NCBI GenBank assembly: GCA_965649765.1 | Contig: OZ287756.1 | Coordinates: forward strand, 1,178,001-1,242,000 | Direction of reading: 5' to 3' | DNA length: 64,000 nucleotides | Origin: Bispira polyomma | Taxonomy: Eukaryota | Shown: positions 1 to 64,000 of the stretch, one piece after another | Layout of the letters: the number at the start of each line of letters is the position of its first letter | Numbering within the stretch: position 1 is the first letter of the stretch | The notes under the pieces: generated by a model | Told to the model about the DNA's origin: nothing | What the model saw: the letters and a program-made list of their open reading frames with translations, nothing else | Databases searched by the model: none | Translations under genes and position numbers: made by a program

Positions 1-1692
1 TTGTTGATATTTTTTGTTTTGGTCTTTTGTGTATTTCAAGTCTATCTTACACATAAAACTAAACAAAAGCACCCAGTAGAGAGCAACTTTTGACATGTGC
101 TTAAAAACCCAAAAGGGTCTGTGCAATAAGTACAGATCTAAAGCTCTGGTATGTGGACAGTGGTCCTTTCTTTTATTTCTTAATGGACAGCTTAAGGAGA
201 CTATTCTACTCAGCAGGTGCTGCAACTTTGTTTGTTTAAGAGTCAGCCAGAGTCAACCAGAACCCATAAGTTAATATTGTCAAAAGTCAAATTGCCGGCA
301 CTTCCTTGTTGTTATACCACTAAAGCAAACCTCCAAATGTTTATATCCTGTAATGGTAAGGTACTAGGATGAGGCAACTTCCTAATCATTTAATTAGTTA
401 AAATCTGATACTACAACAGGAATGATGCACCTTGCAAGGGATATTGATATGCTTTTAATTTAAGGAAAGTCCAACTCACTTTTGGCTTACTTCATCTTAT
501 CTGCCACGTTACAGATGGTATATCAAAAGAATAACTTTTTTCAACCAAACGCACAAACTTATTCATGCCCCTGTTGCATATCTCCATTCATCAGCTACAT
601 TATAACTTTTGCAACGTCAATGAACCTGAGAAGTCCTTACAATTTTGTTGCTAAAAGTCTGCACTTGTTTTGTTTCAGATTTAGTAGTCGACATGATAGA
701 AAATGATACTCTACGATACTAAGTGTTAGGTTTGAATGTAACTGTAGACGCTGAGGTATGGTGTTACATGGCATGACAGAAGTCACAAATTCTAATTTAA
801 TGATGTTGCTTTCAACAGCTTTCAACAGCACTTCAGTGTGTGTGTCTATAACAGATAATCTCACATATCTAAATCATTAACAAAAACTAAAGGTACAAAG
901 GTATGGACGATAAATAGACAAAGATCATTGTTGTTATTGATTGAATTTGCCTCATACAATAACCTCTGATATTACCTACACTGACCTCCTTCAGAAAATG
1001 ATTGGTTTTCTCAATACATTTTTTTAACAACTATGACACAAACTTTTGTGACAATGTAACAGGTTTAAAATTCATAATGTATGAATTATATGTTGCTGAA
1101 TATTTGTTAATTTGACGTTAAAACCCTAATGAAGCATCTCACGAATTTTAATATAGTACGACTATTTTTTATTGCCTTTATTCGAAGAAATACCAAAACC
1201 AGGAGCGGTTTTCACCAAAGGGCTAAGCCAAGACTTGGTCTTAGAGTTGGTGTACCTTTGTGCCAGATTTAGAACATTCTGAATATCGCCACTGCTGAAA
1301 TCCAACAAAACTTGAACTTACACCTATATGTAGTAGTGTGGAGATACAAAAAAAAAACACCTAAAACTGGAAACAACATTTTTAGATCTGTTTATATGAC
1401 AAATCACATAGTTTTGGGCAACATTAAACCACCGACTTAAGGCAAGTACCTGACATACTTTTCCCACATAAAGAAACAAACGGGATTGAAACACCACATT
1501 TGGTGATATACCAGTAGTTATGAAGCTATTGCTTTTAACCACCATAACACCAGAGTCCCTTTGTGGACAGGATGGCCTGGATAATTGGCGGATAACACAC
1601 AATGATCTCTGATCTATACGCTATGTGGTAGGAACATCTCTTCATTTCTATAGTTATTTATCCAATTCTTAGCATCCCAGCATCACCAAGCT

Positions 1693-1770
1693 CTCCTTGT
1701 GGTCGTCTGGTTCGGGAGTTGTTTTAATGATCAAAAGGTGCCTGGTTCGACTCCGACTAACACCAGGCAC
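1693..1770 (+). mobile_element. Degenerate tRNA-derived SINE head
   Basis: A-box-like tggtcgtctgg and B-box ggttcgactcc at tRNA-like spacing; no intact cloverleaf. Confidence 0.35.
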
Positions 1771-4351
1771 TCTATTGCCTACCGTGCCTACTGTAATATA
1801 GTTTTCGTGTTTAACACACTTTATAGATGCATGGAATCTTCTAAAGTGCAACAACAGGATCAATTAACTAATAGAGAAATAAAAACACATAGTGAGGAAG
1901 GCTGTAAGAACGTGCAAGAAGGAACTCAGATTGTACTGAAGCAAACAAGGTATGAGGTGTTGAGAGACAACAGATTTGAAAGTCACAACATGGATTTTAA
2001 ACAGAATTCGAATGTGAAACCATTGTATTTTTTGAGGTATGAAGATACATCAGTACCGATACCTAGACAAACAAATGACGACCAAGTGACTTGTTGTTGG
2101 ACTATTCCTTTAAAAAAGAAGATGATCATACATTTATAGGGTGCTGTATATAAATACTTCAATATAAAGACTAACTATCATTGTTATCAACTGATAACAT
2201 ATACTCACACTCTCAAATCTCTACCCACAAGCGCTGTAGATATTGGATTTAGTGTGCACAGTTTTTGGATCTTGGATTTAAATTGAAAAAACGGCAAAAA
2301 TGAGTGCATTTCTGTGCTGACTGAAGCCTGTGTACTACTGACAAATGTGTTCAATATTCCAAACAAAAGATTCCTTTAAATCCCGTCAATTATAGGTATA
2401 ATATTCCCCCATTTCATACTTCTTGAAAGCAGATACTCACTGCTCTTGCAGAGCATGCGCGAGTATAATCATTTATTATAATAATTGCACTCAACGATTT
2501 TAGTCATATTTACTATGGCATTCTTAAAATGCTATGGAAAAAATGCACACCTGTATGATAACACGGCACATATAAGAGAACGTTATGATATTCTTATTGA
2601 CACACATGGTGTACTGGTCAAGACTTCAGTGAAGGTGATCCCATTCACAAAACATGAGCTTAATGATGAGCTTTTTAGTGAATCATGGTGTTTTTTTCTT
2701 GGCTTCTGAAATAAGCCTAGTGTAATGGTAACAGTAGCCCTATGTTTTAGTATGATGCCATATTCTCTTCAGGAACCTTTTCCGCCTTTTGACTTCAAGG
2801 ATTTCAGGCGTGATCTAAGTGCTGTACTGTTGTGAAGGGTGGCATTCTTGTCCATTATTTTACACAGACGATATAGTTTTGGTTACACGGGCCAATATTA
2901 TTTGTCCTAGTGTTTCTGAATATTAACCTATTTGTGTGATTTTTTTTAATTGAACAGTCTTGTTTACTGTATGTCTAGGAAGAAAATTAATGTTAAGATG
3001 AACAGTAAAATGATCTGAAATTGTGTCTGTCATCAATTAATCTACAGAGATGGATGAGTCTGACAGTGATATTACCAATCTAAACTGTGACCATGATTAT
3101 GGGGTGGTGCTGATGTGTTCAGTCAAACAAAACCTAAAAAGTAATTTTTGAAATCATTTGTGTAAGATTTATCCTTGCTAGTGTTATAATCACTAGTGAC
3201 TACAGTGTTTAGTGAATGCGTATTGGTAATTTCCATGAGGTCGGTTTTAAAGGAGCATTTTCGTGTGAGATATGGTGGGGTTTTAACTAAAAGAAGACGA
3301 AAGAATTGACATTTTTAGGTTGATTGACTCAACGGCAGCAAAACCTGAAATATATATTTCAACAACAATAAACATTTTTGACAAATACACCACCTCCGGG
3401 ATGAAAACTACATCAAATGTACTACCAAGATACAGTCCACAACCGAAAGACCCTTATTTCTAATAGACAAGCACAGCAGAAGATATGATCAAAAGGGAAA
3501 ATATGTTGAACTGACTGGTACCAGCATGAAGCAAAACCTTCCTATGACAAAAAGAGCCACATGGACTGACTCCAGTTCAGAATTTATTAATGTGAATGAT
3601 TTGCCATTACCAGAAAAAATACTAGTTGCTTCTCATGAAAAAGAGAACAAACAACCTGGAGTAAGAAGATCATTCACCACACAGAGTATCCACACAGTTA
3701 TAGATGTCGGCGATATGAAAAGACACAAATAACCGAGCCAAGACAAAATAAACCACATGATTCACAAAAATATACATTTAATTCAGTGTGATTCTACTGT
3801 ATTCACCAGCAAATAGAACCAGGAATTCCCACAAATTTACAGACATGGAAGTAAAAATATTACCTTGTATACCAGCGGAAAAGGCAAATAAAAACCAGAT
3901 ATTTCATAAAATAAACATTTTAACTATATTTACTATATTCTACTGTGTGTATCAACTATAGAAAAATACGGAGAGAGAATTCTACCTGGCTTCAAACCAT
4001 TTGATTTAAGAACTTCGTTAGAAAAATGATCCCCCTAATTGATACACGATGACTGATTTGTATAGATCAAACCTAATAATGTAATGAAGAGAGGACACTA
4101 ATCCTGTTTTGCAAGTAAAGAAAACAGTTTTACATATTCGACCCTGTCAAAAGCCTTTAATGCACTATAGTATGATCAAAATACTAGAATTTACAATTTG
4201 TATAATACCAAACAACTTCATTCAATATACAGGTACACTGAGTGGTGGAATGCCTAGTTTTCGAACCAAATTTCATAACAATCTTTTCAAACAATTATTA
4301 TTGCAACATAGCAGTTTCCAATCTGATACGTTATTAAAGACAATTCCTTTT

Positions 4352-4555
4352 ACACATGTTCATGGACCCAGCAATGTAATGAATGCTGGGGCAGCAAGTA
4401 ATATCATGGATGCCTGTGATGGATATGCAAAGAAGTTTGCACATTTAGAGGCTGGAGCAGGATGTGTTAGGGGCTGGTACACCATACCACAGGACAACAG
4501 TGTGCAATAATAGACAGGGTCACTCATGATGCCTAAAGTCTGACTTGGAGTACAA
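4352..4555 (+). pseudogene. 3' fragment of a GT31 galactosyltransferase-like gene (inverted copy of the end of the 43917-42707 gene)
   Basis: THVHGPSNVMNAGAASNIMDACD matches THVHGPSYVMNAGAASKILDACD of the minus-strand paralogue. The nucleotide match continues through the stop into the 3' UTR (taaagtctgacttgg). Internal deletion of about 60 bp; no upstream exon visible. Confidence 0.85.
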
Positions 4556-5373
4556 GATGTATGAAATGTAATGAATAATACCTTAGCACAAAGTTGATTC
4601 CCATGTATCCTTTAAGTAAACCAAGTAAGCAATAGGCTTTGTAAAGAAGGTGTGTCATGTGCGCTGAGAGACATTTTAAGCAGGACAAGTTTGCCTTGAA
4701 ATGTATGACTGTCTCACATATTACAGAATTGATTTTGTTACAGTACCAGAGAGATAATTTGATTAAACAGTTCTAGTGTACATTTGTCAACTCGATAATG
4801 TGTTGTTTCAATAGGCACAATCTAAAACTCATTTGTAATGTCATTTGTGTCTTTTTCTCTGTTTGCTGCAAAACTGTGCATATGTAACTATACATTTGGA
4901 ATTAATAAATATAATTATGGTTATACATCTTGCATTATATACATATTTTATGATTTTATGTATTATATATACACACAGTGAAGATTTATATGTTTATTAG
5001 TCCTTTTTATGGGCACTTATCTTACTATCAATTTACATGCAAAAATGTAAATCGTACCGTTTAATGTATATTCTGTTTCATAGCAACAGTTCGTTGATAA
5101 ACGACTAGTATCCTTGTGTTGGCATTTAAAAAATTTTAAATCACAAGAATTAGTGTATAGATGTAAATATTAATATGGCCTCGGAAACCCTAATTTTTTC
5201 ACTTTGACATCAAACTATGCACATAAATTTGTGTCTGTGATGAATGTTATTGCTTTTAAATAGTTTAATTGAGTTAAAAGTCTACATTGGCTACTAATAA
5301 GTGAGTGATGGCACCTATAACATTAGACTGCTCCGCCTTTGAACTACAATCACACTCCTTAGGGCAAGAGCAA

Positions 5374-5689
5374 ATGGCTGGTTTTGACGTCCAACAGTCC
5401 ATGACACTTCACAAAGGAATGTTAATATGGCTGGTTTTGACGTCCAACAGTCCATGACACTTCACAAAGGAATGTTAATATGGCCGGTTGTGACGTTCAA
5501 CAGTCCATGACACTTTACAAAGGAATGTTAATATGGCTGGTTGTGGCGTTTAACAGTCCATGACACTTCACAAAGGGGTGTTAATATGGCTCGTTGTGAT
5601 GTCTAACAGTCCATGACACTTCACAAAGGGTTGTTAATATGGCTCGTTGTGACGTCTAACAGTCCATGACACTTCACAAAGGGGTGTTA
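5374..5689. repeat. Minisatellite, 53-bp unit, 6 copies
   Basis: atggctggttttgacgtccaacagtccatgacacttcacaaaggaatgttaat repeats with starts at 5374, 5427, 5480, 5533, 5586, 5639. Confidence 0.95.
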
Positions 5690-6081
5690 TGATGAGTTAT
5701 TGTATTTCTGAATTCCATTTGCATGATGTGTTTATTTACTGAGAGAATTGTATCAAGCATTGCTGTAAATAGTGTTATTGTGATGGCAGGATTGAGTTTA
5801 AGGTTTCAATAGTGATCAATAAATGGCATTAAATAGAATGATTTCATTCAAATGCGAGTTCATTATTCAGTACCCAAAGAGGCATTAAAGATGTCACAAA
5901 ATTATTTGAAGTAAATATTGATGTCAAATGTTTCATAGATAATGTATACAAGTGCAGAAGGTAACAACTATTTACATTTACTGACGACAGACACATATAT
6001 CTGTGGAATTATTACTGTGTTTGTGTGGCATTAAACTTAGGAAGAAAAAACTATTTATAGATAACTGATGTCCAAATTACA

Positions 6082-8212
6082 ATGAAACTCTTCACATTCG
6101 CATCAGTATGTAAATCCGTTTTGATTGTGTTCTTAATGTACTTGTTAACAATACTTTGGAGAATGGCAACCACTGAACCAAGGGGTATACAGTCTTCTAG
6201 AAGGATTTCAATTGTAAACAAACATGTGGCAGAGAAACTTTTCGAGCCAGAAAATGTATTAGATCCAGCAGAGTTGTTAGATCCTGAAAGACACCAGACT
6301 GAACTGTTAGTCGGGGTTGTGTCTGATAGTGAAAATTTTGAAACCCGGCAGAAGATCCGGTGTTCTTGGAACAGTTCCATTGGAGGAGAACATTTCCGGA
6401 GTTGTGAGGAGTTGGGCAACCAGTACTGGAATACTGATTACGGTATGGAATCGATCATACATTGCAAACTTATAAACATGTGTTGTATAAAATTTATCGT
6501 GGTAGGTTAGTTATTAGACACTTATTATATTCAGATATATCCTAAAAAGGGTTCAGAAATGTATTGCATTAGTGAACATTTTGTTACGGTGACGGGAGCA
6601 AGCGCGGTAGCAATTACCGGTTGCTTTGAGGTTGTAACAGGAAAAGACAAAAAGTTTCACTTAACAAATTTATTTTAACAAATAAAATAACAATTACAGA
6701 ATTACAAAATTATACAATTACAAAATTACAAAATTACAGTCAACTGAGATACCCTTAATAGCTCACACAATAATACAATAATGAAATCAATCTGACCTGA
6801 CCACAGTCCTGTCCACTCAAATAACAATTAAACAAGTTTGTCCACTGTATCCAGCAATCTGTCTTGAGATCCGCTCAATGTCCACACAATGCCTGTATCC
6901 TGTTATCTGTTCAGTGTCCACGCACACAAAATGTATATATCCAGAGAGTCTGCACAACTAAGCTATTCAGTCCAGGATGCAAACAATATCCAATATGCAG
7001 TAAATCCAATCTCTGGTAGATCCACAACTTTTATCTAGTTCACTCCAATGAGTTCACCCCAAAATGTATATAACAAACAGTTTATATCCACAGCATAGTA
7101 GTTCATATAGCATTCATATAGCACCTCAGCTCAACTAACTCTCTCTTCTGTGGCCAGGCTGTCAACCCTTATATATACCACTGCTAGAGAAGGTTGCTAG
7201 AATGTGTAAGCAATCGCTAGGACATTCCAGAGATGAGATATACACATGAATACAACTTTAATAACCTTCAGAAATAAAATAGAACCGGTTTCTAGAATTT
7301 TAGTTTCCCCAAATCTATAAATAGATCACTCCAGCAGAGTGTAAGACCATTAGTACTAACTAGACCGGTTTTTCTTCAACACCCCACAATGTCCCCATAT
7401 GTAACAATTTTCACTGGGAATTCATTTTAGCTATTTTAGTTGGTATGGTGAAACATTTGTATTGTTTCTTAATTGGCCAATAATGAAAATCTATTTCAGT
7501 GAAGTTCTTAAAACCTTGTAAATTAGTAAAATCTATTAGTTCCTGCCATTTATTTGGCAATTCTCTAATTGATGTTTGTCTCTATTATTGTGTCATCACA
7601 GGCCACTACAAAAGACTCAATGTGAATGTTATATTTATCACTGGTAGAAGTAGAGATAAGTACATCCGGGGGTTTGTGTCCAGAGAGGCCCGGATGTATA
7701 GAGACATAGTGATGGGTAAATTCCTGGATTCTGTTTACAGTCGGACTCACAAGTCTCACTTGATGTTACGTACTTTTACACAGTACTTCACCAAAGCTCG
7801 GTACTTACTAAAGACCACTGAGGAAAGTCTGCTCAACTTCCCTGTATTACTGGAGCTCCTGAGTCACCAGACCTCTGCATCCTTTGTACTGGGGCGTGTT
7901 GTGAGGGGGGTCAAACCCATACGTGACACCTGTAACACCATGTTTCAACTCTCCTTGAGACAGTATAGAGATGTTGTCTTCCCACCATACACCACAGGAC
8001 CTACTTACCTCATGAGCTCCTCTGCGGCTCGCAAGATACTCCAGGCTTGCCACATGGCCGAGTCTTTCATCCACCTGGATGACATTTTCGAGACAGGGAT
8101 ATGTCGTGACAAGGCTGGTGTACCAGTGATACACACAGATAGAATGTGTAAAGATAAGTTAACAAATAACAGTACAACTACAGTTGTACAGAGATGTACT
8201 GACTACAAGTAG
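6082..8212 (+). CDS. GT31 beta-1,3-galactosyltransferase-like protein, paralogue 1 (exons 6082-6442, 7602-8212; about 323 aa)
   Basis: N-terminal type-II TM helix; GT31 motifs RQKIRCSW, E..MYRDIVMGKFLDS, FPPYTTGPTYLMS, LDDIFETG. Phase-1 GT (6443) to AG (7600-7601) intron keeps the frame. The DxD position reads KTTEE. Confidence 0.88.
6582..7406 (-). mobile_element. Solo LTR (copy 1) in the intron of GT31 paralogue 1
   Basis: TGTTAC...GTAACA termini, flanking ATTT duplication (6578-6581, 7407-7410), near-identical reverse complement of 33222-33994. Confidence 0.85.
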
Positions 8213-10106
8213 TACATATAGCATAGGAGATGTATTGATTTAGGAAACCAGTACAATTTGTATGTGACAATACCTACTTATGCTGAGGACCTGGAAAGAT
8301 TTTCCCCCATAAATGGAAGCAGTGGCAGTTAAACCCACTGTCACGGCAGTGATTTCAAAGCAGACAACAGGCATATAGTGACCCCCTTAATATCACCAGT
8401 GAACTTAATTGTTATTATCTGGCCACTCGATGCTGTATTTTTAGGTCAAATATAACAGTAATTGAAAGTAGCCAATTGTACATTGTGTAATAACCATTGT
8501 GCAATAACCAGTACAAGGAGTGCATAACAGACCATTGATATCAATTCTCTAAACATAGAGCCTTGCACACCTTGTAACCAGTTTTATCTTCAGGTAAAGT
8601 GTCTGCATGTGTACAAAAGCAAGAGCTAAACTACTTAGACCGTTACATTTAAACCAGCATTATCAGTTTGACGTCAAATGTAAACTGTGATGCTGAGCAA
8701 GGCAATGTGAAAAAGAAAACAACTACAGTCAAGTTTGTGACAACAAACGCCCTCAAACATGAAGAAATTTCACAAGGTCATTTGCAGGACTTGATATATA
8801 ACACTTGGATATGATCTATTATGTACCTTCTATACATAACTTCTAGGTTTAATATGAAAGTGGACTTTTTTCTGCATTTTAGAATGTGTTAGTTAAATGA
8901 CGCAGAGTTGGACATTAAAAACTTTTGATTGACCACTTATAAAAACATATTCACGATGGGCTTGAAATGTCATACCTGTGATGGAAGACTTTGTATTGTA
9001 GGCAAAATTGAAAGTCAACTACTTTCATTAATACGAGTTTCAACGCCAAACTGGTTGCTAAGTAGTTGCCAAAGTGGCATATCCAGTGCCAGACCTCCAA
9101 CTTCCAACGCAAACTTCAGCATATTTTTATCGGTCGACGTCGGCCTGATTCTTTCCCTCATTACACATTAGTACCAAGTGCTTGAAACATAAATAGCTAC
9201 AAAAACACTGTCATAGGTATAGTTTTTATCCTATATATACTTAATATTTGTTGGAACAAAAAACACACAAATCGACCAACAACTTAGCGTTGGATAAAAC
9301 TCCTTGGGCTATTTTAGTCTCATATAGTTTTTGATATCCATGGCTATAATTAGGTCGAAGACGATCTTTAAAAAGTCTTAACCTCTGTGTGAATGGGGTT
9401 TTAGATAACAATGGTAACAATGATAACACTGGCCCTTATTTCCTATAAGGGCAGGTATGTTAAATGGGGCTAAGATATTGGGTAAACTACTTGGTAAGTT
9501 CCTAACATGTTTGTTATATCCTTCAGATTCAAGGATATATTTCACTGTGTCTTACTGTAGCTAATTATGTATTTGGTGTTGTATTTTGTATTTTTAACTT
9601 GCCTTATTGAGGCGAGGAATCTTCCAAAGCAAATAGACAGTTGTCAGTGGACATGTTTATGGTTCGTGGATTACAGTGTAGAGACCCTTGATCAACTACA
9701 ATGATTAATGGCTAAATAATAAACATTGTCCATAATGCTAGTAAATCCGACTGTACATTTACATATATAACTCTGTAAATAGTGGTTATTTTCTATTAGT
9801 GGTTGTCGGTAATTTAAAATATTGTTAACATTTGTGAAAGTAGTTACTCAATATGGTCTTTGTTTTAAGATAGCCTTTATTACATTAAGGTGAAAATTAA
9901 AAAAACTCTATACAAAGATTAAGACCAACACAGGTGAATGTCACATAAATAGTCTGCTACATTAAAGCCACTAAATACTGATGTATTTTGGAGTTTTACA
10001 ATGAATGAAATGCTTGGACTTCAATTGCGTCACAATCAATTTCAAGGCATCCTAAATATGATCCCCATGAATAATCCAGTAAATGGAAAAGGTTTGTGAC
10101 CGGAGT

Positions 10107-10911
10107 GCAGTTGTAAAAAACAGCACAATATTACCAGGGAGACTATTACATTCAGTTGTAATAACCAACATACTATTACCAGGGAGACTATTACATTCAG
10201 TTGTAATAACTAACATACTATTACCAGGGAGACTATTACATTCAGTTGTAATAACCAACAGACTATTACCAGGGAGACTATTACATTCATTTGTAATAAC
10301 CAGCACATTATTACCAGGGAGACTATTACACTCAGTTGTAATAACCAGCACATTATTACCAGGAAGACTATTACATTCAGTTGTAATAACAAACATACTA
10401 TTACCAGGGAGACTATTACATTCAGTTGTAATAACCAGCAGACTATTACCAGAGAGACTATTACATTCAGTTGTAATAACCAGCAGACTATTACCAGGGG
10501 GACTATAACATTCAGTTGTAATAACCAGCACACTATTACCAGGGAGACTATAACATTCAGTTGTAATAACCAACACACTATTACCAGAGAGACTATTACA
10601 TTCAGTTGTAATAACCAACATACTGTTACCAGGGAGATTATTACACTCAATTGTAATAACCAGCAGACTATTACCAGGGAGACTATTACATTCAGTTGTA
10701 ATAACCAACATACTATTACCAGGGAGACTATTACATTCAGTTGTAATAACCAACATACTGTTACCAGGGAGACTATAACATTCAGTTGTAATAACCAACA
10801 CACTATTACCAGGGAGACTATTACATTCAGTTGTAATAACAGCACACTATTACCAGGGAGACTATAACATTCAGTTGTAATAACAGCACACTATTACCAG
10901 AGAGACTATTA
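10107..10911. repeat. Minisatellite, 42-bp unit, about 19 copies
   Basis: Unit close to actattaccagggagactattacattcagttgtaataaccaacat; produces spurious repetitive ORFs. Confidence 0.97.
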
Positions 10912-11829
10912 AACACAGAAGGTGCTGCAACTTGAACTGGCTATTTTCTTTTGGTTAAAATGTCAAACAATACAATTTTTTACTTTAGAAAACAATTCAA
11001 AGATATTAAGTATAATGCAATCATGAGATAGTGTTATCTCATTTTGCCTTTTGTACTTTCACAGGCAATATTTATTTACCTGAAGTAAACCTGTATAAAC
11101 TGATAGCTGAGATCACAATCAATACTCCATTGCAACATATTATCTGATAGGTGCTGGTTATGGTTATATTATACGCGTCTAATTACAATAAGTCAAATAA
11201 CATCTTGTAAATTTTACCGTATCATACTAGATCCATGCTTTAATTAATTATAATCTTTTATTTTCGATTATTTTTAAGAATAATTTAAATTGGATATTCC
11301 ATTATATTAAAATACATTTGTTTATTAAAATACTGTGACTAACCATTGATTCAGCATTAAAAAGAGCCCAATAACTGAGATTTGTATCGATTTTCAGTGA
11401 CTGATACTGTGTATATGTGTGTCACCTGTCAGATATACCCAAAAGTATATTCTGTAGTACAAACATTGGGGGCTTGGTCGAAACTTAAACCATGTAAACA
11501 CTCGTTTCAGTTTAGTTTTCAGTTTCGATAACAACTGCCTGTATATTTCCACACATATAAGTGTACTGTAAATTGACTTGACTCTGTGTTAAATGTATTT
11601 GTGTTTCTTTAATCTGGTCTGACATAAATTATCAAGGTATGAAGATTTTGCTTTATAATTTTAAACTTTGGGGATTTGTTTATTTATAACATACATTTTT
11701 ATGTTAATATATGTATATATAATAGTTTGTATAGTTGTGTCATTTCATTCTTCGAAAATATATTTTCCGAATATAGATGTTTTCATTAGATTACTTCCGT
11801 GTGACAAGTTTAATACACAAGGGCATTAT

Positions 11830-12830
11830 ATTGAGAAATGCTATAATTATATAGACAAATGCTATAATTATATAGACAGATGCTATAATTATATCGACAG
11901 ATGCTATAATTATATAGAAATATACTATAATTATATTGACAGATGCTGTAAGTATATAGACAGATGCTATAATTATAGAGACAGATGCTAGAATTAAGGA
12001 GACAGACGCTATATTTATAATGACAGATGCTATAATTATTGAGACAGATGCTATAATTATATAGAAAGATGCTATAAATATATTGACAGATGCTATTAGT
12101 ATATAGACAAATGCTATAATTATATAGACAGATGCTATAATTATATCGACAGATGCTATAATTATATAGAAATATACTATAATTATATTGACAGATGCTG
12201 TAAGTATATAGACAGATGCTATAATTATAGAGACAGATGCTAGAATTAAGGAGACAGACGCTATATTTATAATGACAGATGCTATAATTATTGAGACAGA
12301 TGCTATAATTATATAGAAAGATGCTATAAATATATTGACAGATGCTATTAGTATATAGACAGATGCTATAATTATATAGACAGATGCTATAATTATATAA
12401 ACAGATGCTATAATTTTATAGACAGATGCTATAATTATAATCACAGATGCTATAATTATACTGAGAGATGCTAAAATATAGAGACAGATGCTATAATTAC
12501 AATGACAGATGCTATAAGGATACTGACAGATGCTATAATTATAGAGACAGATGCTATAATAATATAGAAAGATGCTATAAGTATATTCACAGATGCTATT
12601 AGTATATAGACAGATGCTATAATTTTATAGACAGATGCTATAATGATAATCACAGATGTTATAATTATACTGAGAGATGCTAAAATATGGTGACAGATGC
12701 TATAAGGATACTGACAGATGCTATAATTATAGAAACAGACGCTGTAATAATAGTCACCAGATGATATAATTATACAGACAGATGCTATAATTATACTGAC
12801 ATATACTATAATTATGTAGACAGATATACA
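11830..12830. repeat. Minisatellite, 21-bp unit with a 252-bp higher-order duplication
   Basis: Unit gacagatgctataattatata; the variant pattern starting near 11851 recurs near 12103. Confidence 0.95.
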
Positions 12831-13649
12831 TTTGTTTATTATAATGACATTAAACAGGTACATAATGGACAATTAACTCAATAACTATTGCTGATACTAA
12901 CAAAATCACACTGGAACTAATTTTGGTGATTATTTTATAGTGGAATACGGTTCACACCATATTTTCATATCTTTATATTCTTGTGTTCTCATCTCTTTGT
13001 ATTTGGATATTTGTTTACTACAATTAAGTATGAAGAATATTAATTGATCTGGCTTTGAGAAATGTTTAATATGACTGTTTCTCCATTGGCAGATTCAGTC
13101 AACTTCATTGTGAGATATTTCGTACAATGAAGCAGTCAATTAGAAAATGTACTTCATCTTTCACAATAGCAAGTGGGCAAAGTAAACATATTCTTACTTC
13201 CACTATCTGTTGTCTAGAGATTCCCTGCACATCATATATGATCTTTTATCGACCGAAACAATTCCCAAATGATACCTAACCAAATTTTCTTGACGTTGAG
13301 TAAGGCTGCACCTGACTCAACTCAATAAGAATTTTACCAAAATAAACAAAGTGATCATGTGATCACATGTCCAATTTAACAGTAAGTTTGATTGGCCTGT
13401 TGCTATTTTGCTGTGCCAACATATCTAGACGTGCGTCTGAGCTGAGATAAAGTTTCAGCTCAGCTTGAGTACAAATGTGTTTGAGAGAATACAAAATTGA
13501 GCAAAAACTGAACCAAAAACTTTAAGTTGAATCTCGTCAATGGTAATATAAAGGACTGTCCTGTATGTAGTTCATCTTTTATTGTATCAGATCAGATAAC
13601 AAATAGTCCCCCTGTTGAACTTCTGTCATATTATTCTCTATAAGATAAC

Positions 13650-13848
13650 GAGATACCAGTGCAATACACTCTGGGATGTGACAGTTGTTACAGGTTAGGG
13701 ATAGGATTAAGGAGAGGCCAGTATGATACACCCTGGGATGTGACAACTGTTACAGGTTAGGGTTGAGGAGAGACCAGTGCAATACACTCTGGGATGTGAC
13801 AGCTGTTACAGGCTAGGATTAAGGCAAGACCAGTACAATACACTCTGA
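13650..13848. repeat. Tandem repeat, about 59-64-bp unit, about 3.4 copies
   Basis: accagtgcaatacactctgggatgtgacagttgttacaggttagg repeated. Confidence 0.9.
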
Positions 13849-14540
13849 GAAATGACTTGTTTGTCTGTTCGTTTGATTGTTTGTTTTTGTTAGCAGGATT
13901 ACATAAACACTAACGAACCAACATTGATCAAATTTTTTTAGGAAAGCACAATTTTAAGGGAAAACAGGATTAGTTACTGTGTAATTTAATTATGATAAGC
14001 ATTTATCGTACACCTCAAGCAGCCTCAGACAGCTTTGGTCAAAATATAGGCTCTTGTGTCGAATTTGACTTTGATGTGAATCTTATACTGTGTGTGTTAT
14101 ACATACTCTTTACCATATCATCTTAAAATATTAACAGATAACTGACAAAAATTGATATAAATCGAAACATTTACAAAGTGTTACATTGATCTTCACATCC
14201 TCTAAAATATTGGTTTGTCCACAATTATTAGTCCAGACACAGAAATTAGTCACAACTAAGTGCTTGGTGACAGAGATAAATATAGCTGAGAGTAAAAAAC
14301 AAATGGATAGTTTTTAATTTTTGTTTGTTACCTGATGCTGATGAATAATTTACTGCAAGCCACCAGCCTTCAGCAAATCTACTGCCAAAATGTTTACATT
14401 GCCACGTCAAACCTGTGATGAGGTGGAAAGTATCTTACACCACTGAGGCCCTGATTGGGGAAAATGATAATACTTATAATACTTTCATAATTGCAATAAC
14501 ACTGAACAAGTATATGTATGTAGCACAATACAACTAGAGG

Positions 14541-17500
14541 ATGAGTGGCAGGTCGGAAGAAGATGAAGTTCCTCCCATGGAGTTGATGCGCTTCCTCTCC
14601 ATGTGTGGGGATCATGGACCTATACCCTTACCTGGACTGGAGGAAGCTGGAGCACGGTACTTCTTAGCATGTTTATTTCAATGCCTTTCCTACAGAAGAC
14701 ATCCTACATTGTTAAGTCCAAGGCTTCTCATGTATAAGTTCATAACATTTATTTTGAAGAATTTATACGAAATAATTTTACCATCATCTAAGAAGATGCA
14801 ACATAGGATTGGTCGTCATCAGTAAGCAATAGCATGTTACCGACCTAACTAATAGGTCATGGGAAAACACAAAGTAAACAGCAGAAACGTATTTGGTAAC
14901 AAACTACACCAGTTGAATATTACACTTTCTTTAGTGTAAATAATTCATATAAATACATATTTTTATGTAGATTAAGTTCACATGTGTAAAAAGGGTTGTT
15001 TTTATCAGTAACATTACAGAGAGTTTAACAAAATAGGTTTAATAAAGTGCTATATTCACCCAAATCTATTAATATGTAATTCTGTTCATGTTTGTCTAAC
15101 CTTTGGTCACACTGCAGTTTACAGATTGTCTAGGACCTAAACGTTATAAGAGTCTGACATAGTCCTTAATATTCATAGAAAAGTCTTTGAAAGGTCTTTA
15201 AAGGGATTTTAATATTTGTGGGTGCTCTTTGGTAGGATAAGCAACTGCAACTGCGTGACAAATGGCCACGACCATAATCACCGCATGGTTGTAGGCTGAC
15301 AAATCAACCTGGCCATGACCATATTCACTGACTGGTTGTACGTTAATCGTCAATCAAAATTCTAGTGTGATGGCCAAAATGAATTAGTAAGACCTTGGTC
15401 TTTTGTCTCATACAGTCTTTAATGTTCTTGACGATAATTACATCATAGATGGTCTTTAGAAATTCTTAACTGTAGTGTGACTGGGGCTTTATATATTAAG
15501 GTTTACTAGGACCAAGATCCAGCTTCCTGACTACGTCATTGTGGTCGCTATCGATTTTGGAACCACATACAGTGGTTATGCGTTTGCTATGAAAGACAAA
15601 GAAGACAAAATACACATGAACAAGAACTGGGGGGCTGAATTTGGCTGTACTTCCTACAAGACACCTACTACTGTACTGGTTGACCCGGACAAAAAGTTCC
15701 TCTCTTTTGGCTATGATGCACAGCAACAATATGCTGAGCTGGAGGAAAAGGAAGACCAGAGGCATTACTACTTTGAAAGGTTCAAGATGGCTTTACACAA
15801 CACAAAGGTATACCAGGCTTATAGATCAGGGGCACCAAAATGTGTAGGTGTATGCCAAGCATACCTTCTTTAGTGTTAGGCCTAATAGCATCAGTAACAA
15901 TGACAAACCCTCTTTTGTTAAAGATTCTTGGACTAAGACCAAAAGTTTAGATTTGTGAAGAAGACTAAGCTAAATTCTTTTCTGAATAGCAACTGTTTTA
16001 TGAAAATCCTCATTTCTACTTATGCAAAATACTGGTTTCTTGAAACTGGAGCATTTTTTGTTTATATTTTATTTGTTTTTACATATATGACAAAGGTTAC
16101 TAAACAGTTTGTGCTAAGTTCAAAATAATTTAGAAACATGCATTCATACAGGTAAATCATTTACAGTACTGTATATTTTACTAAAAATCTGATACTGATA
16201 ACTGTGCAATGTTCATAGGGGACTCCAAATTAAACAGAGTAATTTACCATACTTTTCCTCAACAAACACTGTTTACCTTTGCTGATAAAAAATATAGTTG
16301 TCCAACATTAATTTATCTTTCACCAATGACAGAAAATGTTGAAACTGGAGCTTGTTGACATTTAATGCCCATCACTAAATGATTCATGATGGTATAATAT
16401 GAAAAGAGACTTTGAACAGCACATGGATATACTTGTGAATTGATAAGAAGCACAATACAAAACATTGTTAAACAGTTAAAGTATGCATTATATTATTATC
16501 AGGATTTAGGAAAGTCAACCATGATTAAGGCAACAAATGGAAAGTCAATGCCCGCACTGGATATATTTGGAATGGCACTAGAATATCTGAAGGGTCATCT
16601 TATAGATGCAGTGAATAAGCCTCTTGAAGGGTAAAGTAAATTGTATGACTTTATTGGAATAGTGTTGATGTATGTCTTTACCCCTGGACACACCCCATCA
16701 GCACAGTCATTACAAATCACATTGTTAAACACCACATGTATGCTGCTGACACACACTCTGTCTTACTCTCAACCCTCACATTGCCCACAAACACAGGGGT
16801 CTACTTGCTGACTTTCTCATCTTGGTCCAGACCTAGAAGAATTACTCCAAATTGAAAATTAAATCCTGACAAAGTTGAATTTATTCTCATTGGAAGCAAG
16901 AAACACAGTAAATTATTAGAATCATTATTCCCCATTGTACTACTGGGCAAAGATATACAACCTTCTAATATCATAAATAATCTTGGTGTTACTAGGGGGG
17001 GGGGGGGGGGGAGTTAGACCTTTCTTAATTGCTGCCCAAATATTATTCAATAGTCTCCCAGTTCTGCTTGGACAACTAAAAACACTTTTTAGGTTCAGAA
17101 AAAAACTTTTCACTTCAAAATGGCGGTAAAAATGTGAATACAATTGTAATCTGTTCAGTCTTGTTGAACTGTTTAATTTCTGCACACAGGGTACTGGATG
17201 AGAAGATGATAAGGTGGGTGATTACAGTACCTGCCATCTGGAGTGATGCTTCCAAGCAGTTCATGAGAGAAGCAGCTTTAAAGGTACACTAACTAATCTC
17301 GTAATAGATTGAACCTCTGGGGCCGTATTCACGAAAGGACTTAGCCAGGTCTTAGGCTTAAACCAGTATACTTTTGTGCTAGATTTAAGCCTAAGACCTG
17401 GCTAAGTCCTTTCGTGAATACGGACCTTGGGTATTAGTAAGTTTTAAAAACAAAATAGTCTGAAGACACCTGTTGTGCATAGTAATCAATAATAATAACT

Positions 17501-19429
17501 TTGTATTGCAGTATAACATTTTTAGACCAGCAATATACATTTTATATTAGTCTGGAGTATTTCATAATAAATGTGCAGAAATATTTAATCCAGACATAAT
17601 TGCTTGGTGCAGGAGCTGAATAGTCTGCATAATGTCTTTAGGGTGGACTTATTACGGATCTAGACTCAAGTCAACTCTTGATTGCATTGGAACCAGAAGC
17701 GGCATCTTTGTTTGTGAGAAAGATGAACATTAGCTCTAATGAAGCAACAAAGAACATCAGGTGTGGAGCCAAATACCTGGTGATAGATGCTGGAGGTAGA
17801 TTAAATGTAGTCTAGTCTTGATATGTTAACACTTTTTAAGACTTAAATAACTGAAAATTGAAGGCATCAAATCATATTCAAGCTAATTGCATTCAGTTTT
17901 CTAGAGTTTTGAACTCAATTTAATTTAGTGTGTCAGAATACTACACGTGTAGATAGATTTACAAGTCAACTACTACAGATGAAGTATTTAAAACAGGAGA
18001 AGAAATCATCAAAATAAATTCTTATTTATAAGTCAACGATAATAAAGGTTCATTTTTATAAAATTTCCCATTAGATGGTCTTACTCTGTGGGATGGTTTA
18101 CCTCATTGCATTAGGAGAGCTCCTACCTTACATTCCTTCCGCCACAGTTTAATACACATATTTTGTCAATGATGAATTCCCATATCTTTCTCCATGTTAT
18201 CAGTTAATACTTTGTTGTTGACATTTTTTATCAATTATGAGTTTTGGATACTAACTACTTAATCCAAGAATTAGATATAATCAAATATACATTTAAAAAG
18301 GTTAATAATGGCTCTCTAATCAATTTGTACAATTCAATTTAAGATGTACGTTTGGACTTCTTGCTATTATGCAGGAGGTACCCTTGATGTGACAGCTCAT
18401 GAACTCCAGGAAGATGGAAGAATTAAAGAGCTACATTTTGCCACTGGAGGGGCATCTGGAGGAACACGGGTTGATGAGCAGTTTACACGCCTCTTAGTGG
18501 AAATATTTGGTTCAAAGTTTATCAAGGCTTATAGAAAGAAGAGTGCCTCACAGTGGCTTCAGCTGATCACTGACTTTGAGAATAGGAAGAAATCCTGCCG
18601 TAAGAATAACTCAGGTACACTAAATGTAAGCATACCCTGGAGCTTTGCCGCAAAGTTGAATGAGTATAACCAGAAGGACATAGTGAAAGTAGTTAAAGAG
18701 TACAAAGCAAGCGGGGTCACCTTCAACAATGGCATGCTGCGCTTAGATGGCAATGTGGCAACCAGTCTATTCAAGCCTGTCACTGATGAAATTGTGCGGC
18801 ACATTCTGGATCTACTGAAGCACCCAAAATTACAAGGTGTGGAGTACCTCTTTTGTGTGGGTGGCTTTAATGATTCCAAGTTCCTGCAGGAAGTTTTACA
18901 AGAGTCATTCGGGCAGACCCAGAAGATCTTGATTCCAGAAGAGGCCAGCCTTGCAGTGGTCAAAGGGGCCATCTTGTTTGGTCAAGATCCTGACATAATA
19001 AGCAGCAGAGTTTCAGCCAAAACATATGGAGTAGAGACTGTACAAAATTTTATACCTTTTATACACCATCAGTCCAGAGTGAGGGCTGTGAATGGTCAGC
19101 CCATGTGTTTTGGAATATTTAAAAAGTTTGTCATTAAAGGTCAAGAAATACCACTTGGGTTCTCAGAGACAATGGAATTCTCTCCATTAACCGTGAGTGC
19201 CCAAAAAGCCGACATTGGCATTTTTAGCTCTGACAGTGAATTCCCTCACTATGTCACAGACCCCGGTGTAGAACAACATGGTGAAGTTTGTGTGAAATGG
19301 CCAGGGTTTGGACTGGACAGAAAGGTCAAGGTCACCATGACATTTGGAGGAACAGAGATAAAAGTGGAGGCTGTAACATATCCAAAGAAAAACAAGGCTC
19401 AGACCAAAATATCATTTTTGGCAAAATGA
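14541..19429 (+). CDS. HSPA12: Heat shock 70 kDa protein 12-like (exons 14541-14656, 15501-15807, 16503-16630, 17190-17283, 17642-17795, 18375-19429; about 617 aa)
   Basis: Family motifs VVAIDFGTTYSGYAF, KTPT, WVITVPAIW..KQFMREAA, IALEPEAAS, DAGGGTLDVT, VGGF, AVVKGA, TFGGTEIKVEA. All five introns are GT-AG with matching phases (2,0,2,0,1); the joined CDS is 1854 nt. Exon 1 is the least certain. Confidence 0.92.
15098..15490. mobile_element. MITE (PIF/Harbinger-like) in HSPA12 intron 1
   Basis: Imperfect terminal inverted repeats ggtcacactgcagtt / aactgtagtgtgact, flanked by TAA/TTA. Confidence 0.55.
16700..16990 (+). mobile_element. L2/CR1-type LINE RT fragment in HSPA12 intron 3
   Basis: Degenerate YADD region and LNPDKVEFILIGSKKHS; similar to 38340-38600. 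Confidence 0.7.
17320..17427. mobile_element. Palindromic MITE in HSPA12 intron 4
   Basis: Perfect 40-bp inverted arms at 17323-17362 and 17384-17423 with a 21-nt spacer. Confidence 0.85.
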
Positions 19430-19463
19430 ACCCTGACTTACCCTGTATTATTAATGATTGTTT

Positions 19464-19656
19464 ATTGAACTGGATTAACCATACTGTGTCTGTACATTCA
19501 ACTGGATTAACTATACTCTTACTGTACATTGAACTGGATTAACTATACTGTTACAGTACATTGAACTGGATTAACTATACTGTTACTGTACATTGAACTG
19601 GATTAACTATATTGTTACTGTACATTGAACTGGATTAACTATACTCTTACTGTACA
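19464..19656. repeat. 32-bp tandem repeat, 6 copies, just after the HSPA12 stop
   Basis: attgaactggattaactatactgttactgtac repeated. Confidence 0.93.
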
Positions 19657-20213
19657 TAGTACACTTTTATTAGAACTCAATTTAGCTAATGCATTGGGTT
19701 ACTAAACATAATGCTGAGTGCAATTCAAACTAGTATTGATATGAATTAAATAAAATTAGTCATATCTCTTGCTCTAGATAAAACTGTTAGAATTTGCTTT
19801 CATTGTTGCAATACATATTTGTTTTTTTTAATAGGTAACTGAATTAGTATATATTCTTTAATTATTTTACTTGTGTGTGCACTTCCTGAGCTAACTTGTG
19901 TTTTTGCTATTGACATTAAATAAAGCACTCTTTAAAACGAAAGGAATGACCAAAAATAAATCATCTTCCAAAAAGATGACATCCTTTATTTTATATCTAA
20001 ATACCCAGATGACAAAGACTACATCACATTGTGACTCTACATGGCAGGTTATCTGTTGTCCTCCATTGTAATGTTCAAAATACTGTTTCATGTTATATTA
20101 AAATATCCACCTGAAGTGATGAGTCAAAATAGAGTTGGAGTTTGGTGGGAGTCTGGACTACTGACATTTAATTCATGAGGCAGATAAGTAAGTTTGAATA
20201 GTGGAGAGTAAAT

Positions 20214-20651
20214 GTGGTCTCTGTGGCCTAGTGGTTAGAGTGTCAGACTTGGGATCTGAGTGATCTGAGACCCCCAGTTCGATCCCTGCTGCAAGCCTGG
20301 AGATTGTATCCTGGGACAAGGTGCTTTACACAAAGTTGTCCCTCTCCAAGTGGAGAATGTTAGATATAACATAGAAGCATTAAACTAATATCCCCATGTT
20401 TACCTTTTTACTTACCCGTGTTACTCATCATACAACTTCACTAGGGTAGGGTACTGTACCAATGGGTACCTGGCCACTAATGGGTGTTAATCGATGTGCA
20501 CCGTATGTGGCAGCATGGCTACCTGAGGGAGCTGAGACTGAACAATTGGTTGACAAGTGGTAGAACCCAGGCTGAGGTAATAATGTCAAAGCTTATCAGA
20601 TAACCGTGATGTTTATAATTCGCCATATCACATGAATTTTTATTATTATTA
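20214..20651 (+). mobile_element. tRNA-derived SINE
   Basis: A box tggcctagtgg, B box agttcgatccc, central aatgggtacctg motif and (TAT)n tail. Confidence 0.7.
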
Positions 20652-20829
20652 TATGCATTTAAACTACAATTATGGCTAGTATCGCAATTAAAATGTTTAT
20701 CATGTGTTCAACACAGTTCCCATACTGAAGGCCCCAAAACTTTTAACTAATAATAATGCAATAATTAATAATAGGTACAGCTGATATGTCTAATAAAGCA
20801 AATATTAAAATTACTGCCGGGGCCAGTGT

Positions 20830-21595
20830 TGTCATTGCATGTGATAATTAAGCAAGAAATAGTCACCCTGGACCTCTTCATTCCTCTTCCAATGATAGAC
20901 CTAAATCTAAGTAATCTCACCTGTATGTACTCAACCCTTAATTATGTGTGCTTGCATGCAAACAACTATGATGTAACACCAATCATCACGTTTGACAAAC
21001 CACTTTGGTAGAAAGCTCTTCAGAAGATTGAAAGTGAGCCAGAAAACAGTGACATGCCTATTTACTAAAGATTTCACATTGCATAATATAGCAGGAGAAA
21101 TAACATCTGATAAAAATGTCAATGCTGAAGATGTATATGACATTGGTGAGTCAATCATAAATTCTATGATGGGGGAAAATAAATAATGTAAACAGTGACA
21201 AAGAACACCGTAAATTATGTTAAAGTTAGAGGTGAAATTATCCACATTGACCCACAATCACTTTTTCAAAGATTTGTGATAGCTGGCACCAGGAATAAAC
21301 AACTCTCAGAAGTATATAAACCTGAATTGTCAAGGTATCAGAGTGCAACATTTGAAGCAAGAGATATAATAAGTCATATGTCATAACCAACTGATGATGA
21401 CCTACATTATGCACTAGAAGATGGTGGATATTTGTTGCATCTAATACGATGAGAGAGGGGCACATATAATAATTTATAGAAACATTTATATAGCGCAAAA
21501 TTGATAAAAATCCTCTAATGCACTGAATTTGAAAAATGGATTGTCCATAATCGAGCAAAGGTCGTTACCAAGTGAGAGCCAACCAGGGATTAACT
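20830..21595 (+). mobile_element. Decayed DNA-transposase remnant, probably Academ-like
   Basis: Broken frames give LPMIDLN..TCMYSTL..TPIITFDKPLW*KA, IHIDPQSLFQR and DGGYLLH; the segment ends in CTA. The family assignment is from recall of motifs, not a search. Confidence 0.45.
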
Positions 21596-23050
21596 AAGGT
21601 GGAAGATATGCCAGTCTGACATTTTGTGGCAACCTGTTCATTTCTGCCGTTACAACTTTTCGTTTAGGTTGAAGTAAAACAGATCTATTTCCACGAGTGA
21701 GGCTGCTGGGCTTAATTTTAGAAAGATAGGTAGGGAGGTTGGAAATAGTTAATAGCCTTGAAAACCAGCAGGTTGTACTTGAAAAGGATGCGATGTTCAA
21801 TGGGAAGTCAGTGGAGTTTTTGAAGGTAAGGAGTGACATGACTGAATCTGTCAAACCTGTAAACAATGTGACAGACAGCGTTTTGGATTCTCTGGAGTTT
21901 GGCAATATTAGCCTTACTAACCCCATATTCTAAAGAGTTGCAATAGTATCAGCACTGAGGAATCTGCGAATTTGTCGCAAGTCACGTAGGTGATTGTAGT
22001 ATGCACGACAAACCTTGACAACAAGCTTGTTAACAGAGTTGTCTCAGTCAAAGATGACACCCAGGTTTTTACCTCCGCTGACAGAGTGATATTGTTTTGG
22101 AGGAATGAAATAGGAAATTTTGGTGTAAGTGACTCTGTGGTGAGTTTGTTACCTATAAAAATAATGAGTTGAGTTTTAACTTTGCACAATCCAGTCAGTG
22201 AGCTCAGCAATACTTAAATCACAGTTCCTGGAGTCCAGTGCTAAGTATATCTGTGTGTCATCAGCATACAGGTGATAGGTAACATTAAACTTTGAAATGA
22301 CTTGACAGAAGGGGTAGTGTAAAGGGTGAAAAGTAAACAGAACCGTGGTTAACACCAAAGGGGAGAAAAAAGACCCTAGAAATTCAAATTTCTTGACCAG
22401 TGCAGTCGGAATGGGATCGAGATCACATGAGTTAGAGGGAGAGGTTTGTAAAATTTTGAGCAAGTCCTGCTCAGCTACTGCTGTAAAAGTAGACAAAGTA
22501 TATTTTATGAGGTGAAGTCTAGTGATTGCTGCTGATAATAAAGACTGTAAGGTGGACCTAATCTTGACTATTTTCTCAAAAAAGAAATTACCTGTTACCT
22601 GAAAGCTGTTAACCAATTCCCAGAAGGTAATTGTAGTGATTAACCACAGCAGAATATCTGCTACAGGAGTTATAGCGGCGCCATGCACGCTCATGTTTCC
22701 TCTTGAGATGTTTTGCAGCAAGAATGTTGCTGTTCATGAAGCCAGTCTCAGGATGCTTTGGTACACTCTTTATTGGGGCATGCTTGTCAAAAAGGTTATG
22801 CAGGCTGTGAAATATTGATGGCTGAGGAGACTAGCTGTTTTGTGGGGACATCTAATTAGATTAGAACAAAGAATGTCTGACCTAAAGTCTGAAATATTTA
22901 TTTTATGAATTTTCTGAAAGTTGACCTGTCGGAAATCACAGGACTCTATAGTTGGGATGGTAACAGTGAAGGTGATTGCCAGGTGATCTGATATACCGCC
23001 TACAACTTTTGAACAACCAGCTGGTGAAAGGGATTCCCTGATGCACAAAA
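21596..23050 (-). mobile_element. Decayed, internally deleted L2/CR1-type LINE ORF2
   Basis: ISDHLAITF (endonuclease end), SCDLDPIPT, HLYADDTQIY and a C-terminal region across broken frames. Confidence 0.85.
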
Positions 23051-24248
23051 TCATCCAGGATATGGCCGTGAATGTTTGCAGGGAAATTAAATAGTTGAAC
23101 AAAACTGTATTGTATAAGGGTATTATTTAATTTTAGTGACCAGGCATCCTGTTTATAACAACATAGACCAGGGGTATGTTGACTGTGTGACCAAGAATAT
23201 GGTGTTGTTAATCCTGGAGCAACCTATATAAAACATAATAAACCTTGGAAAAAATATTGCCTTGCAGGGGGTTTTTTAATAATAATTTTCCTTTATCAAA
23301 ACTTTTTACTCTGTCTTTATTAAGTTTCATTTTTCACAAAGTATGGATAAACAGAAAATACAATTACAAAATGAAGAAAAGTTTGAAGCAATACCTGAAC
23401 TTTGTACCAAATATCTTGCGGTTTAAATTATCCTATTTTTGAGATCTTGGATGGTTAAATACAGACATAGTACTAGAAGTTAAAAAAAATCATTGAATTT
23501 ATTGGCAACAAAATAACTACTTTGTGCATGCATCTATAACATAGGATTGTTATTGTTGTTTCAATGTGAAATTGTGTTTGTCTTTACATGACACTTTTTA
23601 GTGACTTTGGTAGTGATTGAAATATTTGGTGAAACGAAAATAAAGGTACTTATGATTTAAACTGATTACTATCTTTTAATTGTTCTTGAAATTTATTGTA
23701 ATAAATAAATGTACCACAGATAGGATCCATTTTACACTACACTTATTTTATACATGATCATGGTCGCGTGATTTTAATGTATGGTAATTTAATTTCTGTG
23801 CATCAAATTTGTATATGTTATTATACGAAGAAAATTAAATGAATGAGTGACTCAAACTATTTGTGTCCAATGTTACTAATTGAAATCAAAATCAATAGAA
23901 AGTCAGACATATAAACAAAACATTTCACATCATTTGCAGACAATACCATGCCATTTGTATTCATGTACAGCTGGTAAAATCTTTCATTCAAGTGTGAGTG
24001 GAGGTCTTTCTGTACTCAACAAAAACAGCGCCAATCACATTATAATAAAAGATCAATATCAATTCACACAAAAGTTTATTGCAGAGTATAAAACGTGATA
24101 GAGATACAATCACATCAAATGACATCGATGTCAATAGTAAATAAAATGGCTGTTAAAGGTCATTTATCAGAGATTTTAAAAGCCAGTGCTTGTTGTAATC
24201 TCTGGTGATGATGGGGAGGAAGAAGATGGTGGCCAGTTTCATTCTAGT

Positions 24249-25676
24249 ATGAGGAACTTAAGGACAGTTGTGTATGTGGTGATTATGTTCTGTGTGACAA
24301 TGCTTTATAGATACTATATAGTCAACCTAAAATCCACCACTGAATTACAGGATGAGCTGGGTCATGTATGGATTATGGAGCCCCCAAAAGACACAGACAG
24401 TGACAGATGTTACCTACTTATCGCTGTGGTATCTAGTGCTGCTCATTTTGAGGCTCGGATGAACATTAGGGACTCTTGGAGTGATCCGAAGGTAGTCTCC
24501 GAAAAACAAGATCTACCTCCACACAGACCTTTCTGGAATACTTCTCTTGGTAAGATATACTAGTTTGCTGACTGTATAATTACTATTGATCCAAACAGGG
24601 TTTTTGGGTCAAACTATATGTTTATGTCACAAATATGCAAAACAGAAATCAATGTTTTCATGACGGTAACCAAAATTATGACTGTAATTGAAGTTTGTTT
24701 TACTAATAAAAATTAAGTGAAAGTATAGTGCTCTTGGCAATTTAATAATTTCTAATTTAATTATTGTAGGTTATTTCATGTGTCACTTAGCTCTTCCTGA
24801 TACACATTAGTGCAACAATCAATTAAACAGTAGAACCTCTGTTATCTGAACATGTTGGAAGAACAAGATTTTGTTTGGTTAATAGAAAGTCCATGACATC
24901 GAAGGAAAACGTCAATATGGGAGAGTGGAAAAGAGTTACAATAATAGAGGTTCTACTAGAATGACAATCATATTTGATATTATAGAGATGTTATTTTATT
25001 TTTGATATTGAATGACTATGTTGCAGGAACCCACAAGGACGCTCATGTGAAAGTGGTTTTTATTGTTGGAAGAAGTATGGACAGAATCATTCATCACCAT
25101 GTACTTCATGAAACACAAAAGTTCAAAGATATTCTTCTTGGAGATTTTGTGGACTCTTACCGTAATCTGACCTACAAAACACTGTTGATGCTGAAATACT
25201 TTACACAGAACTATCACGGCACAAAGTATGTGATGAAACTAGACGACAATGTCCACATAAAGCTTTCTGTACTGCTGGATGTTGTTGCTGAAGCTCCTTC
25301 TACAGATTATATATTAGGCCACCTCTTGAACCAAAGCCGACCTTTCAGGAAGACATGTGAGGAGAAGTTCTTCATACCATGGGATGTATACGGCCATGAG
25401 ACCTTCCCCAAGTACATTGCAGGGCCGGCATATATCATGACATACAACACTGCAGTCAGGCTACTTAAGGTGTGTCCTCGTATTACTTCAGAACTCCACC
25501 TGGAGGATGTGCTGTTTACTGGGATATGCAGGGAGAAGGCCAATGTAGACATCAGACAGGAAGATCGTATTTGTCAGAAACTGACACCTGGCGAGTGTGC
25601 CACAGAACACAGACAGAAGTTTGGCTACAATCAAAGGCAATTCATATTGAAACAATTAGAAAAGTATACCAAATAG
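24249..25676 (+). CDS. GT31 beta-1,3-galactosyltransferase-like protein, paralogue 2 (exons 24249-24549, 25027-25676; about 316 aa)
   Basis: TM helix VVYVVIMFCVTMLY; RMNIRDSW, DFVDSYRNLTYKT, KLDDN, FPKYIAGPAY, LEDVLFTG; phase-1 GT-AG intron. Confidence 0.92.
24828..24958. mobile_element. Tc1/pogo-like MITE in the intron of GT31 paralogue 2
   Basis: Inverted repeats agtagaacctctgttat / ataatagaggttctact (16 of 17 match). Confidence 0.7.
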
Positions 25677-25999
25677 TAACATGGGATAGTTATCAGTAAA
25701 GTTGGGAGACCAAATTACTCTGTCAAGTTTTTCAAACTTACTAGACTGCACCCGAAATTAGTGGCCATCTAAAGTGAAATATTGTTGCAAAAAAGTATTA
25801 TTCCTCACAGTCACCTAACAAATATACCAATATTTGAAATAGGTGTTTGATGTTCTGTTAATGTTATTTATACTAGTTGTATATGTTAGTATTAGTTGAT
25901 GACGTTTTATTGCTAAAGGTGAATAGAGAAAACAAACATTTAAGAAAAAATATCTATATGATGATAGAACAAATACAAAATGAACAATACATATACAAT

Positions 26000-26181
26000 T
26001 ACATCAAACTTCTTTTATTGCACATATTTATATGGCAGGAAAAAAAAATATTCATAGTATTACACTTCTACAGGCAACACATTCAGCATCAACTGATAAT
26101 AACTATGGTTAAAAGAATAGTGTGGTAAAATAATCTTTTCACTTTGCTCTACTAATAGTAAAGGTGTGGCAATCTTGAATG
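26000..26181 (+). mobile_element. L1/Tx1-type LINE endonuclease N-terminal remnant, interrupted by the DIRS-order element
   Basis: Translates to ITLLQATHS and GKIIFSLCSTNSKGVAIL, matching the L1 endonuclease motifs LQETH and SKGVAIL. Confidence 0.65.
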
Positions 26182-26509
26182 TGGACAAGGGGCGACAGCA
26201 CTTGATGTCAGTCCAAAGTGGCTGGAAAATTTGAATTATTAAGCCTAGAGAACTCTGGACTCTTTTAGAGGACTCTGCAATTTATGCTTATTTTGGCTTG
26301 CAAAAGTCTATCTCTAGGGGACGTATAATCTTTCTTAATCCACGCACTGCGTGTTTAACTTGTCAGATTTCATTCTGCAAGTTTTAGTCTCTATTTTAAC
26401 ATACGTACCTAGATTTATAAGCATAACCTGCAGAATCCACATTTTATATTTTCCAGAGATCTCAGACATTGTTTAGACTATTTGTAGAAAGTGGATAATA
26501 AGCAAAACG

Positions 26510-27739
26510 ATGCCTAACAAAACAGCGTACTGTAAACAATGTGAAATTGTTCACCAACGACCTGTGGGACGTCAATGTGTGCTGAAAACACCTGTGGACA
26601 TCAATGGCCCGGCGACGAGAGGACGGCAGCGGGTGCAGATCCAGCAGGATGTGGATAAATCCTTGGCTAAAGGCAAGACTAAGAAGAAAGACTCTTTGTT
26701 ACACGAAGCCACGCAAGAGGATGCCGAAGAGGGACGGGAACAGAGTAGTACATTAAACATTATATTGGATAAACTGTTTAAGTTGGAAAGTGACATGAGT
26801 GAGGTGAGAAGGGGTCAAAGGACTGATCTGGTTATGTCAGAGGGGATATCACATAGTTCGCCAGCGCGTCGTAGCTACACAAGGGACACTTCTGAGGATA
26901 GTGAACGGGACTATGATTATAAGCCATGTGACAAGAGGCAGAGAAAACCCCAACCATGTTATGACCCCTCAACCACCAGACCAGCTGACGACACTGACTC
27001 TGACGACGACATCCTACCAAGTAAGGACTTCCTGAAGATGAATGAGCAGATCCAGGCTCAGGTGGACCAGAGGCTGAGGAGTCACAAAGCTAGGTACTAC
27101 AGCTCACCAGATCATGGCAAGAAGCTTAAGTCTGGGTTGCAAAGGACATCTGAGTATCATGTAAAACACATAATTAACTGGCCTCATGAGTTCTGCTACA
27201 ATGTAGCGGGTAAAAAACAGCCAGCCTACGATGAGTTGACCCCTTTAATGTGGTTCCAGGGCTATCTAGGTTGTGTGTATGAGGAAAAGAATGAGAAAAT
27301 TTGTGATAACATGTTAAGATATGGGATGCAATTAATGAGAGATGCATTAGAAACTTCTTGGTATACGCTGAAAAATGCTCACTGCCAAATCCTACTTGAA
27401 ATGGAAAAGGGCAAGGTCAGTTGGAAAAACTTAAGCAAGATACATGAGCTAAGGGCAAGATTGACCCAAAGTATACTTAAGGACAATAACCACCATGAGA
27501 ACTCTCAAAGTACCTCCAACCACTCAAAGAGTAAAACTAAGGGTAATGTTGTTATGTGTAGTGCCTACAGTAAGGGTACCTGTAGTCAAAGTGACAATCA
27601 TGTCTTTGGTAATTTGATACTCAAGCACGCCTGTGCAAAATGCTTCAGTAAGGACAAACAGATTCAGCTCCACAGGGAGACTCAGTGTGGGAAAACCAGC
27701 AGTTATACAAAAGAAACTTCCAAAGGTCCCCACCATTGA
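26510..27739 (+). CDS. Gag-like ORF1 of element 1 (409 aa)
   Basis: Intact ORF with N-terminal CxxC..H..C, GKKLKSG, WPHE and a C-terminal Cys/His finger (CSAYSKGTC..H..HACAKC..H..C); lies upstream of RT. Confidence 0.85.
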   Translation: MPNKTAYCKQCEIVHQRPVGRQCVLKTPVDINGPATRGRQRVQIQQDVDKSLAKGKTKKKDSLLHEATQEDAEEGREQSSTLNIILDKLFKLESDMSEVRRGQRTDLVMSEGISHSSPARRSYTRDTSEDSERDYDYKPCDKRQRKPQPCYDPSTTRPADDTDSDDDILPSKDFLKMNEQIQAQVDQRLRSHKARYYSSPDHGKKLKSGLQRTSEYHVKHIINWPHEFCYNVAGKKQPAYDELTPLMWFQGYLGCVYEEKNEKICDNMLRYGMQLMRDALETSWYTLKNAHCQILLEMEKGKVSWKNLSKIHELRARLTQSILKDNNHHENSQSTSNHSKSKTKGNVVMCSAYSKGTCSQSDNHVFGNLILKHACAKCFSKDKQIQLHRETQCGKTSSYTKETSKGPHH

Positions 27740-28494
27740 CAGCCAATAGTTTCAAGGGTCATTTGGAATAGTAGTTATAAATTGAGATTAGGTAATGTTG
27801 ATTGTGTAAATAAGGTACAGTTTAAGGAAGATTGTGTAGAGCACAAAAGTGCAGGTGTAAAGAATATTAAAGGTAGTGTAGAAAGTAGAAATGTTAATTC
27901 TGTGCTAGTGGCACAAAAACTGTGTACAAGTGTGTTAGTGAATGAAAATAGTGTAAATTCTGTGAATGGGAAGGTCGTGGCCCCAAAGGGTTTCCGTGAG
28001 CCAATTCAGAGAGAAGTGCAAAGCAAGTCCCCCCCCCCCTAGTAAAGGGGTGGGAAAAGCCAGTGTACAAAGTTGTTTACGGCGGGCTTCCCGCGAAATA
28101 TATATAGTACTAACCATGTAATGTGTAAAGATCAAGAAATTGCTAACAAAGTTGACAGGCGTGGTAGTAAACAAGTTGACACCACGGGCATACAAACAAA
28201 ACAGTGTGACACAAAGTTACAGAAAGGTGTGAAAGAACTAAAGTGTATAGAAACCCCCAGTGAGGGGGGGTATGGGGGGGTTTCCTCCTCCCTGCGTCCC
28301 TAACAATCAATTCAGGGCAAACCCCTTTGTCACACTCCAAAGGTGTTCAATCAATTGTGTGTCAGAAAACCAAACAATCAGGCCAAAGCCCCTAATGACA
28401 TTTCAATGTGTAAGGCAGTTGCCAAGGAAAACCCTTACAAAGAAAAGACAGAGTTAAAGGTCTTGGTGTCAAATCAAGTGAAAACTTTGGTTTC

Positions 28495-30020
28495 ATGTGT
28501 ATTTACAAAGCTGTGTCAAGAATTCCTGACGTCAAAAATAGGGTAAAGTTTAATTCACTAGAGCAGTGGGCGGTGACAGCTCATGAAAGAATTAGTGCAA
28601 TGGGGTGTCCCAATTACTTGGGGGCACGCATACATGTCCCTTCTGAATTGAACATGAGGGCCTGGCGCCAAGTGTTACAAGGGGATGGGGATACCCTTTT
28701 GCCTAAGTATCTGGAGTTTGGATTTCCACTTGACATAAAAACGGACAGCTTTGTTTTTAATAGTAAGGTAACCAATCATGACAGTGCATTGCAATTTCTT
28801 GAGAGTGTGGACAAGTACTTTGCCACAGAACGTCTTCACAAATCAATTGCAGGTCCCTTTAATGAAATTCCTTACAAACAATTACACTGTTCACCTGTTA
28901 TGACCAGACCTAAAGATGATAATACAAGGCGACTTATTGTTGATTTCCCCTGGCCCCATGATAAAACTTCTGTTAATAGTGTGGTCACTGAGGGTATTTA
29001 TGATGGGCAAGACTTTGTTCTCACTCTCTTGACAGTGGACACGTTAGTTGATCGAATCAATGAAATTGGTCCTACAGCTAAATTGTATAAGCTAGATCTC
29101 TCACGGGCATTCAGGAGCCTGTGCATTGATCCAAGTGATTATGAATATACAGGTTTGTGTTGGAGAGAAAAAACTTATATAGAATTGGCTGTAATGATGA
29201 GTTACAAGCACAAAACGACCGTATGTGAATGGATGACGGACAGTTTGCGTCGCATTATAAGTAGTAAGCAATACCATATTTGGAACTACATCGACGATCT
29301 GGTTGCCGTGGAAACAAATGATAAGGCAAAAGCTTCCTTTGACCAACTGTACAAATTGATTGAGTATTTATGTTTGCCCATCAATCTGAAAAAAGTTTTC
29401 CCCCCTGCAGAAGAAGTCGTCTGCATGGGTATATTGGTTAATGCCAGAAAGGGCACACTTAAAATACCGAAAGAACAACTCAATCAAATCAAAAATATTT
29501 GTAAGCATTGGAAAACAAAAAACAGCTGTAAAAGGAGAGAATTGCAATCAATTTTGGGCAAACTCCTCTATGTGCACAGATGTGTCGTTCCCGCTTGTTT
29601 GTTCCTCAACCGTATGCTTAAACTGCTGAGGGAGACGTACCCGCGTAAGCAAATTATTCTTACCAGGGAATTGAAGGCGGATCTAAATTGGTTTAATGAA
29701 TTCCTGGAAAACCTCAATGTTTTAATAACTCTAGAGTAAAGCTATGGTGTGACAATGGTGCAGTAGTAGCAGGGCTTAACTCCAGCCGTTTTCATGACCA
29801 GGGGCTAGGGGTAATGGCTAGGTCAATTTGGCTTGAGACTGCAAAACATAACATCAAATTGGACGTAGTCCATAAAGCTGGGGTTAAAAACACACAGGCT
29901 GACCATTTGTCTCGCATGCTAATACCAGGTTATAAAAACATGAAAGTGCAGGATGAGTTGGCCAAAAAGAAATGGTGGGTAGTTAGCCAGGGTGATTTTC
30001 TGTTGAATAATACAATTTAG
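28495..30020 (+). pseudogene. RT/RNase H of element 1 (internal RNase H deletion)
   Basis: LEFGFPL, SPVMTRPK, RRLIVD, KLDLSRAFR, NYIDD, LQSILGKL; resumes as CDNGAVV..NTQADHLSR. Frameshifted upstream linker at 27740-28495. Confidence 0.9.
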
Positions 30021-30032
30021 TTTCCTTTACAG

Positions 30033-30588
30033 GTTCAAGGCTCCAAAATTACATTACCAAGGCAGCCCACTATAGACTGGAATCTGCCTTCACTGTCAGG
30101 ACACAAAGACCTATACCAATTCTACTAGATTGTTCCTGACGTTTGCCATATTCCTGGGTGAGGCCCAAATAACCTCGCTCTGTTTTCTATTGCAATTCAT
30201 GGAGTATTTAGCTCAGCAGGGTTTAAAACCCCCCTCTATACAAAATTATCTCTCAGCTGTGAAATATCATTTCAATTTGTGTAGTTTCCCAGTAGCAAAT
30301 TTTTCTCACCCTCAAATAAGATTATTCTTCAAATCCTTCGCCATGTCTACCCCCTACTCTCCTAGACTAAAGGGTATAGTAACTCTTCCTATTCTCACTG
30401 CTATCATACATCAATCCTCCACATTCCTACATGCATATGTGTATAAAGCGTTGTTTCTCACTGCTTTTTTCGTTTTTTTTCCAATTGTCTAATCTAGTCC
30501 CCACTAGTATTACTCAATTTAATCCGGAGAGACACCGTATGTGTCAGGATTTTGTCTGGGGCTCACCTGGAGTGCATGTAGTACTCAG
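30033..30588 (+). pseudogene. Tyrosine recombinase of element 1, N-terminal part; C-terminus deleted
   Basis: Aligns with the YR of element 2 (RLESAF..T..Y, SIQNYLSAVK, YKALFLTAFF, LSNLVP); frameshifts; fused to repeat B1. Confidence 0.85.
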
Positions 30589-31536
30589 GAAATTGATTTA
30601 AGTTAAACTTAAACTGCTAGGGTGACCATAACTTAAGACAGTGGTCCCCCCTATTTGTGTGTGTAGAGTAGTAAATGTTTAACCACTAATACTTTAACAT
30701 TGCATGTTAGATTTAGACATTTTAATAAATGCCCAATGAATGCTACTTACTTGTGTTGTCAATATCGTGTTTGCCTATTTAATTTCCTGCCCTGCTCTGG
30801 GCCTAGCCCTGTGGACTGTTGGACAAGGGGTGACAGCACATGATGTCAGTCCAAAGTGGCTGGTACATTTGAATTATTAAGCCTACAGTGCCCCAGGGTA
30901 CCAAATATATGAATTAAGTTATATGGACATAACAATTGTGTAACACCATCAAAGACTTGCGGTTAAATTTATTTAGGTCTATGGTTTCTTATATATAGTT
31001 TCGCATAAGGAGGGGGGCGTAAGGTCACCTCCAAGTCTGCTAGCTTGAACGAAGGTGTGTAAGGTCACCCTAAACCAAAGAAGAATGAGGGTTCCATTTG
31101 GTCACCTTAACTTTAAGTTTAAGAATTACTAAAGGTGCCATGAGGTCACCTTAAATTAATTACTAAGAGTTGCGGTCAGACAACGCTGACCTTAAATTAG
31201 TTTGAATGTTGAAATAGAGGTCAGACAATGCTGACCTTAAGTTTTAGTTAGGTAGGTCTCCTGTAAGGTGACCCTACCTTGAGTTTGAGATAATTGTAGA
31301 TTTTGAGGGTATGCCACTTGAGTTTCAGAGGGCATACCATAAAGTATGTAATAAGTTCAAGCTAGACTAAGACTGTAAAAGAGTGCATTATGCACCCAGC
31401 AGTTAGGTTGACCTTATGCCCCCCGGGCAGTCATTGCTCTGCACTGTCCACATTTAGACTTTATTATGGATTAATATATTATATTTTATTATATTTACAG
31501 CTGAGACATAAAGAGCAGTCCACCAAACCCAAGACC

Positions 31537-32522
31537 CTAGGAGTAGTGCTGAAGGGCCGACCTGAAGGAGTCCGCAACCTGAGAGCCAGCCTGAGCCGAA
31601 TCAGTTATATACCTCCACACACAATCCGACGTCCAGGTGCCATGTCGTTGAATGTCCTGTATGTTGACACTATTGTTAAAGGCAAACGTGGCACCTGAAC
31701 GTCAGAAAGCATGGAAAGTAAGACTGGTCTGCCGGAAACCTACAAGCCGCAAGACATTCTTCAGGTGACGCCTTACACGGGTGTCAATCAACGCCTCCCA
31801 GGAACTGCCACGCTTATACTGAAACAGGGGCATGTTGTTACCAGGGGGAGTTAGGGCTAAGACATTCCTCAGGGCAGCTACAGGGCACAGGCTGGAAGAT
31901 GGAATGGCTGGGATAGTCAATAGTTTAATGGCATTGTTTGTCTGCATGGTCTTAGACCACTTAATTAACAAAGTAACATAACCAGGTTTAAAAATTACAT
32001 CACCTCTAGCTAAATGCTTTAAAGGAGAAAAAGTCGCCACAGAGTGGGGGCATAAATTCGACAGTCTAAGAAAACTGAAAAAACTGATCAAGTACACTGC
32101 CTTGAAGATCTGACCCATATATGTGCTATCACACTTAGCCACAAGGGCCGTGAGCAACGGGACATCAAATAAACTTCTGAGCTTAGCTTGTAGCGGTTTG
32201 CTCAAGGCCAGAGCCCTGTTAAAATAGGAGACTCTAGGGTCTGCAAAACACTCTACATTAATATTGTACAGAATACATTTAGCTTTCACTGCTGACAGGT
32301 GGTTAGCAATCTGCGAGGCCGACATAGAATTATAGTTCAGGAACTCCAGGAAACATAGCAATTTAAACACAGTCACCTGAGAAGGGAGCCAATCCATGAA
32401 AGCTCCAAAAGCAACAAACAGCCTGAACATGTTATCATAAGCCCTGGCAGTTGAGGCAGCAAACGCAAAATGCAGCCGTTTGCAAGCCCGACCCGTCAGC
32501 AGTGATTCCACTGGATGCATAC
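31537..32522 (-). pseudogene. Tyrosine recombinase of element 2 with one premature stop
   Basis: FLRLSN (R), KWSKT (K), FHAF*RSGAT (HxxR with TGA at 31702-31704); the frame continues through HGTWTSDCVWRY (catalytic Y) to TAG at 31537. Confidence 0.93.
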
Positions 32523-32556
32523 CTGGAATCACACAAATATAGACATGTAATTAGTA

Positions 32557-35500
32557 TTATATTGTGGTATCAACTTGCAGCAGGGTGGCATCTGCTCGTA
32601 ACCATTTAACTGGGCCTGCCAATTCTGCCAATAGTTGCTCATTGTTGGTGGTTTTATGCCAACGTGACAACAAATCTGCAATTTTGTTTTTTACACCCAT
32701 AATATGAATAACCCTGATTTCGATGTCAAATCTGCTGGCCCACATGTAAATATTACGGGTATAACAGGCCAAAACTGGATCCTGTGTCCGACCACTTCCC
32801 AAGACACTGACTACCGCCTGGTTGTCACACTTAAACAACACTTTTTTACCTTGCCAAACACTGGACCACAATTTGAGGGCTACAAGGATGTTAATCATCT
32901 ATAGTTCAGCAATATTATCCTGAGTCATATTCTGGGGAATATCTAGTTTATACACTTCATTCCCACAGATGCCCCCCATGCCAGTTAGACAGGCATCTAG
33001 TTCAACCTGAGCATGTACGGGTGTATGCAAGAAAAAACTCACCCTGTTATACTGTTTAACAAATTTTGTGAACCAATTAAGGTCCTGCTTAAACTCACTA
33101 GTGACATGAAAGGTTACTTTGCCATTGTTATCACGTAGTAATTGTAACATTCTGTTGAGAAATACTCTAGCATACTTGATGCATTTAGCTATATATAAGA
33201 GTGAACCTAGTAATGACTGCATGTTACATATGAGGACATTGTAGTATGTTAAGGCACTCTGCTGGAGTGATCTATTTATAGATTTGGGGAAACCCCTAGG
33301 CTTCTAGAAACCGGTTCTATTTTGTTTCTGAAGGTTATTGAAGTTGTATTCATGTGTGTATCTCATCTCTGGAATGTCCTAGCGATTGCTTACATATTCT
33401 AGAGCCTTCTCTAGCAGTTGTATATATAAGGGTTGACAGCCTTGCCACAGACCAGAGAGTAATTGAGCAGAGGTGCTATATGAATTGCTATATGAACTGC
33501 TATACATTTCTTTGTGGATATAAACTGATTACTACATATGTTTTTATGGTGAACTCATTGGAGTGAACTAGACAAAAGTTGTGAATCTACCAGAGATTGG
33601 ATTAATTGCATATTGGATATTGTTTGCATCCTGGACTGGATAGCTTAGTTGTGCAGATTCTCTGGATATATACATTTTGTGTTCGTGGACACTGAACAGA
33701 TAACAGGATACAGGCATTGTGTGGACATTGAGCGGATCTCAAGACAGATTGCTGGATACAGTGGACAAACTTGTTTTATTGTTACTTATGTCGACAGGAC
33801 TGTGGTCAGGTCAGATTGGTTTTTTGATTATTGTATTATTGTGTGAACTATTAAGGGTATCTCAGTTGACTGTAATTCTGTAATTGTTATTTTATTGGTT
33901 AAATAAATTTGTTAAGTGAAATTTTTTGTCTTTTCCTGTTACAACCTCAAAGCAACCGGTAATTGCTACCGCGCTTGCTCCCGTGACCGTAACACTGCAA
34001 TTCTTTCTTAGTACAGTGAGTTTTGTCTTGCCAGGAAACACATTTTTCTCTGATTTCACCCAATTTTTCATCAGGTATTGAGTTAGTAAATTTCTCAGTG
34101 TCAATAAGGATGCCCAGACACACTACTTGTGTGCTGGGAGCCACCAATTTTTTACTGCTAACGGTGAGACCGAGTTCTTGCAGTAACGTCTGTAACCGGT
34201 TATAGCTAGAGAAAATTTTACTGGGCAAATTAACCGCAAGAAAATCATCAATGTAAAAATTGTGGATATTATAGCCCTCTGATCTCATAATGAACCTAAC
34301 TGCGTCAGAAATTCTTTGAAAAATCGTTGATCCATTCTGGTAGCCGAAAGGTAGGCACTTATCTACATAAAAACCCTTCCATTTTAAACCAAGCAGATTA
34401 ATGTCACCGGGGTCAATAGGGACGTGCCGGAATGCCCGACTTATGTGTACCTTATAGATATGGCAGCCTCTGCCCAACTTAGTGACCTCACTGGTAATGT
34501 TATCAATGGAAGGATACGAGAGGAGAAATTCTGTATTTAAGTAAGAAGTGGGAGAAACCCCCGCATTAACAGATTGGCCATGTGGCCAACTCAAGTCAAC
34601 TATTACACGCCTATTGGCCGAGCTCGATTTATTCCGAGTCATCATTGGCGAGCAATGTAAGTTTTTGATAGGGGGGTATTAAAAGGCCCTAAAATGGCCC
34701 CAAATTGACATTCTTCATTTAGATACATTTGGACATGCTCAGGAAAACAATTAGCTGAACTGTGGTTAGCATTCTGTGACTGACTTATGTTATCGCAACA
34801 CACATCCAAAGGGAAGCCATATTTTACCAATAAGGGAAGCTGCCAGTCCCAGTACTGGTGGAGATATTTTCCCCACTTATCAGCATTCAATTGTGACTCG
34901 ACAGCCAACTGAAGTCCCTGAAAGTTATGTCTACCATCTTTCCGTAGTTTGTTGTGCATTTCGAAAACGCTAAGTTCATGGTTATTACCCACATCCCAGA
35001 TTTTGCACCCAAGTGTGGACAAAGGTGCAAAGCCATATTCAACTGCAGTTTGAGTTTTCCATTGAATGTGTGTAGCGTCTGAGCGAGCCTTAACTAACAA
35101 CTCTCGTTTGTTGCGTTTTTGCTTCAACTCAAGGGAATACTTGTCCCCACAGTCCTTCGTGACACTCACCCGAGTTACATTATTTACATTCGCTTTATCC
35201 GACGTAGAGCCAACCTTGGCTTTTTGCTTATTTACAATATTAACACTGTTTGTTTCCCCTTTTCCCTCCCCATTGCTGCCGGGTTCAACAATGGTTTGGC
35301 TGAGGGGAAGAAATCTGTTGTGTGATACAAGTTCACCCCCCACCTCTAGTGTGGGTTTATATTGGGAGACCCTTTTATTCACACCAGTATGGGGGGCCCT
35401 TCGTCTCGACTCACTACATTCATCTTTGTTCCGCGTGGCCGAGACAAAGGGGGCGACCCCATCCATCCGAGCGTTCACACCCTTAGTGCCTTCAATGCTG

Positions 35501-35814
35501 ATATTTTTACATTTTTTGATACTCTTAATTGGTTTGAACTTCAATACATTTTTGACAAATTTTGTAGTGCATTGAGGAACCTTGGTGTTACTTTCTGCGA
35601 CGTGTTTAGCAATATTGTCATTGTAAAACATTTTACTTCCTGCCGAAACCGCATTACTGTATGTACAGCAAGCCTTTGTGCCCCTATTATACATGAGCAT
35701 TCTATTTACAACAGGTTTACCAAACAAATGCTGTTCCTGAAATTTGGAATTATAAATAACTCTGTCCGAATATTTCTTACCCACTGCGTTGACGCCGTGG
35801 GCCCTTAGTTTTTT
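32557..35814 (-). pseudogene. RT/RNase H of element 2, interrupted by a solo LTR
   Basis: KYGFPL, RRVIVDLSWP, LPFG, YIDDF, LDACLTGMGG, IAEL*MINI, CDNQAVV, NKIADLLSR; frameshift near 34645. Confidence 0.92.
33222..33994 (+). mobile_element. Solo LTR (copy 2) inserted in the RT of element 2
   Basis: TGTTAC...GTAACA termini, 5-bp duplication CTGCA (33217-33221, 33995-33999), TATA-like tatatataag at 33421 and AATAAA at about 33902. Confidence 0.9.
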
Positions 35815-36082
35815 AAACCTTTTTGGTACATGTACTGTTCTTATGGTTACCCCCGCAGGTCTCACACACGTGTTTGAAAAACGTGTTTCCTGTCTTATGA
35901 CTAGTAGGGAACTTGCATGATCCATCCTGAAAGAATTTACAATTTGCATTTTGCTTGGCAAAGCCACTACCTTTACTAGTACCACGGCCACTACTGGTAT
36001 GAACCACACTATTATTTGACACGTGCCTCTGTGCATGGGCCCTTCTCAAACGGTCTAATTTTTCCACGTCGTACCACGAAAG
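35813..36082 (-). pseudogene. Gag C-terminus (Cys/His finger) of element 2
   Basis: LRRAHAQRH..CKFFQDGSC..H..HVCETCGGNH..C; homologous to the gag of element 1 and of fragment 3. Confidence 0.85.
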
Positions 36083-37351
36083 CCTTATAAACCCCCATTT
36101 TTCACTCTAGGGCCAGCAATGGACTGTCCCTCGTTGAGTCAAAGTGTCAGAAAAAGGGCGCCAAAAGTCCCAGTGGGGCCCCACTCCTCAGTTGTTAAAA
36201 GGTGTTTGCTGGAGAAGGAGCTTTTAGAACCCACCCTCCTCTCCCTTCATGTATCATAGTTTCAACATCCTTAAAACATGTGTGTATTGTATATTACGCG
36301 TATCTCAAGTATGTACTTTTGTGTATATTTTTGAGTGAAATATGGCCGAAGAATGACCAAAGAGAGAGAGACTGATGCTACTAGCAACAACAACTGGGTC
36401 GTGTGTGTCACTCCTGGAGTGTGTAGCGTCAAAAAACCTGGAACGTTCATACATAAAGCATGTGTAAAACATGAAACAAGGGTAATTGACATTGGCAGTT
36501 GTCTTACAAAGATTAAATGTCATGTGTATGTTGGTTAGCTATTTATGTTAGGTTTAAAGGTTTAAATAGTATGAAGTCTTTGAAGTAGATTTGACAGAAG
36601 AATATGTAATGGTTTTAAATGTTTTAGTTTATATATGAAACTCCTCCAGTAACAAATGTAATAGAACACTTGCAACTAATATAATTAGCTTTGCTCTTGT
36701 TTTAAATGATTTACATGCTAGTTGTATGTTATTCTCTCTCTCTTATACAAGTAGTTTTTAAAATTTTTATGTGGTAATTTTTACTGTTATTGATTGTTTT
36801 AATTTTTCTTAGTATATGGTGTTATTGATAATTAAGGTCATAGTTATGAGTATAATGGCATTGTGCTACTTATATGTTATATTATAGTTATGAATATATA
36901 TTAGATATTTAAAGTTATAGTATAAACTCTAACTGTAAATTACGGTAACCTTATGTTCTATCTTTAAGGTAACCTTAACATTAATTTAAACTGAGGTGTT
37001 TAATCTGTAACTAAGGTGGCCTTAAGTCACCTCACCTCTAGTAATTAAGTTTAACTTAAGTTTGAACTTAACATAAGTGTAATTAAAGTTTAAACTAAGG
37101 TGACCAATTTTTGAAATTGATTTAAGTTAAACTTAAACTGTTAGGGTGACCATAACTTAAGACAGTGTTCCCCCATATTTATGTGTGTGGAGTAGTAAAT
37201 GTGTAACCACTAACACTTTAACATTGCATGTTAGATTTAGACATTTTAATAAATGCCCAATGAATGCCACTTACTGGTGCTGTCAATATTGTGTTTGCCT
37301 ATTTCGTTTCCTGCCCTGCTCTGGGCCTGGCCCTGTGGACTTGGCGGGGGC

Positions 37352-37620
37352 ATTTAGTTAACAATTGAGATGATTTTGATTCTCAAAGATACCATTTAAT
37401 AATGATAGTTTAACTGACCCAGAGTATGTAAAGATGAGAAAAGATCTAAAAAATGAATTAAAATTAAAGTACACATTGTCAATAAAAATACTCTATGGGA
37501 CTATGTAAAGTGATATTACAAGTCACCATATGTGCTATGCAAGTACAAGGGCAAAGCAAAACAGAAAACATTAACAAGATTTAGTCGTAAAAATAAATGA
37601 ACTGGAACAGAATAACAATA
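37352..37620 (+). mobile_element. L1/Tx1 ORF2 linker remnant, continuing at about 39280-39620
   Basis: Degenerate FNN.SLTDPEYVK and LWDYVK; later RSKAK.ME..EK.TK, in the order expected downstream of the endonuclease at 26000-26181. Confidence 0.55.
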
Positions 37621-39260
37621 GTTACTTCGTCTTAACGTTACTTCTAGCTTACCGAATTTTAATACAATACACAACACAAAATTTATTAAAATCTTGTTTA
37701 TGTCACATTTTATGCATTAACATTACTGTATATCCTTCTTCCAATTTTACCCGATTTAGTCTCTTTTTTGTGTTTTATATATGTACATTTAAGTAATTTG
37801 CCTATTATCGTCCATTCCGTTTTGGCTGGAGTGGTTCGTACAGCATAGCGCTGTGTACCACATGTTAGGCACTGTGTATTAGGTGTTTACATTTCCTGGT
37901 AGTATTTGCTGGTATCGCTTGCAGACACAGTAAATATTTTTGTCAATTTTGTTGTTTTTCTTTCTGAGTGGGAGTGGGTCGTACAGCATATTTAGCATTG
38001 TGTACCGTATATTTGGCACTGTGTCTTGGGTTGTGTTTTATACTCCTAAATATTTTGTTCAATTCTGTACCTTCTCGATCTCTCCACAGCTTTTTATACC
38101 ATCGACCATGGCTTACTCTTTGACACCCTAAAACAGTAATTTGGTGTTGATAGTACTGTTCCTGACTGGATTAAATCATATCTTGCTCTCAGAACCCAAA
38201 AAATCAAATTGGGTGACCACTTTTCATTGTCTTTTAATCTACCTTTTGGAGTATCCCAGGGGTCAGTTCTCGGCCCTCTACTTTTTACCCTCTACACTCA
38301 TTGTCTCAGTGCAGTCATCAATAATCACAATGTTAAACATTACATGTGTGCTGATGACACTCAAATCTATCTCTCTCTTAACCCCCATAATGCCGGAAAC
38401 AACCTGGATTTACTTGCCAACTATCTCTCCTCAGTTCAGGCGTGGATGAACTACTCTAAACTGAAATTAAACCCAGATACAACTGAATTCATCCTAATTG
38501 GCAACAACAAACACAGTGAATACTTAAGATCACTTTTCCCAATCACACTGCTAGGAAATGAGATTCAACCTTCAGACCAGGTCAAGAACCTAGGTGTCAC
38601 TATCGACCCTGCTTGTTACTATCACATTCGGGACCACAAAAGAATCAGAAATTATCTGTCACTAGATAGTGCTATAACTGTGGGCAACACTCTTGTAAGT
38701 AGCCGCCTTGACTACTGTAATTCTCTTTTATATGGAACTAATAAGTCTCACATAAACAAGTTGCCGTCCATTCAAAACTATCTATATGGAGTCCTTTTTT
38801 TAGGTATATGTAATGATGTAACTCCATACCTCAAGCAACATCATTGGCTTCCAATTCATTATCGAATGCTGTTTAAAATGCACTAAACCACCTTTAAAGC
38901 TCTCAACAGGCTCACTACCTCGCTACTAAACTCTCCTTCAGAAGCCTTTAAAGGGGAAAGAGACTCAGTTTCCTCTAAAAAACCACCAATAGACTTGGAT
39001 CTAGAACCTTCTCAGTCACCGCCCCCTATGTTATGGAACAGTCTTCCAGTTGAGCTTAAACTGCTTGAAACACTTTCTGGATTTTGGAGAAAGCTTAAAA
39101 CCTATCTCTTCAGGCTCACCTATCTGCCATAGTCGTCTCTCTAGGTGCTGAAACATCCATCCTTACAACCTGGCTATGTTTTTTATTTTTCTATTGGCTG
39201 ATTGATTCTGATGTTGTGCCTTAGGAGATGCGCAATAAGAATTTACAATACAATACATTT
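37620..39260 (+). mobile_element. L2/CR1-type LINE: 5' region joined to RT C-terminus, internally deleted
   Basis: GVSQGSVLGPLLF, CADDTQIY, KLKLNPD, SRLDYCNS, HWLPI; (TACAA)n tail near 39244-39256; 37820-38030 resembles 44560-44610. Confidence 0.85.
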
Positions 39261-40107
39261 TTATACAATAATTTTTCAGTGTAAGTATTCAAAAATTAAA
39301 TTAGGAAAAAACATAATGTGATCAAGTTAAGATCAAAGGCCAAACGGATGGAAGATTAAGAAAAAATCACAAAATGCATTAGAAAATTAATAAAGAAAAC
39401 AAATTTACGTCTCAGGAAAAAGTAAATTGAGGAAGAGGTACTTTTTTTACAAAAATCTATACACAACAAAAAGTGTCCATACTTCAGAGTTGCAGAAAAC
39501 AATCCTCAATAACATTCTGTGAAGATATAAACATTGTTAATGCAAAATTTAAAAAAAGATAAACTTAACTTACCTTATATATCATGGATATTTAAAATTT
39601 TAACTAGAAGTGCCTTGAATTTGTTAAAGAAATACAAAGTTAAGTCATATGATGTACAAGTCTGTCATCAGCTTTATTTCATGAACAGTGTATATGGCAA
39701 CACCCCGGTGTTGGTGTATTCAGTTCTGGGTACCAGTCTTTTCTTTGTCACAGTCAATTGTGTTGTACTATATAAAGCTTTGTATTTCAAACTTCCCGCC
39801 CTTTCAGAAGTTGTCTACAGAAGCAGCAACTTCAAAATATTAGGCGGGGATTTTAACAAAGAGTTTTTGTGTTTACAGTTTGTTTTAACTGTTCTTAGTC
39901 TTTTTAATTAATTCACTCTTTGAAAAAATGCCACACATAAGGGAATATAGTGGCACAAAGTGCACGGGTAAACATGCCAGGCTGGTTGGCAGTAAAAATA
40001 GTGTAAGAATGTTCAGCTTGAAGAGTCCGTGGTTGAGGTATATGTGTCTAATGACAACTTGTGTGAAGCAGTCAGTTCGCCGCTCCTGATGGCTTGGCCA
40101 CGGAAAC

Positions 40108-40930
40108 ACTAGTATAAAGAGTCAGGTCGAGCAAAGGCTTGTTCAGTTAAAAGAGCTTTATGAAAACCCTACTACAGGTAAGAGTAAGTCACAAAGGGGA
40201 GGGGGTGTCGATGTGTCAGTGAAACGGGTAGTTGAATGGCCTCAGAACCACTTCCTGTCAGAAATTTCATAACTAGGCCTAGTTATGATGACTTGTCTCT
40301 AAACCAGTGGGTATGCAGATTTACCTGCATTATTCAAGACGAAAAATCCCCGGAAACCAAAGAAATAATTTCAGACTACATGGTTGGTCTTATGGAAGAC
40401 TCCCAGGATTATACTTAGAAAGCTGTCGTGCCTTAGAAAGCTGTCGGTTTTGACTACCACGTAAATTGATCAACTTAAATGGAGGAAGGTTGCTGAGTTA
40501 GATCACCTTAGGCGGGCTCATGCACAAAGGCATGTAAACAGTAGTAACAGTAGTAGTAGTTTTCAAAGGGGGCCACCATGGTTAATGAGGGCTCGGCTAA
40601 CTGTAGATTTTTCAGGGGGGCACATGTAAATTCCCCAACAGTCACAAGACTGGAAATACGTTTATTAAACATGTATGTGAAAGTTGTGCTGGGGCTCACA
40701 AAAAGTAGTAATTGTAGCAAAAAATTGGCAAAAACCTGAGGGGCCACTGCATGGTGCAGTGGCCAACAGCAGAGTTTATAGTAGGGAGTTTTAAAGGACA
40801 GACTTTCAGGCATTTCAATTGTTGGACAAGCAGAGGTAAACAACCTAAATTTAGTTCTAGTAATGTGGTCAAACAACCTGGTCAAAGCAGCAAAGTTTAA
40901 CACTCCAAGTGTGAAAACAAACAATTATAT
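40108..40930 (+). mobile_element. Decayed gag fragment of a third DIRS-order element, same family as element 2
   Basis: QVEQRL..GKSKSQRGG..WPQNH..RPSYDDLSLNQWV..LMEDSQD; LRRAHAQRH; CKFPNSHKTGNTFIKHVCESC. Confidence 0.85.
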
Positions 40931-42706
40931 CCAGATTAAATGTGAAATAGAGTAATACACAACATTAATGGAATATTAGGATTTATGCTTTTTACACTAA
41001 TCTACTTGAAGCATTACGCTATGTTAGTGTGGTTATTACTACTTGGTATATATAAGGGGTGCCATAACTATTTCACTGAGGTGACCATTGCCATTGGTTA
41101 CCAATTTATGCTACTCGTTGACACTTACAATTTACACCTATATTTTAGGTGAAACTAGAAAAAACAGGCCAGGTAGCAAACAAAAATAATGGACAAATCA
41201 GGCGTTGTGGCCACTGGTACAGAAAAGAAAGATTAAAAAAAACAAATAGTGTTTATTGAAAACAACATGTACATATATATTACACACTTAACAACTTGTA
41301 TCAGCCAAGCTACAGCTGAAACGGTTATGGTCAACAAATATATCTAATTATTATGCACTAATTATTCAATATTAATCTCTTCATTTATACATAAATATAA
41401 ACGGCTTCCTAGGTTCAGGTTTTACCCTTAAGCCACACTTCAGTCATAGTCAGAACTGGAACTTTATCCTACACAAATCGCTAAGACATTAGGTCAGCCT
41501 CTAGACTGTTTTTTACGGAACTCCCAGGTCTCACCCTGAAAGACCCATCCAAGTAGTTCTAAAGACTGTGAAAACAATAATAAACTTTCACCCCGAAACA
41601 AATGTGAAAAAACATCAATTACTGTATTTAATCTGAAAACAAACATAAAACTTCCTCTTGTGCTAATAACATGGTCTTTAAACTTTATCAACAATCCCGA
41701 AAATGTATTCATTAATATACCTTCCTGCTAATAACATGGTCTTTAAAACTTCACCAACAATCCTGAAAAATATATTCATAAATTTACCTTCTAAAACATG
41801 GCTACAGATTTTACCCTGAGACTAAATTATTTCTAAATAATTGTTATCCTAAAGACCAATATCAGAAGTTACAGGTTTTATCCTCATATATTCTTAACTA
41901 CAGGTTATACCTTAAATATTATGAAATACAGGTTAAACCGTGAAACTTTACGAAATATAATGTTCCAAACTGTAGGTTTTTCCATAAATATCATTAACTA
42001 GAGTTATAACACTGAAGTACAAGCCATTCCTCCATAGATGGTGTCCAAACTAAATCAGCATATACGTTATCAAGTGCAACGATAGACAATAGTCAAAAAC
42101 TCCAAAGCTCCAGATTAGTAAAATTAATCAATGCTCATTGTAGCTTTTACACAAGTATATGCATTAAGAATAAGGTTTTATTTAACAAAACATAATTTTA
42201 CTAGATCTAACTGTAATATAATATAAACTATAAGTTGCAAAAGGAACCTACATGCATACCTTTTGGAGCAGGCATATCTTCGTTACTGTTTCTGACAATA
42301 CACACTCTACACCTTCCTTACGGATGTCATTATTGCCTTAAATTTTTTTGTATGGAGTGATTTTACTATTTCTGGCTTCCTGGTTACAGAGTATTTAAGG
42401 TAGAAACGAAAATAATGGATATGGTTCCAACTGAAATCACAGTAGTAAACAATTACAACTGTTGAATATTCACAAATAATTTCAAATGCATTCTGAAAGT
42501 TAATTCACCAAGATAAATCATCAGAAGCTATTTGTTTAAGCAGACGCTTTTAACAACTAAGCCACTGTGCCTGGTCATCTATTTTGTGCTACAGATATTA
42601 TTCAATACATTACATAAATCTTGTTACGACAAAACCACCGTGCCTAGATATATATTTAGCACAACAGACATTACATATAGCTTGTTGTTGTACACCAAGT
42701 CAGACT

Positions 42707-43917
42707 TTAGCCATCATGAGTGACCCTGTCTATTATTGCACACTGTTGTACCGTGGTATGGTTTACCAGACCCTCACACATCCTGCTATTTCCCAAAACC
42801 TGGTAGACACCGGCTAGTTCTCGGAGTATCCCAGTCACAAACACAGACTCTAAATGTACAAATTTGTTCTCATACCTATCGCAGGCATCCAGGATTTTAC
42901 TTGCTGCCCCAGCATTCATAACATAGCTGGGTCCATGAACATGTGTTGGAAACACTTTACCTGGAAATACATTTTCTGGAACAAACATCTGCTGGTTACA
43001 TTTCAACCGTACAGGGCGTGACTCACGAACAACACGTCCCATCACAAAATCATCTGGTGGTGTCTCTGACAACATGTCTATCAGTAGTGGTAGGTTTAAG
43101 TGGCTTTTGTCCGATATTTTGACTACATAGTTAGTACCTCTATAAATGTTAAGGAAGGTCTTCAGCATCCACAAGGATTTATTAGTCTGATTATAGAAGG
43201 AGTTAATAAAGTCCCCTTGTAGGATGTCTCTGTACTTCTGGCTTTCTCTAATTATCGACTCATGTATGATGCCATCACTGGCAGTACCAAGAAAGAAGGC
43301 AGTCTTCACATCTGCTTTTCTGTGTCTACCTGGGAAACATAATATAATGTCTCTGGAAATACATTTGCAGCATATATTGACAGGTACTTCACTTGTGGAG
43401 AAAATCAAAGCAAGGTCTACTTTGTCGGGTATGCTCCCTAACATATCTTTGTTCACCTAATGAAACACTATACTAGTTGATACATAGGTCAAAGTTAAAA
43501 ATAACTAGTCTCCCAATTGAGCTTAGATCACTTGAAACCCGTTCAGGGTCTAAGAAAAAGATTAAAACAAATTCCTCCTCCCCCAGCATCTTCGGCTAAT
43601 GGTAGAACTCTATGTCTTCATCTAGTATATTAGTCACTATATACACCCACTGAGTGATAAACTGAATCAAGGTGTTACTACTACTCACCCATTGAAGTAT
43701 TCCATTTGCTTCGGGATCTCCCATTTTTCCAAGAGCTACGTATTTTCTCACGAGCCTCAAAGTTATTTGGCTCAGACACAACAGCCACCAATACGGACAA
43801 GCCACTGCTCTGTTGGATGCTCCTGCTGTTTAAAACTATACTTAAAATCCAGAAATTGACAACAATAAAAGCTATTATCATTAGAGTCTGTATCAGCTTA
43901 CATATCTGAAACCTCAT
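42707..43917 (-). CDS. GT31 beta-1,3-galactosyltransferase-like protein, paralogue 3 (exons 43917-43689, 43329-42707; about 283 aa)
   Basis: TM helix; REKIRSSW, ESQKYRDILQGDF, FPTHVHGPSYVM, LESVFVTG; same phase-1 intron after WNT.. as the other paralogues. The DxD position reads KISDK. Confidence 0.88.
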
Positions 43918-44539
43918 TGTATAATACAGCTGAAATCATCCGAATTAATTCCAATGTGTGGACAATTATCTCACAAAAACCCTATTAGTTCCCCAGAATC
44001 ATTATTTAAAAGTTGCAACAAAAAAATATCACCAATAAATTTTTAACTTGATCAATATAATGTGTAATCTATATAACTACCAGGAATTATTTTGTAGTTT
44101 TTTTTAAAAAAAACAATCCGTTCAAGTAGACTAGTATTTAGATAGATGTTAACACACGCTAAATTGTACGAGACAACAACCAGATCAACATGGTGAGTTG
44201 TGTGGGGGCCTTCAATGTGTACAGCCATTGTCACAGAGAACAGATTGCTACTTTAATTAAGAGTAGTATTTTTACAAACTATTTATTGACCAGCAATGAA
44301 GGAAAGTCCATGGCCATACTAAATGGCAAATGAATGATATGAAAACAAAAAAGCTGCTCATGCGAATCAACAGATGGTTTCATATGTATATAAAAGGATG
44401 TTCTAGAGTACAGTTATATTCATAAAGCTGCGAACCTTTGCTAAATATAATTAATTACTAATTATTGTGTACTGAATGGTAAATAAAGGACTTGCTTCAT
44501 ATGAAAACAAAAAAAGCTGCCCATCAGATATCCTAATAT

Positions 44540-47500
44540 ACCCTATTATCGACTACTCCATTTGGCGGGAGTGGGCCGTACCGCATATTTGGCACTGTAT
44601 ACTGCATATTTCGAGCTTGTTTTGCTATATTTTATATCTTATTTAATTAAAAATCCTTTTCTATCGATTTTTCCTTGACTTAGTCTCATTTTATGTTGTT
44701 TTTGGTTGTGAGGTTGTACTTAGCTTAAGGTCAGGCTGTAGTGTGGGGTGTTAGGGTGTCCGTAAGTCACCCATGGGACGAAGAATTGTATAGTGAGTGG
44801 TAGGGACATATTTGTTGAGGCTCCCTACTGTTGAGTTTAGTTTAAGGCTTTTCCTTTTGTACAACCTCACCAGTCATGTTTCTCCTTAGGGTTCTCCTTT
44901 TTTCGGCACTGTTTGCTGTGGCACTAGTGCACCCTTGAGTAGATCACATATCTACTACTCCACTGTCTAAAGTCGGAAAGAATTTTCTCATACACTTGTT
45001 CATGTCATAAATGCTCAACTTCTGTTAATGGAAGAGGTCTAGTGTTGTTACTCTTATTGGTCGGTGATGTATTCCTTAACCCTGGTCCTGTCATGCTGGG
45101 TGTGCTAAATGCTAGATCTGTATAGAACAAAGGTCCACTTCTTGCTGATATTTTGACATTGTATGGCCTCGACTTCCTCTGTGTTACCCATGTCCGTCTA
45201 TCTGATACGGATAGCGTTCTACGGTCTGTTACTCTTCCTGATATTGTGTTTTCTCAAACGCCTCATCTTTTATGTATTGGTGGCAGTGTCGGTTTCTTCA
45301 TCAGTTCCTCCTTTAGACAATACAAAATAGAGTCTTCTTCTGTGCATCAGTCCTTTGAAAACATAATGGTGTCAATTGGGCTTCATGGCCACTCACTGTT
45401 GCTTGCCTGCGTCTATTGCCCCCCAGGATCATGTACCTGTAATTTTTTAGAAGAATTCATGTCTTTTTTTGGTTTCCTGTCATCTATTAACAGTTCGTAT
45501 CATATCTGTGGTGACTTTAACATCCATGTTGATGCACCAGTTGGTGAGGGTCATAAATGTATGACCTTTCATGATTCGTGTGATCTAAAACAGTCAGTTA
45601 CACAACCTACCCATCTGCATTTTAACATTCTGGACCTCATTCTATCTCCTATTGATCAGGATACTATTGTGATTTTATATCTGATCATGCATTAGTAAAA
45701 TGCTCAATTGCCTCTCTTTGGATTTGAATTTGAATTTGGATATTTAACGTCTACTCTGGTACATGACTTGGGTGATGTTCTCGATAAGCATGCACCACTT
45801 GTATCTAGAATGTCAAAGAAAGATTCTGTGCATTGGCTTTGTGATTCATACCGACAGGCAAAGTCTCTCAGGCGCCAATATGAAAGAACTTGGTGAATTT
45901 GAATTTGAATTTTGATATTTAACATCCACTGTAGTACCTTTAAGTAGGTTATAGTGGGACGGGTAGTTGAAAACGCTGGAGGAAACACTGCATACAGTCG
46001 GTCAAGGTTCTGCAGAGAAACCAGCGGCCCACAGTAAGGAACTACCACCTTTCCCACATAGGCATCGAACTCACGCCGCCCAGAGGTGAGAGACCAGTGA
46101 TTGTAAAGGAAAGAACTTGGTGAAGGGCCAAGACTCCACTGAATAGAAGTCGACTTCGTCGCCATATTGCTCGGTGCAATGTACTTGCTGACGAGGATAA
46201 GTCGGAGTATTATGGCAAACTTATCTCAGACAACAGTCATAACTCCAGAAAGCTATGGCACGAGCTGCGCAAGACCCTAAATATGGTTTCCAATGTGGCA
46301 TACCATCCCATGAATCTGATAAGTCATTAGCTGACAAGTTTGCTTCCTATTTTTCAAACAAAATTAAGAAAATTACAGATACTTTTGTTCTTTCTGGAAT
46401 TAAAAATGATGTTTATCCTCTTTCTGATCCACCTGAAAATTCTGCCTCTAAAGATGCTGTTAATAAAATAATTAGTAACTCACCTACGAAATCCTGCATG
46501 TTGGATCCATGGCCAACATCTCTCAGCAAAGAATGTAGTGATATACTTCTATCCATTACAAAGCTTATAAATTGCTTATTGAGGGACATGTACTTGACGG
46601 TTTTAAAAAAGCTGGGGTTACTCCTTTTATTAAGAAGGCTTCTCTTCCGATTGATGACCTACAAAACTATTGCCCTGTATCTGGTCTTAGTTTTATATCA
46701 AAACTGGTTGAACGTGTGGTTGCTAAGCAACTGTTAGATCATATCCTTGTCCGCGACTTAGACAACCCACATCAGTCTGCATGCAAAACAGGTCATTCGA
46801 CTGAGACAGCTCTTCTGTCCATAAAAAAATGAAGTTCACCTATCTTTGTCAAGAGGCGAACCTACTGCCCTAGTGTTGCTCGACCTTTCTGCTGATTTTG
46901 ACACCATTGATCATTCCACTTTTCTCAGTTGTCTTCAGACTTGGTTTGGAGTTGGGGGCTGTGTTCTTAAATGGTTCACTTCCTACTTAACTGATCGTTA
47001 TCAGTCGATAAAAATTGGTTCTACTTTGTCAGATCTTTGTAAACTCTTGTTTGATGTTCCCCAAGGTTCTGTTTTGGGCTCTCTGTTGTTTTCGTTGTAC
47101 ACTGCGCCCTCTAGATTGGTGATTGGCAATCTTTGGCTCAAAACGACAGAGGGAGAAGTTGGAAGCATGTTTTTCAGTTGACATCCTAGGTGGCCCTTTC
47201 AGCCCAGCTGATTCTGTCAAGAACCTGGGTGTATGGTTCGACTCTGACTATTCCTTTTCTAAACACGTTCAGAGTGTCTGCAAAAGCTGTTTTGTGAACC
47301 TCCGGGACTTTAGACATGTCAGGTGGTTTCTCACTTATGATGCTTCTATACTTGTAGCCAATGCTTTTGTCAGTAGTAGATTGGATTACTGCAATTCACT
47401 TTTCAGGAGTCTCTCAAAGTTTAATTTACGCAAATTACAATGCATTCAAAATAGTGCAGCTAGAATTGTTTCAAACACCAGTCGATACACCAATATAACT

Positions 47501-47995
47501 CCTGTTCTTAAGAAATTGCATTGGCTCCCTGTTGAACAGCGTTCAGTGTTTAAAACAGCTACACTTGTTTATAAGTTTCTTCACATTGGTTTTCCAAAGT
47601 ATTTTGCACCATATCTTTACTGTTACAGTAGTTCTTATAATACCAGGTGCAGTCACAGTGGTAGTAATTTCCTTGTAGTTCCAAAGTTTCACCCGTCTAC
47701 TCAAAAGTCAGTTAACAGTTTGGTCACAGCTTTACTTATGATGCTCCCATTGTTTGGAATGCTCTTTCTGATGTGATTCGTGTGCCACTAGCCTCTTGTA
47801 GAAAGTAGCTTAAAACCCAATTGTACACCAAAGCATACCCACTTTAGTCTCAATCCTCCCCCGGAATGCTCTGTGGTGCTTGATCCTTTTTTTGTCCCTG
47901 GATATTGAAATTGGATTACTATCTTTTATGCTATTATGCCTTAGAGTCCCCTTCATTAATGGGAGATTAAGCGCTATGAAAGTCTAATTACAATT
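44540..47995 (+). mobile_element. Near full-length decayed L2/CR1-type LINE ORF2 (endonuclease plus RT) with N-terminal 2A-like motif
   Basis: GDVFLNPGP, LNARS, VYCPP, GDFNIH, LDLI, LDPWP, HSTETALL, LDLSADFDTIDH, VPQGSVLG, SRLDYCNS, LHWLPV. Many stops and frameshifts; the YADD segment is deleted. Confidence 0.92.
45898..46108 (-). mobile_element. 5'-truncated SINE with a 16-bp target-site duplication, inside the LINE
   Basis: gaaagaacttggtgaa at 45882-45897 and 46109-46124; minus-strand B box gagttcgatgcc and (ATTCAA)n tail. Confidence 0.85.
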
Positions 47996-48420
47996 ATATG
48001 AGAATCACAAGATGGCCACTTAGCCACAACTAGGATCATAGTCCGATCACTGGGTTTAGTCCAATGACAGAATAATAACAATATATTAAATATTTCTATA
48101 AATAACATGCCATACCATACATTAGTTGAGGCACTAACATTAAAAATGTGTTGGAAACTAACACAATACTTACAGACTACTCCACAACACTTCCTAAGTT
48201 AAGGTTTGGAACTTAAGGTAAATAATTTTTTTTTTTATTAATATTAGTTCAACCAGTAGTGTGTACTCCGAAAGCGGTTACACTTATATAGTTATGGTGT
48301 GGATGTTATGGCTACTATGTATCAATCAACTCTTGGTTGGTTTGGTTCATATCTCATCGGAACCTTTAAGTCTCATTACGGAGCATGCTGAATTTATAAC
48401 TTGGAAAATAGGTTGTAGAC

Positions 48421-48525
48421 AGTGACAAAAGTTTGTGATAAAAGTCAGTGATAAAAGTTTGTGATAAAAGTCAGTGATAAAAGTTAGTGATAAAAGTTTG
48501 TAATAAAAGTCAGTGATAAAAGTTA
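48421..48525. repeat. 13-bp tandem repeat
   Basis: gtgataaaagt(tt/ca) repeated about 8 times. Confidence 0.9.
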
Positions 48526-49544
48526 GTAGTTTCCCGCAGTAAAGCAATAGCGTTTAAAATTTAAAAACAACATTTAGGTACAATTTAATTTTATTTTTCT
48601 CATATTTGAATCAGAATAACTAAAGATATATATGAGACCCTTATCAAATATCAGAAGCTGCCTGTGATGAGTGTTTTAGTGACTCCAGCTTTTCATTTAG
48701 TAAAGAAAAAGTACTGCTGCCTCAGTAACGACAACAAGAGGCTGTTGCTTTGACAGTAGATTATAGTTAATATTTATCGTTAATATCCTCCTATACACTA
48801 ATAAAGGACACACTCTCCATTATCGGTAACAGGCAGGATCAGGTTTTCACATATTTTCAACTTACAAGTTTACAAATCACTTCTCAATGATGATTACTTT
48901 GGTCTTCTTTGCTTTAAGTTAGGATTTTGTTTGATCATAACAATGCCACCTCACAGAGACTCTTTTAGTGACATTTCCTTGTTTTAGTTAACTAAATCAT
49001 CAGTTTATAAAAATATCTAACACCTACAAACATTGGTTTTATAGTATATAAGGAATTGAATAAGGTGAGTGAAGTGAAATATCTTTATAAAAAATACATT
49101 TCACCTTATAATAATGTGTGTTTGATTAGAATCGAGGTGTAATAAACACCCTTTAAACTGGAGATATAATTCAGTCATCCAAACATTCAACCATGTAGGT
49201 ACACTTAATCCATTAGCCAGCCACTAAATAAGAGACAGATTACCTCCCATAGTATTAATATTATGATGTATTAAAATTGATATGCTCTATGTATCTACCT
49301 TTACCTGCTATTCAAAGCACTAATGAATTTTGTTATGACTGCCCAATGACAGCTAACCCTTACGATTAACTGTCATTCCCCTAGCAGAAGAGAGAGTTAG
49401 ACAGGTCGTAAGCTGATACCATTGGTGTTTTGTGAAATAAAAAGACATGCATTTTGTATTTGCTTTAGATTTGAATTGATTCTTTATTGTTAGAATATCT
49501 ATGGACAAGCAAAAGGATCCATAACTACTTTGCATTCAAGATAA

Positions 49545-50881
49545 CTAGCCGCTGATGCAGTACCCAGTGAAGGTGGACCTATTAAAGCCAGCGACGTAGT
49601 TTGGAGTGAATCTGTTGACCAGGTAGACTCTGTCACCTCTCTTACACGGATGCACAATGGCTTGACAGGTGCTTACAATGATGTAATACAAGCGGTTACT
49701 ATTGTAGGACAGAGTGTCAGTGATAGGCTTGTTATTGATGAACAACTGGCCGCCACTCCTGTAGTACGAACCGCCACTATCAAGAGCCCCAGAATACAAG
49801 CAGTAGATGAAATAGTAGATACCAGATTTGGGGACGACATATTCATATTTCTTCACATCAAAATTATTACCAGCGTCAAACAGAACTGATTTAAATCTCA
49901 GCCTTGAACCAGGTAGCAAATAGAGCGTCGAATCAGGGTGAGTTGCAGTAAATGCAGTCTTTTTGCATGCTGCTTCAACTAAACAGTCAATAAAAACAAC
50001 ATTTGGTCATTACACGGGGGGTGCTGTATCTAAACAGTGTTGGATGTAATCAGCATCTCATTAAAGTTATTTCCTTGAGGTTTTAATTTTTTTTAATTTT
50101 TACTACAGGATGTATATATTGTTATTTATATATTTCTATAATTCTGAAACTATTTCTTTCCTAGTTTTAATATATTATCATTTACATCCAACACCATTTA
50201 TATCCGGCAACTTAAAATTGCAAGACTGTAGGATATGATGAGAACTATTATTGCTTAACAGTATAGTCAATTTGAGATAATAAGTTTTAGTTGTGTATGT
50301 GATATTAGTACATGTAATTAGTAAGTAAATTAGTAAATTAGAGCAGAATATATACTTTTACATGAAACGTCTTGGTGTTTAAAGCCATAATTCCACTCCT
50401 TTACTTGTCATTGCTCCTTTACACTGCTAGCTAATCATGTCACAATATGTTGTCAATCTTTACCCTTTAAAATGAGTGGATTGCCAGAACTGGCTTTACT
50501 GTCACTGTCCAGTTGAGAAGAATAAACTCCCACTATAAATCAGGGTTTTTTTAAAGTCAACTAAAAACCTACATTTCAACCCATATTCCTCCATAGTCTC
50601 TAATAATCGACTACCGTTTTTGGAGAATCAACAAGTAGAGGATGCTTTATCAGATTGGAGCTTTGCAAATCATTTAATTATTATTATTATTGAATTAGAA
50701 AAAAAAAATTTGGTTGCTATTTAAAATAATTACGCCTGTAATCAAGCATAGAGTTATCATTTGTTAGTAATATATTATTCACTACACTGAAGTCAGCCAA
50801 AGAGGAAAACCATGCCACCTTACCTGACTGGTAAGTAATAAAAGAGAAAAGCAAGAGAGTGGTCACTTGGATGAAGGCCAT
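49545..50881 (-). CDS. Secreted globular-head C1q-domain protein (exons 50881-50824, 49978-49545; about 163 aa)
   Basis: Signal peptide MAFIQVTTLLLFSFITYQSVEA, then gC1q motifs AFTA, F..VLFDAGNNFD, VPKSGIYYF, GDRVYL, STFTGY; phase-1 GT-AG intron; AATAAA at about 49483-49488 on the minus strand. Confidence 0.9.
50020..50210. mobile_element. MITE in the C1q gene intron
   Basis: Imperfect inverted repeats of about 30 bp with core gtgttggatgtaa / ttacatccaacac. Confidence 0.6.
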
Positions 50882-52096
50882 TCTGTGTCACGTGACTGAA
50901 ATCCTGTAATCCAGAAAAGAGATAACCTAAACATTAGTATCACACAAAATTGACGAGATAGACAGATAATGTGACGAAAGAGCAGTGATGTCACAAACAG
51001 TACAGGGAAGTTTTTTTCATGGGGTGACATTTAATGGTCGCTAGTGACCATAACTCTACGTGATATCAACTTAGTATTGGTATTTTGGGTAGCTAGGAAG
51101 TCAGGCCATGGCACAGTGGTAAATAGTATGACTATTATTTTTTAACCCACTTGTTAAGGTGTTATATATAAATCAAGTGGCGAATGGAAAAAGTAAAAAC
51201 AAAAAGAATAGCTGACAGATGACTATTAAGGAAGTGCACCATTTAATTAGTATGCTGAAAATTAGTGAAAGACAGAATGTAACATCGGAGCTGTCCTGAT
51301 GTATCAAGGTCAACTCTTTCGCATTGAGGGACTTCGGTTAAGAATGCAAAAAAAATCGTCGAAATATTGACAGATTGTCAAATGGTTCTAATAATATTAT
51401 AATGAGATAAAGCATACCATAACTAGAATTCCCCCAAAAAAACCTGAAACAGCATTGACAAATTGAAGCTGCTTTCTAACTGTACTCAAATTAAATAGGC
51501 TTTTGCAAAAAAAAAACATTATTAAAACACATTATTAAAAATACATACAGAGAAAATTATGCGGCTAGATAAATTGTAGTTTGAAATGATAGTTCAAATG
51601 ACGTTTATAATTTAGTGTCACTGACATCATATTGATGAAAGATTTTCACGGATATCTTGACAACCATTGAAGATAATTGGTCCTCACCACTTCATGGCCA
51701 AAAAAAACACTAAAATAAAACAGGGAATTCAATGGCAGCCGAGGCTACGATAGCGATTACCGAATCCTCATCAAACACTATGAGACTTTTAATGGCTATA
51801 ATGATGTTTCAAGGATCTCTACATCTAAAAATTTAACTTTATTTTGGGAAGTAAACTCTGTACCCTAGAAACCTGAAATATATGGTGATAAAAGAATTAA
51901 TAAAATGTGTATTGCGAAATGTGTGAACAAATTTTTAAAGAATCCCTACATCCTTACCATAACCTATTGCTGATCTTAAATGGTTTTCACAGTGACATTC
52001 ACTCTAAATGTAACCTTATTTAGCATGTAAGTTACATCTTACACATTAAATCTGGCAATAAAAGTATGATGGAAACCTAGCCAACCATAACATATT

Positions 52097-52296
52097 NNNN
52101 NNNNNNNNNNNNNNNNNNNNNNNNNNNNNNNNNNNNNNNNNNNNNNNNNNNNNNNNNNNNNNNNNNNNNNNNNNNNNNNNNNNNNNNNNNNNNNNNNNNN
52201 NNNNNNNNNNNNNNNNNNNNNNNNNNNNNNNNNNNNNNNNNNNNNNNNNNNNNNNNNNNNNNNNNNNNNNNNNNNNNNNNNNNNNNNNNNNNNNNN
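52097..52296. other. Assembly gap (200 N)
   Basis: Run of N. Confidence 1.
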
Positions 52297-52382
52297 CCTT
52301 AAATCTAAACTAAACACCCATATAAATCTAAACTAACTGACAGTAAAACATATCAAAGTTAAAGTAAAAGCTACAATGGACT

Positions 52383-53280
52383 GTACCTGTTAGCAATGTG
52401 ATACTACTTGTAGCGATGTGCCCAATGCAGAACAGTCCCTAAATGCTTTAGTGTCACTAGCTGGATCTTCAAGAAACCCCAGGGTGTTTTATAGCCAGTT
52501 TGAAGCTATGTGTATGTCAGAACAGATATATCACCCATTTCATTATTTCTGCTATGATTCTGTTGCAAAGAAAAATTTCAGACACTTTGAAATGAAAATT
52601 CTTGTCTTCAAGAACTTTCATCACAAAAAAAGAAATAAATGTGATGTTATTTTACAACAAACAAATTTATTGTCCTGTTTGACTCTTTTTGACTGTGATT
52701 TCTTCTTGCAATTTTTGAAATGAGCACAATACATACTTTATAGTCTTTAATTCATAGAGCAGCAAAAATTGCATTTTCATATTAAAACAAAACAACTCTT
52801 TTATATTTGTGGTTCTTCCAAAACTTAATTCAAAACAAAAGACAAATGTGGTTGTTCTTCTACCTAATATATTTGCAAATTTTTCAGCGCATAATTAAAG
52901 GTTCTTCTATAACTTCTTTATACTGATTTTTAAAACATACTGAAGTAATGTCATTTCTATATTAAAAACATTCTTCTGTGACAATTTGAATGCTAATGTG
53001 CTTCTTTAGAAACTTTTATTGCAAGATATTTGATTAATTTGACGCTACCTAACAAAGAATATACGCGTTCTGTTGCTTTGCAAGCTAGTTTTTTTAAAGT
53101 TTTTTACAATGTCTGCAGCACATAACTTATAAACCTCCTTAATATATAGTTCTCTTAAAACATGCCGAAACAACAATGATATTTCTATATTTAAACAAAA
53201 CTACTCCATTGTGACAATTTTATGTTGTTTAACAGCTCATAAATCTATCATGTAACTGGTTTCTCTTTTTGTAAATAATG
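52383..53280 (-). pseudogene. Decayed coding-like segment ending in an ankyrin-like motif; inverted homologue of 61100-61900
   Basis: LGTVLHWAHRYK*YHIAN; colinear nucleotide similarity to 61100-61900 by eye. Confidence 0.45.
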
Positions 53281-56200
53281 CAGCACATAAATTATAACCC
53301 TCTTGATTTTATCGTTATTTTTAAACTTATTGATGAAAAAGATTGTATTTCTATATTTAAACAAAACAATTATTTGTATGTTGTTTATTTCAGTGAAGGG
53401 AGCATTGTTAACCAGATTTTTAATGATGACATTTTACAGAAAACATTTGAGAGCACGCTGCACTTTTTTGAATTCCCACTGTTCACGTGAAGAGCACGTT
53501 TAAATCGGTAAAAAAAGTATTGTGTTTAAGCGATTGGCCTAGTTTGTGTGGAGATAACACTCCCCTCCTTTGCAGTTGTGCTCAATTCTGTGTGAAAAAG
53601 TGGGCAGTAGAATTGCTGAAGGTTGATGGTTTGGGGACAGCAATATAGATGAACTGTTCATGTGTACTAGATATTACTCCCTCAAGAAAATTTCTGTAAA
53701 GCGATATAATTAGTAGTTTTTAAAAGCCCTGTTAAAAATTTTATCTTTCGGGTGTAATGCCAAAAATATGGAAATGGATAGTGATCCAGAAGATACAGAT
53801 TACATGATTTAAAACCAAAATTTATATCCACTGGATTGAACATTTTGAATACAATAACGACAACATTGATGTCTTAATATATTATGTTTACCTACTGACT
53901 AGCGAGGAAGGTGCAGGGGATCGAGCATCAGTTGGTTTTATGCAGTTAATTAATGGTCAGATGGTTATTCCATCCTTTTTGTGCATCCTATAACTCCTCC
54001 ACACAGTGTGAATCAAAGCACTGATCATTACTTTCATGGTTCATACTCCAAAGCCATGTACCCCAGGTGTCTCTGGTTCAGTACAAGGGTGATTGAATAG
54101 AAATGACCTGAGTCTCTTTCAATAGACATATGTGTCACATCACAATTTGAATCCATGTCGGTAGAATTTGGAGGTGTTACCAGTAGACCATGGAGGCCAC
54201 AACAACCGACAATAGGTAAACTAGCTCTAATTTCTAGAGAAAGGCAATTGATGAATAACAAAATATTTCTCTCTTGCTTTTCATACCGTCATACTGCCAA
54301 TGCTATATTCATACTACGAATAGTGGTGTTCAACACAACCAAAACATGTATTAAATAATGCTAGGGCTGGCTTTGTCAGAGTCCCTCTAAAGGAATCAGC
54401 AGTGCAGTAATGGGGATGTGGCTCGGTGTTGGAATTTAGTTTAAATTACAACTAGTGAGCTTGCAAAACAATTCCAGTAATTTCATGTCATTCAAAATTT
54501 ACACAAACCTAATTGATTATTAAAAACATGAACAGCTCGATAAGTGTACTCTGTTTTCAAAGACAAACATGGATCCTGACCTATACTGTAATGACTGGCA
54601 TGTATATACAGTAACATCCAATATACAGGCTTGATAGACAATAGATGACAATAGATGTCACTCTAAAAAAACTCAAATACACAGTTTTGATAACAATTGA
54701 TGTCATAATTTTTTTCTCTATAGTGTCTGCTGCAGTTATATTGCTATTTTACCGCTGTGCGATAAGTTCATGCTTCATGGTGCATGGTGATGTGCATGGT
54801 GATAATTTGCAAAGGGTATTGTTGAAGCTGCCAAGCCTATGTTGTGTAATTTAGTGTAGCTAGTAAATCTGGCACTGTCTGCTATATGCATTTATCACAA
54901 GTAAAAAATATTTCTCGTAATTCACAGAGATCGCTGATGGTTGAAAGAGCTTTGTATTGAGACTTGTTTTACAGTTGAATGTCAAAAATAATGATGCAGT
55001 TCCAATGTACAAGTTGTTGAATCAAAACTACGGGCTGGAGTTAGTTTACTCGAGTGATGAGGAAGTTTAAATGTAACATATTACAAAACATTGCATCAAG
55101 GTGTTCATTAATTAAATGTCTTTGTTTGAAGAATTCCAAAAAGACAATATCTATCTGCGATGTATATTGTTCTGCCTGTATTTAAAAGTTGACAATCTTT
55201 TCTCTCAAAACAAAGGTCCAAAAAAAACTACTTCCATCACTGACATCATGATCAACTAGAGAACTGTTTTATTGCATACAGGGAAGAGACACTTGCATTC
55301 CATTTACATCTGTGTACATCTGGGTTGAATTAATGGTTTATCATGATGACAATAAGTTTAAAATGAAGATGAACCATAACAAAGAAACAAAAGAAACATA
55401 TTTAACATAGAAACATGTAATTCATTTTCTTAAACATTTTGTTTTGTTTTGGATACAACCCAGCCCAAGGAATATTTTTGTTTTGGATAGAACCCAGCCC
55501 AAGGAATATTGACTTCAGATAATTTTTATGAATTTTTAGATGCAGGAAAAAATAATTTCTCTAACAGTTTACTGCATTAAGTATCAGTAACAACAAATTG
55601 CAGGATGACATTTTAAATTTTACAGTGAATAACCTACCAAACTTTAACACAACTAGTGGTAGTGTCAGAAAAATAATCGCTGATTTACACTGCTTTGTCG
55701 AGTGTTGAATTTTTTTTTTTTTTGTTTGTTTTCCCATATATATGCTACACAACAGAACAGGTACATATTGTAAACAGGTATATAGTTAGTATATATTTAT
55801 ACGAGTTAAAAACATGTAACTTCTTACAATGTCGAAAAATAAACTTTTTTAGAATTTTTTTTTTTTGAAATTAGAGTGCTGAATTTCATAATGTGCCTAA
55901 ATTTCGTCCACTTGATTTGATAGTTAGATGGTTCTATGCAAACTTAAATGGTATGTAAACAAATACCTCATCATAACAAGGGTTTTAAGTACAAACATGT
56001 GAAGTGAATCGCCATTAAATAAAAAGAATTATAATAAATCTCAGGCACTTTGCCAAACAACAAATCAAATTAAATACTATATATGTAGTCATTGATCGAA
56101 TTTTGGCTCAGGTGTGCAGGTCTCAAAGTAGGTAATGGACTTGCCAAAGGCCAGCGGTTGGAGAGCGGTTAACCTTGACTAATTACCCTGTTTTGATTTG

Positions 56201-56926
56201 CCCCACTTGGGAGCTACCCATTGGAATAAAACCCTAATTAAACCTTAACTAAGCCATCTATGTATTGGGATAAATGTTCGACTAGCGATTTATCAGACTG
56301 CATGGACACTAGTGAACAAACAGTGGGCGATGTAAGTGATTTTGTAGAGACAGATATGAAGTTTTTCACCTAAACCAAGTAGCAAACTCGGAAGGCAGTT
56401 AAGAGACTACTGCTTCGAAGATATGGCCGCGACTTGGTGTTTCTTGGCGAATTATTTTCTCTTAAAAGCACTATTTCCTTTTTGAAGTTGTAAACAGAAC
56501 TAAGGACAACTTTCACCCTTTTGGCTACTCGACAATATACAATGTATACAATTAATATAAAATTGATGAACTTGAGTTTTACCAACTTTAAACAGGTTAT
56601 GTCATGACTAGAGTAGGACCCACATTGGTGAGAGACTAATGATTTGTGAAGGTAATGGCTTTACTGACCAAGCTACAGTGATGCCTGTCGATATGCAATA
56701 TTATTGAAATCTAAATTTATGTTGCCTAAAATTATTTAGACAGGACCCATGGGCCCCTCGGTGCAGAATAGGCAGTATTTGGTTGTAGACAGGTTGTAGT
56801 TATGTAGAAGAAGATGTAAACATTAATTATAAAAAAGAGTATTTCTTGTTGATCAAGAAAGTATGGGCAGCAGTGATTGGATGACACATTAAACCAAATA
56901 CAATATCCTTTATTTAGTGCTATTAC

Positions 56927-57013
56927 CCCTACAGTGCCTACTCACCATAGTGTCATTCTCTGTACACCCTACAGTGCCTACGCACCATAGTGTCATTCTC
57001 TGTACACCCTACA
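56927..57013. repeat. 40-bp tandem duplication
   Basis: ccctacagtgccta(c)(t/g)caccatagtgtcattctctgtaca, 2 copies. Confidence 0.9.
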
Positions 57014-57899
57014 TACTTCATTACGAAATTGGCTATAATTTTGGACTTTTCTATTGGTTTACTGATTCTGTTGTTGTACTTTAGGGGATGCCTAGCACCA
57101 ATTAGGGGCGTTAAACATCCAAATATAATACAATATTTTTGTAACTTTGTAATTGTAAGTTTATAGATGATACACAGGTTAACAACGTTGTTAACTTGGA
57201 AGTGCAAAAGAATTTAACATTTTGATTTGATGTGTTTTAGTATTTTATAGTTGTAATTCATTTTACAACTCCCTTTACAATACCACGTGGTAAAATAAAA
57301 TTGTATCAGTGTTCTGTGTGTCTGCAAAAAACATGAAAGACTGTAGTCAAGTCACAAGTAGCAGGCCTGTAGGGTCAGCTTTGCAAGTGTAGTGACTTCT
57401 GTTGGTCCAGCAGTTTCTCAGGAATCCCTTCTCAGTCATAAGTCAAATACTCGACCAATACTACAAGCACTAAACCAGAAAATGGACATAATAGATGAGC
57501 GATCAAGGTCATGAAGGCAACGTTGTGAGGTCAACCCAGCCCTAAAAAGGCATGTACAAGTAATACCTCAGTGAGTGTTTGTACTGAGAATATTGGCAAT
57601 AGTAATGCCTTAAAAAGTATTGTATTAAAATCCCAACGTAAAATCATCAAATTGATTTAATGTGCCCATTCCATCAGGTGTTCACAGACACAAGGCAATT
57701 ACACCATTTTACAAAACTATACATTTACATGGTTAATTATAGACTTTAACAAGTAGATATGACTTTAATGCTGATTTAAGAATGTCTTTAGATGCAATGA
57801 GTCTAAGACTAGCTTAGCTTCAGTATTTTGCACCCTTTGAAGGTTTTTTATAAGATGGTCATGGAAACCATATAATAAACGGTTGTTTAGGTCCAGTTT

Positions 57900-58800
57900 T
57901 GATTTAACAAAAGCATGCACAAGTGGAATACCTCCCACCTCTCTTTAATAAACGTCTTTATTGACCTCCGAACTTTGTTTTGTCAGGAAGTCAAAATGTT
58001 TGGCTGTCATATAACGACCTGTCACTGTTTAAATTTATTGCTGGTTTTATAAGGTGTGTTCAGAAACAAAAACCCACTGACGTTTGTGAGTCTATACTGG
58101 ATGCTGACGATTTTCCTGGGATGCTGCAAATGCATGTTATACCATACTCTTATTGTAGCAATCGGCGCCAGATTCCCAGGATAGACTGTACACCTCATGG
58201 CTCTCCGAGTTTTAGTACCCTTAGGTTTTCCGGTTCACCGCAAGGTTACAGAGATTTTTCTAAGAATAGGAGTGAGGCTGAGTAAGCAAGTTTGAAAGTA
58301 ACCGCAGGGATCCGCCGGAAAGTATGGGTAGATAGCTTTGGTAATTGATGAATGAGAAACCCTCTTTCATCCAGAGATACTCAACTCACAGATTAACCAA
58401 TAGGGTAGTTTGTAACTGTTTTTGGTGGGATGATCTAGGGGGACTTTTGGATGCCTCATTGTAGATTTTTGGTGCGTGGATTTTGGTGGGACAGGACATA
58501 GTGTCAATAATAGGTATGAATTTTTACATATCTTAATATGTGAGTTCTTATCAGGTTTGATGGGGATAGTTGGGTGCCGTCGGATAGTAGGTAATCATCT
58601 CATCATTATTCTAGATTTATTATAACAAAATCATGTAAACTTGTAGGCTCTAAAATTATTATTTTGAACTTTAGGTTTTGTAAGAGAGGTATCAAGTTCT
58701 CAGGTAAAAGGCCCTTATTTGTGATCTTGACCTCCATTGGCTAATTCCATTCATCCTGGACCTACATGTCTGGAAAATGTATTTTTAACTTCATTTATTA
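57900..58800 (-). mobile_element. Possible highly decayed Penelope-like element (linker plus GIY-YIG)
   Basis: Broken-frame peptides ITYYPTAPN, PPK..PKNL, IQY..TKRQ..SEH, AKHF occur in the expected order. Confidence 0.3.
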
Positions 58801-61099
58801 TCATACTTGATATAAAATACTTTTTTTCTATGCTGGTCAGTTTCCCTGTTTAGACCATGGGAGTGTCTTGAGTGCAGATGGGCAGGATTGGTATTTTTAT
58901 TTATTCATTCAGGCGACTGAACACCTGTTGGGTAGCAACTTCCGGGGGATAGGTGCATGGAAATGTGGCTGGGGAGTATACCTAGACAGTCACAGGGCTA
59001 GGGTAGTTCATCCAGGGTAGCCCCTGCTTGTGGGCAGTTTCTGAGAGGGCTCTAAGGTGGGTAGCCAGGAATGAACCCTGCACCTATTTAAAAGTTATTC
59101 ATTATCCATTAATTTAACATTCATTTCATGGAGTTGTTTCCTTCCTTTTTCCTGTCTAAATCCACGGGTTGGGATATAGTGCTAATGGCAGGTACCCTTG
59201 GGTTGGGACAGTCGGGTAGATTTCGGCCGGCTGTATCTCAGCTTTGGCCAGGATTCAGTTTCCTGTGGCCTCCTCACTGTAACCACTCTGGGTGATACTA
59301 TTACCGATAGCACTAAGGGTGGTATTATGGGTTGGGAAATGGTTATGGTAATGGTAGGGATTTATTGTTGGGATATTAGTGTATTAAGTGGTGTAGATTT
59401 GTATATTGTAATATGTTAATCATACACATATGTAATGGTTACGCATCTAGGTGTGTATGATCATTTAAAGATAAATATTTTAATAACCTTATTAGTTAAT
59501 TTGGTCAATACTAAAAAGTTAGTAAACCTGACACGGAGTTTCTGACACGGAGTTTCTATTTTGATTTAAATGTTATTATAAATTATTGAATTACCTGGAA
59601 TACCTGGATAAATTGTTGTGGATTATCACAGTACCTTTTAATTTTGTGTTGACTATATTTTGTGGATTATATGTGTTATCTTTACAAATGTTCCTATATG
59701 AAAATATATTCCCCTGTAAATTTTAACCAGGAAGCTGTGTGGATGTGTTTCAGACCACACTTCAAGACTAGTAGTATCAGGGCAGACCAAGTACAGGCTT
59801 GGCTCTCTCTCCACATTATTGCAAGTAAAATAGGGTTGTATCACAAAGTATCATCTTTGATTATTCTCATTATTAATATACACGTATATATATTTATATA
59901 TATAACCTATGATAAATTTTCTGGATTGGTTATTAATTATAAATTTAACTTGTTACTACTTAATTGGGGAACTCATCTTGCAAATTCAATGTTTGTTTGT
60001 TTGAATTATTCACTAGATTGTTATTTTTATTTATCATCCGTTTGGGACTGTTCTATTATAATAAATAATAACCTGACACATATTTTGCAATCTTTCTGTT
60101 TTATCGTAATCATACATAAGTGAAATACCTTAATATAATTTCAAATGCTTTTAATAATGTTCTTTCTCGCATTACTTTTTGTGGTTGTTGTTATTAATCC
60201 TATACTTTTTGCTTTTATCACTGGATTTCTTTATTTCTTGAATTTTCTTTGATATTAAATTCTGGCACCTTTGGTTGCATTTACTAAATTTACTCACCCT
60301 TACATGATTTATGTATATGTGGTTTGTCTAAATCTATGTAACATTAACCAACCTTGTAGTTAGACAGGCTTACATGGACTGATGTGGATTACATTGACAG
60401 AATATGACTAGCACACACCCAACGTCACATTTTCCCTCAGTTTATGGTAATAATGTCAATAGTCCAAACATCAGCTTTTAGACTGGCAGTAAAAGTGAAG
60501 ATTGTTCAAAACTCAGGGTAAAGTACCAGATGTTATATGTAGGTAATTTCCAAAAAGTATTTGTAAATTTAATGGCAGTCATAGAACTGACGACCAGATA
60601 TTTAAACATATCTGTGAGATTTGTGATGGTTCACAAGTGTGACAGCAAAAAGGCTACAAAAACTGAATGCTCACTGCAGGCATGCTGTGCAACTTTTCCA
60701 GAGTTGGAGCAATAGTAAATATTTAATGGTAAATAATACTGGACAGCAAGTCTATCAAAGCAGTACTAATCGTCTAAATTGTTTTATCAATTCTGTATTT
60801 AGTAGTGACAAATGATTGGGCCAAAAACAATTTATCTAACCAGTCATTGAGGATTAGATTCTTGCATTTTTAAATAAATCTATGTTACTTGTTTTTTTTA
60901 TATAAATAATATGACAATACTCTTGCCTAAACATACTTCCACTATGATAACGGAAGTATTACAGTCTGTAGACAAGCAGAATTGTAACTATTTTAATTAC
61001 ACAAAATTATGTATACTTAGCAAGAGTGATGATTTAGCAGAATTGGTGTCATAAATTGTTTTCCTCGATAAAAATACATAAAAAATGTAACTACAATTC

Positions 61100-61900
61100 T
61101 GCAAGTCAAAGCATTGCCAATCCTCTATGCAAGAATTGTCACAATAGGGATGCTTTGTTTAACTATGGAAATGTAAGTATTGCTCAAATATATTTAACAG
61201 AACTATAAATTCAAAAGGTTTATGAATTATGTGTCGCAAACAATGTAAACATTTAAAAAGCAGCAGAATAGGTCTTTACTTTGTTTAGTAGCATCAAATT
61301 CACAAAAGACTTGCAAAGAAAGTTTAACAAAGAAGTAACAATACCATTCAAATTCTGAAAAAAGGGTTTTCAATATAAAGGTGAAATTATTACTTCAGTA
61401 TATTTACAACCAACCGTAAAGATGATTTAAAGTGATATAAATTATGTGATGTTAAGACAAAGCTGTCAACAGTCCTTTATTATATCAAATCTATCAACTT
61501 GCTGAAGAAGCCTATTGTATCATCTAGAATCACAAAAGCGTTGTTTTGTTTCAATAGGGGAATGTCAGTGTGCTTTAGCTATAAATGAATAAGTCTTTTA
61601 AATGATATGTTTGCCTGTTGCAAAGTTTTAAACAATAATATAGCTTTAAAAAACAGAAAAATAGATTTGATTGTTAAATGCAAGATTTATTGCTCTAATT
61701 GGGTTGCAAGTTCCTTGCACATGTTTTTCTTCTTAAAAGGCAAAACAAGAATTTTAAAAAGAACGATAGCATCAAGGAAAGGGTAAAATATCTGGTTATG
61801 AAATACCCATTGTATCTGAAAAAGAAGTTGGTGACACAATCATTTTGGAACACTTCTGCATTGGGCAGAGCGCTACTGATATCATATTGGTAAACAGGTA
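61100..61900 (+). pseudogene. Decayed coding-like segment ending in an ankyrin-like motif; inverted homologue of 52383-53280
   Basis: FGTLLHWAERY*YHIGKQ followed by a GT donor-like site; colinear similarity to the reverse complement of 52383-53280. Confidence 0.45.
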
Positions 61901-63280
61901 GAGTAGATTGGGGCTTTGACTTTGTTGTTTACTTCAGTTAGTTTTGATATGGTTTAAATTGTTGTTTGGTACAGATATAATATTGTTTATAACTCGTTCA
62001 TTTTATATGACAATGTGCAATTTATAGTGGTGACAGGGAGCAGGACAGTTTGATCAGGTCATCTGTTCTGAAAAATACCGACCTTCAGCAAGTCTCTTCC
62101 AAACTCCTTACTTACACAACGGGGATAATATTCAACCAATGAGTCCAGGTGGCATATCAATAGCAGTTTCAACGATAAATAATTTAATTTGTGGTTAAAC
62201 AATGTAAGTCAGACTTGTTTGTTGTTTTAAATATTTAATGGCAATTTCCTCAACATATTTATTTCTTAAACATTTCCAACGTTCATGCCGTAGCAGAAAT
62301 TCCAAACTTACAACTTCAGGCTTGTGATCTGTATAAATAATTTCTTTGAATTACTGTAGTGGGCACTTTCATTGTTTGCAGTTAGGTTGATATAGATGTT
62401 TTGATAAACAAGAATAGCCTTTTAAAAAGGCAGGTAGAGAGGTGGCTTTATGTAAGTCTGTGATAGTTATTTAATTGATAACGACCAATTGACTGTGTAT
62501 TAGGACCAATTATAATTTAGCACAAAGATGCCTGGCATTACTATGTAAATTAAATATCAATATCAAATAACAATATCAATATTGTTTATCTAGACTTTAA
62601 CAGGAAAGTTTGACGGTAAAAGAACAGCCAAGACAAAGGTAATGTATTCATCCCTATAGAATTATGTAACCCGCCATTCAAAAAAATCCTATTAAAGAAC
62701 CCACTTTAAGAAAACTGCTTAATTTTTCCAGAGCAAGTCCATTGGTTGGAATGGATCATTGTCCAAAGTAAATTGTACTTTTACTTACTTCGTCCAACTG
62801 ACCTAAACTGGTCAGATGTTACAAATAGAATTGACAGTACACATCGAAGCACTTTTGCCATCTAACAAAATCTAAGAATCAAAATCACCCACTTTTGCTT
62901 ATTAACCCACCCAAAAATCACTTTTGTCGAAATGAGCCACTCCTATTAATTGACCTATTATTGATCCAGAATGAACCATTTTCATTTGTGTAGAATGACC
63001 CATTGTCATTGGGTAAATTCAATTTACCATACGTTACCCCTCAAACAAATCTACGCCGACTTTGAAGCCATCCAGCAACTTCACTACTAAAATGATCCAT
63101 TTGTACACTCCTATTGGTGAAAGTCACACAACAAAACTGCATCGTTACTAGTTTTTTGTAAACAACTATCTCATTCAACTGTAATCAAGTTTCACAATAC
63201 AAAGATCTCAACAGCCATAGAGGAAATCTGTAATTAATAGAACCTACTCTTCACTTGTGCTAAGTGGCAGACACAAATAC

Positions 63281-63409
63281 CATACTCAAATACACATCAT
63301 AAGAGTCAGAGGTTCAACACAGGCCTTTAGAATTGATCACCATGCTCAAATACACATCATAAGAGTCAGAGGTTCAACACAGGCCTTTAGAATTGATCAC
63401 CATACTCAA
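63281..63409. repeat. 60-bp tandem duplication
   Basis: 63281-63340 equals 63341-63400 with one mismatch, plus a partial third unit. Confidence 0.95.
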
Positions 63410-64000
63410 GCTCCCTCAACTTTTTAGCCCAAGTGTAAAAAAGATATACAGCAGCAGCAGACGCTAGGAACATCATTTCTCTATAATGACATATATTGTT
63501 ATCAAATGCAAAGTCCATTCTATTTGGCATACATTCTACTCATTACTCTGTAAAGGTTGGAATCAATGTTAGTATATAGTCTTTGAAAACAGGCTACCTG
63601 CTTAAATTGCACAACAAACGTTTTACTTATAGTTTTAGGTTTTATATTGTATACTTTTTGCCAAGTTCCCCGTTTCGTGCAAAGAAAGATGTCATCTAAT
63701 ATGACTATTAAAGCACTATCTATGGCTAATAAATGCTCTCTTCACTTACAAATAAGTAGGTCAATTTGTATATTAAGTGACTAATGGTGTCTTTATTTTA
63801 CCAAGAATGTTCAATCCAGTAAACGTTTATTTTGGTTTTACATGTGTTTACATTTTACTCTCTCACACATATATGTCTGGACCAATAATTGAGCACAGCA
63901 GCTCCAGGGGATGAGTGGGTGATCGCCACACCAATGAGGCCCGTAACTTAATCACATTGATTCATTTTACTGATTTCCACACTCTTAAAACATGCTCTTT

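Follow-up and report, generated by a model that had tools for sequence, protein, structure and literature searches.

The tyrosine recombinase of Ngaro-type retrotransposons as a 3′ exon, probably spliced onto the N-terminal half of Gag

Comparison across related elements strongly supports a reading in which the tyrosine recombinase (YR) of a group of Ngaro-type retrotransposons is encoded as a 3′ exon preceded by a conserved splice acceptor in phase 1. Active copies probably express a spliced fusion in which the first 150-230 residues of Gag precede the recombinase (GagN-YR). Since no conserved YR start codon was found and an acceptor of the same phase recurs across relatives, the YR is likely made by splicing onto the N-terminal half of Gag. 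The elements were found in a 64,000-nucleotide stretch of Bispira polyomma contig OZ287756.1 (the window), which contains three decayed pieces of YR retrotransposons, here referred to as E1 (forward strand), E2 (reverse strand) and F3 (forward strand).

In E1, an open gag frame of 409 amino acids (26510..27739, +; 1097 relatives at E<=0.001) is followed by pol (27740..30020, +), which comprises a variable region, reverse transcriptase (RT) and RNase H, was delimited by tblastn with intact relatives and by translation, and is disrupted by stops and frameshifts. The E1 YR exon (30033..30588, +; Pfam PF13495, E 2.9e-5, and tblastn) is frameshifted and ends at about residue 200, at the start of repeat B1. 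The repeats of E1, all on the forward strand, are A1 on the left (26182..26250, 93% identity to 30820-30888), B1 (30589..30817, 94% identity to 37113-37341), A2 (30820..30888, directly 3′ of B1) and B2 (37113..37341). The distance from A2 to B2 is some 6.2 kb, an interval that contains E2, and from this displacement we infer a nested insertion. E2 has a full-length YR exon (31537..32522, -; 58-59% identity to P0003/P0004 over 322-326 amino acids) with a single internal stop, located inside the H-x-x-R motif. Its pol (32557..35810, -; RVT_1 E 4e-11, RVT_3 E 3e-5) is disrupted by one insertion, one stop and one frameshift. The insertion is a 778-nt high-copy sequence (33216..33993; joint 33215-33994 in 3/3 runs) that is missing from the family's other copies and has a second copy in the window at 6582-7341. 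Only the C-terminal part of the E2 gag was recovered (35812..36091, -; gag profile match, iE 1e-18); the 5′ part, and hence the donor region discussed below, is missing. F3 is a broken gag fragment (40100..40765, +) whose end carries a slippery run and a hairpin. That F3 might be the inverted 5′ end of E2 was rejected, as both contain the gag C-terminus, with 65% identity over 252 nt; they are separate copies on opposite strands.

Tyrosine recombinases share the catalytic set R...H-x-x-R...H/W...Y. The E2 YR contains FLR, HAF-stop-R, HGTW and VWRY, the E1 YR ends before these motifs, and PF00589 was matched in relatives; the H-x-x-R and Tyr residues are also given for these enzymes in the available text of PMC8547959. 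In the accessible parts of three papers, Ngaro elements (order DIRS) are described as carrying gag, RT-RNase H, YR and split direct repeats (PMC4157794, PMC3783388, PMC8547959). Our Ngaro-type assignment was made by gene order, domains and repeats, and the accessible text of PMC4157794 warns that structural features of YR retrotransposons are homoplasious. The order gag-like ORF1, RT-RNase H and YR is the same here. No methyltransferase was found between the RNase H stop and YR (12 and 34 nt) or by Pfam matching of 18 ORFs. The repeat arrangement A1-ORFs-B1-A2-B2 was observed in E1 (B2 displaced) and cleanly in the relative L024, with the repeats of E2 and F3 not recoverable. A GDSL/SGNH hydrolase, encoded at one related locus (the metagenome contig L036), likewise agrees with Ngaro elements as partly described. 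A PAT-like assignment was rejected for want of room for a methyltransferase after RNase H, and a DIRS1-like one because the six inverted repeats included no terminal inverted pair and direct repeats were present instead.

A previous sequence-only reading had proposed that the YR frame of both divergent elements begins immediately after a phase-1 acceptor just past the RNase H stop, and all the sites it quoted were found at the positions given. In E1, the RNase H stop (TAG, 30018-30020) is followed after 12 nt by the YR exon from 30033, in frame 2 relative to RNase H, with the T-rich YAG acceptor TTTCCTTTACAG in between (30021..30032, +; score 10.2, median of relatives 9.6); the phase-1 frame reads SRLQNYITKAAHYRLESAF. 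In E2, the stop (TAA, 32559-32557) precedes a 34-nt segment opening with the branch-point-like heptamer TACTAAT and ending in the T-rich phase-1 YAG acceptor ...GTGTGATTCCAG (32523..32556, -; AG at 32524-32523), followed by GT ATG (exon from 32522, ATG at 32520). Because acceptor-like YAGs with a score >=8 (4 per kb per strand in the window) and branch-point-like heptamers (1.7 per kb) are common, these sites alone are weak evidence, and the case is carried by the relatives.

In a blind pick, the best YAG near the start of YR was in phase 1 at 30/34 loci, or 28/32 without two intron-less loci. The 34 loci are E2 plus 33 of 39 relatives, the other six being without a YR 5′ end. Random control windows were about evenly divided over phases 1/2/0 (1835/1776/1463). 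The excess of phase 1 has a binomial probability of 3e-9, although the loci are not independent of one another (27 fall into 21 clusters at 70% amino-acid identity and into 13 at 60%). On inspection, three of the four misses also had a YAG in phase 1 where one was expected. At the protein level, the translated acceptor [LIVSPTA][GADEV] was present in 22/24 of the closest YR proteins with sufficient N-terminus (null 50%), in 16 of them exactly at -16. The acceptor is very probably used in intact elements.

A donor-like site was observed in the middle of gag, also in phase 1. In E1 it reads CATG/GCAAGA (break 27116/27117; ATG/GCAAGA at 27114..27122, +) at gag codon 203, the same place as G-K/N/T in relatives. 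It may be a decayed GT donor or a GC donor, and as the latter is weak. The F3 site, ACAG/GTAAGA (break 40177/40178; CAG/GTAAGA at 40175..40183, +), has 8/9 matches to the donor consensus. The phase-1 sites proposed by the earlier reading stand, with only a weak GC in E1, but not the fixed motif G-K-x-K-S in which it placed them. E1 has G-K-K-L-K-S-G and F3 G-K-S-K-S-Q, and the Gly position varies relative to the conserved KS. Across relatives, x-G-[KNRTE] occurs <=16 residues before KSG in 51/76 gags (23/25 of the closest) vs 52/525 control windows, a protein count that is inflated in distant families by Lys-rich linkers. At the DNA level, a phase-1 G/GT[AG][ACG] was found at the KSG/SSKG motif in 9/10 gag DNAs (nine relatives have it, E1 does not) vs 18/101 control windows, with window and pattern picked post hoc after inspection of the data; F3 has it in addition. 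The codons AAA GGT ACG are identical in 3/3 divergent SSKGT-type gags, whereas all four codons are used for the KSG glycine. On this conservation, the mid-gag site is likely the donor for the YR acceptor.

Two intron-less metagenome contigs, L034 and L036, whose records may be DNA or RNA, contain an ATG-led open frame of 139 residues joined to YR exactly at the acceptor AG. Another locus, L037, is 96% identical to their YR from the AG on and has CTTTGTTTTGCAG and RNase H upstream. Inactivating lesions are common to L036 and L037, and the L036 junction therefore derives from a dead copy. The first exon of L036 had no match among the gags compared or in that of L025, the full relative nearest to it in YR, was not placed by ESM Atlas, phmmer or Pfam, and by exact look-up fell in a one-member cluster (3 contigs, unnamed); its unspliced donor was not found.

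The lack of gag likeness in the L036 first exon would also fit a different arrangement, in which the YR acceptor is used with a donor elsewhere. This donor could lie within pol, or close to the 5′ repeat in a short coding leader exon that gag or pol would share. An acceptor-like site 53 nt 5′ of the E1 gag ATG points the same way, but an in-frame stop intervenes before that ATG. Such sites occur <=150 nt before the gag ATG in 6/10 elements, in mixed phases, with no conserved acceptor 5′ of gag. A donor elsewhere would also leave the conservation of the mid-gag phase-1 GT unaccounted for, and we consider it unlikely. Less probable still is an unfused YR. Its translation could begin at an ATG of its own, on an RNA that is subgenomic or has a non-coding leader, or could follow that of RNase H through reinitiation, readthrough or frameshifting. 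The YR is treated as a separate ORF in the accessible parts of two papers (PMC3783388, PMC8547959), the E2 YR shares the RNase H frame, and an in-frame ATG lies a short way upstream at 5/14 loci. However, Met immediately follows the acceptor at only 2/34 loci (E2 and L013). At the others, the first Met is 16-108 codons inside YR, often past the conserved first helix, or there is none, and called YR starts spread over 1-34 residues. As the sequence-only reading had remarked, the E1 YR region lacks a starting ATG; the first one comes only after 41 codons of the second YR frame. In addition, the frame of YR relative to RNase H varies (0/1/2 = 5/3/6 of 14 loci), as does the gap (15-334 nt), and a non-coding leader would not fix phase 1. 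Finally, chance sites in AT-rich spacers and Gly-Lys-rich linkers are very improbable as an explanation: acceptor-like YAGs are frequent and 31% of control windows attain score 8, but chance predicts no phase bias and would hardly place the L034/L036 junction on the AG.

Splicing of gag to YR agrees with the conserved phase-1 acceptor and mid-gag donor, but no record joining the gag donor to YR was recovered. Two weak protein-length searches (2 matches each; the second spanned 607-2000 amino acids, the expected fusion being 475-575) and 150 gag matches contained no GagN-YR protein; the long-protein matches comprised gene models of RT/RNase H-YR or of whole elements, plus a single unrelated one. 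No gag donor-acceptor joint was present among 15 of 166 joints listed when the contigs of 3 runs (one study, no more than 2 samples) were compared with 26300-36400 at 80% likeness, and position 27118 did not occur among the 40 variant rows listed. Searches of viral and genome contigs gave no relatives. No description of a spliced gag-YR was found in the literature searched.

In the proposed model, the unspliced transcript would yield Gag and Gag-Pol and the spliced one GagN-YR, with an E1 intron of 2916 nt (27117-30032). The single frameshift signal previously suggested for Gag-Pol was not borne out throughout: a slippery site with a hairpin occurs in E2 (A-rich run, 35770..35830, -; hairpin z -3.27) and F3, for which -1 frameshifting is predicted, while in E1 and 6/9 relatives pol lies in the gag frame behind a single TGA. 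The E1 stop, TGA CAG CCA (27737..27745, +), is in what we take to be a readthrough context, and readthrough into pol is likely here and predicted for E1-type elements in general. No structured readthrough signal was detected 3′ of this TGA (z -0.41), and Gag-Pol of E1 looks to be made by readthrough rather than frameshifting.

Modelling and conservation place in E1 Gag, in order, an N-terminal CxxC-H-C knuckle, a low-complexity linker, a helix (172-197), the KSG..WP motif, a helical core (225-331) and C-terminal Cys/His clusters. A Pfam search of this Gag gave no match; in fold searches for a retroviral capsid-type Gag, Foldseek gave none and the best VIA Z was 5.2. Pairing Gag 165-335 with Gag 165-202 in a complex prediction gave an uninformative score of 0.00. 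GagN would retain the knuckle and the conserved helix 172-197 but neither the helical core nor the zinc fingers at the C-terminus, so that the most conserved part of Gag would be lost. With the core lost and the knuckle and helix kept, we would guess that GagN supplies a start codon and a handle tying YR to Gag or nucleic acid, and is not a capsid-forming subunit. Carriage of GagN-YR into particles, as the sequence-only reading envisaged, is only a guess.

Retroviral and errantiviral env and foamy-virus pol are 3′ genes expressed from spliced subgenomic mRNA, with a first exon that contributes no or few codons. As there, pol would be spliced out of the genomic RNA to reach the 3′ gene; in contrast, roughly half of Gag would remain here and the spliced gene encodes the integrating enzyme. 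Plant Ty1/Copia elements produce a subgenomic shGAG RNA by conserved splicing that determines how much structural protein is made relative to catalytic protein, although, in the accessible text, it yields Gag alone through early termination and integrase remains in the polyprotein (PMC5580714). ALOG-bearing DIRS1-like retroposons are also YR retroelements in which the N-terminus of the recombinase binds zinc, but as partly described they have a methylase and a zinc ribbon inside the YR gene (PMC3537659), whereas here splicing would bring in a Cys/His knuckle from gag. Ngaro elements as described in the accessible text differ in that their YR is in the RT-RNase H frame or shifted, with no splice named, whereas here it appears as a phase-1 3′ exon.

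More broadly, we lean somewhat towards a view in which the Gag-N/recombinase splice fusion is the sole form of the integrating enzyme in many Ngaro-type elements of marine invertebrates, the shared phase 1 lets families exchange recombinase exons, as in the L036 chimera, and the Gag half contributes the zinc knuckle and helix by which YR is delivered or aimed. We know of no account of how YR retrotransposons translate their last ORF or how the recombinase meets the cDNA. A single junction would be a precise and cheap test of the conserved splice. If true, the YR ORFs annotated in such elements would be fragments without their true N-terminal third, changing the protein to be expressed for study or use of these recombinases and giving gene annotation a rule for thousands of copies. 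It would also mean that a common mobile element has strong splice sites inside it, able to capture the transcripts of neighbours, as L036 may illustrate.

The AT-rich, eukaryotic DNA of the window, probably from an animal to judge by its relatives, galactosyltransferase genes and LINE-like reverse transcriptase pieces, holds three retroelement pieces between 26.2 and 40.8 kb, all of them decayed. Element 1 (E1, plus strand) has an open gag frame (26510-27739), a broken pol, a tyrosine recombinase (YR) frame truncated at about residue 200, and the split direct repeats A1 (26182-26250), B1 (30589-30817), A2 (30820-30888) and B2 (37113-37341). Element 2 (E2, minus strand) lies between A2 and B2 of E1 and is missing its 5' end, and its full-length YR contains a single stop; F3, a plus-strand gag fragment, shows 65% identity with E2 across 252 nt. 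In gene order and repeats, and in leaving no space for a methyltransferase, these elements fit Ngaro as defined in PMC4157794, PMC3783388 and PMC8547959, an assignment drawn from structural features and published definitions. Contigs of three runs covered E1 and E2 throughout, many of the pieces being diverged, so other copies of both families exist. The 778-nt element inserted in E2 pol (33216-33993), absent from other family copies in these contigs, is of very high copy, has a 6-letter overlap at its ends and recurs at 6582-7341. In contigs of all three runs positions 30885 and 36092 are joined and E2 is skipped, representing an empty site or else a related copy that lacks E2. More gag remnants of this group, also decayed, lie at 57941-58117 and 60363-60633, LINE-like reverse transcriptase and endonuclease fragments at 38140-38886 and 45126-47776, and two host galactosyltransferase ORFs (PF01762; 24978-25676, plus, and 42707-43456, minus) flank the cluster, facing one another. 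The metagenome locus L037 carries roughly 1.15 kb of DNA (2130-3294), including a (TAA)n tract, between B1-like and A2-like repeats, a position that parallels that of E2, and repeat junctions seem to be favoured by insertions.

E1 and six of nine relatives (gag ends of L003, L004, L007, L010, L024 and L025) have a pol that continues in the gag frame after a single TGA. A C follows in 5 of the 7 relatives having TGA, E1 reading TGA CAG CCA (27737-27745), and these contexts agree with those of stop-codon readthrough. Stop readthrough is thus the likely mode for E1 and the six relatives. The frameshift signal of the sequence-only reading was not supported for these in-frame cases; in E2 and F3 an A-rich slippery run and hairpin (z -3.27 and -2.86) fit a -1 frameshift. 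E2, F3 and the relative L027 look like a frameshift type, and both modes would then be present in one group.

The splice-like sites quoted in that reading, a mid-gag donor and an acceptor before the YR frame, were all found, all in phase 1. Taken alone they mean little, because acceptor-like YAGs are common in the window (4 per kb per strand) and the E1 donor is a weak GC site. Another acceptor-like site (26440-26456) lies 53 nt upstream of the E1 gag ATG; neither its presence nor its phase is conserved in relatives.

Scanning of metagenomes recovered 39 loci with 26-38% identity to E2 YR, six of which lack the 5' end of YR. In E2 and the remaining 33, the best T-rich YAG within a 69-nt window around the projected YR start was chosen by script, ignoring phase. 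The pick was in phase 1 in 30 of 34 cases (28/32 when two intron-less loci were dropped), these loci not being independent (27 of them fall into 21 clusters at an amino-acid identity of 70% and into 13 at 60%); 5804 control windows gave 1835, 1776 and 1463 picks in phases 1, 2 and 0, and no YAG in 730. Of the four misses, three do contain a phase-1 YAG where one would be expected, and one, L039, is frameshifted. Among the closest YR proteins, 22 of 24 that were long enough contain a dipeptide encoded by phase-1 YAG|N, for which chance is 50%.

Within gag, 79 of the 150 relatives listed contain the KSG..WP anchor, 76 with enough sequence upstream. The motif x-G-[KNRTE] occurs in the 16 residues before KSG in 51 of these 76 gags and in 23 of the 25 closest (upstream control windows, 52/525), at a variable distance from KSG, as expected for a putative RNA signal inside a flexible linker. 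Phase-1 G|GT[AG][ACG] was found within -25 to +5 codons of the anchor in 9 of 10 gag DNAs, E1 being the sole failure, and in 18 of 101 other windows, with window and pattern picked after data inspection. F3 reads CAG|GTAAGA, AAA GGT ACG is present in all three divergent SSKGT-type gags, and the KSG glycine of the remaining gags uses all four codons. The anticipated constraint on the donor Gly-Lys codons was borne out in this small sample. A donor located elsewhere, in a leader exon or within pol, is improbable in our estimation. No gag-to-YR joint occurred among the 15 joints listed, of 166 in contigs of the three runs, and weak searches for long proteins returned no GagN-YR protein, the proposed fusion of the Gag N-terminal half to YR. 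Literature searches and the text consulted of PMC7192593, PMC9341512, PMC8547959, PMC6681497, PMC4495291, PMC3783388, PMC3537659, PMC4157794, PMC5633606 and PMC5580714 gave no description of a spliced gag-YR mRNA; an earlier remark elsewhere is possible.

Judged from these sequences, YR cannot generally be expressed from a start of its own, nor by readthrough or frameshifting out of pol, because called starts of the closest YR proteins scatter from 1 to 34 residues upstream of the first conserved helix (60 of 121 rows reach the helix), Met follows the acceptor in only 2 of 34 cases, so that a conserved YR ATG did not emerge, and the YR frame relative to RNase H is 0, 1 or 2 in 5, 3 and 6 of 14 loci at spacings of 15-334 nt.

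The best sign of acceptor use is the joined form in L034 and L036, from two assemblies, whose contigs are of either DNA or RNA origin and whose open frame is continuous into YR. L036 is 96% identical to L037 starting at the acceptor G, upstream of which L037 has RNase H and CTTTGTTTTGCAG. The L036 first exon (139 codons from ATG, phase 1, low complexity) sits downstream of a GDSL/SGNH hydrolase ORF (928-1533); a GT-AG stretch of about 50 nt (1822-1872) is unspliced immediately before the ATG of the fused ORF. This exon matched neither the available gag sequences nor L025, which among full relatives is nearest to that YR, and so probably derives from another element. No unspliced form of its donor was seen. 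In YR, L036 and L037 have a stop and frameshifts in common. Since the DIRS-1 reverse transcriptase works in trans, according to PMC7192593, the joined form is possibly a cDNA copy.

In the GagN-YR reading, the most likely one, unspliced RNA would give Gag and Gag-Pol, and spliced RNA would give GagN-YR. In a structure model of Gag (pLDDT 75) the loop containing the donor connects a conserved helix (172-197) to a conserved core (225-331), so that the splice junction would coincide with a domain boundary. GagN would retain the helix and the N-terminal CxxC-H-C knuckle (seen in 40 of 98 aligned gags, many incomplete), but neither the core nor the C-terminal Cys/His clusters, a loss that makes assembly of GagN-YR as a capsid subunit unlikely. 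Our guess is that GagN may instead tether YR to Gag or nucleic acid.

Follow-up and report, generated by a model that had tools for sequence, protein, structure and literature searches.

Probable frameshifting and stop-codon readthrough at the gag-pol junction of Ngaro-type retrotransposons in a Bispira polyomma contig

The retrotransposons found in a 64,000-nucleotide stretch of Bispira polyomma DNA (contig OZ287756.1, positions 1,178,001 to 1,242,000; hereafter the window) probably obtain their reverse transcriptase through ribosomal frameshifting or stop-codon readthrough, since at the gag-pol spot their relatives keep either a frameshift signal or a lone stop codon. For the window family with the conserved heptamer A AAA AAC, canonical -1 frameshifting is the predicted route to Gag-Pol, with a probability of roughly 85%. 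The first-pass annotation had proposed this from two copies, and the natural relatives support it: the heptamer is conserved in position and phase, gags end in K-N with the stop close by, pol lies in the -1 frame in intact relatives, and no pol ATG is conserved. A fraction of the ribosomes would slip back one base at A AAA AAC and produce Gag-Pol, the remaining ribosomes would stop at the gag end and release Gag, and a hairpin 5-8 bases downstream would probably aid the slip. No window copy works as written, and the intact signal is present in none of them.

Window elements and their gag-pol junctions

The features of the window are the following.

26182..26250, plus strand: repeat A1 of element 1, 69 nt, 93% to A2 (30820-30888), by repeat comparison
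26477..30588, plus strand: body of element 1 with gag, decayed pol and truncated recombinase, from the sequence
27737..27745, plus strand: gag stop TGA of element 1, then CAG CCA (stop-CAR-YYA), a predicted readthrough junction
30589..30817, plus strand: repeat B1 of element 1, 229 nt, 94% to B2 (37113-37341), by repeat comparison
31702..32550, minus strand: tyrosine recombinase ORF of element 2, from Atlas neighbours and tblastn homologues
32557..35814, minus strand: pol of element 2 (N-terminal region, RT, RNase H), Pfam RVT_1 E 4e-11 and RVT_3 E 3e-5
35779..35802, minus strand: predicted stimulator hairpin of element 2, from fold and pol-frame coding
35808..35814, minus strand: candidate slippery heptamer A AAA AAC of element 2, read from the sequence
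35813..36151, minus strand: gag 3' remnant of element 2, terminal zinc motif kept and 5' part absent, from the sequence
40099..40739, plus strand: gag remnant of fragment 3 with several frameshifts, from the sequence
40730..40764, plus strand: junction of fragment 3, A AAA ACC (one mismatch), TGA, 5-nt spacer and 10-bp stem, from sequence and fold
60658..60689, plus strand: junction of fragment 4, A5-C, TGA and CAC TGC AGG CAT GCT GTG (H-C-R-H-A-V), from the sequence

Gene order and repeat structure indicate decayed Ngaro-type tyrosine-recombinase retrotransposons. The order is gag, RT/RNase H and tyrosine recombinase, the last identified by its Atlas neighbours and by homologues below the Pfam cut-off. 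Element 1 has split direct repeats in the order A1..B1 A2 B2, where B2 is displaced by a 6.2-kb insert that holds element 2; no split repeats were found for the truncated element 2, and direct end repeats occur in six of the 22 related loci checked (L004, L005, L007, L022, L023 and L032). No methyltransferase domain was matched in the P0108, L007 or L019 pol or in the window pieces, and pol terminates shortly after RNase H, leaving no room for such a domain before the recombinase. Gene order, the split direct repeats of element 1 and the missing methyltransferase space are shared with the Ngaro superfamily of the order DIRS, which has the layout A1-[ORFs]-B1A2B2 (PMC8547959, PMC3783388). A DIRS1-like assignment was rejected, as inverted terminal repeats, an internal complementary region and a methyltransferase domain were not found.

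In element 2, AAAAAAC, its spacer (TAAGG(G), 5-6 nt) and the hairpin are present as first described. The hairpin comprises nine pairs, counting a closing G-U, with one G-A mismatch; its predicted fold (-14.8 kcal/mol, z -4.0) was equalled in stability by none of 200 shuffles, and among the 44 exact AAAAAAC sites of the window only this one has, within the next 40 nt, a fold at or below -10 kcal/mol. In the pol frame the hairpin codes for H-G-V-N-A-V, the family motif being H-C-x-x-A-V. One base is missing between the last Cys codon of gag and the stop, which puts the heptamer out of gag phase; as written, gag ends at a TAA (35815-35813) that runs into the start of the heptamer, with pol in +1 relative to gag. 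A +1 shift was rejected as the mechanism, since none of 19 intact loci is +1. A multi-copy contig of 569 nt aligns to 35278-35845 of the window, 568 bases, with a single gap, located no finer than that span.

Fragment 3 agrees with the earlier description of a near-heptamer (AAAAACC, 40730-40736), a TGA, a 5-nt spacer and a perfect 10-bp stem (40742-40764), whose fold of -19.5 kcal/mol (z -3.2) was reached by two of 200 shuffles. Compared with the other copies its loop lacks one base, the pol-like peptide that follows the stem is encoded in a different frame, and its gag, which shifts frame three times or more, holds a donor-like CAG/GTAAGA at 40178. The -1 readings first given, KKLRAH for element 2 and KNLRGH for fragment 3, are correct; the idea that each copy needs a single repair was too mild, as both are more decayed than that, and element 2 is 5'-truncated, shifts frame near 34670, has a 778-nt high-copy insert in pol (33216-33993) and carries stops in RNase H and recombinase. 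Fragment 4, missed in the first-pass annotation, is a gag fragment whose junction is built alike, with a decayed stem that folds no better than shuffles (z +1.4).

Element 1 had been described as lacking a clear signal; it has one of the readthrough type, TGA CAG CCA. Past this TGA the gag frame stays open for 100 further codons, against at most 14 for either of the other frames, and in the RT tree its RT clusters with six gag-TGA-pol loci. A word search with the element 1 gag gave no matches.

Heptamer, frame and stem among relatives

Among 106 Gag homologues, 59 retain the zinc motif intact and have at most 20 tail residues, and 37 of these end in KN-stop or KNx-stop (42 of the 106 overall; the other 22 short-tailed proteins have no KN end), in agreement with the K-N ending expected by the first-pass annotation. 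Internal KN occurs at 126 of 18,835 positions, and the preceding residue lacks an A-ending codon in 35 of these 126 cases versus one of the 37 terminal ones. Four Pol proteins of the clade of element 2 start with M-[YC]-x5-K-K-L, precisely what a gag ending C-x6-K-N-stop gives in the -1 frame.

At the DNA level, the gag end was visible by a zinc-motif pattern in 25 of 57 related loci, the typed set; in the remaining 32, short or decayed loci, the pattern matched no zinc motif, and inspection by hand found the heptamer in L024, L030, L041, L050 and L051 and an in-frame TGA in L006 and L029. Ten of the 25 typed loci, corresponding to about seven groups at <80% RT identity, carry A AAA AAC in phase where gag ends. 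The gag stop falls 0-11 codons past the heptamer, and all six heptamer loci with an open pol have it in the -1 frame, none in +1, with gag/pol overlaps of 37-70 nt. The heptamer was absent from 12,540 control codons of RT/RNase H, and it codes for three of 71 internal K-N pairs. Locus searches found no match in viral or metagenome contigs with the gag alignment, nor in viral or prokaryote genome contigs with the RT alignment, and an Atlas search with gag returned unnamed clusters only.

If Pol were produced separately, starting at an ATG of its own through leaky scanning, an internal promoter or reinitiation downstream of the gag stop, the heptamer would be incidental. This would fit the ATG that overlaps the gag stop (TGATG) in L021/28/35, the four Pol proteins (P0169, P0203, P0220 and P0235) that begin M-[R]-H-C at the junction and, in Tca2, a junction that held a minor promoter and directed no readthrough in yeast (PMC2194720). 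Nevertheless, these junction ATGs are by-products of GAA TGA or TGA TG, counting from the heptamer, the first Met falls at codon 3, 72, 201 or 258 in intact loci and at codon 38 in element 2, and a conserved G-F/W-P motif precedes it in L019 and L036; a separate Pol would also leave the fixed frame and the fixed heptamer phase unexplained, and is considered improbable. Splicing of pol to part of gag, through a conserved gag donor and an acceptor near the pol start, is less probable still. The elements do appear to splice, with a conserved acceptor before the recombinase and a donor-like site some 600 nt before the gag end, and a pyrimidine-rich acceptor-like site lies within -30 to +90 at 12 of 33 junctions; however, its phase suits a phase-1 donor in only two of the 33, neither of them in a heptamer-type element, and splicing would need no fixed gag-pol frame. 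Chance, in the form of decayed elements that happen to combine an A-rich, lysine-rich gag tail with a short GC hairpin, could be suspected in a window of about 36% GC where exact AAAAAAC sites are frequent and every copy is off the ideal, but the heptamer, K-N and fold controls and the mutual exclusion of heptamer and in-frame TGA at the gag end in all 25 typed loci largely refute this very improbable reading. Least probable is polymerase slippage, known from viral cases, in which one A added to the run of six in some transcripts would equally join gag to a -1 pol, since it is indifferent to codon phase, yet the X XXY YYZ phase is kept in 10 of 10 DNA cases and K-N in 42 proteins, and the stem at ribosome spacing would go unexplained.

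Regarding the stem that would assist -1 frameshifting, its conservation, as first suggested, is supported close to the window family and becomes patchy further out. When the three window copies are compared, 26 of 28 stem cells pair, with two double changes, and the covariation on these three sequences is not significant (reached in 154 of 500 shuffles). The stem CACTGC..GCAGTG can code for H-C-x-x-A-V, which appears in the first 25 residues of eight of 120 Pol homologues, nowhere in their other 81,984 residues, and in four proteins of the gag set that run on into pol; its spacing from K-K is fixed wherever K-K comes before the motif, and a fold test with random back-translation gave p 0.051. 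Over the 60 nt downstream of the heptamer in distant loci, good folds were obtained for L033, L043/44 and L046 (z -2.2 to -4.2), weak ones for L009 (z -1.6) and L036 (z -1.2), and none for L019 (z -0.4) and L021/28/35 (z +0.9).

In-frame TGA junctions and known recoding systems

The 15 typed loci without the heptamer are all of the gag-TGA type, with pol in frame in the 13 open cases, where a single TGA lies 3-17 codons after the zinc motif. Twelve of the 15 junctions read TGA-C and nine TGA CTA, compared with three TGA and no TGA-C among 48 control stops; contexts are more varied in the clade of element 1. These sister lineages, window element 1 included, probably read through the single in-frame TGA. 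No downstream structure was detected at the TGA junctions (z from -1.9 to +2.2), which would leave readthrough to context alone. A sense reading of TGA was rejected, because the pol ORFs of 510-1095 codons have no other TGA. Frameshifting is not an order-wide rule: element 1 and 15 of the 25 typed relatives carry the in-frame TGA. The RT tree, which excludes L030, L033, L039, L041, L043, L046 and five P rows and in which the frameshift labels of P rows derive from peptides instead of DNA, needs three switches between the two types. On balance these data favour a retrovirus-like programme for Ngaro elements, in which Gag-Pol would be made by recoding, with at least three switches at the same position between an invariant A AAA AAC and a leaky stop of the UGA-CUA type, and the recombinase from a spliced RNA joining it to the first half of Gag.

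Both signals have counterparts elsewhere. The heptamer A AAA AAC also serves MMTV gag-pro, and MLV reads through a UAG between gag and pol. A_AAA_AAC ranks among the shiftiest eukaryotic heptamers, and an in-phase X XXY YYZ, a 5-8 nt spacer, a GC-rich stem (patchy in distant relatives), a nearby gag stop and a -1 pol are shared with retroviral and Ty3/gypsy -1 frameshifting (PMC5009743). The present elements differ in that they integrate by a tyrosine recombinase, the predicted stimulator is a simple hairpin and the heptamer does not vary between distant families; pol yielded no protease or DDE integrase domain. UGA-CUA(G) and stop-CARYYA are readthrough motifs (PMC4132726), comparable to the TGA CTA junctions and to the TGA CAG CCA of element 1, whereas the TGA junctions here are without detected downstream structure. 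Tca2 of Candida albicans, a copia element, also has one in-frame UGA separating gag from pol, and its junction directed no readthrough in yeast (PMC2194720); the layout alone is therefore no proof.

In the literature searched, which did not extend to two key reviews, no slippery site, stem or leaky stop was found for the Ngaro gag-pol junction, and the expression of start-less pol and recombinase ORFs in the DIRS order had been guessed at without being tied to signals. The sites given here are exact and testable, and the relatives form a natural series in which frameshifting and readthrough would substitute for each other at one junction. They also provide a recognition rule for intact Ngaro copies in animal genomes, where a gag ending in K-N, or an in-frame TGA-C, is not damage.

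Expression of the recombinase

The recombinase ORF of element 2 has no Pfam or PDB match; its Atlas neighbours at 0.96 include Phage_integrase clusters, and its tblastn homologues in related loci match Phage_integrase weakly, below the Pfam cut-off. The recombinase is probably made from spliced RNA: a conserved splice acceptor precedes the gene in related loci, a phase-1 acceptor is predicted in element 2 (AG at 32524-32523), an acceptor-like AG lies at 30031-30032 in element 1, and the donor-like site in gag is about 600 nt upstream of the gag end. Between pol and the recombinase, frameshifting was rejected, as none of the 24 loci with a recombinase match has an in-phase heptamer there, and the recombinase frame relative to pol is -1, 0 and +1 in nine, eight and seven loci. 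The novelty first suggested for the DIRS order stands for the gag-pol signal, within the literature searched, and not for the general idea, since frameshifting was proposed for the Ngaro recombinase ORF by Poulter and Butler (2015), as quoted in PMC13003380. With a splice acceptor and no heptamer at the recombinase junction, that proposal, as quoted, arguably concerns the wrong junction for these lineages.

Gag-pol junctions of the window copies

The retrotransposon copies in the window carry gag, RT/RNase H and recombinase in that order, and they match published Ngaro elements in two respects: the repeats of element 1 are ordered A1..B1 A2..B2, as in the Ngaro layout (PMC8547959), and a methyltransferase domain is absent, as stated for Ngaro in PMC3266345. 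To judge from its galactosyltransferase and C1q genes, the window resembles DNA of an invertebrate animal, and the nearest recombinase clusters having animal records are from molluscs and cnidarians. Element 2 lies within 6.2 kb between A2 and B2 of element 1. The first-pass annotation had claimed a slippery heptamer followed by a hairpin at the gag end of both element 2 and fragment 3, and these signals are present in both sequences:

35814-35808, minus strand: slippery site AAAAAAC of element 2
35802-35779, minus strand: hairpin of element 2 (-14.8 kcal/mol, z -4.0, 0/200 shuffles as stable)
40730-40764, plus strand: junction of fragment 3, with AAAAACC (40730-40736), TGA and a 10-bp stem (40742-40764)
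60658-60689, plus strand: gag of fragment 4, same junction anatomy
27737-27745, plus strand: TGA CAG CCA junction of element 1, only the gag frame being open behind the TGA

The stem of fragment 3 folds at -19.5 kcal/mol (z -3.2, 2/200 shuffles), and among the 44 exact AAAAAAC sites of the window only that of element 2 has a downstream fold reaching -10 kcal/mol or lower. Element 2 and fragment 3 are dead copies: as written, element 2 has its gag stop at TAA 35815-35813 with pol in +1, is 5'-truncated and is also broken further down, and fragment 3 has at least three frame changes in gag, with the pol homology 3' of the stem in another frame. When same-organism contigs were aligned to the window, a 569-nt contig spanned 568 bases across the junction of element 2 with a single gap, at a depth of 96 vs about 14 for single-copy contigs; the common form of this region has one more base, at some position within 35278-35845. 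The extra base would probably fall at the junction itself, since an insertion further along would put conserved pol motifs, which lie in one frame in element 2, into different frames. The decayed gag of fragment 4, with a frameshift-type junction, is in two parts (57887-58264 and 60351-60760, plus strand) about 2 kb apart.

Heptamer and in-frame TGA junctions in relatives

An RT search gave 57 loci, chosen without regard to the junction; the gag zinc motif lies upstream in 25, and pol is open to the gag end in 19 of these. Six of the 19 have pol in -1, every one with an in-phase A AAA AAC (three of the six are near-identical copies), 13 have pol in frame 0 with one TGA each, and +1 occurs in none; the six broken loci carry the heptamer in four cases and TGA-C in two. 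As controls, no in-phase A AAA AAC was seen among 12,540 RT/RNase H codons, and 3/71 internal K-N pairs use it.

The loci with a single in-frame TGA are L001, L004, L005, L007, L008, L011, L013, L015, L017, L022, L023, L025, L027, L039 and L056. At these 15 junctions the TGA is followed by C in 12 and by CTA in nine, and the 48 pol or recombinase stops of the same loci include three TGA and no TGA-C. Readthrough is established for the contexts UGA-CUA(G) and stop-CARYYA (PMC4132726), and the single TGA between gag and pol in element 1 and the 15 loci, mostly TGA-C or TGA CTA, is predicted to be a readthrough junction. The earlier statement that element 1 shows no clear signal needs correction, since TGA CAG CCA, the open gag frame and the grouping of its RT with frame-0 loci (six of them, with moderate support, 87/88) point to a signal of this other kind. 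On an RT tree of 28 rows, which has no outgroup and so does not order the changes, junction type needs three of them, each forced by well-supported branches; monophyly of the frameshift type was rejected on the same tree (AU p 0.0001).

The protein homologues were analyzed with a 97-residue gag end as query, which gave 106 Gag homologues, each representing one 50% cluster. The terminal zinc motif is found in 73, 59 of them with a tail of at most 20 residues, and these short-tailed proteins end in K-N-stop (11), K-N-x-stop (26) or neither (22). In gag phase A AAA AAC encodes K-N and can only follow a codon ending in A; a residue that has no such codon precedes 1/37 terminal K-N vs 35/126 internal K-N. 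Among 120 Pol homologues, four, all from the clade of element 2, start with M-[YC]-x5-K-K-L, the -1 reading of gag C-x6-K-N-stop, and eight have H-C-x-x-A-V, which in the window is the stem itself, within the first 25 residues, the motif being otherwise absent across 81,984 residues. Gag and pol residues are joined in one frame in P0239 (a cluster member) and P0173 (a Pol hit), which look like damaged copies.

Probable frameshifting, its rivals and the stem

The position and phase of the heptamer and the frame of pol are read directly from these sequences, and the slip itself is inferred from established -1 programmed frameshifting (PMC5009743). As ribosomes translate gag, the hairpin would most likely lie at the mRNA entry when A AAA AAC is reached; a minority of them would then slip by -1 and read K-K-L/R into pol, and the remainder would terminate Gag within 0-11 codons. 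Access to pol by splicing is a weaker explanation, acceptor-like sites in the needed phase being found near only 2/33 junctions; initiation at an ATG of its own is likewise weaker, no ATG being conserved at pol, as is polymerase slippage, which would not fix the codon phase. The signal is real and conserved in the family, and very probably (about 0.85) serves -1 frameshifting of the canonical type.

Element 2 and fragment 3 both have a strong stem, and two double changes distinguish one from the other; in fragment 4 the stem has decayed. Covariation over these three sequences is not significant (154/500 shuffles), and a fold test at the peptide level gave p 0.051. Distant heptamer loci have a downstream stem in some cases and none in others. 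The stem is a likely feature of the clade of element 2 and only a candidate as a general one. A strong donor-like G|GTAAGA lies at the 3' foot of the element 2 stem (35780, minus strand, phase 1 in the pol frame) and was not seen at the corresponding place in fragments 3 and 4.

Term searches of the available parts of PMC3783388, PMC3266345, PMC6681497, PMC8547959, PMC9210276, PMC7192593, PMC4157794 and bioRxiv 2022.06.16.496473 gave no junction signal, and DIRS and Ngaro are not named in the first 300,000 of the 449,034 characters of PMC5009743. No gag-pol slippery or frameshift signal for DIRS or Ngaro was found in the literature searched; the -1 gag-pol overlap may be noted by Goodwin and Poulter 2004 and by Poulter and Butler 2015. 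In the one report checked, 'readthrough' with DIRS refers to transcription. We found no such signal described for this element group, and the mechanism itself is of a known kind; what is added is the exact site, its alternation with UGA readthrough, and evidence for a spliced rather than frameshifted recombinase.

Recombinase junction and neighborhood

According to a quotation in PMC13003380, Poulter and Butler 2015 took frameshifting to be the way into the recombinase ORF. Frameshifting at this junction was rejected: in the 24 loci with a recombinase hit, no in-phase heptamer precedes the pol stop, and the recombinase frame relative to pol is -1 in nine, 0 in eight and +1 in seven. A pyrimidine-rich acceptor-like site (at least nine pyrimidines in 12) follows the pol stop in 23/30 elements, and 8/84 control windows from coding sequence reach the same pyrimidine content. 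Where a site is present (28 elements), it falls in phase 1 of the recombinase frame in 25; in the window, an acceptor-like AG lies just past the pol stop:

32524-32523, minus strand: element 2
30031-30032, plus strand: element 1

A donor-like site in phase 1, 568-695 nt upstream of the gag end, ranks among the top three in 18/33 junctions and first in 15, by a simple score of our own and with phase 1 common in coding DNA, so that the positional clustering is what counts. These data are evidence that the recombinase is probably spliced, not frameshifted. Some relatives have an extra long ORF 3' of the recombinase (L010 4198-5129, L021 3429-4225, L032 3675-5276); an SGNH hydrolase ORF is reported at this place in Xenopus Ngaro elements (PMC9210276).

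The interval 30889-37112 is taken up by element 2 with its flanks. Both flanks have short repeats centered on a GGTCACC motif and inverted relative to each other (31098-31122 vs 37083-37107), which could point to another mobile element or to a preference for certain targets. The pol of element 2 holds a very high-copy 778-nt insert (33216-33993), missing from sister contigs, with a second copy at 6582-7341 (88%, opposite orientation). Decayed non-LTR retrotransposon pieces lie at 22176-23126, 38140-38886 (RVT_1 hit for 38140-38883) and 45126-47776. Three galactosyltransferase-like genes or exons surround the cluster (7487-8212, 24180-25676 and 42707-43456; Pfam Galactosyl_T was run on 24978-25673 only). 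The window also has an exon that looks HSP70-family-12-like by eye but has no Pfam hit (18320-19429, plus strand), and one for a C1q domain, which Pfam does recognize (49545-50006, minus strand).
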